NCBI GenBank assembly: GCA_965202585.1
Contig: OZ241826.1
Location: 88,970,001-89,034,000, forward strand
Length of the DNA stretch: 64,000 nucleotides
Source of the DNA: Thalia democratica
Taxonomy: Eukaryota
Direction of reading: 5' to 3'
Position numbers and translations under genes: made by a program. The notes under the pieces were generated by a model. That model was given only the letters and a program-made list of their open reading frames with translations, was not told the DNA's origin and searched no databases. How positions within the stretch are numbered: the first letter of the stretch is position 1; every line of letters begins with the position of its first letter. Of this stretch, positions 1 to 64,000 are shown in pieces.

Positions 1-2266
1 ATGACTTACATAAGCACAATGACAATTGTTAAAATCATTGAAATTTTTTCATGTGAATACATAGGATATTCGGGAGTTATTACTTGAGTTGCGTAAGCCA
101 GATACTTATTTAAATTTTTTCCTACTGACAGATCTATGCTGGACAGACCTTACATAAGACCTTACTTATCTTGTTTTAGAGCTGGCCAAGCTGTAAAGTA
201 TTGTTCTGTGTGAAAGTGCGCATAAAAATACGAAACGAAACATTTGATTTTCTTATCTCGACGGTGACATTACTTTGTCACAATCTCACCAGCCTCGGCA
301 TTGTAATGACAGTTCTTCGCAGCGTTGAAAATTTTATCACGGTTTAGTTTTAAGAGCACGGATTATATATATGGAAGTTGGAATATTTTTGTTTTTTGCT
401 GCAGATGGGTTTTCGCTTACATAATTAATGTTTTCAACTCGCATGCCATTTAAGCGCCAAGGTGTTTTCTGAAAAAGAACTAAAAAAAAGGAATAAAGAG
501 ATTTTAATCGCATTTCCAAAGCCATAGCTGCCGTTTATAACACTCTGCGCTACGAAGCAAGCAAAGCTTTCAGTTTATTTGTACACAAAACTTCTTGTAC
601 AACTAAATATATATTAAGACGTTTCGACACTTTTAACTTTTTCAAAAACCTTTTAAACTTTGGTGTGAGGTCGGTGGAGAGTTGGTCACGACAAAACAGG
701 CGGTTGTTTTTTTTTTCATCTTTTGAAAAAAAATACTTAGAAACAAACCGCTGAGACGGCCATCGCACAAACCGACGCTTTTGTAATCGATTTAAAATTT
801 TATCTGAGAAATCAGAAAGTTTCCAGCACGTGCGCACTGACACCGCAATTCAGGTTGATCTAATTAAGTGCTGAAAATTTTCGTAATATAATAATTATTT
901 AGAACAGACTTTTTAGAGCTGCAAAGAAGAATATCGTGGCGCGTAAACAAAAGAAAGTTGTTATGACTGAGACCTTTTTCATGCATTCGACGCTTTTTTA
1001 TTTGACTCATTTTTGACATTACACACGTTCGGTTCGTCTTATAACTTGGTTTTCTTGCAAGTCGGCTCGTGATGTGTACTGTGACGTAACATTTAAAAAC
1101 CTGATTGAACTTTTCGAGAGACGTGATTGTGATTTTTTATTGCAGTCGCTTTTAATTGGGCGGTTTGGTATTGTTTCAATGTTTCCTGCTACATTTTGCA
1201 AAAGCAGCAGCAAAAATAACTGCAGGGAAGCAATCAAGTGATTTCGGTTTCATTAGTGCCTTGAAAGGACAGGAAAATTTTGTTGCGAAATAAGTGACGT
1301 CACTTTGCACCGCGATGCTATAAATAATCTTGTTTCCGCAATTAGCGTTTCTGTGTGTCGAAATAACATTTTTTCGAGCTATTTTCGCGCCGAGGAAGTG
1401 ATTAAAACAGGCATCAATAACCAAGCTGTAAAAATAAAAACTGACTTGTACTAAAAACAGTTTTGACGGTTTGAGCCGAGAAAAAATTTTAAACGGAAAA
1501 TTTCAGTAATTTTAGTATTAATAGTAGCTGACTTGTTTTACAAGTAAATGTTTTAAATCTCAGATGGGAACCGATTGTGTCAAGCGTTGAAATTTATCGA
1601 AATTTAAACTCAAAATCGTGTTAAGCGTTGACCTTATCTCTAAATTTAATTGCTCCTCGAACTATTTTCACACTGAGCTAATTTGTTGTGACATCAGTTT
1701 AGAGTAATTACCGGTTAAATTGAAACTAATTGTCGCGCTATGTTATTAAATTCAAAAACAATAAGCCTTGATGTTAAATTTCACGCCTCGTCGAAAATTT
1801 TTACTTGATTTAAATTATTACAACTTGTTTGGCATTAGGCTGCTTTGTAAAGAAAAACAAAGAGCGAACTTAATTATCGCGATTTCTTGTTTTACTTGTA
1901 TGCAAATTAAACAAGGACTTGATTTTGTGTCAGCAACTGTCAACTCTTTTGTTGGCAAACTAACAAAGACGCAAACATGCATTTTTGATTAAAATTAACA
2001 TTGTTTTGACAAAGTATAATATAAAGACTGTAAAAGACGAGACTGTAAGTATAATATGTAAACGTTTTTGAAGATTTTATTTAGTTTCCTTACTTTTAAT
2101 CACTATTTAAAAATATAAAAACTTGTCTAAAATTTATTTTTTATTCAAAACAAAAGCTCAGAGTTCTTGATTTACTTTAAGAAGTTATGGGTTTGCTATG
2201 CAACTTTTCTTTTAATAGGTTAAACTGCTTACAGTAAAGTAAATACGAATTTGTTTTATTTCACTA

Positions 2267-2485
<219 letters not shown>

Positions 2486-5400
2486 TTAGCTAGGTATTTC
2501 AATAGATTTATGCAAACTTTATATTTTATTCGCGATCGGTTTCGGTGGCAAGAGATTGCGACCTTTTCAAGCAAAAGTAAAAATAAAATATTGCTATGTA
2601 TTTCAAAATTACTGTTTGTAAACAAATTTGCACCATATTAGTATCAGCTTTTAGCGAGTTTATCCTGATGAAGAGCTAAACGAAATAATTTATTAAACCT
2701 TTTTAAAATGAGTGACTTATGTTTAAACTTTTTAGTTAAAAAATGATGAGTTTTGTAGAACTTAAATTGCTACTTTGTAAGTTCAATCATGAAAATTGAG
2801 CAAAATTTGACTCTCAATAAAGTAAAACTGCATTATGTCTCACTAGAGTTTATTCAAAGTTCGTTTATTTAAAGTATATATAAAACACACACCCATGTTT
2901 GTTTATTTGTATGTATTTTTATTTTTGGAAAACGTATAACATTTTGTTGTAAATGTATTAATAACTTTCTACGATTGTTAAATTATTAATTGTTTTCAGT
3001 GTTTTTTTTTGCCTTGTAAGGTTACAAAGAACATACGTTGAATGCAAAAAAGCTGTGCAAATAGGAAACTTTCTAATGTAAATTTATTTGTTCAATGACG
3101 ATTGGTGTTTTTTTTTTGTTAAGTATTATTACTTTATTTCTTTAGTAAGTTTAGTAGTTCAACTATATCACAAATGATTTAACTTGAAGAAAACAATAAG
3201 CGTTTAAATTTTATTACTTATGAAGAAATTTGTACAATTATTTCATATTAGTGTAAAAGTATGAATTTTAAACTTGAGTTAATGTTCAAAAATTTTAAAC
3301 AGTTTCAATGAACCTGAAACTAAACCTTGAAAGCAAAGATGCAGCGCAACCTTAATCTTTGCGCTTTTATTATTGCATGACTTTACAGTTTTTGTTTACA
3401 AAACACTTGTGATTTTATATTAAAAAATTCTTTGCAACTTTGCGCGCTGCACACACGGATTACTCTTTTGTCTTTCGCACCGACGACATCACAGGGTTTC
3501 GAGTGTTGCAGATTGCATCTTTGCGGGCGTGTAAATCCTTGTTATCAAAATAGCAAAAAGTATTAACATTTTTACATACAAAACTTGAACGCTTCTTAAG
3601 CGCATTATCTCATTGTGTTTAAGCGTGAAAAGCACCCAAAAACTGATTAAATTTTGAACTTATATTTTTTACTTGAATGTTTTACGACTCTTTTTTATTG
3701 CATATACAGACTGCAAAAATAAAACAGAGTTTTTCAACGAGCTTGATAAGTCGATTGGCAAATAAACTGAAACAATAAAAGTTTAACTGCCGCTTATGCA
3801 GAGGGCACGCTTTTATATTGCTTATTGTGCAGCGCGCTTATAAAGTACGGGCAATAAAAACGGACGGTTGAGTTTTAACTGCCTCCAAGTCGAAAACGAT
3901 GAGCAAACAAAAATTGACCCACGAAAAATTTTATACACATCACGCGATAAAAAGACTTAATTTTTTTAAAGACTCGGCCAAAAAAAAAAGCTGAAAAGGC
4001 TAAAAACAATATACTCAGTATTCGTCGAAAGGGAAAAAAAAAAGCAATGCTAAAATTAATTTTTTCAAAGTTTAGGCAAAAAATTCCATTGCAAAAAAAA
4101 CCTGCACAAGACAGTGGCATGAAAAGGGCAGAAAGTTGAAACGAGAAACACTGAGTTGCTTCATTTAAAAACTTCTCACAAAAATTCCACCGCGCACACA
4201 CACAGAACGGAAGCCCAACTTGACACCGGCCGCCCGAAATAGCTTTTTCCATTTTCGAGGCTGGGTATCGCGTTTCACAGTCACGACGCGCGTTTCCTGC
4301 CAGCGGTAACACGATCTCCAAGAATGCTGGTTGATTGTGTTTGTGTACGAATGAGGTTTCACGGGCACGCGTTCCGCGGTGAAGAATTGCTGTCGGCAGA
4401 ACGCAAGCAGATCGATGTTTTATTAATATCAGCGCGTGGAGATTGATTTTTATTTAAAAAAAATTGGTGTCGAACGACTGCTGGTTGGTGCGAAGTTTTC
4501 GCTTTTCCGCTCTCTGTGTTATTGTGCGCTTTTTCGATCGATTTTTTGTTTTGTACGTGCGCAGAAAACAAACAAGGTGGAAAAGAATTGAGCTGAAATT
4601 TTGTGAAAATTTTGAAAATGTAATAAAAAAATTTGGGACTTTATTTAAGTTTAAAAAAAAATATTGATTTGGTAAAAAATGTTTAAAAGGTAAAGATAAT
4701 TGTTTTAGTTTAGTTCAACTTAAATTTTCAAAAAAGTTATTAAGATAACATTGAAGGTAGAAATATTAAGATTTTTAAGCCGTATAAGCAAAACTCAAAG
4801 TTATGAAACAGGGAGTAATTCAATATGTAGCTTGATATATCAGTGAATTACAGATAAGCTTCATACTCTACTGAGACTACTTTTGTGTTGCAACTGAAAT
4901 ACTTCTGTTTGCCGCCTTTTATATGCAAAGCAGGTATTTGATTAATGTGATGTTTTACATGCTTTGAATTTTAGAAAAGATAACAAGCTTCTTTATAACA
5001 AAACTTTTAAAAACGTTGTTAAACCATAAAAGTTTAAGAAGCAAAAAGTTTTACTTTTTAGAACTGTTGTTTGGGTAATTTTTTTAGTTTTGAGCATTTC
5101 TTTCATATACAACCTTGATACGTAACAGTTCTGGATATTTTAAAAGAAAACTTGCTGTTAAAAGCCGTAAAACTCGAGTTTTTAATTTATTCTTGCATAA
5201 AACAATAAACTTTTACCGGCAAAGTAGCAACGAAACGTTTTAAATTGTGTTAGGTTTTGCGTGCTTGAAAAAACTTCTATAAACTAACCGCTGTAATCTA
5301 CTAATTCTAAAAACACAAATTCGCATTAGTAGCGTTTTAGCGTTTCAGCTAAACTTACATAAACTTTTGTTTGAAACCGTTAAATGTTGTTTTTAAACAC

Positions 5401-7509
5401 CACTTGACTTGTTATAACACCCGAATTTTCCAACAGTTAAACCTAATTACGTTTAATGTTGTGTGACTTTAGCATTAAGTGTTTCATACTTGCTTGAACC
5501 GCTTTAATGCGAAAAAAAACAGGCTTTTTGCATGTGAAAGCGTTAAGTGTATTGCTTTAAATTGAAAAATAAAACAACATGTTATTGTTTTTATAAAAAA
5601 AGCTGATTAAAACCCGTGATATTTGAAAAATTCAACAACAACAGCCTGTAAACTTTTAAAGCTCAAAGTTTAACGGATTAGTTTTGTAAAATTCATCTGT
5701 TTTCTTGTTAAAATGATTTTCTAAAGTTGCTCAGACTTTGCATCTATTGTTTGTAAATGGGATAATTGAGCTAATCTGATTGTAAATCTCCATGATTAGG
5801 AGCTAATGAACTGAACAAATCGTAATTGCACAATTAGTTCGACTTAAGTAAGCCAGTTACATTTTAATTTCCTCTTTCCTACAACGAAACAGTTTAATCT
5901 TTTATACACGAAGCAAAAGTTCATTTAAATACTATCACTTTAAAATTTTCATTTTTTTCGAGAACTTAATTAAGAAGAAACGGCCAGTTTAGCCACGACG
6001 GACTGCGATAAAGTTCACACCAATTAATCACACTGTGCTAGTGCAAAAAAAATCTTAAAAATCTTCGGCTGCTCAGCAAAAGCGAGACAGGCCAATCCAT
6101 AAAAGTTAAGCTGTCAGCCGAAAGAGCCGAGACGCTTTAAAAAATTTCAGACCACCGAAAACTTTTGCGGGCAACCGCCAAGTTGTTTACGAAAGCAGCG
6201 GTGATCTGTGAGCGGTGAACAAAACATCGACAAATCGCACAAACAACCGAATAAACTGAATTAATCGAGTTAACGGTTTAGCAGCCCGGGGTGCCGAAGC
6301 GATTAATAACTTTCGGCTTTTGTTTACCGTCTGCCGACGACTTTCGCTCTGACCTTTTTGTCTCTGCTGCGCGCGCTCCGTCTCAATATACCGGACCTGT
6401 GGTGGGTCTGTTGCGAAACTTTCGGCGATTAATCACTCGCAGAAGCCTCGCTGCCTTTTCAATTTCAATTAATGTTGTGTGTCTGGCCAAGTTTTTTTTA
6501 TACCGTCTTTTCGTTATCTGCAGCCGGATTTGTTTTTGAAAAGATGCAAATTAAAGCTGCCTCTTATCTGCTGGTATGTTTGTTCTGGCGCAGTTTTTCG
6601 AACGAGTTTTATCAGTGGTTTTTGTTGTGTTTTCAGTACAAGATAACGGTGTTTGACAATCGACTAAATATAGAATATGCAAAACATAGTTTTAATTGTT
6701 TACTGATTGTGTAACTTAATTTAAGAATTAAATTAAAGAAAGAAATTTAAGAATAGAAGTTAAAGTTACGATAAAATTGCTGAGTTCTATTGAGAAGTGA
6801 CTGGAAAAATCATAAAACTACATCACATAATAAACTTAAATATTGTAAAAATCTCTGTTTACATAGAAAAGTAAATATGAAGTATTCCATTTACTTTTTA
6901 CTTTTTTGATATTTTATAAGCACGTTAAAAATTAAAAAGAGCATATATTTTTGTAAATTATTACTCATATTTTAGTTTAGTTATATTACCCTTAAATTTA
7001 TATTGCAAAAGTAAAACCACGCAGAGTGGAAAATTTAAATGGTAATGTAAATTACCAATGATTCTATAAATGATTAAATTATAACTTATAGGGTTCTTTT
7101 ATGTGCTGTCTGCTACTATGCTACTTAATAAAACGTTTTGCCTAAATGTATTTTTAAACTTTAACTTTCTTTTTTGTTTTTACCAAAAACAGGCTCCATC
7201 TTTTTTGAGAAAATCTAATTAGACATACAGTACTTTAATTTTTAATTCGAAATTTTAACGAAGAATAATGTTTTCGACTATAACTGCTCAAATAAATCAC
7301 TGTTATTAAATGTACATTTAATTTAAAAGTAATAAAAACGTGTAATTGTTATTTAAAATTCAAAAACGTAACAAATGTATAAGTGACTTTTATATTATAT
7401 CTAAATTTTTGTACTATATTAAGCTGTTTCAATTTTTAACAACTTATATGGTTTATACACATCTTAACTTGCCCTTTGTTTTTTTATGTATTATGTCTTT
7501 GTACAACAT

Positions 7510-7806
7510 TGCAACGTGTGTAGTCCTCATACACTTTATTTCCTTATTTTATAACTTTGTTTACCTTTGTAACGTGTGTTAATTTTCTAATAAACATTTT
7601 CTTATTTCATAATTATGTTAAACTTTGCAACGTTTATTAGTTTATTAAAATTAATTGTCTAATTTTATAAATTTGTAAAACTTTGCATCGTGTGTTGTTG
7701 TTTTAATTATTTCCTTGTTATATAATTAAGCTCAATTGTGCAACGTGTATTAGTTTTATAACATTAACTTCCTTATCTTATAATTAAAATGAATTGTGCA
7801 ACGTGT
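7510..7806. repeat. Degenerate minisatellite, 6 units of 55-58 bp with a conserved TGCAACGTGT core
   Basis: Core or a one-mismatch variant starts at 7510, 7568, 7626, 7684, 7739 and 7797. Confidence 0.8.
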
Positions 7807-8164
7807 CTTAACCTTATTTGGGCAATTCAACAAACCTAATTTAACTGGATTGCCACGAAACTTTTGACGTATTTTTTTTTGAATGTAGCTAAACTTTAAA
7901 TTTTTCTTTTTACAATACTTGTAGCTACATCAATATACCCGTTACATCGCACTAAACTTTTGTGTATTGTTTTGTAAAAAAATCTTCTATATTACTTTAA
8001 CATGCAAGGCTTTTTATAAAGACAAATCACTGATCGCTATAGTTTTAATTTGATTACAATTTTTAAAAATCTAAAAAATATCAAAACCTTACAAAAGTGC
8101 TTACTTAAGAGAAAAATTACTGCATAAAATCGTGGAGGGCGATTTTTTCTTTAAAAATTAAAAA

Positions 8165-8350
8165 TAAGAGGCGATTTAGTAAATTACTTTGAGAAACCCT
8201 GCCTTACATCAATCCCCTTATGCTTTTAGCAACACCACAAACCTTCAAATTTTTGAAAGAGGGCCATTTAGTAAATGAGTTTGGGAAACCCTGCCTTACA
8301 TCAAAACCCCCCCTTTGTGCCATTAGCAATCTAAAAAATATCAAAACCTT
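8165..8350 (-). mobile_element. Decayed tandem ends of a hAT-type MITE family next to a Su(H) donor site
   Basis: Two roughly 92-bp related units, each containing GAAACCCTG. The reverse complement CAGGGTTTCCCAAACTCATTTACTAAATGGCCCTCTTTCAAAAATTTGAA matches the left end of the 45915 MITE. Confidence 0.65.
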
Positions 8351-8370
8351 TACGCATCAACACCACAAAC

Positions 8371-8539
8371 CTTCTGGTCCAGGTTGAGCTGCTGCATGTC
8401 CTGGTCCTGGCTGCCGATGCCGATGAATATGTTGCACACGCTCGCCCCCTCCTGTTCCTCGTGGTCCTCCTCCAGGATCGCCTGCTTGATCTTCCACCCG
8501 TCCCCTTTCAGGTACACGCACGGCGGCGGGCAGAAAAAC
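8371..8539 (-). CDS. Su(H): Su(H)/RBPJ exon ([15 protein letters not shown]...[19 protein letters not shown])
   Basis: Contains [10 protein letters not shown] and FIGIG..Q.MQQLNL motifs. Acceptor ATCAG, donor AAG|GTTTGT, 169 nt, phase 2/0. Confidence 0.97.
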
Positions 8540-9388
8540 CTGATTTTTTGTTGTGAGTTTGTGAGTGGTTAAACTAACTTGCTGCTTTTTTATCAGAATC
8601 TTTGTTAGATAATGGAGTTATTGATGTTTTTGTTGATATAAATAACCGTATAAGTACATACATCATTTATTGTTGTTCTAACATTAATTTATATGTTTAT
8701 ATAGGGGAAAGAAAAGTTTGTTGGTTTTCAAGTGGTTATTAGGCTGAACTTTTTATATCTACCTTGTGTTGTTTGTTAATAAACTGTGATTAGCATGATT
8801 TAGTTTATAGTGAATAAAACTTAACGTGTTTTGTTTTTTATTAAGTATATACAGATCATTTAAGTTTTAAAGTTTGCATAACATTAGCGAACCACTTAAG
8901 TGCATATATCGCTTCATGTTAAAAAGTTTTTTTTTGAGTTAATTAATCGCCATATAAGGCTACTGTGTTTTTGTTTTTTGATCATGAGCTTACAAGTAAT
9001 TTACCTTTGAACCCATGTTTGATAAAAATAAATCATTTTTTATTATAATCAATCTTTTACCATGTTTATAAAATTTTTTTGGTCACCACAAAAAGTTTAA
9101 TGGGTTTGAAATTTTACCCATAATGCGTCTAAAACTTTTTCGCTGAGATTTTACAAAATTATATTTTTAAAAACAAAAGCACTAACTTTGAAAAACTCGT
9201 GTGTACTCTTAACACCACGGTGATTACTTAATATTTTTCATAGCTTCAAAAAAAAACAATAAAAACAGAGAACCGCAACTTGAAATTATACGCAATGCAG
9301 CTGCGAAGTACGTTGAAAATTTTGAAGTCAAACGCGCGCGTAGCAGCTTTCGCTGTGAAGTGTTTATGAAATATCTTGTTAAAATTAC

Positions 9389-9490
9389 CTTTTCTCGTTG
9401 CCGTAGCTTTTCTGCGCCACCTTGGCGTGGCAGATCTGAATTATTTGCAAGTTCTTCTCCGGGTCGTCCAGGTAGTTCTGCATCGCGATG
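9389..9490 (-). CDS. Su(H): Su(H)/RBPJ exon, start of the CSL N-terminal domain (IAMQNYLDDPEKNLQIIQICHAKVAQKSYGNEKR)
   Basis: Contains the diagnostic HAKVAQKSYGNEKR motif. Acceptor AAACAG, donor GTAATT, 102 nt, phase 2/2. Confidence 0.97.
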
Positions 9491-9729
9491 CTGTTTAAAG
9501 TAAAAATGTTGTAAATTCTATGTGCAAAAAAAATACAAATGTTTAAAAAAATCATAGAAAATAATCTTTGAAAGTTTTTAGAAATACCAATAGTAATTGT
9601 GAACTTAAAATTGTAAAAGAAACTAAAAACAGTAAGTTTAAATTATAATTTATGATCAACAAATTGTAACAAAAATAAGTAAAAAAAATGTATTGAGTTA
9701 TGACTTTGAAATTAAAAAAAAGTACTTAC

Positions 9730-9768
9730 CGTGTCACCTGCCTAGACGGATACTTTATCGCCAGTGTT
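9730..9768 (-). CDS. Su(H): Su(H)/RBPJ 39-nt exon (TLAIKYPSRQVTR)
   Basis: Acceptor TTTTTTACAG, donor GTAAGT, phase 2/2. Aligns with vertebrate RBPJ KFGERPPPKRLTR, which from memory is also a 39-nt exon. Confidence 0.85.
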
Positions 9769-10092
9769 CTGTAAAAAAATGTAATTTATTAAATTAGAAA
9801 TGAAAATATCTATCAGTTACACTTTCATTACAAAAAAAAAACATAGTTGATATCAGGTTAATATAAAAATAAAGAATATCAACGCAATACCCCAAATTCC
9901 GCAAAAAATTAAAGAAACAAACAATATAACAACGTAGTAATAAAATAAACGTTAAGTATTTATAGTTTACCAATTACAGTTCCAGTAAAAAATAAAGCTT
10001 TTTTTAGGTTAAAGTTAAACAAAAAACAAATGCACTAAGCTAAAGTCCGCAACTAAAAGTACAACAAAAAACAAAAATAAATAAACACGGAC

Positions 10093-10217
10093 TTGTGGAC
10101 ACACCAAGCCCTTTGTTCCATGACCATCATGTACTCGGTCTTTTTACTCCTGTTCCAAGTGAACTCCTCCCTCTTGGAACAGGGAGGGATGATCTGTATG
10201 CCCATGCGACAGAACAT
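10093..10217 (-). CDS. Su(H): Su(H)/RBPJ candidate alternative first coding exon (41 aa, MFCRMGIQIIPPCSKREEFTWNRSKKTEYMMVMEQRAWCVH)
   Basis: ATG at 10217 is preceded by an in-frame TAA. 125 nt = 41 codons + 2, with GC3-rich codons. Donor AA|GTCCGT (atypical +3 C) is phase 2 and joins exon 9768 in frame (AA+A=Lys). Confidence 0.5.
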
Positions 10218-12287
10218 AATTTATTTTTCAGGTACCTTCTGCAACGCGCCAAAGATTAAATGACGAAGCTTTTGAGTCTCTGGCACGCGTCGGTTGTTCG
10301 CAGGATGGCGCTGTTCGACACCGAGTTGAAGAGAGGCGACGGGTTATCGAGAGTGCGAAGATGTTATCGGGAGCCGCGCGCGGATTTTCGAGGATTAACG
10401 CGCAATAAGAGCTTCAAACTTGCTTGAAAGTCAATGAGGCGTGACGAAGTTTTTTGGCTGGCTTCTGCGCGCTGTATGTAAATATTTTTTCTTGCTATGC
10501 CCCTGCTTAAACGTCGTAGAGCCTTTTTTCGTGCTTTTTTACTTTTTCTTGTTGAAGATATTTTCCGTGTTTACGATTAGGCTTAAGTGAAATATTAGCT
10601 TTTTAAATTACTTAAATTTTTCAAATTTAAGTTTGTGTAGGAAATTATCTAATAAGGAAAAATAGAATTCTATTAGCTGCTTAATTTAAACAAGCTTTTT
10701 ATAACAGGAATTAAACAAACTTGAAATCTTAAAAACCATTAGTTTATAAATAAATTAGACAAATTAGTCTGCACAAAACCGTATGAAATAATTCCCTGTT
10801 TCAGCTCATGTAAATTTAAAGCGAGGAGAATTCTCAAAGGAAATAAATTTGCTTCAAGCCCTTCAGCTTACCAGATGTCAAGTTTCAAGCTAGAAACAAA
10901 TAACCTTTGTGAAATTTGCTGGGAGAATTTGTTTTTTTTCTTAATAAAATTTTTTATATTATATTAAATTTTAGCTGCTTCAACACAAAGTTTTGAAAAC
11001 ATAATTTTTGCAATAGCATAATTTAAGCTTACAATACTTTTTTTTTGTAACTTAACTTCTAAGGAAATTTTTATTGCTGTGTTTAAACAATCTGGTACAT
11101 TTACGTACTCTATATATTGCTTAGTAAATGTTTAACCTTATGAACTGCTGTGCCACATAATTTAAAAGCATTAGTTTGATAAAACTTAAAGCCTTTTGTG
11201 TTATTTTTCGTGTGAACAATAAAGTTTAAAATGTCAACAAAACGCTATTTTGATTGCTTTTCTAAAACTTTTCTTTTACTTGTTTACGCTTTAACTGGAC
11301 AACAAAATAAAACAGCAACAGTTTGTTTGAAGTTTGCGGCTACAAAGAAATCAATTAACATTTTTCAAAACAGAATCTATTGTCGGCCGGTTTGTTTACA
11401 ACCGAAACACCAAATAAGTTACCATTGTTTCAAAACTGAAGCAAACAAATAAGAATTTGATGAGATTTTGAAACAATGTGAAACATGCGATAAAATGCAT
11501 TAAACATTGAAACAAAGTGCAGCAAAGTTTGCATGGGATAAGAAAACATTGCTGTTTTAGCTATAAAAAGTCAATTAAAACCCGAACCTTATTTGAACAG
11601 CTTAAATTTAAGTTAAATTTAAGCTTCTGCTAGAATAGATGTTATCGGTGTAATTATGTTGTAATTTATAACTACTTGTAATTTTTATCAGGTTGCTATT
11701 CGCCACTTAAAGCTGCCAGAGCAATAAAATCTTTTGACTAATTTAAAATTTTTTTTTCAACTTATAATTTAAAATAGGTGTAATTCAGACCTTATAAATA
11801 AATTAGCAATGGACATTAAAATTAAATTTATTTCAAAATTAGTGAAATTCAAAACTTTAAAAGTTACTAAGATGTGTAATAAACTCAATTTTCATTAAGA
11901 GGTGCCAATTTTTATGATATTTTATTAGGTTTCATGCTAATTCATTAAATAGACTTTTTGGGCTAAAAATTCAATAAAAATCAAAACAAAAATCACAAGA
12001 AAAAAATTCAAAAAAGCACACAAAAAGCCAGCAAAAGAACCCAGGCGAAAAATCGCTTCTCATCACAAACTTGGAGAGCAAACGCGCAGAGAGAGGGCAA
12101 CACAGTAAAGAGTGAGTTTCAACACGGACTGTACAACATTGCGGGAGAAGGCAAAGAGAGACAAAATGGCGTTTTCGGTTTTCTTACACTCGGCATCTGG
12201 CGGGGCACACACGCACAAACCCATCCCGCTCATTTTATTATCTTCCTTGCTCACACAAGAGCGTGAAGCAGCAGCCATGAAGGCAGT

Positions 12288-12317
12288 GATGGGAAAAATT
12301 CTGCCGCTTTTCCCACG
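12288..12317. promoter_or_regulatory. Head-to-head CSL site pair in a CpG-rich intronic island
   Basis: GATGGGAA-N14-TTCCCACG, matching the RTGGGAA/CGTGGGAA consensus. A third ATGGGAA lies at 12343-12349. Confidence 0.6.
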
Positions 12318-13995
12318 ACTTGCGAGCTGTGTGCGCGTTCTTATGGGAATTTTGAAAAATTTACACAGAGTTTTTTCTACACTGGCCTTTCGCACCGCGC
12401 TTTTGACATTTTATTCATTTGTGAGTTTTTCAATTTATTTTTTTAATAAAGTTCACAACCGCCGACACGTTCGGGCGAAGCTAATCTGTTTTTAACAAGG
12501 CGATGCGAGGTTTTAAACAAAGAAAGTTTGAAACAAGACAGCCCGCAAGCCTAATCCACTTTAGATTGCTCAGAGTATAAAGTTTTAATTTTCAATCAGT
12601 AAGTTTACACATTGCCTCTCAGACCATTTTCTCTTTCAGTTTAAATTTAATACACGGCACTTAAGTTATATAGACTTATCTTTTAATAGCTTCTGTGGCT
12701 TTTAATAAAAGTTTTAGTTACAGCTTATTTCTTTTGAGCCGATGGATATTTTAAAAGCCCACACAGTGCTTAAAAAATTTACATAGTAAATCGGTCTTTC
12801 AAAATTTAACTATAAATAAACTTTGATACTAAAGGTCTGAGTCATAAACTGCTTAAATTTAAGTTTATATAATTACAAAACAGTAGCTTAAACTTAATAC
12901 GGCATAAAGAACCTAAATATGTTAAAATAAAACACTCTTTAGCAGAGTTTGCTTTAAAAAAGTAAATCTCATCTAGTAATAAGTATTGCCGTATGAATTG
13001 TATATCGCCCGTTATTATAACTCTATGAGAGTGCTATTGCTTTTTGTTCTCTACCCACAGTGCACCGTATACTTATTTGCTTTTCATCATGCTAATGCGA
13101 TGTGACTTGACAATTTGAATGTTTTAAAACTTTTGTTTTTAGGTTCTTAAAAATTTTACTTATATTTATAGATTTTAGTTTTAATTTTATAAATAAAATG
13201 TTTTTTGCTTTAATATTTAAAACAATTTAACTTGTTTTCTTTTTAATTTCACATATATTTTTACAATTCTTCGTGTCTTAACATAGCTCTACTTGAATGC
13301 TAAATGTTAGAGAAAGTCTAATTAGTTGCAAGAAAAAGCCATAATAGTTCAACTGTTTATGCAAATTACAGACCATACAGAGCAATTTCTATTAAATTAT
13401 GACAATTTTCACAATAATATGTAATTTAGTCACCTGGCAAACAGGGTAATAAATCTAATGGCAGATATATTAATATTTTTCTAACATAATATATTAAGAA
13501 AATTTGCATTGGTATTATTCACAACCAGGTAAAACTTAAGTTTCATTAGTGTAAATAAACAAATATGAACCTAATTATGAATAATGAGTAGAAAAGTATG
13601 GTATTCAGTAGCAACTTTTTTTTAAATTATTACATTCGCCCAGGCACCAAATTAATCATTTACTAGTTTTTCTCAACTTAATCTACATTGGTTTACAATA
13701 AATTTTCATCATTGACAAACAAACAAGCAGCATTTGATTTTTAATTTTGCTTTCCCATGTTAAAAGTGCCTAAAATTCAAATTAAATTGGATTTTTCAAA
13801 TCAGTTTGAACAGTGTCAGCAGAATTTTTTTTAATTAAAAAGAAACACATGACAGTGTGAGTTTTTCAAGTTTTAAAACCAGTACATCAACAATTTAAAT
13901 CATTTTTATTTTCAAAAACAAACAATACCCACCCACTACTTAAGTTGTGAGTTTTGTATCAAAATTTATGAAGTTTTATGACGGCAGTTGTTGTA

Positions 13996-14144
13996 TAAAC
14001 TAAATGGAAATGAGCTTAATTAAAAAAAATGTTAAATTACTGAGCATTGTCAAATAAACTAAATGGAAATGGACTTAATTAAAAAAATTGTTGAATTACT
14101 GAGCATTATCAAATAAACAGTGAATGGAATATGGCTTAATTAAA
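13996..14144. repeat. 59-bp tandem repeat, about 2.5 copies
   Basis: TAAACTAAATGGAAATG...CTTAATTAAAA starts at 13996, 14055 and 14114. Confidence 0.9.
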
Positions 14145-14923
14145 ATCTGCTTAATTATTTGTTGTTTGCCAATATAAATATTTAATTTCGCATCAACACG
14201 GAAAAGTAAATAAAATATTATTTTGTTCAGATACAATAAAGATAAGATTAATTAAAATTAATTTTTAAATTGAACAAAGTAATTTTAACACCAACCTTAT
14301 AATTTTAAAAATTTCAACACCCGTGTATAAACAATTGTCTGTAAAATTTTTATGCGTATTAGAGAATTTTTATTTATTTTAAAAAACATACTTGGCAACC
14401 CTTTTAGCTGCATAAACATAAACACACACAAGCATAAACAAACTGTATTCAATTAAAACTGCAGTTAAATACTTTGTAATGCATTAAAACATTAAAAACC
14501 GGCTTTAAAAAGCAAAAAAGTTTGTAAGACAAGTTAAAGTTTATAAAAGTTTCAAAGTTTTTTGCGATATCCTACAATTAATATCTTTTTTACGAAAGCT
14601 ATATTTTGCCACGTATACGCCTTTTAGTATATGAACAGAAATCAACTTTTAAAAAATAATTAAAACTAAAACATATATATCCCATAAATTAAGATTTAGA
14701 ACCTAAATGGTTCTAACATGTTTAGCAACTCATGAGCAAAATTCTAACAAGTTTGCCACGTATACCGTTTTTTATCTTACTTCCCGTATTTAGTTTTCTT
14801 CAACTTTAAACTTTTACTAAACATCTAAAACTTTTGTGCTAGAGAAATTTGAAAAACAACTTTCTAGTGAGAATGCCAGCATTTAAAATTTTAAAACTAG
14901 TATAACACATAACAAGAACTAAC

Positions 14924-15549
14924 GAGTGCAGTTTGAGAGCCATGTCGGACATGTGGTGCAGGAGCATCATCGAGTTCTGCTGGTCCTGGTTCCGCCTCCT
15001 GCCCGACCCGGATCCCGACGGTCCCGCGCCCCTCGACGTGGACGGCCCCGCCTGCTGTTGGGTCACCACCGCTATCGCCATTTCCGTGCTCGCGCCCGAA
15101 GTCGACGCCTTCTCCTCCTTCGACTTCTTCTTCCGCTTCTTCTTCGCTTTCGGGCTCCTTGTCTGCGGCCTCGGCGAGCTCGTCGCCACGGCGGCGGTGG
15201 GGGGCGGCCCCGCGCTCAGAGGGCCCGAGCTCGACGGCCCGACGCTGGCCAGGTCGTGGTCCGTGCTGGAGCTCGCGGGGGTTACCGGCGAGGGGGTTCC
15301 CGAGTTGTGCAACCCGAACGGGATGGGCGTCAACCTGGGCATCTGGGACAGAATCTGGGGAATGGCGAGGGGATTTCCCACCGTGGCTGCTGCCGCCGCG
15401 GCCGCCACCGCCGCCGGGGAAGGGGAAAAGGGCGCGGGCGGGAAGGGGTTGGGAAACGGGGACTGGAGGGCCGGGTTGGGGATGGGCTGGCCGGTCTGGG
15501 GGTGGAGGATGTAGAGGGGAAAAGCTGAACCGAAGTTGTTGCTGTACAT
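14924..15549 (-). CDS. Su(H): Su(H)/RBPJ candidate first coding exon (long Pro/Ser/Ala-rich N-terminus with a basic NLS-like run)
   Basis: ATG at 15549 opens 208 codons plus 2 nt (MYSNNFGSAF...KAKKKRKKK...LKLH), ending at donor TC|GTTAGT (GT at 14923-14922). The phase-2 end joins exon 9768 in frame (TC+A=Ser). GC-rich like the other CSL exons. Tandem CAG CAG acceptors at 15584-15580 imply an upstream 5'UTR exon. Assignment to Su(H) rests on strand, phase and composition, not homology. Confidence 0.75.
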
Positions 15550-16137
15550 TGTACTTGATGATATACTATATATATATATCTGCTGGATGTTTTGTTGGTG
15601 TGAGTTATTTGAATTTTTGAAAAAAAAAATAAAAGAAGTTAGTTAGAAGCTTAAACTGAATGTGCTTTTTATACAAAAACAAAGATTACTTGAACACTTT
15701 TAGTTGTGTTAAAGTAGAAAGTATAGCATAGACAAAAGAAAAGTTTGTCTTTTCTTTGTGTTATAGATATTTAAGATAAGCTTTTTAAGTATTTTACTTA
15801 GTATAACTATTACAATATCTATTTCATTAAACTATTATTATTTTATAACACTCAGGGACATATAATGTTTTCAGAATCATCTCTTGAAAACTCAAGTTTA
15901 CTGAAATAGTTATACCAAGTTGTAAATAAAGTAAAGTCTTAAAACAACTTTTAAATAAACAGTTTTTTATACATAACACTGCTAAATACTCAACTCAACT
16001 GTTTCTGTTTGTTTATACTTTTAAACTAGTTTTTATTGAAGTTTACTACTGTACTAAAACTACTTAAGAAACTTTACAATGCAAAACTGCTTAAGGACTT
16101 TAGCTTTATAGTTATCTTAGATATGATGATTAATTTG

Positions 16138-16601
16138 AATGCCTGATTTGTAACTTGTATTGAAAATTAGATAAAAAACCTGTTATACAATCTAGCTTGA
16201 TGCATTACAGTAGATCATAGAAAAATTTGTTCAAGCACCAACAAGTCATAAATGCTTAACTTAACAGATTTTTTTGAATTAGAAATTAATAATTCACCAG
16301 TGCAAACTTCAAAAAAAAAAAACTAAGCTAGGTGGTAAGGTTATATAATTCATTTTTAGGTCTTTTAATGGTTTTTTAGGTTTTAAAATATCTTGACTTG
16401 ACGGTTATTTAAAATACCTGATTGGAAACTTATTTTAGCAATAGAATTAAAACCCTAGAGTACATTTCATGATGCATTATAGTCAAATCATAGGAAAAAT
16501 TACAAAAGCTTATTTCAACAAGCCACAAAATGCTTAACTTAAAAGATTTTTGAAACAAAAATTAATAATTCACAAGTGCAAACTTACAAAATATTAAGCT
16601 A
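16138..16601. repeat. Diverged direct repeat, offset about 272-275 bp
   Basis: Shared blocks TGATGCATTA (16198/16470), AATGCTTAACTTAA and AATTAATAATTCAC.AGTGCAAACTT occur in both copies. Confidence 0.8.
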
Positions 16602-18899
16602 AGTTAAACTATTTGGTTCAAACTTTGTTTAAAAGTTTGTATTGTATTGTTAAGTTACAGAAGTTAATTCAAAAGTTTGCAGTATAACTCATTTCTGATA
16701 CTTGAATTTTCCTGAAATTCACTTTTTAAAGAGTTTAATGTACAAATTAAGTAGTTAATTAAAAAGTAATTAATGTAACAATTCCTTAAACTGTGTAGCT
16801 ATTAAACTGAGATAGCTTATTAGATTAAGTATACAAAACTTAGTATGTTACTACAGCGGCGGTACACAAGTTATACTCTATAATTAAAACTATTACATGT
16901 AAATTTGTGTAACTACCATTTGTCATTAAAAAGATTTTAATTTACTTTAGTATGAATAAAAAAAGTTTGTCGTAAATTATATTAATTTTTACTTTATGTT
17001 CTTTTCAAATGCACAGACTTCTTAATTTATATTAACAAGTCAACCGACCAATAAAAGTTTGCATAAGTATAAGCATAGTATAAGTTTTATAATAACTAGT
17101 AATTAGTTTAATTACTATACCTCCAATGTTTGTAGAACACCAACTGTGAAATCTTCAGTGCTGTATGTTATATATTTTCATTTAAATAACTTATAGATAA
17201 CAAGTATTTAAATTATTTTAGCTTAATTAACTTACATAAATTAAAAAACATGTTTCCCCAACATCATAAATTATCGGCTGTATCGCTAACTTTGAAAAAA
17301 TGCTAAATTCTGTCTAAAAAAAAAACTAACTTTAGTTTTTAAACTAGCTTCACTTCTTGGATTATTTCACTTAACAACTAAAACTTTTTCTTTCTGTTAA
17401 AAACAAAAGTTTTACATCTATAACCGTCTTTTTGCATATAAAAAGTCGCCTAAAAAATTCTAACAAACAAAAACTGCTCCAAAACTTACAGAACTTGATC
17501 ATTTTACATATTTTTTCCACCTCAACTTTATCAAAGCAGCAAAGCTTTGTTGCCGAGCAAACTTCAAGCACTTAATAAAAGTTGCAACAGTTTCATGTGA
17601 GGCATTTGAGCAAAACTCAAGAGTGTGGCAACTTACAAGGCAAATGCTAGTATGTGAATCTGCACTGGCAAAAAACTGGCCTGCCTTATATTCAGTTGTG
17701 TTTTTTCTACATTGCTTTTGTTTGTGCTCAGTGTTTTGTTCGGTTTTCTCTCACTGAAAGTGATTTTATTGTCCGTCGTGTGAACATTGTTAAAACAATC
17801 GAATGTATAAGGTATGCAGTGGCAGGTACGAGCATCAGAACAGAATTGTTTAAAAGTGGTCGGTTTACTTATTTGTGTTTGTTTGCAATTGATTTCAATA
17901 ACTTGTAGAGTTATTTTCTCAAGCTGTGTTCATGCACAGATAGCACAAGAATTCAGCTCATGTCAGGTAACAATGAAATACTTATAACTTTCTCACCCAA
18001 GCTTGTACTGAGAGTTTATCAAAATATTTGTTCTGTTGAGCAATTTATAACAAACATTCTTTTCTAGAAAGTTATGAGACCAGACCTTATATAGGCATAC
18101 TTGAGCAAATATTTGTTATATCGCCGTTAATTGAAAGTTATAACTTGTTTTAGTTTGTTAAAAAAGGCTGCTTTTATTAGAAACTTTAAGTTCTGCCATA
18201 GAAAATTGAGCTTTGGACAAATTTAATATAGACCTACTGTTTAATTTATCAATTTTTTGGACTTATAAACTGTTTTTTTTTGTCATTAAACTACTTAAGG
18301 TAAAGAATTTCAATAATATGCAAACATTTAAAAATAAACAGTCTTTAAAAATGATTTTGTTTACATGCCATGATACACTTATCCAGTACCAAAAATCTCT
18401 GACCTATAGTGTTTTGGTAACCAAAATGAAATTACTTATTAGGTTCTACATGCTAATAACCATAATGTATATTACCATAAAGTAACCTTACAAATGGACC
18501 AAATTAAAATATTCTATAACTATGGTTAGCCGATAAGCTATACTGGTTCATAAGGTATCATTTAGTTTATAAAGTTGTATAAACTAGAAATTTAAAAGTG
18601 AATTTACTTAGCAGTTTCAGAGGGAGTGAGTACAGCTATTTAGAAAGATTTCATACAAAGTATTTTTATAAGATACATACTTGTGTAAACTTGTTACATA
18701 GGCTAGGCCCCTTACACTCACTTATGAAAACCAATTTCATTCAGTGCAACTTCATACTTTACAGTGACTTTACTTAGTAGTTATAATGTTTGTGCACTTG
18801 AATACCTACATACTTTTGTTACTTGTGATTTAATATGAATAGTACTTTACACTTGCCACATAATGATAACCACATATAAGTTTCAATACCATATGATGT

Positions 18900-19330
18900 C
18901 TACCTTAAGATTTTAACACGTACTGTCATATGACCTACACTGCTTCTGAAAACGCCCACACTGACCAACTGCTCTGACTTCTGAACTTCTGAAACTTTTC
19001 TCTCTGAAACTTTGTGCTTGTCGTGCCATGGTGGCAGGCCTGAACTGAACTGAGTGTTTGATGTTTGGAAGCTGAGCAACAACAAGAAAATTTTCCTTGC
19101 AAAAAGCTCGGCAGCGACACCAGTTCAAAAACTCCAGAACGACAGAGTCCTTTTTCGAACGAGCCGAAAAGGCAAGGTGAAAAGCGAAAAGTCGAAACTG
19201 TCGAAGGGACTGTCTCGACCAGTACGGACAGATCCTGTAATTTTACTCGTTTATTTTTTTGAAACTCTGAAAACGAGTAGAAATATCAAGCAGTCGATAC
19301 TGAAGCAGGGTCGAATATTTGACTGAACTT
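18900..19330 (-). promoter_or_regulatory. GC/CpG-enriched island; candidate Su(H) non-coding 5' exon or promoter
   Basis: Locally GC-rich with no convincing ORF. Possible donor AAG|GTAGAC near 18903 on the minus strand. Confidence 0.3.
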
Positions 19331-22300
19331 TGTAGACTACAATGCAATGCGGGTTTTAAAAAAGCCTTGTTTTTTAAGAATTACTACGGAATACATTTTT
19401 TGCAATTAATAAACTTTTTATACTTCGAATAGATTGTCTAACTGAGTAACTTTTTATTAAATCAATTGAAATATGTTTATAAAACAATAAACGACGGGAC
19501 CAATTGTGAAACTCTTTATCAATTTATTTCTTTTTGTTAACCAACTAATAAGAACATTAGATACAAAAGCTAAAAAAGATACATAAAGAGCTTTTTAGCA
19601 ACATTTAGTTACTATTTTTTGCTTAAATTAAAATTTTAAATTGAATAATTTCAAATCAAATTGAGTTTAATTCAAAAACAAATAATAAAATAACTTTTAT
19701 AGTTTTTTGCAAACGCTTTTATTATCAAATTTATTTATTTAATCGAATAACAAATAGTTCTTTTAATTGACAAAACTCTCTTAAAAAAAAACAGCTTTAT
19801 CAATAAACTATGAAACTAGAAATTAAAAGTTAAATAAAACAACTTGAAAACTTAACCTTAATTTGTAAAATATTGATATACTGTAAGATAAATTTAATTT
19901 TCTTTTTAGACAGCAATTAAATAAAGTCAAAGTCTATTCAAACGGCGAAAATTGAAAAACTGAAAGTAATCATTTCAAAAAATGCCGCTTATAATCGTCA
20001 AAAACTGCTCGTATGAAAAATATATAGCCTTAGCGGTGTTTTTAAATATCCGGTTTACATACAGTTTTGTAATCAAAAGCTTTTCAAAGTCGGGTTCATA
20101 TTAACTTCTTAAAAAACCTAAAAAGCTTTTTTCTTGAAGATATAATCTTCGAAAGCTGAAACGCGAACATTAATTTTTAATTCGGCTTTTGTTTAGTGAA
20201 AACACTACTGTGTTAACTTATTTATAATTCATTAGGTTGAAACACTGCTACTTACTACCCAAACAAAACTAACTTGAACTAAAGCTCGTTGCATTCTTTT
20301 AAAAACTACGTCATCTTAGTGTTAGATATAATTGTTGCATTTTACTTTTTTTAAGCATTTGTGCAAATAAAAGTTTTTTGCCAGTAAAAATTTTAGAAAA
20401 AGTTAACAACTTCTTAAAGCGTACTAATCGTAAATTTTAACAACAATTTTCATATACATTTTTTTTGTTTCAGTAGTTGTTTTTATAGTATGTAGTAAAA
20501 CAAAAACCAACTTCTTTTGATGCAACGATTTCTAATAGTGGATTGTACTTTTTAAATTACGCCTAATATTTTGAAGCATAATGAAGATACTAACTTACCT
20601 AGCATTTCAAACTCATTATTATTAAAACTGACTTAATAAAGTACTAATATATAGTTTAAACACTAAGTATAAAAACAAAATAACACTGAACAGTATTTTA
20701 AAATAATGTACATTAAAAGTAGTAAATTGTACAACTTTCTTTATAAAACTAAATCTCGTTAATCGAGAACAAAAACGTTGAAACTACAAACTAGTTAATT
20801 TCGTCATTTACTATACCAACTGCTCAACAACTCTAGACGACGTACTAAGTTCACGCGCAGCGAAGAGGTGCGAAAAAGCCTGTTTACAGTCGTGAGCAAA
20901 TAAAGAGGCGAATGTAAACGCCAAGTTATATTTATAGGGGCTGACGCGGTCAATCTGCTGCTCACTTCAAAGTTGGCCGAGTCTTAACTCTGGCTTACGC
21001 TGCTTGCCAGGCTTGCTAACGAGCAGATATACATGCGTTTGTTTTCGCGTTTTAAAGTCATCGTTAGCTTGATGCTGGGTTTTTGCAGTAAATTTGACCA
21101 GATGTTGCTTAAAAAGAAAGGGTCAGCTTAGACTAGACTTAGTTCTAAAATAAAATTGCAAAGAAACTGAAACTAGCTGTTTCTCAAAAAGTACTCATAT
21201 TACTGCATATAATATTTTTACCTACAAAAGCTATTAAAATAAGCTAAACTAAGTTTAGTTTTAAGGCTTGTTTTTTTAGTTTCAAAAACCTTTTAAGACT
21301 AGATTTTATGCTGAAACCTTAAAAATGTTTTGATAAACTGTCTTATTTTCAAACTACATAAGTTTCAATGATTTTTCATTAGCTAAAGCTACTTAAACCG
21401 CCAAACTTTATTAGCTCCTAACAAGTTTTTTTTATAAATAGTAAAAACCAAGAGGTACATTCAGACGTCACACCCACACACTAGTTTGGCGGGCAGACAG
21501 AAAACAAAACAGCCGTTTTCGTTGTGAAAAAAAAAAATCTGTTAAAAGTTTTTTAAAAGGTTTCAAAAAATTCCATTACACTTTTCTAACTAGCACACTT
21601 AACCCGTTACTCCATATGCAGTTTCAGCAAAATATTCACATGAAAATAAGTATGTGATCGCAGCGAAATTCAAGGCTGGGCGAGTTGTATTTGGAGCAAA
21701 GTTGTGCGAGGTTTTTGGATGCAGCAGTACTATGGGCTGAATCGGCTCGAAAATAGTTTCTACATGAAACAATGGGTTTGACGTGCGTTCGATCACGATT
21801 TCAATTGGCCGGCTTCCTGTAATGCGAGCTGTGAAATTTTTACTGCTGCTGAGAGTTTATTTAAATCATCAGCGTTGTGTTTGTTACGTGAGAGGCGTTT
21901 TGTGAACGTGCTTGAGCTACATTAAACTTGCGTTCAAATTTTTAGCTGCTAAACTATTTGGTGTAGACAGTAAAATTTCAAAACTGCGCAACAAAAATAT
22001 AAAACGTTTAGCATTGTCTAATATCAGTATGCGGAGTACTCGGTTTCAGGTAAAACAATAGTAGTAGTTTTGAGCAGTAACTAATTTGTTAAGAAAACTA
22101 GCTGTTATACTCTAGCTCTCTTGAAGCAATGTACCAATATGCGTTATGCAGGCTAAATTCTATGCACTTTAGATCAGTAGCTCTTAAAGTAAAAAAATAC
22201 TGTACAAATGATAAAAAAAACGGTAAAAAAATGCTAAAGTGATGTACATGCATTAAATTTTCAATATATAATACTGTAGTTGTTTTAATTTTTTTTTGTG

Positions 22301-25300
22301 TATATGATACACTAAACTTTACGTTGAACTATTAGAAAAAAATTGCTAATAAAAGACGAGTCTAACAAAATTCTGTTTTATTTTTTAACAAACTTTCTAT
22401 GCAAGTATAACAACATCATAGACACTATTGTGCATAACTATACTTTTTAGAAATACTGCACTACATCAACAAAAATGTTTTCTTCTATATAAAACTTTTC
22501 GCTTATTTAAATTCATTACATCATGCATAATCAAATCAGCTTCGAACTTGAAAAATAAAATTTTAATCAAGTTTAAAATAGCCAGTAATATTTATATAGT
22601 TACCATTCTACACGGTACATTTTGTTTACTGTAAAACAATTTTTTTGTTGCCAGGCATTTGTGTTCAACTTGTGAAACACTTCCATAGAAGTGTTTCGAA
22701 AAATACAATTCTTGTATTAGTTTAAAGATCGTTGATAAGATCCAACATTTTACTTAAAGTTTGTTTAAGCTTTTATAGACGTTAAATAAAACTTGCACAC
22801 AGAAATTGTAGTTGCAACTGGTAAGTTTTGATACAGTTGGCTTGTTTTCTGCGAAAGCAGAAAATAAAAAAACAAAAACTTTAGTAATATAAATTTATTT
22901 AGTAAAACAGTAATTCTTAGTTTACCCAACAGATAGAGAAAGTACACTTTAAGGTCAGTCTCATTTGAATATTTGCTAAACCAGAAAATTTCTTTAAAGT
23001 TTTCTTGTAACTATTTTTTATTTATACCCCTATCGCTAACCCATCTTACCTAAATATATCAAAAAATAATCAAAAAATAAAGTTTCAACTTTTAAAATTA
23101 AAGTAAAATACATAAATAAGCTTGTTAATAAAAATATTATTAATATTAACAATATGGTTTTTAAGCTAAAACAGAGGTAATACATATGGTTTGTAGAAGA
23201 ACAACTAAGTTTACTTTTAAAAGTAAGCTTAAGAAAACTGTTAGATTGTTTAAATTTAAATTTTTGTAGTTCATTAGTAAGCATATAAGGTTTGCTTATA
23301 AAGCAAAGTAGTACGATATCAGTAATTCGTTATTTGGTAATGTTTTAGCTTAATTATCAAGTTATATCAAGTTATGTAAACATTGACTTCAAAAATGAGC
23401 AACAAACTTAAAAGTTAATAAGTCAATTAAAAATTAACGATTACAAATTTCTTCAAAACCTTTACAAAAAATATTATTTTAAGAACTAATTTATAACAGG
23501 TTAAAAAATTTAAAGCCCCATTCTAAAATTATTACTTTGAACTTTAAAGGATGTATTAGTGATTAGCATTAATACAACCATATAAGTTAAAAGCTGCAAA
23601 ATTTAATTTAAGCTTAAGATATAGATAAACAAATGAAAGTTTATTTAGGTTATTAAAAATCAAGTACAGGTTCCTAATAAAATAAAAAACTAAAATTAGC
23701 TTAAGTTGAAATAAAAGCAGTCTTTTATAACTTTGTATTTTTGTTTAGAACAAAGTTTCCTAGTACGTTTAAAAATCCAATTTTTTAATACATGTATTAC
23801 TTTTTGCAAAAAACTTGTTAAGCTTTGTAAATGATGCAGCTGAAAAGTTTCGTTTCTTTTTAGTTACACTTTGAAAGCTGCACGTAGTCGAAACGTTGTT
23901 ATTGATTTTTTAATTCAAGCATCCCATGAATAATTCCCAAAACTTTAAGCATTGCAACCCAAAAAGCAATTATGAATTATTAAACACCAAAAATGAAAAT
24001 TTCAAAGATTTGCAGATTAAAAAAGTTCAAAAATCTGTTAGTAGCGCTTCGTGCAAAAGCGTTTTACTTGAAGTGTTACTCATCAAACAAAAATAACATT
24101 TTTTTGTGAGAACAAATAGTAATAACCATGTTTTAGCTTAAAATGATTTAGGATCAAACCCAAGTTTGAAAGTTTTTACTATTAAAATTCATCTTAACTT
24201 TTGATAGACGTATTATAAAAAAATTAATAAAACACTATGAAAAAACAATCTATTTTGTGTACAATTAATTCGAATGCAAACTTTTTACTGAAAGAATTTT
24301 TCTAAAATCTATTTGCTACAGCAAAGATATAAACAATTTTTTTTAAAAGAGACACACTTTTCAAAAAGTCTTTAAGTATAAGTTAAACTAATATTCTATA
24401 AAATTTAAAAACTGATTTTATTCCTTGTATATTTTCAAGTAAAGATTTAAGCAAGGAACTTTGACAGTTTACTAAACTATGAGAATAAAGAAAAACACTT
24501 TTCATTTAAATCACTTTGTTATACAACTTTTATTCCTTTACTACCGCCTGACAAGCGTTTCTTGATGTATTTCAATTAACAGCGCATTAACCGATGTTGC
24601 GGTTTATTGAAGCAATAACTGAAATTCACTAAAGTTATGATTGACAATTTGCAAGTGCGTTTTTCGATCAAAACTACCGAACGTGTATTGGTAAAAGGTG
24701 ATCAAAGTAATTTTGCAAGCAGCTGATAAAGAAGGTTAAAAGAAGAGCAAACAATGGAAAATGATAAGCGTCTCACGCTAGGGTGTAGCTTTAGAGAAAA
24801 ATTTAAAATACGAAAATGTAGATTATTTTAATAAACTTAGATAAATTAATTTATCAATTACCAAAGTATAAAAGTTTTATTTTATGAGAATTTTTATAAA
24901 ACAAACCTAAATTAACAAAAAGTATAAGTTTATTACAAACTTATATAGCTGTATGCTTTAGATTTAAGCACTATACTTCTTGCAGTATCTAATGCAACTT
25001 AGTGAAAACTTGAGTTTGCCTTGCAATCAGGAAGTAAATGCCTAAAAATACTTGGTCACAGAAATAGAGTTGAAATAGGTGCGTACTTAACTTTTCATTA
25101 CTGAATAAAATTACCAAAAAAGTCTGAAATTTAAATCACTGCAGCTCTTTCTAAAAGTTCTGTAACTAATTGATTTTCCAAAGTGATGAAAACTAAATTT
25201 ACTAACATCGTAAAACTTTGCAGTAAAATTTTTACTGAAAAATTTAATTGACTAGGCATTTTGTATAAAGTCTAATAGTAAGTTTTAAAATACTTTTTTT

Positions 25301-26852
25301 TTTCAACCAGTAAAGTATACTTAAAAAACGTTAACTGTTAAACAAGTTATTTAAAAATCCAGTTAGTTTAAGAGATTTTTTTATTCGAACGACCTAAATA
25401 AAACTTAGACAATACTGTTAGATGCTAATAAAACAGTTACTTTATTTTCTTATTAAGAACTTAACCAACTAAGCTTAACAACCAGCTTATCATATTTAAA
25501 TTAAATAAACATACTTGTAAAAACGTTTAAAATGATGCTCAAATTTTTTTTTTTAATTTCATTATTTTTTAATACTTCTCAAACGACAAAACTTCAATGA
25601 ACGTGCCAAATGTGTATTGCAAATAACAAATCAAATATTTGTTTTGACACATGGGTATCTACTCGTCACGTAATAGTTTAATATGCTACAGATAAAAAAA
25701 TAATAAAGATCTGTTTTCATTTTGGGCGTAGTTTTTTAATTAAACAGCACTTTTTAATAGTTTTTGAAATAAGAAAATTGATTGCAGCAAAAAATTAAAA
25801 ATAAAATTTAAATCATCAAACTACTTTAACCAATTTAGAAAAATTGTATCTCATATAATATTGTTTTACGATAATGATAATTTTTTTTTTTTATTTGTTG
25901 AAAAACTCTTTAGCCGACTATAAAAATGAATAAGTAATTGTATTACGTAAATGTATTAAAGTTTTTTACTTTTAGTAATTGAAACTATTTATTACTTTTG
26001 TGTATCTATTTGTTACTTACTGCAATATTCAATTAAATCATATGATCATGTGTAATTTAACATTTTTTTATTTAAAAATTCTAGTATACCTACAATTTTC
26101 ATCTAAGAGAAGAAAAATAAAAGCTTTTATACTTTGGCTGTTGTAAGATTTGTTTTAACTTAAATTATAGTTTTAAATTGACTTGAAAAAAATAATAAAG
26201 ATTTATTTATGAAAAAAGTTAAGTATTTAAAACAAAAAAAACATGAAGTAGCAAGTTTGTTTTTAGAAACTATTTAAAAATTGTTTAATTAAAAAGCTTA
26301 CTTTGAGTGTTTATGAAATACATCCAAACAAAAGCTTTAAACATTAGTTTTTATGAAACTAGTTCGTAATTTATAACTTATATCAAATACCGCATACAAT
26401 ATAAAAAAGTAAAAAAAGATCAATTTAGTTTTAAAATTGCTCTTGTACCTATATATTAAAGTTTTTCTTAAATTTACAAAAGCAAATATGTACATTGGAG
26501 AAACATTTAAATAAAAACCAACATGTTAACAAAAATTATATATATTTGTTATTTCAAAATTCAGCTGCATATAGCTTAATTAAAAACCTGAAAGGTTCTT
26601 GTGTTTTTTTATAGCATTTCCGAAAATACTTCAACAAAATTTCAAAACAACAGCTGTTTGAGCGTTTAATTTTCTGCACAACGCAACTATTATAACATAA
26701 TCTCTGCAGTAAGCTGACCAAAGCGGCACGAGCTAATCAAAAACAAACATTTACCTGGCTAATCTACAGTGAAATGTAAATGTTGACAAAACAAGATTAA
26801 CTGCTCGTTCCGCGAAACGCGATTATTTTTACAATCAACTTTGTAATAACTT

Positions 26853-26883
26853 GTTGCTAGGCAATAACTTGTTGCTAAGTAAT
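26853..26883. promoter_or_regulatory. Tandem pair of RFX X-box-like motifs
   Basis: GTTGCTAGGCAAT (26853-26865) and GTTGCTAAGTAAT (26871-26883), generated by an 18-bp tandem duplication. Confidence 0.35.
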
Positions 26884-29800
26884 CGGCGGAAGCAAAGCTA
26901 ATTAGGCGAGCTTCATAAGTAGAAAACTTTGAAAACGCAGGTTACTATACATAAATAAAAAACTAAATTGCTAAATGATTATATGTTTATTAACTTAAAA
27001 AGTTAATACTGATTGATTAAAAACGTTGATGAAAGTAAAGTTTTTACGTTTAAGTTTTTAAGTAAAAAAATGGTTTAACCCTCTAGTTACAAAGTATTAA
27101 AGTATAAATGCTATAACATTTGTTTAACTTTAAATAAGTACTTAAGTTTATTCAAAATACTATTATTACTTAAAAATTATACATAGTTTTACAAAACTGA
27201 CGATACAATTACTATTTAGCAATTAAAAACTATATAAAAAAATTTCTTACACATTTTGTTTATATATTTTTTTTATATAAGTAGTCTATAAGCTTCATAT
27301 ACTATTTTGTTTTAAATTTTACAATATCTATGCTTGTAAGTATTACTATACCACGTATTTTTTCAGCTATTTAAAGTATGTTTCTTTTATTATAACCTCT
27401 ATATGTATTACTAAAATTTAAAACAAGCTATGCACTCATTTTATATCAAAATAAATCAATAAAATTTTATAAAACAAAATATGTTATTAAAAAAAAACTT
27501 ACGAAAGCTTTCTTCAAAGAAACTTCGTACTTTGAACCGTAAAATTCATATTAATAATGTGACCACCATGCTTAATTTCAAAATTATTTTATTGGCGTGC
27601 TAATTTTAATTTACTTTTTCAAATTAGTGGTCGAGTCAGTTTGAAGTACTTTTGAAAGCCAAAAACAAACAAGTTTTTGAAGTTTTGAGATTTTTCAAAA
27701 CTTTCGTGTTTATTTTTTATCAAGGTTATCACTGTCATGGAAAAAAAAAAACAGTACTGAAATAATCAAAATTAAAGATTGTATCATGAGCAAATGTAAA
27801 GCACTTAAACTCAATAAGAATTTTTTTTGCTATACCAACATACACAAAAAACTGTTGACAACTTTTTAGATAGGTTTTAATAAAAGTGTTAAGCTTTCGT
27901 ATACGTTTAAATACTTGTTGTAATTTAGATTTAAAAATTAAAGCTTATATTGTTATTGTAATTTTAACTTAAAAGAACAATTTTTAGCAAGTTTTGAATA
28001 TATTCTTTCCAAACACTCATACAAAGTTTAGCTAATAAACTTGTTTTTAACTTAAAAGTAACAGTCGTTAAAAGTAGAATAAAAAGAAATAAAAAAAGAT
28101 AAAATAAAAATATAATACATAAAGCTATAATAAATTAATTTTACTAAACAGTTTAAAAAAGGTCTACACTTTTACTTGTAACCAACTTTTGATTTATAGT
28201 TTGTTTGGTCATGTTAATTAAACTAATTATCACGAAAATAAGTTTTCAACTAAAACTGTTCTCTTACCTTGAAACTAGTTCTAGTCAGTCATAGGTACGA
28301 ATTATCACTTTAACTAGCTTTGACTAATTTTATTTTCAAAAGCAAACTTAACTTTTAGTTAATTTATTCATGTTGCAAAAATAAACACCTAGGTAAAACT
28401 ACACTTTTAATTTTAACTATTTATGCGATTGATAATTACTAGTAGTTTTAATTTATCCGTTTTTAGAATATTTTCTTTCACATAGTATAATAAGCCGAAT
28501 TTTTTCAATCCGTTTTATAATCAATTTCAATTCTTTATAGATTTTAACTTTTCACAAAAAAGCACATATTCTAAATAAGCTTTCATACAGCAATAGTTCT
28601 ATAAATGTAATTTTTAGTTTAAGTTTTTAAATAAAAACGTAAAAACTATTTAGCTGATTTTTTTAGATTACTGATCATGATAATTATACCTAGCTTTTAT
28701 TTAAACCGGTGTATTACTGTTATTAATTTGAACTAACATGAATCTCAGTTGTCTTATTTATCAAAGGTTTTTAGTTATGAAAAACAAAACTTACTGTGTT
28801 AACTTTTCAAAAATGTTTTGCAACAAATACAACTTAATTTTTATACTTGATCTCGTAAAAACCTCTTGTGATGATTTATTACAGTGTGAACAAGTTTTTA
28901 GTTTCCCCCAGTTTTATGTGAACTGTTTGTTTAGTTTTTTTTACACAAAAAATTTTCAGTAAAAGCCTGTGCCTTTCACACAGTGTTAATTGCTGTATAA
29001 ACAAGCCCGTTTGTTTTCTAAGGCAACTTGAAAAATAAAATACTTCCAAAGAATGAACCAAGTGTCTAAATAAAAAAACCATACAAACTTCTAATTATAG
29101 GTGTAATTAGACTTAGAGTAAACATTTGTAATGTTTTCATTTTCCTTGGTATGTTTACATTTGATTACAGTTCAAGTTTTACAGCCTTGAAACCTGATTT
29201 AAGGTTGTCAACTTGTTAGATTTTACTGTAGATTAACTCCCAAAAAGAACTTGAGCACATAAATACCTGGTACTTTGAATCCAGTTATCTTAAAAGTAGT
29301 TTTCTTTTATTAAAACCGTTATGTATCTGTCTTAGCATTTTTATCCCGTTCAAACTTTAGTATAACAAAAACATCAACTTTTTTTCTACATTATCTGGAT
29401 TCTTTTAGTTATCTTTAAGAATCTCTTTTTGTTTTTTTTCATAAATAAGCGTAAACAATTTACTAATTTGCACAGTAAAATAAACCAGCAAACTTTCTAT
29501 TAGCTAAATGCTATATTAAATTTAAACTGAAAGAAAACTTGACAAGTTTAGTAACCTCTAAAAAACTAGATTTTCAAAATTTAAAACAAGTTTAGCAATC
29601 TTTAAATAAAATCTGTAAGTCTTTTATTAACTTAAATTAATTTTTAAGTTTGCAGAACCAAGCTTAAACATAAATAGTATCGATGGTTTAACTGTGCTTA
29701 AAATTTTTAAGGGTAAGTTGTTTTTTGGTAGATATTTATACTTCATAATTTTAAAAATCGATTTTTAATTGATATGTTTTGCTTCCAGCTTATTAAGTAA

Positions 29801-30099
29801 AAGTGTTTAAAAAATTGTTATGCCAAAAGAATTTGCAATCAAAATACTATATTGTTTAACTTCCAGAAAAAAATTTAAGCTTCATATCTTTAAAAACTAA
29901 ATCTAAAACTCTAGGTTATTCGTATTAATTATTTCTTTTATTCATTAATACTTATACTTGAATATGCTCTGTTTTTAAAATTTAGAAAGTTTCACATTTG
30001 TTTCTGAAATCTAATCTACAAAGTTTATCAACCAAAAAGCTAGACGTGTTGCCAAAATCAAGCTTCCAATAAAAATATTTATTGATTTTTTCTTTCCTC

Positions 30100-30600
30100 A
30101 CACTTTTACTCATTTACGAAACACAAAGCTCACCTCTGAGTCCAAACTCTGAGACTCTTCGTTCAGGGTATTACCCTTCTTCCCTCCGATAACATCGAGT
30201 TTCCACGGAAACTGCTCGCGTGGGAAAAACGGAGGCGAAATTCCCACAGCGAAAGAGATCGGCGAAAAAAAAAGGGCGATTAGGCGAGCGCGCACACTCA
30301 CGCAGGCCAGCCAGCAGGACGGAAGCGGCGCAGCAAGAGCAAAAACGAGAGCGGCTGCGTTTTATCCTTCTCTCGTTTTGCGTTTGTTTGGCCCGTTTGA
30401 AATTAGCCGGGCTTAGCGAGGCTTAAAGTATCGCGTTTTTGTTTCAAGCCAGTTTCTTTTTTCGGCCGTGTGATTTTGCGCTCCGGTTTTCGCAGGTATT
30501 TTGACCGAGGGCTCGCGCGCCCGTTCAAGTGCTTAAGCTTTTATGTGTGTGAGAGCAAACAAATTCCGCGAATAAGTTCTCGCTTGTAGTTGTTCTCGTG
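30100..30600 (-). promoter_or_regulatory. CpG island; probable distal promoter or 5'UTR exon region of Su(H)
   Basis: Most upstream strongly CpG-rich block relative to the minus-strand gene. Contains a paired CSL site and has no credible ORF. Confidence 0.45.
30219..30248. promoter_or_regulatory. Head-to-head CSL site pair
   Basis: CGTGGGAA-N14-TTCCCACA; both half-sites are perfect YGTGGGAA. Confidence 0.7.
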
Positions 30601-32051
30601 TTAAAAGCTAATTTAATTTCAAACATGAAAACAGTTGTTTTAAATACAACAGAAATTTTCATCCGAAAAAAAAAGTTTCAAAGTTTTATCATGTTTATCT
30701 TTCAAAGTACTTTTGTTCTATAAAATTAACATTTTTACACTGTTGACAACTAAATAGATGTTATGCTATGATGTTGTGTTTGCTTTTAACAAAACTAAAT
30801 AAAATCATTATAAATAATTAGTAGGATTAAAGATTTTATTCTAATTTTTTTATCTTGATTTAATTATCTTTTTTAAAACTTTTTTACAACAATTTTACAG
30901 CAGTTGACGTTTCACTAGTGAAAGGAGCTGTTATTTAAAAATAACAAAAACAATTGATATAAGTCAACTAAATAATCTTTGTAAGTAAATATAAAAGTTT
31001 ATTAGTATATCTAAAACTTTCAAAATTTTCTCTTGTTTTTGGAAGTAAAAAGTTCGTCAATAGATATGAAATGTAATTTAGAAAGGCTTTTGGCTGAGCT
31101 TTTTTTAAATTTAGATGGATATTCGTCAAGTTTAAAAAATAATCAAGTTTTATGAAGTTTTATTCAAACAAAAAAAAGTCTTGGGGGCGTCATATATTTT
31201 TACGTTGTTAGTACCGAATAATTTCTTGCCCCTGGTTTAAAGTGATATGTTTAAAAATATTTAAAATAATTATGTATCTAGCATAAACTAAGTTTTTAGT
31301 TGATAGCAGTTTTCAAAAATTTCACTAAAATTTTTATTTTGTTTCAAATTACGTTATAAATCTAGAGCTATTTGACTCACAAAAGTTCTTTTGGTCTGTC
31401 GTATACCATTGCAGTTTTAACCTGCGTCTAGTTAAAAATTTAAGGGACAGTAATGCTTGCTATTTAACCAGTTGAAAATCGAATGTAATGTAGTAACTCA
31501 AGACTCTTTATTAAAAAGATCTTTTAAAATTTATTGGAGTTTCTACTATTAGTATATTACAAAGTTAAATTTAGTTTGATTTTAGATTGAATCTTGTTTA
31601 AACTTAATTAGAAACATAAAACTAAAAGCTGAGGCTAAAAAAGTAAACTAAAAAAAATTTTAAACAGTATTTTGTTTAAAGAACTCCAAATTTAGAACTT
31701 TTATGTAGATTCACACCACATAGTTTTAAAAGTGCGGAAAACCTTACTATGTAATTAAACATTATTAAAATAAAATGCACTCAGGGAATATTTTATCTAC
31801 CAATTAAAACACTTGTTTATCAAATACTTAAATAGTATGGTAAAACGGTTTGACCTCAAAAGTATACAGTTAAAAATAAAGTTATTTAAATTCTATAACA
31901 CTTATGTTTTTTTGTTATTAAAGTAGTATTTTTTAAGGTCCCCTTTGAAAAAATAAAATAAATTTCAATCAGATCTCTCAAAAAACTACTCATAAATATG
32001 CCTAAGATTTTTTTTTCATTTATCACCAACTCAAGAACTAAAAAATATCTA

Positions 32052-32415
32052 GTTAAAAAGCGTTGTTTGGAGTCTGTAAAATTGTTCAAGAAACTCGCTG
32101 CCAATTTTACAACTGAATACAACCGTTTTTTTAATGACCAAAGGGTGATTAAAAATCCCAAGCTTTTAGAGGAAAGATTTCATAAAATGATGGCTGACAA
32201 AATAAAGCATATTGATGGAACTGAAATTAATGATTTCATTAACAAAATGTTTCAGATAGAAAGAAGTCAATGCAACATGATATGCTGGTTACTTTGTAAA
32301 ACAATTGTCCCAAATAGAATTTTGAATGCGTCTATTTTTCTAATGATCAACCTTATATTTATCTTAAAAGATTGAATGATTGTATAAAAGAAGTAGTTGT
32401 AAATTTCTAAAGATT
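32052..32415 (+). pseudogene. Partial inverted duplicate of the C-terminal domain of the 33.2-34.5 kb ORF
   Basis: Encodes VKKRCLESVKLFKKL...SQCNMICWLLCK, about 90% nt identical (manual count over about 250 nt) to 33780-33530 on the minus strand. It then frameshifts and lacks the N-terminal part. Confidence 0.8.
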
Positions 32416-33228
32416 TAACTACTTTTAATTTTATATTTTTTGAAAGTGTTTGAAAGCTCTTTTATGATTTATTTAGGACTTACGTAAAAGGTTTACTGCA
32501 TTTTTAATCCTGTTAAAGATGAATAATTACTGTGCTTAATTATTAAACCATATAACTTTTTATTGGTTTTGTAGTACTATTAGATAAAATAATAGGATCA
32601 AATTATTATTTTGAAATAATCATAAATAAAAACAAGCTATTTAACATCTGGAAAAGCTAAAGATCATATATAACTAATAACTTAATATAGTAGTTGAATT
32701 TTCCTTAGAAATAAACTGCATTATAAAAACTTTATTAATTTTACTATAAAAAATAAACCCAAAAGTTTTTACATTTTGAATCAAAAAAAAATTGTTTTCA
32801 ATAGTTTTACCATAGCCAAACATAAAAAGCTAATATTGCAAGATTTTACATGCTAAATAGTATTAGTGTACACAAAACACAAAATAGAGAAAATTGACAA
32901 GTTAGCTTATTTTAACTACAGAAATATTTAAAATGAAAAAACGTAGGAGTTACGCATCTAACACATTAAACAAACTATTAAAATATTTAAAAAAAACAAG
33001 ATCTAAAATACTTTTTATATTTTATTAAATTTTATGTAAACAAAAGTTTTGAAAGTGTATTAAGTGAAGAACATTAAACGTAATAAGTTCCTTATAAAAC
33101 AAAATAAAAGTAAAATAAAATTAGTAGTACAAGTAATCAAATCTGTTTGTTTAGAAATAAATCTTGTAAATATAAAGCATACTCCCCTGCATTTTTTTAT
33201 TATCACAAATAAAATTTTGCAAGTAAAT

Positions 33229-34521
33229 TTATTCTACATTTTTCTCGTTTATTTCATTACCTTTGAAAGTTTTGAAAACGCTGTTCAAAATTTTTGTGAG
33301 TTGGCTTGACTTTTCTTCTACATTTCTTATGGCCCCACTATATTTTTTTATGAACATATTAACTGCATTTGGTTTAATATTTTCAGTTGTTAATATTTTT
33401 AGTAATTCACTAAACAAATTTTTAAATATAACAATACATTTTGTATACAATCATATAAACTTTTAAGATGAATATAAGCCTTATCTTCAGAACAACAGAT
33501 TGTTTCAAAAACTACTTTCGGAACTTTTTTTTTTACAAAGTAACCAGCATATCATGTTGCATTGACTTCTTTCTACCTGAAACATTCTGTTAATAAAATC
33601 ATTAATTTCAGTTCTGTCAATATGCTTTATTTTGTCAGCCATCATTTTATGAAATCTTTCCTCCAAAAGCTTAGGATTGTTAAATATCCTATGGTCATTA
33701 AAAAAACGATTATGTAGAGTTGTAACATTAGAAGCGAGTTTTTTGAAGAACTTTACAGACTCTAAACAACGCTTTTTAACTTCATCTTTGGTTTTCATAC
33801 CGAATTGTTTTTCTCATCAATGTTGTTTTTACTTTCTTCAGATAGCTCATTTGTATTATTGATGTCATTGGCATTGTCTTTGTTTACTGTACTTTTTAAA
33901 GCATCATCTAGGTTTTGATTTACAATTTTTTTATCAGTGTTGTTTGATTGCTCATCTACTTTATTTGATATTTTCAAGCTTTCATAGCAAACTTCTTTTT
34001 TATCACAGACAAACTCAGAACTACTTGCTTTGATGTTTTTGTTAATTCTGTCAGTGGGTTTTACTTTTTTATTTTGGAAACAACTTTATTTAGGTCTCTT
34101 GATTGACTTTTTAATTCTTTGTCACAAGTTGTTGTAAGCTCTGCCTTTTTGTTTGGACTTGCTGGCAGAGTTAGAACATCTTGACTTAGTTTACACTTTT
34201 TAAAAGGTTTAGTTATTTTATTTGTATTACCACCACTGCTATTTTTTAGTGCTTTTTCACAAAGACTATTAAAGTTCTCTAAAATACTCAACTCATTAAT
34301 GTTGTCTTTTACTTTAAGACTATCTCCTGACTTCAACATTTTTCTTTTTCCAGTAGATTTCTTACTCTCTTCTTCAAAAGTACCAAGTTTATCATCATCC
34401 AAACAAAATTCCTTTTGATTGTAGAAAAATAGTAAAACGCACCAACTGCCACAGACAGGCCAGCAAAACCAAGAAGCATTTTGCTTATGCTAACATCAAA
34501 CTTCAGAGAAACTTCTATCAT
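33229..34521 (-). pseudogene. Single-exon ORF of about 430 aa (N-terminal TM segment, low-complexity linker, unknown helical domain) broken by five 1-nt homopolymer indels; pseudogene or assembly error
   Basis: Consecutive ORF pieces (34521, 34402, 33977, 33798, 33450 frames) join by shifts at runs near 34414, 34067, 33810, 33530 and 33435. TM-like LLGFAGLSVAVGAFYYF. Acceptor CAG at 34535-34534 just upstream of the ATG. Confidence 0.7.
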
Positions 34522-37146
34522 TTTTACAGAGACCTGTTCGGTAAATTCTTTAAAATATATAGTTAAGCTTAAAAAACTGTATAAAGTTCAAAAATCAAAT
34601 TTTTCTTAAAAAGTTTAATTCGTCTTTATGAATAAAAATGTTTTTAGCTAAGTTTTTGATTCTAATACTGCAAATTTATCGTTACAAATTACTTGTAACT
34701 TTTATATGATTTTAAATAAAACTTTTTTTAGATGTTTATGATCTATTACGATAATAGTCGTTCACAGATAAATAACCTTTTAATTTCGAATTTTAATTTT
34801 TTGTTCTTTTTTTTGTGATATAAAATTACTTTTTATTAGACTTTTTAAACTTTTGCTGTCAGTTCGTTGTACTAATTATATATTTAAAATCGTGCAAAAC
34901 TAATTTTTTTAAAGATATTTACAAAACTTTGGTTTATCAACTTTTAATACTAAAGTCAAACATTTTATTACTAATTAAATTTTGAATTTAGTTATTGCTT
35001 GTTAAAGTCCAAAATAATTAAATGTCATGTTAATATCCACGTACTTTTTCTACACAAAAGTTTTCCAAAGAGGGCGATGTTACCTGTTTTGGTCAATTTT
35101 GGTTATTCGGGGGCAATTACTACCGGCAACAACTAACTTACACTAGATATTCTTGGGTTTCTCCTGAAAAGTAGAAAAAATACATGAACTTTTATTAATT
35201 AGCTAAACTAAATTAAGCGCACTTGATTACAAATAAGGATTCGAACAACGTTTATAGCTCTTCAATGTAAACAAATTTTGATCAGCTTGAAAACCACTGT
35301 TACATAGTATCTAATTACTTTGGTGGTTAATATGGAAGTCCTTTTTTATGAGAATATCAGCTATTACGCATAAACTAAAACCATAGAGTAAATATATAGC
35401 ACTTTATGCTGGTTTTAAATCATTTATCTTTATAACATTTGCTTTTTTTTTATCTACACATCCTTTTTAAACATATTTAATATAATAAAATTTTCATTTT
35501 TGATTGTATGAAAAATTTATCTAATTTTATATGTTATACTGAATATTAAAGCTTTTCATTACAGAAAATTATAAAATGTACAAACTTACTAAATGTTTTT
35601 AATGGTTATTGTCTATTTTTTAAACATAACTTTATTTTTATTTAACTAACTGTTTACTAAAATGAAACTTTCACTTTTCTATACTTATCTCGTAAAAAAA
35701 TGTGTTAGTAAAACTAGTGTTAGACACAAACCACATTCATGAAATTAAACAAATCTTTAAAAAACCATACATCGAAAAACAAAACCTGTTAAAATACTAA
35801 TGTGAAAAAAGATATTAAAAACAAAATTTTTTTTTTTAAACCAAACCATGTACATAAAATCGGTTACATGACAACTCAAAAAAAAAAAAAATTAAAACAC
35901 TAGATCTCAAAAAGTAATATAAGTTTGAAAAAAATAAAAAAATTGTTTGTAGATCTTATTAAAACCTACAAGCCACTTTTTCTTTTTTTGCAAAATCTTA
36001 AATACTTTTTTACGATATTAAAAAATTACTAAAAATAACTATATATTTTATTTTTTTTAAGCCATATCTCAAACATATTTAATGTTCTGCAAAAGTAATT
36101 ATCCAAACCTTGCTTAGAAGTTAAATAATAAAATTATTTTGTATATACTAGTAAAAAAGTGGTTTACTGTTTAGTATAAAAAATTGCATTAAAGTAAATG
36201 CAAAAGTAAAATTGTGTTATTTTTGTACAAAGAAGACTTAACTTTATTTAAACAAAACGAAAAAAAAACTCTATCATTTTAGTTGTTTTAACGTTTATTT
36301 TAGTTTCAATATAGCTAATTTGATTATAGAAAATTGTTTTTTTTTTGATACAGTCAGAGTTGAGTAAGTAAATTTAAAAAGATAATATTTGCAAAACTCT
36401 GTTAGAGCATTTTATTACATCAGAAACAATTCAAAAGTCTTATTTTTGAAGTCAAAAGTAAATAAAACACTTTGTTTAAACCAGCTATAATAAAGTATAT
36501 TAACCCTATTTTTATAACTCAGGTAACATAGTTAGTATAAGTTTGATAATAATAAAATTCCTAAAAAATGTCTTAAAAAATTATTTAACTCACTTATCAT
36601 TTGTAGTTTTTTTGTGCGTAACTATTTAGCAGTAATTTTTGTCGTAAAAATACTTCGTTATTAAAACAAAGAAGTCTAATTAAAAACACATACATCTAGT
36701 TTAACTTGTGTTAAAATGTTTTGAAATAAACTGTAAAGTTTTAAAGTTTACGTATTATATATTTTTTGCACTAAAGTTATTTTTTTTCCGTATTGAATCA
36801 ACAAACAACATACATTTCCAATGTAAGGACAATAAAACATAATAAAAATTATTGCGTTTAAATAGCTAATGTCATTTTTAACAAAAATTCTAAAAAAATT
36901 AAATACGCTTTTGCGTAAACCTATTGTGTAAATTTAAATTGTTTGCATTTTAAGATATAATTTATGAGTATATAAGTCAAGTAGCGAAAGTTACTATTAG
37001 TTTTGAAAGTTTTTCTTAAAATGGTTTAAAATACAATATGCTGTTAATAACTATCAGATTAAAAATATTTTTAATTCAATTTAACTAAAACTAGCGTGCA
37101 GTACTTATTGTATCAAGTGAAATTAAATAAATTCATTATTTTTCAG

Positions 37147-39911
37147 GTTATGTAGATAAAACAAATAAGGCATCTAATAAAGTACCAGTTAAATTTTTGT
37201 ACAACTGAACTGACGCAAAATTTTGAGCTTTTTTAAGAGCTCTGTTATTATGATGCAAATATTTCCAATGTGTAAAATAAGTTGGTGCTTATCTATTTAA
37301 TCTGTCGCGAGACAAAGTTTCTGGACTGTCTCTCCATTTGGAAAACTTTTCCCTCAAGAGTGTTAGAAAAAATTCAAAAGTTTCTTTTCAAACAAGTCAG
37401 TGAATAAAAACGGTTTGAAAGTCAGCAAGCTGAACAAAAAGTTTCAGAGCATGTACCTGAGCAAGAGCGACAACAAGACTTACTTAAATGTTTCTAGAGA
37501 AGGGAGCTTGAAACAAAAAAGATCAAAAGTATGTTGGTTGAAAGTTAAAAACCAAACTGAATCATCAAGACTTTTAGATGGAGCTCCAGCTTCCGGGATA
37601 CAAAGCGTGACAAATTCGGTGTGTAGAATGCAGATCAGCAACAACAAGAATAACGAAACCTCATCTTCTAAAAACTTGAAGAAGAAAAGTAAGAAAAGCA
37701 TGAGGTCACTGGATAACGGACCTTCCAAAAGGGACTTGGGTTTGCAGAAAAGGAACCAGTGGGGTGGCAAGAGGGGAAAATCCGCGCATAAAGTCAACGA
37801 GGGAGCTTCAACATCGATGTTTTTTCATTATTTATATAATTTTTTTAGTTTGAATTTTTTTAAAAGTATTCTAAATTTTTTATTATTTAGTTATTTATTA
37901 GTTTATTTTATTGTATTTTTTTTCGATTCGTAAATGATATGTTTTATTTTATTTTTATATATTTTTTGCAATACAAGGTGCAATGTCAATGATGTCACTG
38001 AATCAATTAGAATGATGAAGATAGGCGACAAGGGTATAGCGAACCCACAAACATAGTGAAGAAAGGATTGGTAAAAAAGCAGAAGAGTTGCAAGAAGAAT
38101 AGGAGCAGGAGGTCGGAGGATCAGATCGAAGCAGCGGAGAGGAGATACAAGCAGAAGAGGCGAGATAGTGTTGATGATGGTGTATTAGTGAGTAATGCAG
38201 GAGGGTCGAGCAGTGTGATGCAAGTTTCACAGGCTCCAAGAGAACGTAGTCAACAAGAGGTTTGTTCATAGGAACAGTTTTTTTTCAAATTTAAATTTAA
38301 ATTTTTTTTTAAAGTGAAACTTGTTGTAGTAAAACTAAATTTCAATCACAAATAATTACCCAAAACCGGCTGTAATGTTAAAATTTTCGTCAATATACTA
38401 ATAAAAAAAGATTTGTATCAAAAATTAAATATGACTTTTATTTTTCATCTCTTTGCATATAATAAAACGTTAAAAACAGTAATCATACTTTAGAATTTTA
38501 CTGTTTTTTTTTTCAATAAAACTAAACTGTAATAATCAGTAAAATTTTCATGAATTTCTATATTTACTCGGTATCTGATATAATAAAGTATTTTTATTAA
38601 ATTTTAGAAGACAACAAGACTATCAGAACGAAGCTTATTCATGGTCGGTACAAAAACAGGTAAATCACAATTATGTCAGGAAAGAAATTAAAATAATAAG
38701 TTATATACAATAGTAATATATCATTAGTATACATTAAAAAAAAACTTAAAGTGTAATATTTAAACCAGGTCTTTTCGATCCCGATAGCTAATAAGGTGGC
38801 AGCAACTAGATTAGTATTTCTAGGGTTCTTTGTAACCAGCAGTAAAGGTATAAATAAAAGACATGTGGTATAATTGACGGTAGATATAAAACGTTCACTA
38901 AATATTCTGAATATAGAGGTGATTATGTTTTAGTTTTTTACCAAAGGGGGCTATTATGGTAATGAGTTTAAAAACCTTGTTTAATGTAATGTTTTCCACA
39001 AGTTGATAAAGACGAGTTGATTAATTTTAAAATTTCATTTCACTTTTAAATGCTAAGATTGAATTTATAAACTTGTAGTTTATATTAAACCTTCCGTAAT
39101 CACTACAGTACTATAAGTAAAAGGTTTTAAATAAACTGATAATGAATTAAAGTTGAGTATACAGGTTTAGATTTAAATGGTTTTATGTATCAAGAAAAAT
39201 ATCAAATGTTGTAGAGTAAATTTGAACATCATAAAAATGGGAGACAAAAAAAGTGTTATTAAATACAAAAATAAAGAGATCAATAAAACAAAGCAATAAA
39301 GATTTAAAAATTTTAGTTTTAGGCTAGGGGTATTGTGCTGATGGTGTTAAAAATTAAGGATTTACGTTCTAATGTAACATCTAACTTAAGTTAATTTTTA
39401 TTGAAAATTAGCAACATAACACAGTAATTCTTAAAATTAAGTTTGAAAATCTAGCTACGCGTCTATTTTGTTCTAAGCAGTTCTGCTTATACTCAATTTT
39501 CTCAACTAACATGATAATAATTTTTTTAGGTTAATTTTTTCCTTTTAGGTCCAAAAAATCTGTACAGAACTAAAACTACAAATCTTCAATTTTCATAGAA
39601 ATATGATCAGAACAGACAATAATGTGCGCGTACTTACTTCAAACGACATCGTGAATAGATTGATGGAAGTTGAGAGCAGGCATCCTATGGGGGCTCAAGG
39701 ACTATCAGGTAAATAGTACAACTATTTTACTATACACAAATATTTAATTCATATATCATTCTGCAATTATTTTGACCCTGAGACTGTTTAGTTAATCCTA
39801 TATATATCTTACAGCATTAAACTTATTTTGAATATTTTTTATACACTTGTATTTACATAAACAGGGAACTCAGATAAATGTTTAACCATGCACAACGAAA
39901 CCAGCGCAAAG
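37147..39911 (+). pseudogene. Degenerate multi-exon gene of unknown family
   Basis: Canonical-splice exons 38608-38659, 39549-39708 (VQKICTELKLQIFNFHRNMIRTDNNVRVL...) and 39865-39911 join in frame. The upstream purine-rich blocks (37147-37820, 38011-38259) carry stops or have incompatible phase. Confidence 0.45.
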
Positions 39912-42900
39912 GTGAGTTTTGTTGAAAGTTTCTTAAAACTTCAGAACAGGTTTGTGAATACTATTTAGCTACTGTTTAGAACAAGTTAAGCTTGTTAATA
40001 TAAATACGAACTAGAAATTAATAATATAGATTCAAATTAAGAGCCTTGTGACTTTTAGATACGTTTTTATAAAATCTTACTGAAATTTTTCAAATTTCAA
40101 CTAAAGATTTGTATCCCTATTACTAGTGAAGGATAAACTTTCATAATGCTTGTTAAAATGTTTTCTTTAGATTATTCAAAATATAATTATTGTCTAGCAT
40201 TGATCAACGTAAATAATGTATTTTGCTCACTTTAGTTTTGAAATATACAAAATAATTTTTTATTTATTTGTTTAGAAAAATGGATAGATAAACTTAAAAG
40301 TAAATAGCTATAAAAAACAAATATTACTATATTAAATTACAACTTTGTTTCTTCATTCCATTTATCTTTAAAATTAACAATAAAACAAAACGTTTTTGAC
40401 ATTTTTATATTAAATTTGTTAAACTTAATGAAAACTATTAAGTAACCACTTAAATTTTTACATAATTATTGCTACTTCAATTGTTAATTAACAACTGTTT
40501 TTTGATTTTATCTTTAGATCATAAACAAAAATAGGACGACCTAAGTTTTATGCACACCAGTAAGTTATAAATACTGCAATTCTTTAAAACATTCTTTATT
40601 AAACTTTGTGTGATCTCAGCAACTTTGAAAGTTTTACGTGCTTCCAAAAGATTTTATTCTTAAACTTAAATTTGTTTAAACTATTCATAATACTAAAAAA
40701 ATTTAATTTGTATTTTGTACATTATGAAGCCAGTAAGCGGCTGAAAGTGCAAAGTTTTCGTTTATTCTGACTGGCTTTTTTGCTTCAAAGAGTTACATTT
40801 CTGTAATTAATGTTTATTAATTTATTTTTTGTATACGATATTTTATCATTGCATTAAAAAAATTCCCTATGGTTAATTAAGTTACTAATTCCAAAATAAT
40901 TATGTATGTAAAGCAGTAATCTTTTATATACTTTCATATACTTTCAAGAGTTTCTGAAAAAACTGAATTATGTCTTTGTTTTTATTATTAACATTATTTT
41001 TGAGATGTTTTCATGACGTATAAAACAAAAGAAATAGACTCTTTGTTTAAGTTTTTAAAGAAGTGTTAAATAACTCAATTATTTTTTCAATAAGTTTTGT
41101 TTAATTTTTGTTTAAAATCAGCATGATATAATACTAAACCTTTATTTATTTATAAAATATACTTATTTTCTTGGTGAAACATTTGTTGTATTATCTCTAT
41201 TGTGTTGTTTTATCAACACTAAGTCCACTAATGTATTTTAAATACATTTTTTTCTTACAAAAACAACTTCATATTCAAAGCAATTCCTCACAACTTTAAA
41301 AAGTAAATACTACCTTCGACAGGGTTACCGCACACTCAGGCTAGTTTAAAAGGTTGTCTATCTACAAATTGTAAAGTTTTCCTGTTGTATAATCTCTTTT
41401 AACCTGCTGTTGTTCAAAAGGAAAACTTTATCTAGATAAAGATTGAATGAAGTGAGTACTGTGATGCGTAAAAAAATGCTTCAGTCTTAACATATAAGGT
41501 TTACTTTTAGTTAAAATATAACAATTATGTAATTTTATTTTGATAAGTCCATTATTAAGTAAAATATATGAACGATTAATAGTATGTACCAAACCATCGT
41601 TGAAATATGGTTGTTTTAACAGCTCCGATGACGTAGTTTAAGAACATAAAAGTTTACTTAAAAGCAACTACATTTGAAAAATTATGCTTTAAAATTATGC
41701 TCAGTCTGGTTTGAAATTTGTTTAATCCTTGTTTGAACATGTTTTAGATCTCGTAAAAAGTTCCCAACAACTGATGTTAGTATTTTTAAAAAACTCATAC
41801 TTAAGTTGTATACGAGTTGAGACATAATTGGCTAATTATTTTTTAAATAGTAAACTATTCTTCAACTACTATATCGTTTTTAAATTTCACAATGTTTATT
41901 TCAAAAGTAGGTTATTTTATTTATTCTTTGTTCTATATTATTTTAAGAAAACATTTTGAAAGCTTTTTTTTCAAAGCTTTTCTTAAACATAACTTTTAAC
42001 ATATACTTACTAGGGTCATTATTTATTTAGTAAAAAAAAAAATATCACCTAACAATTTTAGTGAATAAATTTTTTTGTTTTTAATTAATGTACACCAGTT
42101 TTTTTCAAGCTTATCTTCACAATTACCCTCATTCAGGGACCGGTAGACAAACCCAAGAATATCTAGTGTAATGTAGTTGTTCCTTCCTACTAGTTATCAG
42201 CTACCTATCGACTACCTAAACTTTTACTATTTCCTCCGCTTTTGCCCACTTATTAATAATTGCTAATCGACTTAATAGAATCGAAAATATAACAAAATTT
42301 TAATTTGTTTTATTTATAAGTTCAATATGAAGTAAAATATTTAAGAGATGAATATCAGCATTTTTGCATTTTTTTATCAACACAAGGCCATTGACGTGAA
42401 TATATATATTTTTTAATAACTTAATCTTAAAAGTAGTTGCTTACAACTTTAAGAAGTAAACAATAGTTTTGACAGGGTGACCACACACTCAGTCTAGTTT
42501 CTTACTTGTTTATACTTAAGACTACTTAACATTTTATAGATTTTACAATAGATTTTAATGACTGATACTAGTATTAAAAAACGCTCAGGCTAGTTTGTTT
42601 TAAATTTTAATTAAATAGAAATTCGTTCTACTTACTTTTATTTTGATAGAAAACTTTTGTACTACTACTACTTCATCGTTTTTAAATTTTACAGAGACTA
42701 TTATATTATTACGTAACACTTTTTGCATCGTTCTACATTACTACATCAAAGTTCATCAAGGCCATTTTTAAACAAAAGTTTTGAGACATGTTTACAAAAG
42801 TAGTAACACAGGTATTAAAAACACTTTTTTACAAAAAAATAAATTTCTGTGCATGAATAAACTATTAGAATGTTAGTGTACACCAGGTTTTCCCAAGTTC

Positions 42901-43035
42901 ATTTCCGTAATCGCCCTTCCCCGATTCAGGGTTCGGCAAGAAAACCAGAACATCTAGTATAAGTTAGTTTGCTGCCATCTAGTTATCAGCTCCTGTTAGT
43001 TATACTTATTTATTACTAATTGTGTTTCTATGATA

Positions 43036-43440
43036 GCGGAGATGCCTGACAAACGTGGAGGTTACTGTGTTTTTAGGAAAACTTCTACACAATTGGAGGC
43101 ATTAATCGTGTTTTTCTAAACTTTTGCATTCAGTTCAACCCACAAGGTTGCAGGTGCAGTGAAGTTTCAAGCATGAAAGAAGCAAGATATCTAGCAGCAC
43201 GTGCAGTTTTTGAAAATAGAATTGCAGTTTCTAGCGGCATTGGTGCACTCTTCGAGGAATTATGACGTCATTAATAACAATTGGTCACCTATGCTACATA
43301 TGACACACAGAAAAAGTAATCCAATTAGGTTGTGGTCAAAAGCAAGCTGTTTGTAATTGGTAAAATAAATAGTACTTGTGAGGTTTATGACAACGTCAGT
43401 AAGAAGTTTGTTTGTTTTAAAAACGTACCGCCGTTTGTAG
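43036..43440 (+). pseudogene. Kelch-repeat gene relic related to the 49.6 and 59.6 kb genes
   Basis: Frameshifted pieces EVSSMKEARYLAARAVFENRIAVSSG, YDVINNNWSPM and VVVKSKLFVIG...CEVYDNVSKKFV align with EMKTPRVEAACVVFEGNIIVSG, YDVFADKWSSF and VVVRNFLFVF...AEVFDNVSNKFV. Confidence 0.85.
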
Positions 43441-44686
43441 TGTTCACTTCAACTTTAAGGGTTTGATTGAATGTGCAAGAGAAAACCAGATGAAGATTTT
43501 GGCAAGGGGTTACCATTTAAGTATATATGCTAGAACTTTAATATTATCGCCTACATAGTTTTCTCAGAAAGAGTTTACAGAACTTTTAAACTTAAATCTC
43601 AAAATATTTAAATAAAAAACATATTGTAGATTTTTATAATAGGTCAATTAGTTTTTGTAGTTATACGTTTAATGTATTCATAAAATAAACAAGTAATAAT
43701 AAATTTGTAACCGCTTGAAAACTTTAGCTCACATAGTTACTTTTAAAAGTTTAAAAGGTTATATAAGTTAATCAAAATATAACAAGGTTAAAATAAAGTT
43801 TACAAACAGTCTAACTTACGTATTAAATATAATATTAATAAGTATCCAAAATAGGATTATTTTTCAAAAACAGTGTGTAAATGCAAACTAATAAAAGCGG
43901 TAAGTTTCTCAAAATATCTATATTCTTAATTTAGTTAAGCTACAAAATAAGAAAAAGTTCTATATTCTATAAACTTTATAGTCTTTATATAGTGCTGAAA
44001 TTGTTTAAATTTCACTATATAAACTAGTCTATTAAGGTTAACTTTAAAAGATACGTAATGCTTAAATATGTTATATTCATTTATTCAAGTTATTATCGTT
44101 AAATTTAATTAACAATTTCTTAGAAAAGTGTATAACTTAATATTCACCTCATAATGACCAACATACCTCCAAACAGGTGTGGCCATCATACTTTCCCTAG
44201 GTCTGATCCGGCCCACCACCTATAATTTATTTTTTATAATCTACAAAATTATTTTTCTAGTGAAATGTCTCAAAATTAAACAGCCAACTAAGACTTTTAC
44301 AATAAGTCTGGTCTATGAAAAACTTTTTCTGGTGAATTTAGCCCGCCGATTATAAAAGTTGACCAACCTTATCTTTAATTTTAAGACTTATACCAACTAT
44401 TTAAATTGCTGTAGTTAAGTTGTAAACTTGTTTACCTTGTTATTAACCAAAACTTTAAGTATTTTAAACGGAGGAATAGTAATTATGTTATAAACTTCAT
44501 ATTTCAAATCTTTTTCCACTTTTGAAAATAATTTGAAAGTAGTTGTTTTTTAAAGTTAACTAAATGAGTTTTTGAAATTGATAGTGTAATCTTTGTTATT
44601 TTGGTGAAAATCTTTAATGACGTAATAATAAAAATATTTTCGTATAATTCAACAAAATCTAAAGACTCTTCATTTAGTTGTCAAAG

Positions 44687-45091
44687 ATGAAACTACTCGG
44701 CTTATTATCCCAAAAGTTCAGATACACAGAACAGCTTGTAAATTCAGACAAGCGGCCGGCTGGAGTTGGAAAGTCTGAAATTTATTACGGCGAAGGCGCT
44801 TACGTACCGGAAGAGACACAGCACCAATGGCGCCCGAAAGGGTCATGGATAGTCGACACCAGAGAAGAGGCAAAAGTCTTCTACCCTAAGCTCATCGCAA
44901 AGCAAGACGCAGCGTTGAAAGAGCTCAAGTACGGTGTGACAGAAGAAGTAGCGAAGTTTAGAAAGTTCAGACTCCTTGGTCTGTATGCGATTACATTTGG
45001 AACGGCAATTTATGGTCTGGTTCAAATATTGGAACTAAAATGGCCTGAACCAAAACCTTGCAAGCCTTGTTCTATACCAGGAGTTCACTAA
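44687..45091 (+). CDS. 134-aa single-exon protein with one predicted TM helix; unknown family, possibly mitochondrial
   Basis: Clean ORF with GC above the background, hydrophobic LLGLYAITFGTAIYGLVQIL preceded by KFRKFR, AATAAA at 45097-45102, and acceptor TTTAG at 44673-44677 just before the ATG. Confidence 0.75.
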   Translation: MKLLGLLSQKFRYTEQLVNSDKRPAGVGKSEIYYGEGAYVPEETQHQWRPKGSWIVDTREEAKVFYPKLIAKQDAALKELKYGVTEEVAKFRKFRLLGLYAITFGTAIYGLVQILELKWPEPKPCKPCSIPGVH

Positions 45092-45914
45092 AATGCAATA
45101 AAGAGTTTGTGAACAATCTGTTTTATGATTTTTTATTTAAAGTTGTTTACGGCTTATAGTTTTAATATTTTTCTTTTGGCAGGTTTAAAATAAAACGCCT
45201 TTAAAAATTATAGCTGTTTTTTATACTTATAATGTTATATAGAATGTTTTCTTTTTCTATAGCTTAACTTTAGACTATGATTATACTAACTATTTATGTT
45301 TAAATGGTGGTTTCTGTATTCTAGTAATGCTAAAGTATAAATTAAAAACAGGCAGGTAATGGTTAAAGAAACATTTGTTTTGTGCCAGTCTTAATATAAA
45401 AACAAAAACAAATTTATATCTTAGTTAGTATTGTATGGATGCAAACTAAACTTGAGTTAAACCTACATAGTTGTATATAAAAATTAAGTTTTTGTTCAAA
45501 AGTCTATGTTTATAAAGAAGTGCAGTAGTTGTAAAATCACATTATATTAAAAGTACATATTTGGTTATTTAAAAAATTAACAATTTTCAACAGTATTTCT
45601 CACTTAAAAGAAGATTAACGATTTTAAAAACAACGAAAATGTTAATGAGATAAACTAAAAAAATTTTGGTTAAAGCATTTAAATAAGTGGTCTTTATTTT
45701 AAATGAAACTTGATTACATAATCTAATAAGAGTGAATTGCAAACTACAGTTGCTTACATAAAAATTTATCTAAAAAGTTTACTTAAGTACTTAAGACAAT
45801 TAAAAGCAATGAAGCAATCATTTATCTAATAACTATCAAGAAGGTTAAAGTTACAATTTTTTAAGGTGCTTTTAAATTATTTTTTATCTACCAAACAATC
45901 AGAAAAATGTAGAA

Positions 45915-46288
45915 CAGGGTTTCCCAAACTTTTTTGCTAATGGCCCCCTTTAAAGAGTTTGAAAAAGTAATGGCCTCCTTCAACATATAGATTACTCATA
46001 AACTACGATAAAATACACATAAGACCTTTCTTTTGCTCTTCATCTGAAACTCGAGAATATCTAGTGTAAGTTTCTAAACTGCCATAAAATACACATGAGA
46101 CCTTTTTTTTTTTGCTCTTCATCTGCAACTCAAGAATATCTAGTGTAAGTTTCAAGTTATGGCCTCATGGCCCCCCTGTGGCTCCTTTACTGCTCGTGGC
46201 TCCCCCTCTTCCCCCTTTGCTGCTCATGGCCCCCTGAGTATCTGTCATGGCCCCTAGGGGGCCACTTGGCCCACTTTGGGAAACCCTG
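45915..46288. mobile_element. hAT-type MITE, 374 bp
   Basis: 14-bp TIR CAGGGTTTCCCAAA and a perfect 8-bp TSD ATGTAGAA (45907-45914 and 46289-46296). Absent from duplicate copy B. Confidence 0.95.
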
Positions 46289-47728
46289 ATGTAGAACAAA
46301 GAAGTTATTATGAAAGTATAACGATTAAGTGAAAATTAAAAATCTCATGATTCAAGTTCTAAAGTAAAATCTTAAAGTACCACATTTTAAATTTTTTAAA
46401 TTGTAAATTTAAATTTAAAAAAAAGTTCTTTTTAAGGTCTATTATCATGATTAAAATTAAAATAAAACAACTTTTAATAATTTAAAATCTCATAATTTGA
46501 ATTTTATGAATTTCAATGATTATGCACCCAAATAAAACTATTAAACTAAAAAAACACATTTAGACCTTTTTTTGGACATAATAAGTTGTTTTTATTACAA
46601 GTAAATATAGTTTATTTTTATACCAAAATTAATCATTACAAAAAAATTAAATTAAGTTGAAATGATCAAATAAGGTATTTAAAAGTAAAATTGAAGTTTA
46701 AACTAAAGATGATGATAGGTTTTAATATTGTTTTAACTTTACTTATGGTTACTTTAGTATTTAGAGACTTTTTGATTATTGATAATGCTTTTGCATTACT
46801 AATTTTTTAAACAAATACAACAACAGTAAACTTATTGGTTTAAAAACTATAAATACCTGCATAAAACTTCGTATGAAAACATCTGCTAAAAAATCAAATA
46901 TCTAGTATTTAACTTTTTTAAAGTCTTAATTAGTGATGCTCTAGACTTAATTTGTCAGAATAAAAGGTTACAATAGAGGCGTTGATAACGTCTTTAAAAA
47001 ACAAATATGATTAACTACCGTTTAAAAAAATAGTATTATACTTTATTAAAAGTATAAAGCTAACAAATGAAAATATGATCCTGTATAAGTTTTAAAAGTA
47101 TATGGTGTTTGAAATATTGAATTAACATCTTCAATAAAACTTAAAAAAATAAGCAGTTATAAATAAACTTATTGTTAATTGAAAGATATGGGATTGGTCA
47201 ACCATATTTCAATTTCAGCTTTTCAACCTCTGTTAGTTTTGATAACCGGCAGGTTTTAAGCTTAGAAACTTTCCAATTTACTTAACTAGTTTTTTTAAAC
47301 ATTTTTCTCGTTATAAAATCTATAAAAGTAGTAATTACCATGTTCAACAAATAATAACTAATACAAGAAGAAATTATAATTTTCTTTTAACTAAACAGGG
47401 TAAAAAAATAAACAACTTTGTTTGATAAAAAAAAGTAACATAAACAAATAAGCATACGTCTAAAAGTAAAACTTAATATATTTGATAATATACAGGGTTG
47501 CCACTCTCTGAGTCAAAAAAAACTGCTCTAAGTCACGTTAAACTGCTCTGAGTCACAACGAGATTTTTATAAATTTTTATAAATCTAAAAGCTTTTAAAA
47601 ATCAATAAAAATTAACTTTATTACCAAAATTGGTTTTAAACTAGTGTAACTGTGAGTTATTTTATTATCCAGACCAATCATTGGACCTAAAGGCAAAGAT
47701 CCGATATCAGAATATATCAAAAAAAAGC

Positions 47729-48085
47729 ATGGTAGTCTAACAGTTTAACTGCATCTGTGAAGATAGTTATATCCGTATGACTTCAAAGCAACTTAGTAAA
47801 AGGATAAAAGAACATATTTTAAAGATTATTGATGAAGGTTTTAAATTGAGTAATAATGAACATAGATCTAAAATAGTAGTAAATGCTACCAAAAGTTTGC
47901 TATTACAGAATACCTAGTTAATGGCTCTGATTGTGCGAGTAATTATAAGTTGAAAAGATTTAAAATAGTTAGAAAAAAAAAATATTTATGATTTTATTAA
48001 ACTTGAGGCTATATGCATTTTGTTAAGAAAACCTAAGTTGTGTAAAAATAAAGAAATTGATTATACTGTTTCTTTGTTTTCATAA
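47729..48085 (+). mobile_element. Penelope-like element relic (GIY-YIG endonuclease C-terminus), copy A
   Basis: MVV*QFNCICEDSYIRMTSKQLSKRIKEH ... IKLEAICILLRKPKLCKNKEIDYTVSLFS*, with stops and frameshifts. Confidence 0.85.
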
Positions 48086-48801
48086 TTAGTTTTATAAGTT
48101 GTTACGTATGTTTTATTTATTTTTTAGTTGTATTGTAATAAAAAGTACTTATGTATTTTTAATTACTATTTGCTCAGCTATTATTACTTTTACGTTGATT
48201 ACTTTTTGACTATTTAAACTGGATTTGAACTTTGTTTCTTTTCTTAGTAAACAACTACGGAGTTAAGCACAAAACATATAATGTTATTTAATTTGAGTCT
48301 TGTGTATTTTTGAAATAAATTAATCTATCTTCTTTTAGTATGATAAGTTTTTAATCTGTATTGCATAAAGAAGAGTTTGACACCGAACTTTGAAAATACA
48401 TCTTAACACAATAACAATATAAACTTAGTATAGTTTTAAATAATTTATAGTTACATTAAAGTAAAAATTAATATTTTTTATTTATACTGTTTTTTATAAT
48501 TATAAAAACAAATACATCATTCCTTTATAAATTTATATCATTTAATATATGTAAGACTATTTAAATTATCTTTTAAGTAAGAAAAATTAAAACTATTTTA
48601 CTGAATTTTAATTTTTTAAGATTGTTAAACTTTACTTTGTGAATTTAGTTTAAAATGAAATTTTAAACAGCCATAAATACTAGTAGTTTTCCTTAAAACC
48701 CTAAATCATTGAAAATTAAATTATGTTTAAGATAACCGTTATTAAAATATTGTTCAGTGTATACAAAGTTTTAGTATAGATAAAAGTAACACCGTCCAGT
48801 T

Positions 48802-48883
48802 ATGAAGAAGTTTGATATTGAGTCAAGGGATAAAGCACAAAAGTTTTTCGAAGAAAATTTAAAAAAGAATTTCAACAAAAAAG
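48802..48883 (+). CDS. BACK-Kelch gene A, exon 1 (MKKFDIESRDKAQKFFEENLKKNFNKK)
   Basis: ATG, 27 codons + 1 nt, donor AAG|GTTTGA. Phase 1 fits the acceptor at 49644. Same length and phase in copy B. Confidence 0.75.
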
Positions 48884-49644
48884 GTTTGAATTATAAACTT
48901 GGTACATTAAAATGTTTGTAAATGCTAAATATGATTAATAATAATAATGATTTTTGTGCTTTTTGTTTAGTAATTTTTAATATAAACTAAGTAATTTGTA
49001 AGCATATATATATATTTATATTTAGTAGTCTACAAAAACTTCATATATAACATGAAAATAAAAAATTATGTTCGTTTTAGTGAATAAAACATCACTAATT
49101 TATTTATAGGATTTTGTTTTATCGTAAACCTATTTTTTATAACCAGATATCTGAAAGTAATTTTTCCTATTTAACTGTGCTACTTACAGTTTAACTAAGA
49201 TTTATTTTTAACCTTCTATAAAGGGTTGTACATTAAACAAGTCTTAAGCAGGGCTTCTCAAACTTATTTTCATTACTGGACATTTCCAAAACATTTGATA
49301 GAAATCTACTTATTTTTACTAGCCCTAGAATATCTGTGTAAGTTCTAAATATTCATTAAACTATACTTCAAATGCCTTTATTTTTACTCTTTAAAACAAA
49401 CTCTCTATGTTTAGCCTAAACTTTTTAGTTGTAGATGCCATGTTAGTTATTGCCCGGTGGGTTTATATACTCCTATTTTCTGCAAGTTTCATTACCTACT
49501 CTAGAAAATGTAATGTAATTATTTATAGCCCTCATACTAGTTATCTACCTCGACCTGTTAAAATGGCAACAGGCACTGCATCATTTTCGCACGAGTGTAT
49601 GCTTTAGCACCTTATACGTTTTAGATAAACTTTATATTTTTCAG

Positions 49645-51023
49645 ATAAAAATGAGATAAAGAAAAACGAATTGATTTTAGCTTTGAAACTGGGTAAGTTT
49701 TTGCTAGATAAAGATAAAAGTACGAAGACAAGCGAGTACTTCGAGACAATAACTTTGAAAAATGTTACCACGTTTTACAGATTAGCTAACTTATATCAAC
49801 TGTACAAAGTTGCTGAGCAAACTCTGGCTTATATTGAACGTTGTTTCCAAATGGTAGCTGATACTGAAAACTTTTTACACTTAAACTTTAGTCTTGTTGC
49901 AAAAATACTTGCAAGCTCTGAGTTGAACCTTCACTCTGAAGTTGAAGTCTTTAATGCAGCAAACAGTTGGTTGAAACACAACAGTGAAAAACGTAGCAAA
50001 CACGCAACAAAACTGCTATCAAAAGTTCGGCTTACCTTGCTTTCAGATGATGCAGTGAGACATCTTTTGGATACAAATTCATCATTTCAAGAAAACATTG
50101 ATCGTGCTAGAATATTGAATGCAGCTTTAGTTAACGATAAAACCATTTCAAGTAGATATTGCAACCAAAATAAGTTTAATATAATGTTATGTGGTGGCTT
50201 TGATGGAAAAAATGATTGCAATGTTAGAAATGCATATCAAATCAATGGGAGCAACTTTAATAACGTGAAAGTTCTGCCTAAAATGACATGTGAAAGAGTG
50301 TTTTCAAAAGTTATTTGTTTGAAAGGAGAGGTTTATATACTCGGTGGTTATGATGAAAACAATCAATATATAAGAAGTATTGATAAATATTCACATTCTA
50401 CTAACAAATGGACCAAGGTAGATGATATGTTTGATGACCGTTGTAACTTTTGTGCTTGTGCATTTATGAATAAAATATTTATATTTGGAGGTTTTTTTAA
50501 AGTAAATGATGGCGGAATAAACACTAGCACTTGTTTACAATTAGATGTCAGTGACAAAAGCTGGAATAAAACTGAAATGAAAACACCAAGAGTAGAAGCA
50601 GCTTGTGTGGTTTTTGAAGGCAACATAATAGTCTCTGGTGACAACGTTGATGTAAATGATAAAACAAACACAGTAGAGTCATATGATGTTTTTGCTGACA
50701 AATGGTCATCATTTCCTAGTATGATGCATGGTAAAGACGGTCATAGTTTGGTTGTTGTTAGAAATTTCTTATTTGTTTTCGATACCTATCCTGGTATAGC
50801 TGAGGTTTTTGACAATGTTAGTAATAAATTTGTTGCTCTTAAAAAAGTACATTCTTTCGCTGATCTTGAAGCTGTATCGATAGGTAGTAAGATCATAATC
50901 ATTCAAAATGAGAAAAAGCGGATTGTTTGTTATGATGTTGATAAAGAGGAATGGTCTGACAAACCGTTTGGAACTACAGAACATCTAACAGGTTTCGCTT
51001 GTGCAAAAGTACCTTGGTTCTAA
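49645..51023 (+). CDS. BACK-Kelch gene A, exon 2; total about 486 aa, BTB truncated
   Basis: Acceptor TTTTTCAG. BACK motif (YIERCF...FLHLNFSLVAKILASSELNLHSEVEVFNAANSWLKHN...LLSKVRLTLL) followed by kelch repeats (YILGG, FIFGG, DKYSHSTNKW, ESYDVFADKW). Stop TAA. Confidence 0.92.
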
Positions 51024-52053
51024 ATATTTTTTAGTTATAACAGTTTAAACTAGGGTTTCTCTAGCTTATTTTCATGGTCAATCCCTTTGCAAAAATTAAA
51101 AACAAAAAAGTTCGTTCAAGCGAAGTTTATTATAAATTATGTTGTCTTACTTTTCTTTTGGTTAATTTTCTTATCAAGTTAAACATTTTTGTTGTTTAAA
51201 TAAACTTAAAGCTCAAAAAATATCTCTTTATATTACCTTTAATTTGGTTACTTAATATTATTTTAACATATACAGTATTAATTTACTATTAAACTGCTTT
51301 AGAGACGCTCTTTAGTTGAATTACTATATAGAAAATAATTATACTTTTTAAAATCAATATATCTTACATAAATAAATTATAAATTTATCTTTGTTTGTAT
51401 AAGTTTTTAAAACAAATAAGTATATTGTACAACCTATAAATAATAAAACTGACTCAATGGTATATCAAAAAACCACAACTTGTTTATATTAATTATTTTG
51501 ACTAGCATCGTAGGTCGTTGATTATTAGAATAAGTTTGTGCAACAGTCGGCAACCTGATATTTTCGGCCAAAAGACATGCGTTGCTTGCGTAAGTTTTCT
51601 TTTAATTTCTTATTAAAAATATTGTGCAAACCAAAAAATATTTATCTTTTTTAATTAAAAAAATTAATAAAATCTTACTCTATGTACATGTAAGTGATTT
51701 CTAGCTATTGACTTTTGAAGTTTTGCTGTTAACCAGTGTTTTATAATTTTATACTGTAAAATAAACAAACCATTATTAATATTAACAAAGTTTTTACTAT
51801 ACTTAGCTGCTATAATAAATATTTTAAAACCTTTTATGTTTACGCTTTAAAAGTTATAGTAAGATTTTATAAATATACAAGGTTTGATCATATATTTTCA
51901 AATATCGGGCTCAAGAAACACCTTTATAAATTTAGTTCGTTAACTAGTAAGTTACTTAAAAAAGTGTATTTGTTTCAGTAAATAAAACAATAGTATTATT
52001 TTTTTAAAGTGTTGTATAAACAGTAACCTTAAATTTAAGGAGAGTATGCTTAA

Positions 52054-52260
52054 AGATCAGTGTGATCTAAAGAAAGCTGAATCAGCATTTTTTTGATTTT
52101 TTTTTATTAAGTATAATTTTTTATTTATCCTTTTCTCTGACCCACCTTACTCAAAAATTTTAGATATTAATCAAAAAGTTTAAACAATCAAAATTAAAAC
52201 CAACATGAAAAAAAGCTTTTTTTTGTTGCTGAACCACCTTTTTAAATCTTATAATGACCT
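52054..52260. mobile_element. TTAA-flanked MITE (Kolobok-like RR termini), copy A
   Basis: TTAA|AGATCAGTGTG ... ATGACCT|TTAA. Related copies at 54362-54580 and 62085-62290. Confidence 0.6.
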
Positions 52261-52370
52261 TTAAGTATACTAGCCGCATTTAAATTTAAACATTTAAATA
52301 AAATTTATGTTTAACTAAAACATCTGAACTAAACAGTTTAACTTCAGCTAAAGAACTTATAATTTAAGAT

Positions 52371-54177
52371 GGGTGGGTGTCAATTTTGCACGAGCGTCTG
52401 TTTTGCACGAGCGTCACTTTTGCACAAAGGGACACTTTTGCAAGAGCGTCACTTTTGCACGAGGGGTCACTTTTGCACGAGGGGACACTTTTGCACGGCA
52501 ACTCTTTTGCACGGAGGGTCACTTTTGCACGAGGGGACACTTTTGCACGGTCGACACTTTTGCATGGCGTCACTTTTGCACGAAGAGACATTTTTGCACG
52601 GCGACATTTTTTCACGATGACAATTCTTTATGGCAGCTTTGTTGCACAACAACACTTTTGCACTTAGAGTCACTTTTGCACGAGATACGTTTTGCATGAA
52701 GGTACATTTTTGCACGAGGGGACTCTTTTGCACGGCGTCTTTTTAGCACGAAGAGACACTTATGCACAGAGTCATTTTTGAAAGAGGAGACACTTTTTCT
52801 AGGCGACATTTTTTCATGATGACAATTTTTTACGGCAGCTTTGTTGCACAACGACACTTTTGCACAACGTCACTTTTTTAAGATGAAGTTTTACACAGCG
52901 ACATTTTGGCACTATGACCTTTCCGCACGGAACATCATTTTGCATAAAGTCCAATTAAACGCTTATTTAGATTTATAACATATAGAAAAACATAAATCTA
53001 TTGCGTGCGTTTTTTTATTATATTTAAAAAATGTACTCAGATAAAAATATATATTTTAATGTATTGAACTACATTTTTGTAAAGATTGATAATATAAATT
53101 GAAACCTTTTTTTAACTTTTAAAATAAAACTTTTGTATTAATTATTTTCTAAAAAATCTCAATTTAAAAACAATGTGCATTAAAAAAACCAAAAAATTAC
53201 TTACTTTTCTTGAATCAATTTACTTACATTTAAAGTATTTTTATATCCTATTTCCAAACTAAATTAATTTTTTTGTCCCTTGTATAAATCTTTTATAAAT
53301 AACTTTAATTTATCTTATCGTTAGTTTGTTTCTAACATCAATTTTTACTGTTTGAAATTTTAAATATGTGGTTTTTTTCCTTAAATATAGGTATGTTATA
53401 AAATTTTAGTTTTCAGCTTCTTTTTATGTTACAGATTTGGTACTAGCTAAAAAATACTTTTAATTGGCCTGCATGTAAAATTGATGTTCCGAGCGGAAAA
53501 GTCATAGTGCCAAAATGTCGCTGTGTAAATATTCATCTTAAAAAAGTGACGCTGTGCACAAGTGTCGTTGTGCAACAAAGCTGCCGTAAAAAATTGTCAT
53601 CATGAAAAAATGTCGCCTAGAAAAAGTGTCTTCTCTTGGAAGCGTGCATAAGTGTCTCATCGTGCAAAAATGATGCCATGCAAAAATGACGAAAGTGCAG
53701 AAGTGTCACCTCGTGCAAATGTGACTCTCCGTGCAAAAGTGTTGTTGAGCAAGAAAGCTGCCGTAAAAAATTGTCATCGTGTAAAAATGTTGCCGTGCAA
53801 AAGTGACCCTCCGTGCAAAAGAGTCGCCGTGCAAAAGAGTCCCCTCGTGCAAAAGTGACCATCCGTGTAAATAGTCGCCGTGCAAAAGTGTCCCCTCGTG
53901 CAAAAGTGACCCTCCGTGCAAAAGAGTCGCCGTGCAAAAGTGTCCCCTCGTGCAAAAGTGACGACCGTGCAAAAGTGACGCCGTGCAAAAGTGTCCCCTC
54001 CTGCAAAAGTGACCCTGCGTGCAAAAGTGACGCCGTGCAAAAGTGTCCCTATGTGCAAAAGTGACGCTCGTGCAAAGGTGTCGCCGTGCAAAAGTGTCCC
54101 TTCGTGCAAAAGTGACCCTTCGTGCAAAAGTGTCCCTTCGTGCAAAAGTGACGCTCGTGCAAAAGTGACCCGTTCCC
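52371..54177. mobile_element. Non-autonomous Foldback/Mutator-type element, 1.8 kb, with long modular TIRs
   Basis: Left arm about 52371-52960 made of 17-18-bp CACTTTTGCACG units; inverted right arm about 53460-54177. Inner about 180 bp of the arms highly similar in inverted orientation, both termini start GGG, AT-rich 500-bp spacer. TSD AATTTAAGAT (52361-70) versus AGTTTAAGAT (54178-87); the copy B left flank is the exact AGTTTAAGAT. Confidence 0.9.
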
Positions 54178-54361
54178 AGTTTAAGATATATCTTTTTTTA
54201 CAATTTTTGTTTAATATTTAAAGCAAAGTTTTCAAACCATTTTGAAAACTGCGCTAAGTTAAAAAAAACTTAGTCTGTCTTCTTTGTTAACCTACCCAAA
54301 CCATGTAGTGTAACTTTCAAATCTTCCGTCAATTATACTTCAGACCTAAAATTGTACTTAG

Positions 54362-54580
54362 AGGTCAGTGTGAGCTGAAAAAAAGCTGAGTCATCAATTT
54401 TTCAAAGCTTGTTTTGTTTTATTTCGTTTTAATTCATAATATTATCTGTAACCCACGTTACCAAAACAAAAGAATTAGTAAAAAATTAAATTAAAAGAAA
54501 TAAAATTTAAAATAACATGAAATAATTTTCCATATTGCTGACTTAGCTTTTTTTCAGCTTTATTTAGCTTAGATTGACTT
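54362..54580. mobile_element. TTAA-type MITE, diverged copy
   Basis: TTAG|AGGTCAGTGTGAGCTG ... TGACTT|TTAA, with internal inverted AAAAAAAGCTGAGTCA / TGACTTAGCTTTTTTT. Confidence 0.55.
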
Positions 54581-54943
54581 TTAAGTATAATAAAACTTTA
54601 CATCAGAAATTTCGATAAATTTCTAATTTTAATTTATCAGTTATTTTGTTACACTTGATTTATAGATATTTAATAGTTTTAAACTTTTTATGCGAGCTGT
54701 TAGCTTTGCTTTTTTACATAGTTTTACAAACTATCATTTTACAATTCTAATCTTCAGGCTTAGTTCTTAAGTGATAGTTTTTTAGTGTCCTATTAAACTA
54801 AGTTTGGGTAAAGTACCGAAATCTGTTTGGCTGCGATGTGTTTGTTTAGAATTCAAAAAAGTTGTAGAAGTGTCTTAAAATTCTCTTATTAATGAAAAAC
54901 TTTCAAAAATATTCAAAATTCGAAACTTTCGTTCATGTTAGTG

Positions 54944-55279
54944 CAGGGTTTGACAAACTGCGGCCCGAGGGCCAAATGAGGTGCTTAAAGTAAAAATCTG
55001 CGGCCCAAAAGCTCCTTTTTAGCCAAAATATTACTTTTTTAACTTATTAAAATTTAAAGATTTTGTGATAAAAACTTAATTCAATAAATAATGTTTAGTA
55101 GTGCTTTAACATTGCTTAATTTATCATATTTTTGATGTTAAATAACATGTTTCAAGCGGAAACTAAATTTTTTTTGTAAATAAATGCGGCCCTCAAAATT
55201 GTTTTATAAATAGTGCGGTCTGCGGGCAATTTTTCCTAGGAAAATTAGCTCGCGAATTACATAAGGCTGTTTACCCCTT
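54944..55279. mobile_element. Degenerate hAT (Charlie-like) MITE
   Basis: Starts CAGGGTTTGACAAACTGCGGCCCGAGGGCC, has internal GCGGCCC repeats and ends CCCCTT. Flanks TGTTAGTG and GGTTAGTG match 7/8 as a TSD. Confidence 0.7.
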
Positions 55280-57764
55280 GGTTAGTGCTTATTAGTAGTT
55301 GTTGACAGTGTAATGCACGCATTACCATAAAAGCAGTCTATTGACAACGTGCGACCTGGTTTTGTATCATTCTTTTTGTTCGTTGGTTTATGTAGAATGG
55401 TATATAACAATTTATAAGTTAAAACGTGCTTAAATGATTTACACTTAAATGTTTTAATACTTTAAATTTCAAAATAAAACCCTTTCAATCTGTTCTTAAC
55501 TGTTTAAATATTAATAATACAGCATTTCAACTGTTGAAAAATAGTACCATATTTAAGATCTTGGCGTACTTTTGGTCACAAGCTATTTAAAAATACTTTA
55601 CTTGTAAAAACATGCTTCCGTTTAAATGTAATTGTATACGAGTGTTTTTATTTGAGAAAGAATTTATTAATTACAAAAATGTTAATGTGTTTTTAAATTT
55701 GAAACTTTGTATTAGTAGTAATTTAATTCAAAAAATTCTGCTTTTATATAGAAATATTGATAAGTAAACCTAATTTTTTATATGAGTTAATAAAAATCGT
55801 ATTTATAAGTCATAATAAATTAATTTGGTTAGTAAAAATTATAAAAAAATATTGTGATATTTTATAACTGTACTAGAAATTTTTCTTACAAAAGTACTAG
55901 TTACAATTTATTTATCTAAACAATTTAAATAAAAAATATGAATAATTTCTTTTTAGTTTTACTTAGAACTAAATAAATAAAAAGTTATCAAAATTATAAA
56001 AAGGTATGTACTAGTTTGTTTTCTATACAGATTCCTTAAGTTCTGTGGTTTAGTTTTTTCAATACTTTAGATAAAAAATAGGTCCTAATAATATCTATGA
56101 GCCATTTTTTTCTTTTTGCAAAACATTAAAATTTTTTTAGATACAGCTTATATAAAGTAAAAAACATAGTTATGTTTAGAACCTTTAATATATTTTTAAA
56201 AATGTTTAAGTTTTTGCGAAAAAATAAAAGTGGTATGTAGATATTAATAAGATCTACATACATATTCTTTTTATTTTATGAAACTTGTATTAGTTTTTGA
56301 GATATAGTGTTTTAAATATTTTTTATAAGAACTTGAATTGTGGGAATTTGAATTGTCCGAATTTGAAATGTCATGTAACCTTTTAAAGATGCGTTTTAAA
56401 TTATTTTTTATTTACAAAAAACTCAAAAAAAAAAGTAGAAAAAATGAGTTTTCATAAAAGTATAACGGTTAAATGATAAATAAAATCAAGTTCTTATGTA
56501 AAATATTAAATTACCACATTTTTAATTGTAAATTGAATTAAAAAAAAAGTTCTCCTTAAGGTCTATTATCATGGTTAAAATTAAAGTAAAACAACTTTTT
56601 AATAACCTGAAACCTCATAATTTGAATTTTCAGATTTTAAATAATCGTGCACCCAAATAAACCTATAAAACTACTAAAATATATATGGATATTTTTTTAG
56701 ACAAAATAAGTTGTTTTATTACAATTAATTTTTTTTTATTTTTAAAATAAATTAATCATTTCAACGAAATTTAATAAAATAAAATTGAAATGATCAAATA
56801 AGGTATTTAAAAGAAAAATTGAAGTTTAATCTAAAGATGTTAACAATAGGTTTTAATATTGTTCTTAGTTTACCAATTGCTAATTTACAATTTAGATACT
56901 TTATGAATATTGATAATGCTTTTGCGCTACTAAATTATTTTTTGATAATTACAATAACTGTAAACTTTTTAAATTCAAAACTGTAATTAATTAACACTTC
57001 GTACAAAAAAATCTTCTAAAAATGCGAACATCTAGTTTGTAGCTTAATAAGTGATGCCGCAGGCTTAAGTTGTCAAAACAAAAGCTTACAGTACAGAAGT
57101 TAATAAGGTATTTAAAAACTTAGTTGGATCAACTACCTTTCAAAAAAATAGTTTTTAAATTTTGTTAAACGAACAACGTTAAAAATAAAAAAGATTCTAA
57201 TTAGAATTTTTAAGTTTATGTAGTGTTCAAAAATTTTAAATGAACATCTTCAATTAAACCTTAAACATATAGACCTTTTTAAATAAACTCTTGCTGAATT
57301 TACTTAAATAGTATTTTTTCTACTTATAAAATCTATAAAAGTAGTAATTACTTTTATCAAAAAACAATAACTAATACAAGGACAAATATAACAAGAAATA
57401 ATAATGTTCTTTTAACTACACAAGGTAAACAAATAAACAATTTTGATACTAAAAGAAATAAAAATAAAAGTAACATAAACAAATAAGCATACGTGTAAAA
57501 GTAACACTTAAAATATTTGATATAATACAGGGTTGCCACTCTCTGAGTCGAAAAAAAAACTGTACTGAGTGACCTAAAACTGCACTGAGTCACAATGAAA
57601 ATTTTATAATTCTTTATAGATTTAAAAAAAAAAATCAGAATTAATAAAAATTATAGACTTGAACAATATTGTTTATAAAATAGTGTTACCGAGAGTTATT
57701 TTCTTATCCAGACCAATGATTTGACCTGGAGGCAAAAATCTGATATCAGAATAAAAAAAAATGT

Positions 57765-58130
57765 ATGGTAGTTTACCAGTTTAACTGCTTCTGTGAAGAT
57801 AGTTATGTCGGTATTACTTCAATGCAATTTGTTAAAAGGGTAAAAGAACATATTCAAAAAAGTATTGATGAAATTTTATATTAAGTTGTAAGTAAAATAA
57901 ATCTAAAAGAGTAGTAAATGCTTCAAATTCTTTTCAATGCTTTTATTACAGAACATCTAGTTGATAACTCTGATTGTGCAAGTAGTTATAACTTGAAATA
58001 ACTTAAAAACATTAGAAGTTGTTTTAACATTTTTAATTTTATTAAACTTGAGGTTATATAAATTTTAATAAGTAAACCTAATTTGCATAAAAACAAAGAT
58101 TTTTATTATACTGTTTCTTTGTTTTCATAA
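57765..58130 (+). mobile_element. Penelope-like element relic (GIY-YIG), copy B
   Basis: MVVYQFNCFCEDSYVGITSMQFVKRVKEH ... ITEHLVDNSDCASSYNL ... YTVSLFS*. Confidence 0.88.
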
Positions 58131-58851
58131 TTAGCTTTATAAGTTGTTACGTATGTTTTATTTATTTTTAGTTCTATTTTAATTAAAAGTTCTTATGTAT
58201 TTTTAATTACCATTTGCACAATTATTATTACTTTTACATTGATAACTTTTTGACTATATAGACTTGATATAAAACTTTATTTTATTTCTTAGTAATCAAC
58301 TACCGAGTTTAGCTTAAAATATATAATGTTATTATTTTACTTGTGTACTTTTGAAATAAAATAGTCTGTCTTCAATTACTATGACAAGTTTTTAATCTTA
58401 TTGCATAATATAATGTTTGATACCAAACTTTGAAAATAAGTCTTAACAGAATAACAATATAAACTTAGTATAGTTTTTAAACATTTTGTATTACATAAAA
58501 GTAAAAATAAGTTTTTTTCTATTTATACTGTTTTTTATAATTGTAAAAACAAATACATTAATGCTTTATAAAGTTATATCATTGAATGAATGTTAGACTA
58601 TTTAAATTATTTTTTAAGAATAAAAAATAAAAAATATTTAACTTTATTTTACCTTTTTAAGATTGTTAAACTTTACATTGTTAATTTACTTTAGTATGAA
58701 ATTTTAAACAGCCATAAATACCAGTAGTTTTTCTTAAAAACCCTAATTCATTAAAAATGTTAGAGATAACTGTTATTTTTTATTAATAAATAGTAAAAAT
58801 TGTTTAGTGTATACAAAGTTCTAGTATAGATAAAAGTAATACCTTCCAATT

Positions 58852-58933
58852 ATGAACAAGTTTGTTAATGTGTCAAGGGGTCAAGCACAAAAGCGTTTCG
58901 AAGAAAATTTATTAAAGAATTTCAACAAACAAG
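58852..58933 (+). CDS. BACK-Kelch gene B, exon 1 (MNKFVNVSRGQAQKRFEENLLKNFNKQ)
   Basis: 82 nt, donor AAG|GTTGAA, paralogous to 48802-48883. Confidence 0.7.
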
Positions 58934-59636
58934 GTTGAAATATAAACTTTTTATAGTAAAATGTTTGTAAACGCTAAATATGATTAGTTTTGGTGCATTT
59001 TAACTAATACTTTTTATATAAACTAAGTAGTTTGTAAGCGTATTTATGTGTATGTTTAGTAGAAGTCTACAAATATTTCTTATACAATTAGAAAATATAA
59101 AAATTATGTTCGTTTTAATAAATAAAAAATTACTAAAAGTTTTAGGAAACCTATTTTTTATAACCAGATACCTGACAGTAATTTTACTCTTTAACTATAT
59201 AACTTTTTATTTTCTTTAAAGGGTTGTAATATTAAACAAATTTAAAGCAGGGTTTGTCAAAACTATTTTCATTACCGGATATTTTCAAAAATTTAAATAG
59301 AAATCTCTTTCTTTTTACTAGCCCCAGAATGTCTGATGTAAGTTCTAATTTTTACTTTAACTATACTTAGATGCCTTTATTTTTATTCTTCAAAACAAAC
59401 CCTACAACGTTTAGCTAATACTTTTTAGTTGTGGTTGCCAAATTAGATATTGCTCGATTGGTTTAGATACTCTTATTTTCTACAAGTTTCATTACTTACC
59501 CGGAAAATGTAGTGTACTTATTTTTTGCCTTCTTACTAGTTATCACCTCCGACTTACTAAAATGCCTACGTGTCACTTATGCACAAGTATACGCTTTAGC
59601 ACTTTATATGTTTTAGTTAAACTTGATATTTTTCAG

Positions 59637-61044
59637 ATGAAAATGAGATAAAGAAAAACGAATCGATTTTAGCTTTGAAACTGGGTAAGTTTTTGCTAAA
59701 TAAAGATAATAGTACGACGAAAAGCAAGTACTTATTAGAGACAATAACTTTGAAAAATGTTACCACGTATTACAGTTTAGCTAATTTATATCAACTGTAC
59801 AATGATGCTAAACAAACTCTGGCTTATATTGAACGTTGTTTTCAAATGGTAGCTGATACTGAAAACTTTTTACACTTAAAATTTAGCCTTGTTGCAAAAA
59901 TACTTGCAAGCTCTGAGTTGAACCTTCACTCTGAAGTTGAAGTCTTTAATGCAGCAAACAGTTGGTTGAAACACAACAGTGAAGAACGTAACAAACATGC
60001 AATAGAACTGCTGTCAAAAGTTCGACTTACCTTGCTGTCAGAAGATGATTGAGACATCTTTTGAATACAAATTCATCATTTCATGCAAACAGTAAATGTG
60101 TTGGAATATTGAATGCAGCTTTGGATTACAAGAAAAGCAATTCAAGTAACTGTTCTGAAAGTAGATATTGCAACCAAAATAAGTTTAATATAATGTTATG
60201 TGGTGGCTTTGGACTAAACTTTTGCGCTGTTAGAACTGCACTTCAAATCAATGGGAACAACTTTAGTGATGTTAAAGTTCTACCTGAAATGATAAATGAA
60301 AGAGAGTTTTCAAAAGTTATTTGTTTGAAAGGAGATGTTTATATACTCGGTGGTTATGATGAAAACGTGCAAAATATAAAAAGTATTGATAAATATTCAC
60401 CTTCTACTAACAAATGGACCGTAGTAGATGATATGATTGATGACCGTTGTAACTTTTGTGCATGTGCATGTGCATTTATGAATAAAATATTTATATTTGG
60501 AGGTCGGTGTAAAGTAAATGATAATCATAGAATATTGGCGGCTAATACTTGTTTACAATTAGATGTCAGTGACAAAAGTTGGAATAAAATTACCGAAATG
60601 AAAACGCCAAGATCAGATGCAGCTTGTGTGGTTTTTGAAGGAAACATAATAGTCTCTGGTGGTATCGTTGATTTTACTGTAAACACAGACACAGTAGAGT
60701 CATATGATGTTATTGCTGACAAATGGTCATCATTTCCTAGTATGATGCACGGTAAGTGCGGTCATAGTTTGGCTGTTGTTAGAAATTTCTTATTTGCTTT
60801 CGATACCTATCCTGGTATAGCTGAGGTTTTTGACAATGTTAGTAATAACTTTGTTGCTTTTAAACAACCACATTCCTTTGGAAATCATAAAGCTGTATCG
60901 ATAGGTAGTAAAATCATAATCATTCAAAATGAGAAAAAGCAGATAGTTTGTTATGATGTTGATAAAGAGGAATGGTCTGAAGAACCGTATGAAACTACAA
61001 AACATCCAATAGGTTTTGCTTGTGCAAAAGTACCTTGGTTCTAA
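59637..61044 (+). pseudogene. BACK-Kelch gene B, exon 2, with a 1-nt deletion near 60045 (premature TGA at 60050-60052)
   Basis: A reads TCAGATGATGCAGTGAGACAT and B reads TCAGAAGATGATTGAGACAT (one nt shorter). The downstream kelch frame stays open to TAA at 61044. Confidence 0.88.
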
Positions 61045-62084
61045 ATATTTTTAAGTTATAACAGTTTAAACTAGGGTTTCTCTAGCTTATTTTCATGGTC
61101 AATCCCTTTGCAAAAATTAAAAACAAAAAAGTTCGTTCAAGCGAAGTTTATTATAAATTATGTTGTCGTACTTTTCTTTTGGTTAATTTTCTTATCAAGT
61201 TAAACATTTTTGTTGTTTAAATAAACTTAAAGCTCAAAAAATATCTCTTTATATTACCTTTAATTTGGTTACTTAATATTATTTTAACATATACAGTATG
61301 TTAATAAAAATATTTACTATTAAACTGCTTTAGAGACGCTCTTTAGTTGAATTACTATATAGAAAATAATTATACTTTTTAAAATCAATATATCTTACAT
61401 AAATAAATTATAAATTTATCTTTGTTTGTATAAGTTTTTAAAACAAATAAGTATATTGTACAACCTATAAATAATAAAACTGACTCAATGGTATATCAAA
61501 AAACCACAACTTGTTTATATTAAATATTTTGACTAGCATCGTAGGTCATTGATTATTAGAATAAGTTTGTGCAACAGTCGGCAACCTGATATTTTCGGCC
61601 AAAAGACATGCGTTGCTTGCGTAAGTTTTCTTTTAATTTCTTATTAAAAATATTGTGCAAACCAAAAAATATTTATCTTTTTTAATTAAAAAAATTAATA
61701 AAATCTTACTCTATGTACATGTAAGTGATTTCTAGCTATTGACTTTTGAAGTTTTGCTGTTAACCAGTGTTTTATAATTTTATACTGTAAAATAAACAAA
61801 CCATTATTAATATTAACAAAGTTTTTACTATACTTAGCTGCTATAATAAATATTTTAAAACCTTTTATGTTTACGCTTTAAAATTTATAGTAAGATTTTA
61901 TAAATATACAAGGTTTGATCAGATATTTTCAAATATCGGGCTCAAGAAACACCTTTATAAATTTAGTTCGTTAACTAGTAAGTTACTTAAAAAAGTGTAT
62001 TTGTTTCAGTAATTAAAACAATAGTATTATTTTTTTAAAGTGTTTTATAAACAGTAACCTTAAATTTAAGGAGAGTATGCTTAA

Positions 62085-62290
62085 AGATCAGTGTGATCTA
62101 AAGAAAGCTGAATCAGCATTTTTAGAATATTTTATATTAAAATTAATTTTTTATTTATCCTTTTTCCTGACCCACCTTACTCAAAAATTTTAGATATTAA
62201 TCAAAAAGTTTAAACAATCAAAATTAAAACCAACATGAAAAAAAGCTTTTTTTTGTTGCTGAACCACCATTTTAAATCTTATAATGACTT
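62085..62290. mobile_element. TTAA-flanked MITE, copy B
   Basis: TTAA|AGATCA ... TGACTT|TTAA; near-identical to 52054-52260. Confidence 0.6.
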
Positions 62291-62400
62291 TTAAGTATAC
62301 TAGCCGCATTTAAATTTAAACATTTAAATAAAATTTATGTTTAACTAAAACATCTGAACTAAACAGTTTAACTTCAGCTAAAGAACTTATAGTTTAAGAT

Positions 62401-64000
62401 GGGTTGGTGTCAATTTTGCACGAGCGTCACTTTTGCACGAAGGGACACTTTTGCACGAGCGTCACTTTTGCACGAGGGGTCACTTTTGCACGGTCGTCAC
62501 TTTTGCACGAGGGGACACTTTTGCACGGCGTCACTTTTGCACGGTCGACACTTTTGCATGGCGTCACTTTTGCACGAAGAGACATTTTTGCACGGCGACA
62601 TTTTTTCACGATGACAATTCTTTATGGCAGCTTTGTTGCACAACCACACTTTTGCACTTAGAGTGACTTTTGCACGAGATACGTTTTGCATGAAGGTACA
62701 TTTTTGCACGAGGGGACTCTTTTGCACGGCGTCTTTTTAGCACGAAGAGACACTTATGCACAGAGTCATTTTTGCAAGAGGAGACACTTTTTCTAGGCGA
62801 CATTTTTTCATGATGACAATTTTTTACGGCAGCTTTGTTGCACAACGACACTTTTGCACAACGTCACTTTTTTAAGATGAAGTTTTACACAGCGACATTT
62901 TGGCACTATGACTTTTCCGCACGGAACATCTTTTTGCATGAAGTCCAATTAAACGCTTATTTAGATTTATAACATATAGAAAAACATAAATCTATTGCGT
63001 TCGTTTTTTTTTATATTTAAAAAATGTACTCAGATAAAAATATTTATTTTAATGTATTGAAGTACATTTTTTTAAAGATTGATAATATAAATTGAAACCT
63101 TTTTTTAACTTTTAAAATAAAACTTATGTATTAATTATTTTCTAAAAAATCTCAATTTAAAAACAATGTGCATTAAAAAAACCAAAAAATTACTTACTTT
63201 TCTTGAATCAATTTACTTACATTTAAAGTATTTTTATATCCTATTTCTAAACTAAATTAATTTTTTTGTCCCTTGTATAAATCTTTTATAAATAACTTTA
63301 ATTTATCTTATCGTTAGTTTGTTTCTAACATCAATTTTTACTGTTTGAAATTTTAAATATTTGGTTTTTTTCCTTAAATATAGGTATGTTATAAAATTTT
63401 AGTTTTCAGTTTCTTTTTATGTTACAGATTTGGTACGAGCTAAAAAATACTTTTAATTGGCCTGCATGCAAAATTGATGTTCCGTGCGGAAAAGTCATAG
63501 TGCCAAAATGTCGCTGTGTAAATATTCATCTTAAAAAAGTGAAGCTGTGCACAAGTGTCGTTGTGCAACAAAGCTGACGTAAAAAATTGTCATCATGAAA
63601 AAATGTCGCCTAGAAAAAGTGTCTTCTCTTGGAAGCGTGCATAAGTGTCTCATCGAGCAAAAATGATGCCATGCAAAAATGACGAAAGTGCAGAAGTGTC
63701 ACCTCGTGCAAATGTGACTCTCCGTGCAAAAGTGTTGTTGAGCAAGAAAGCTGCCGTAAAAAATTGTCATCGTGTAAAAATGTTGCCGTGCAAAAGTGAC
63801 CCTCCGTGCAAAAGAGTCGCCGTGCAAAAGAGTCCCCTCGTGCAAAAGTGACCATCCGTGCAAAAGAGTCGTCGTGCAAAAGTGTCCCCTCGTGCAAAAG
63901 TGACCCTCCGTGCAAAAGAGTCGCCGTGCAAAAGTGTCCCCTCGTGCAAAAGTGACGACCGTGCAAAAGTGACGCCGTGCAAAAGTGTCCCCTCCTGCAA
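62401..64000. mobile_element. Foldback/Mutator-type element, copy B (right end outside the window)
   Basis: Same insertion site and structure as 52371-54177, with a different number of TTTTGCAC units. Confidence 0.9.

Follow-up and report, generated by a model that had tools for sequence, protein, structure and literature searches.

The locus of the CSL gene (Su(H)/RBPJ/LAG-1) raises the question of whether two head-to-head pairs of candidate CSL sites, both with a gap of 14 bp, are elements through which the gene is regulated by its own product, and whether this gap corresponds to a particular geometry of paired Notch sites. The window, i.e., the whole stretch of DNA analysed, has a length of 64 kb.

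Sequence of the two site pairs

Pair B (30219-30248, plus strand) reads CGTGGGAA-aaacggaggcgaaa-TTCCCACA and pair A (12288-12317, minus strand) reads, as its reverse complement, CGTGGGAA-aagcggcagaattt-TTCCCATC. Both are head-to-head with a spacer of 14 bp. In pair B both halves are consensus CSL sites (CGTGGGAA and TGTGGGAA); in pair A one half is consensus and the other one, GATGGGAA, has the looser RTGGGAA form only. Aligned in register, the two pairs are identical at 20 of 30 positions and have the start CGTGGGAAAA.CGG in common. The positions, letters, spacers and 20/30 agreement given in the preliminary description proved exact on re-reading. CGTGGGAAAA agrees with 10 of the 11 bases of the TP1 element CGTGGGAAAAT (TP1 as quoted in PMC7685452). 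In both pairs CGTGGGAAA is followed by CG within a few bases, i.e., the same flavour as the site found upstream of the HES-type gene of this genome (see below).

The sequence-paired sites (SPS) that support a cooperative Notch dimer have a gap of 15-17 bp between the 8-mers, with an optimum of 16 (PMC7685452, PMC8494340). A and B have the inverted orientation of SPS and each contains at least one high-affinity YGTGRGAA half, but their gap of 14 bp falls outside the 15-17 bp range. A comparison of the flanks reveals no homology between A and B outside the 30 bp, which rules out that they are copies of one duplication. A single further YGTGRGAA-type CSL word is present in the window (4173-4180, minus strand), in an intronic GC-rich island (4131-4459).

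It could be argued that another factor binds the TGGGAA/TTCCCA half-sites as a homodimer, in which case it would be incidental that they resemble CSL sites and lie in the CSL gene. The elements are inverted repeats with a constant spacing close to two helical turns, as is typical of factors that bind as dimers, the second half of pair A (GATGGGAA) deviates from YGTGRGAA, and TGGGAA cores are common to several factor families (Ikaros, Rel/NF-kB half-sites, ZNF143). This reading is nevertheless unlikely: the full 8-mer CGTGGGAA with its A-rich 3' flank, found in both pairs, is an optimal CSL site, the same 8-mer lies upstream of the HES-type gene, the longer ZNF143 consensus was not recognised in A or B on inspection, and autoregulation would lead one to expect such sites in the CSL gene itself.

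Position relative to the CSL gene and conservation of island B

The CSL gene is on the minus strand. Its first coding exon (14924-15579) has an ATG at 15549, a putative acceptor AG at 15581-15580 and a donor TC|GTTAGT at 14923-14922 (phase 2); the acceptor AG and the donor, as well as the letters around the ATG, are kept in L053 and L054, two contigs of marine metagenomes. The LAG1 DNA-binding domain begins with exon 2 (9389-9490, minus strand), and the phase of this exon matches that of exon 1. It is followed by exon 3 (8371-8539) and exon 4 (2269-2446), both on the minus strand, and the BTD exons lie beyond the start of the window. Pair A is located in intron 1 and pair B in intergenic DNA on the 5' side of the gene, at a distance of 14.6 kb from the first coding exon. 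The CSL locus thus contains consensus CSL sites in its own non-coding DNA, as do lag-1 and Su(H). Both pairs had been placed inside the CSL locus; this holds for A, which is demonstrably within the transcription unit, whereas the link of B to it is positional. No RNA contig on island B was found among the contigs of X4 (probable RNA), X1 and X2, and such a gap in contigs proves nothing.

Each pair lies in a GC-rich island. Island A (12004-12561) consists of 12004-12411 (GC 0.47, CpG o/e 0.95) and 12447-12561, and holds, in addition to pair A, a third TTCCCA word (12344-12349). Island B (30107-30610) has a GC content of 0.50 and a CpG o/e of 1.42. The islands had been described as CpG islands; since the genome is not CpG-depleted (the CpG o/e of the window is 0.95), they are simply GC-rich islands.

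A conserved non-coding block (30116-30586) coincides with island B. With reference to organism B, a sister taxon, it displays 4 substitutions and 1 single-base deletion (30265) in its 470 bp, i.e., an identity of about 99%, a value that describes the whole island of a close taxon and not the half-sites; the flanking contigs are 85-93% identical (X6 record 14 for the block, X6 records 12, 13 and 15-18 for the flanks). This supports the reading that island B as a whole is probably under strong purifying selection, the comparison taxon being close. Conservation in related genomes, proposed beforehand as a check, is thus seen for the island of pair B, above its flanks, in one close taxon and at the scale of the whole island.

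The islands have no match in Rfam, and none in Pfam (island B being searched in any frame). A search for homologues of ORFs of island A found none. Four matches of a pattern scan of JGI metagenomes were rejected as orthologues of island A: they are GC-rich, match by chance and are not homologous to the window. The Tara Oceans contigs carrying exon 1 are short and do not extend as far as pair A.

Rarity of the pairs and spacing across the genome

The word CGTGGGAA occurs twice in the 64-kb window, at the two pairs only, as had been reported; the computed expectation is 0.32 (a rough value of 0.2 had first been proposed), a count of 2 being obtained in 4 of 100 dinucleotide shuffles. When TGRGAA/TTCYCA head-to-head pairs with gaps of 0-40 bp are considered, A and B are the only ones of the window, each with its 14-bp gap. 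In composition-preserving block shuffles with relaxed motifs, two pairs with the same gap appear in 0.3-0.5% of trials.

The 801-Mb genome contains roughly 25 independent non-repeat loci of the form GTGGGAA-N(11-19)-TTCCCA, i.e., about 3 per spacer length. For GTGGGAA-N14-TTCCCA there are about 3 independent loci, two of which are A and B, separated by 18 kb. From these genome-wide counts, the probability of a second pair with the same gap within 18 kb is about 1e-4. Moreover, pair B is the sole CGTGGGAA-N14-TTCNCAC of the genome. The placement of the two pairs is thus supported as non-random and coincidence is an unlikely source of them.

A chance origin must be weighed against these values: GC-rich islands yield TGGGAA-like words, and a wide scan will now and then come upon two such pairs that match each other, in a gene where they seem meaningful. 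The look-elsewhere factor is large, very many windows having been read in the scan, the 14-bp class is not enriched genome-wide, and the other 14-bp pairs (the duplicate on C7 and C10:24200623) resemble noise. However, the value of about 1e-4, which is still 0.003-0.005 with relaxed 6-mers, the fact that the window holds no other head-to-head pair with a gap of 0-40 bp and the strong conservation of island B make chance quite improbable.

Two genome-wide surveys of spacer lengths are both flat, with no peak at 14 bp. Such a histogram had been named beforehand as a test of a lineage-specific 14-bp paired-site geometry, and the missing enrichment at 14 bp is one of the outcomes that had been given in advance as speaking against it. 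This geometry is not upheld: in addition to the flat surveys, the 60 kb scanned around the CSL paralog on C5 contain a repeat-like pair with a gap of 26 bp but none with 14 bp, and the HES-type gene has the canonical 16 bp. A new species-wide spacing rule for Notch sites is therefore not supported. The remaining 14-bp cases have AT-rich surroundings, one of them being a recent segmental duplicate, and look like chance; the pair on C7, AT-rich and located in a 99.6%-identical segmental duplicate, was set aside for this reason. No relevant pair was found in the 3' 40 kb of the Notch gene.

The abundant 16-bp class was rejected as a sign of SPS usage. It corresponds to GTGGGAAAATCATGAAGATTAAATTCCCA (about 45 copies), which is a transposable element: all ten copies fetched lie within a dispersed repeat that exceeds 1.5 kb in length; eight of them are 91-97% identical to one another and two belong to a more diverged subfamily (76-80%). 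A family with a 32-bp gap is also borne on repeats.

Paired sites at the HES-type gene and possible mode of action of A and B

A search with the Hairy_orange domain for HES genes returned nothing, and the degenerate pattern EKRRRxRIN led to one HES-type gene. A protein search with its exon matched only itself. Among 31 matches to bHLH exons, the basic region was translated for 17, and none of the 17 is HES-type. This gene carries, upstream, CGTGGGAA-16 bp-TTCGCAC, i.e., the canonical spacing, together with a proximal TTCCCACG; the comparison of spacing at Notch targets thus concerns one gene. Since CGTGGGAA is upstream of the only HES-type gene found, it shows itself as the mark of a putative classic Notch target in this genome.

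With moderate confidence, A and B are best explained as candidate CSL sites in two autoregulatory islands of the CSL gene, i.e., an upstream conserved element (B) and intron 1 (A), outside the canonical dimer geometry. CSL, with or without the Notch intracellular domain, would feed back on its own transcription through A and B, each pair holding two CSL molecules head-to-head at about 22 bp from centre to centre. Because the gap is 14 and not 15-17 bp, and the HES-type gene has 16 bp, the canonical ANK-ANK Notch dimer would most likely not be loaded on these pairs, which may act either as two close non-cooperative sites or as sites disfavouring the dimer. Dimer-dependent synergy is absent from mammalian reporter assays when the gap is not 16 +/- 1, and 14 bp is not cooperative (PMC7685452).

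Some points count against autoregulation. The identical gap of the two pairs is unexpected if the sites are fully independent, the CSL paralog on C5 has no similar pair, the link of island B to the CSL transcription unit is positional, and the look-elsewhere effect mentioned above applies here as well.

That CSL regulates its own gene elsewhere, as the preliminary description stated, is documented for lag-1 of C. elegans: its first intron contains multiple LAG-1 sites and ChIP peaks, with positive autoregulation (PMC7153901), which is also reported by Luo et al. 2020. The present locus is similar to lag-1 in having CSL consensus sites upstream of the CSL gene and in its first intron, and this predicts a CSL/Notch feedback on CSL transcription. 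It differs from lag-1, which has multiple canonical sites and for which fixed-gap pairs are not reported in the literature found, by two discrete pairs, known from their sequence. In Drosophila, Su(H) sites of the Su(H) locus (the autoregulatory socket enhancer, ASE) reportedly drive a Su(H)-dependent up-regulation of Su(H), and the ASE is said to lie downstream and to hold several single sites in dispersed order rather than fixed-gap head-to-head pairs. Here the CSL sites are likewise within the CSL locus, but form two head-to-head pairs with one gap. The likeness extends to the SPS of Hes1, Hes5 and E(spl), i.e., head-to-head CSL sites, CGTGGGAA in one or both of them and a short element near a Notch-pathway gene, whereas the gap of A and B is 14 bp and the 16-bp form is found in this genome at the HES-type gene.

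Taken with the position of the sites, these comparisons suggest a CSL feedback loop through both pairs; we infer CSL occupancy at A and B, as well as its Notch dependence and the direction of the regulation. If CSL is bound, this marine animal would have a CSL feedback loop acting through elements that lack the dimer-permissive spacing, while its HES-type gene keeps it. CSL autoregulation, known from worm and fly, would be extended to another animal lineage, and the locus would be a natural case of enhancer grammar parting dimer-dependent from dimer-independent Notch outputs, a split raised so far mainly from engineered reporters. If CSL is not bound, the locus is a useful warning on motif coincidences in GC-rich islands.

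The shared gap hints, from two instances, at a separate architecture. The 14-bp head-to-head pair could be a distinct, spacing-locked class for CSL self-regulation, beside the 16-bp SPS of HES, in which the gap would be held at 14 by contact between the proteins of two CSL complexes. The candidates would be a co-repressor-bridged CSL dimer, a complex with the second CSL paralog or a lineage-modified Notch complex; for example, a CSL-CSL or co-repressor-bridged complex would exclude the canonical NICD dimer. The two pairs are independent, with unrelated flanks, the same orientation and the common start CGTGGGAAAA.CGG, and an exactly equal gap is an event of about 1 in 41, given two pairs within 0-40 bp. 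Mammalian data display small unexplained bumps of activity at gaps of 12-13 bp, and the response moves away from dimer-competent NICD when the gap is not optimal (PMC7685452). On the other hand, there are only two instances, 14 bp is not in excess genome-wide and HES has 16 bp. The Notch ANK exon (L055:3717-3953), which reads ..VKQLLE..LRSRAVD.., presumably keeps the K/E/R dimer-contact residues with reference to human NOTCH1; when this exon was compared with solved Notch structures, the search list was filled by generic ankyrin proteins. Such a class, with any of these complexes, is thus conceivable yet doubtful.

Further counterparts of A and B are the head-to-head RBPJ pairs with a non-optimal gap, which are engineered constructs and were proposed to select against dimer-dependent activation (Crow et al. 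2020, PMC7685452). A and B have in common with these constructs head-to-head consensus sites and a gap outside 15-17 bp; they differ in that they are a natural, repeated and, in the case of B, conserved example.

The two site pairs and their common gap

Two head-to-head pairs of putative CSL sites are found in the window (C1:88970001-89034000 of an 801-Mb genome). Pair B (30219-30248, plus strand) reads CGTGGGAA-aaacggaggcgaaa-TTCCCACA, and the reverse complement of pair A (12288-12317, minus strand) reads CGTGGGAA-aagcggcagaattt-TTCCCATC. The preliminary description had reported identical 14-bp gaps and 20 identical positions out of 30 in register; both are confirmed in the sequence, the sole significant local similarity between A and B being CGTGGGAAAA.CGG. 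It had also held that these are the only CGTGGGAA words present, and indeed the 64 kb contain two, both in pairs A and B, for 0.32 expected; two words are reached in 4 of 100 shuffles of the window. When half-sites are relaxed (TGRGAA ... TTCYCA, gaps of 0-40 bp), there are exactly two head-to-head pairs in the window, both with a 14-bp gap; among shuffles that preserve local composition, 0.3-0.5% contain two pairs sharing a gap. Both pairs lie in GC-rich islands (island A, 12004-12411; island B, 30107-30610), described earlier as CpG islands; that term denotes no more than GC richness here, since the whole window has a GC content of 28.5% and a CpG o/e of 0.95.

Genome-wide, GTGGGAA-N(11-19)-TTCCCA returns 75 rows, mostly from one repeat family; once repeats and duplicates are collapsed, ~25 independent loci are left, i.e., ~3 per gap. 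The 14-bp class is made of A, B and one duplicated locus of contig C7, which is AT-rich and within a 99.6%-identical segmental duplication. At this density (~3 loci for each gap length in 801 Mb), another pair with an identical gap would be expected no more than 18 kb away from the first with a probability of ~1e-4. We take the pairing of A and B to be non-random, bearing in mind the look-elsewhere effect of so extensive a scan, and chance is a very unlikely explanation. No homology between A and B was found outside the 30 bp, thus a recent duplication is ruled out. The same gap in two pairs with unrelated flanks would also fit a second, spacing-locked architecture behind the 14-bp pairs; however, there are only two instances, and we consider it unlikely. 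That A and B are occupied by a different TGGGAA-binding dimer appears quite unlikely.

Position in the CSL locus and conservation of island B

The CSL gene is on the minus strand, with LAG1-DNA-binding exons at ~9.4, 8.5 and 2.4 kb of the window and BTD exons before the window start. Exon limits, placed from the sequence, are 14924-15579 for exon 1 (ATG at 15549; donor TC/GTTAGT; phase 2), 9389-9490 for exon 2 (phase in agreement with exon 1), 8371-8539 for exon 3 and 2269-2446 for exon 4, all on the minus strand. Pair A is thus located in intron 1; pair B is 14.6 kb upstream of exon 1, between CSL and repeat-rich DNA.

On the basis of sequence, we lean slightly towards A and B being real CSL-binding elements that would feed back on CSL transcription, with a gap outside the dimer-permissive range; CSL would act on its own transcription through these putative sites. 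Positive autoregulation of lag-1 is said, in a citing paper, to have been described by Luo et al. in 2020. The first intron of lag-1 contains multiple LAG-1 sites and ChIP peaks, with positive autoregulation in the soma (PMC7153901).

DNA contigs from a run (X6) of a sister taxon, organism B, were aligned to window 27500-33499, i.e., the comparison concerns one close relative and the region of island B. Over 30116-30586 (470 letters), four substitutions and one 1-base deletion (at 30265, outside pair B) are observed, i.e., ~99% identity, against 85-93% (24-69 substitutions plus gaps) for the flanking contigs on both sides; island B is therefore, as judged from this alignment, a strongly constrained block. 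Pair B itself has probably not changed in organism B, though this is not certain. No contig of the metatranscriptome runs or of X4 (a small run, suspected to be RNA) falls on island B, so that an exon at this place is unsupported, although a contig gap proves nothing. Rfam has no match in the window, and Pfam none in any reading frame across islands A and B.

The ATG context, an AG ~30 nt 5' of the ATG and the GTTAGT donor are kept in two Tara Oceans metagenome contigs (L053 and L054) from relatives with 84% and 65% protein identity, so CSL exon 1 is probably preceded by a splice acceptor, in cis or in trans. A polypyrimidine tract accompanies this AG in the three taxa (window 15549-15620, L053, L054), and the conserved AG may be a splice acceptor, possibly a trans-splice site if the animal is tunicate-like.

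Some twelve short islands, GC-rich and non-coding, are set among the AT-rich introns of the CSL locus (window 1-31000), e.g., 4131-4570, 6035-6496, 10077-10537, 18927-19256 and 20797-21855; these further islands may be additional regulatory blocks. Another YGTGRGAA word is present among them only in 4131-4459 (at 4173). Inverted near-duplicate ORFs (..KKRCLESVK.FKKLA.N.TT..NRFFND..) are found at 31998-32375 (plus strand) and 33505-33798 (minus strand). The word depth of bin 31900-32099 is ~4000x in the organism-B run, hence a high-copy repeat just upstream of island B.

Gap length genome-wide and at Notch-pathway genes

In sequence-paired sites (SPS), two sites face each other head-to-head across 15-17 bp (PMC8494340) or, in another definition, across 16 bp; 16 bp is preferred by all four mammalian NICDs, with a tolerance of about +/- 1 bp, and gaps away from this optimum favour NICD that does not dimerise (PMC7685452).

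YGTGRGAA-N(10-20)-TTCYCAC gives ~21 independent loci genome-wide with a flat gap distribution: five at 12 bp, two at 14 bp (pair B and an AT-rich site of contig C10), none at 16 bp and four at 17 bp. CGTGGGAA-N(10-20)-TTCNCAC occurs at six genomic places, with B at 14 bp, one at 16 bp and three at 18 to 20 bp, two of the latter being the same sequence. The spacing at Notch targets was compared at one HES gene, the sole HES-type bHLH gene found in the genome (C6:49110142-49110273, encoding MKTPNSLKNDRRASKPLMEKRRRERINKSLNELKTILLAAMRKD; region to 49110808). It carries CGTGGGAA-agcgatcgacgcgagt-TTCGCACC, with a 16-bp gap, ~500 bp 5' of the start codon and, more proximally at ~320 bp, a single TTCCCACG; no site occupies the 14-bp position upstream of this gene. 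Its layout is like that of the classic SPS of Hes1, in which a strong site faces a degenerate one across 16 bp. The high-affinity words of HES, A and B alike consist of CGTGGGAAA followed by CG within a few bases. With no excess at 14 bp in the genome-wide histogram and 16 bp at the HES-type gene, the lineage-specific 14-bp geometry proposed earlier is not supported: 14 bp is not the Notch geometry of this animal.

The Notch receptor gene (C7:15662630-15672000, L055) has LNR, transmembrane, ANK and C-terminal exons. Its ANK exon (L055:3717-3953) reads ..VKQLLE..LRSRAVD.. and apparently keeps K1945, E1949 and R1984. A PDB search with this exon gave generic ankyrins only. These three residues are dimer contacts of NICD (PMC7685452).

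Paralog, repeats and duplicated blocks

The LAG1-DNA-binding and BTD exons at C5:58915554-58917586 (L002, L007, L008) belong to a second CSL paralog; the surrounding 60 kb contain no 14-bp pair. TGGGAA words recur every ~131-141 bp, possibly as a tandem repeat, in GC-rich islands ~18-23 kb upstream of this paralog.

GTGGGAAAATCATGAAGATTAAATTCCCA, a head-to-head CSL-like pair with the exact canonical 16-bp gap, is part of a repeat that exceeds 1.5 kb in length and is dispersed over the genome in at least ~45 copies (e.g., L009-L016; C1:46328987, C10:11713391). Ten copies were compared: eight are 91-97% identical and two form a subfamily at 76-80%. This pair is probably a transposable-element coincidence; the repeat could seed Notch-responsive sites. 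Five identical perfect head-to-head pairs (TGTGAGAA-17 bp-TTCTCACG, a gap within the canonical range) at C4:5662949, 5991230, 6352753, 6622866 and 6893393, ~270-360 kb apart, suggest a large segmental array.

In the window, a ~4.5-kb block (49671-54200) is duplicated ~10 kb downstream (59675-64000). Each block contains an intronless BTB/Kelch-like ORF, intact in the first (450 aa) and split into 125-aa and 331-aa ORFs in the second, with GC-richer arrays open in many frames (HFCT/LLHG-type repeats) on its 3' side.
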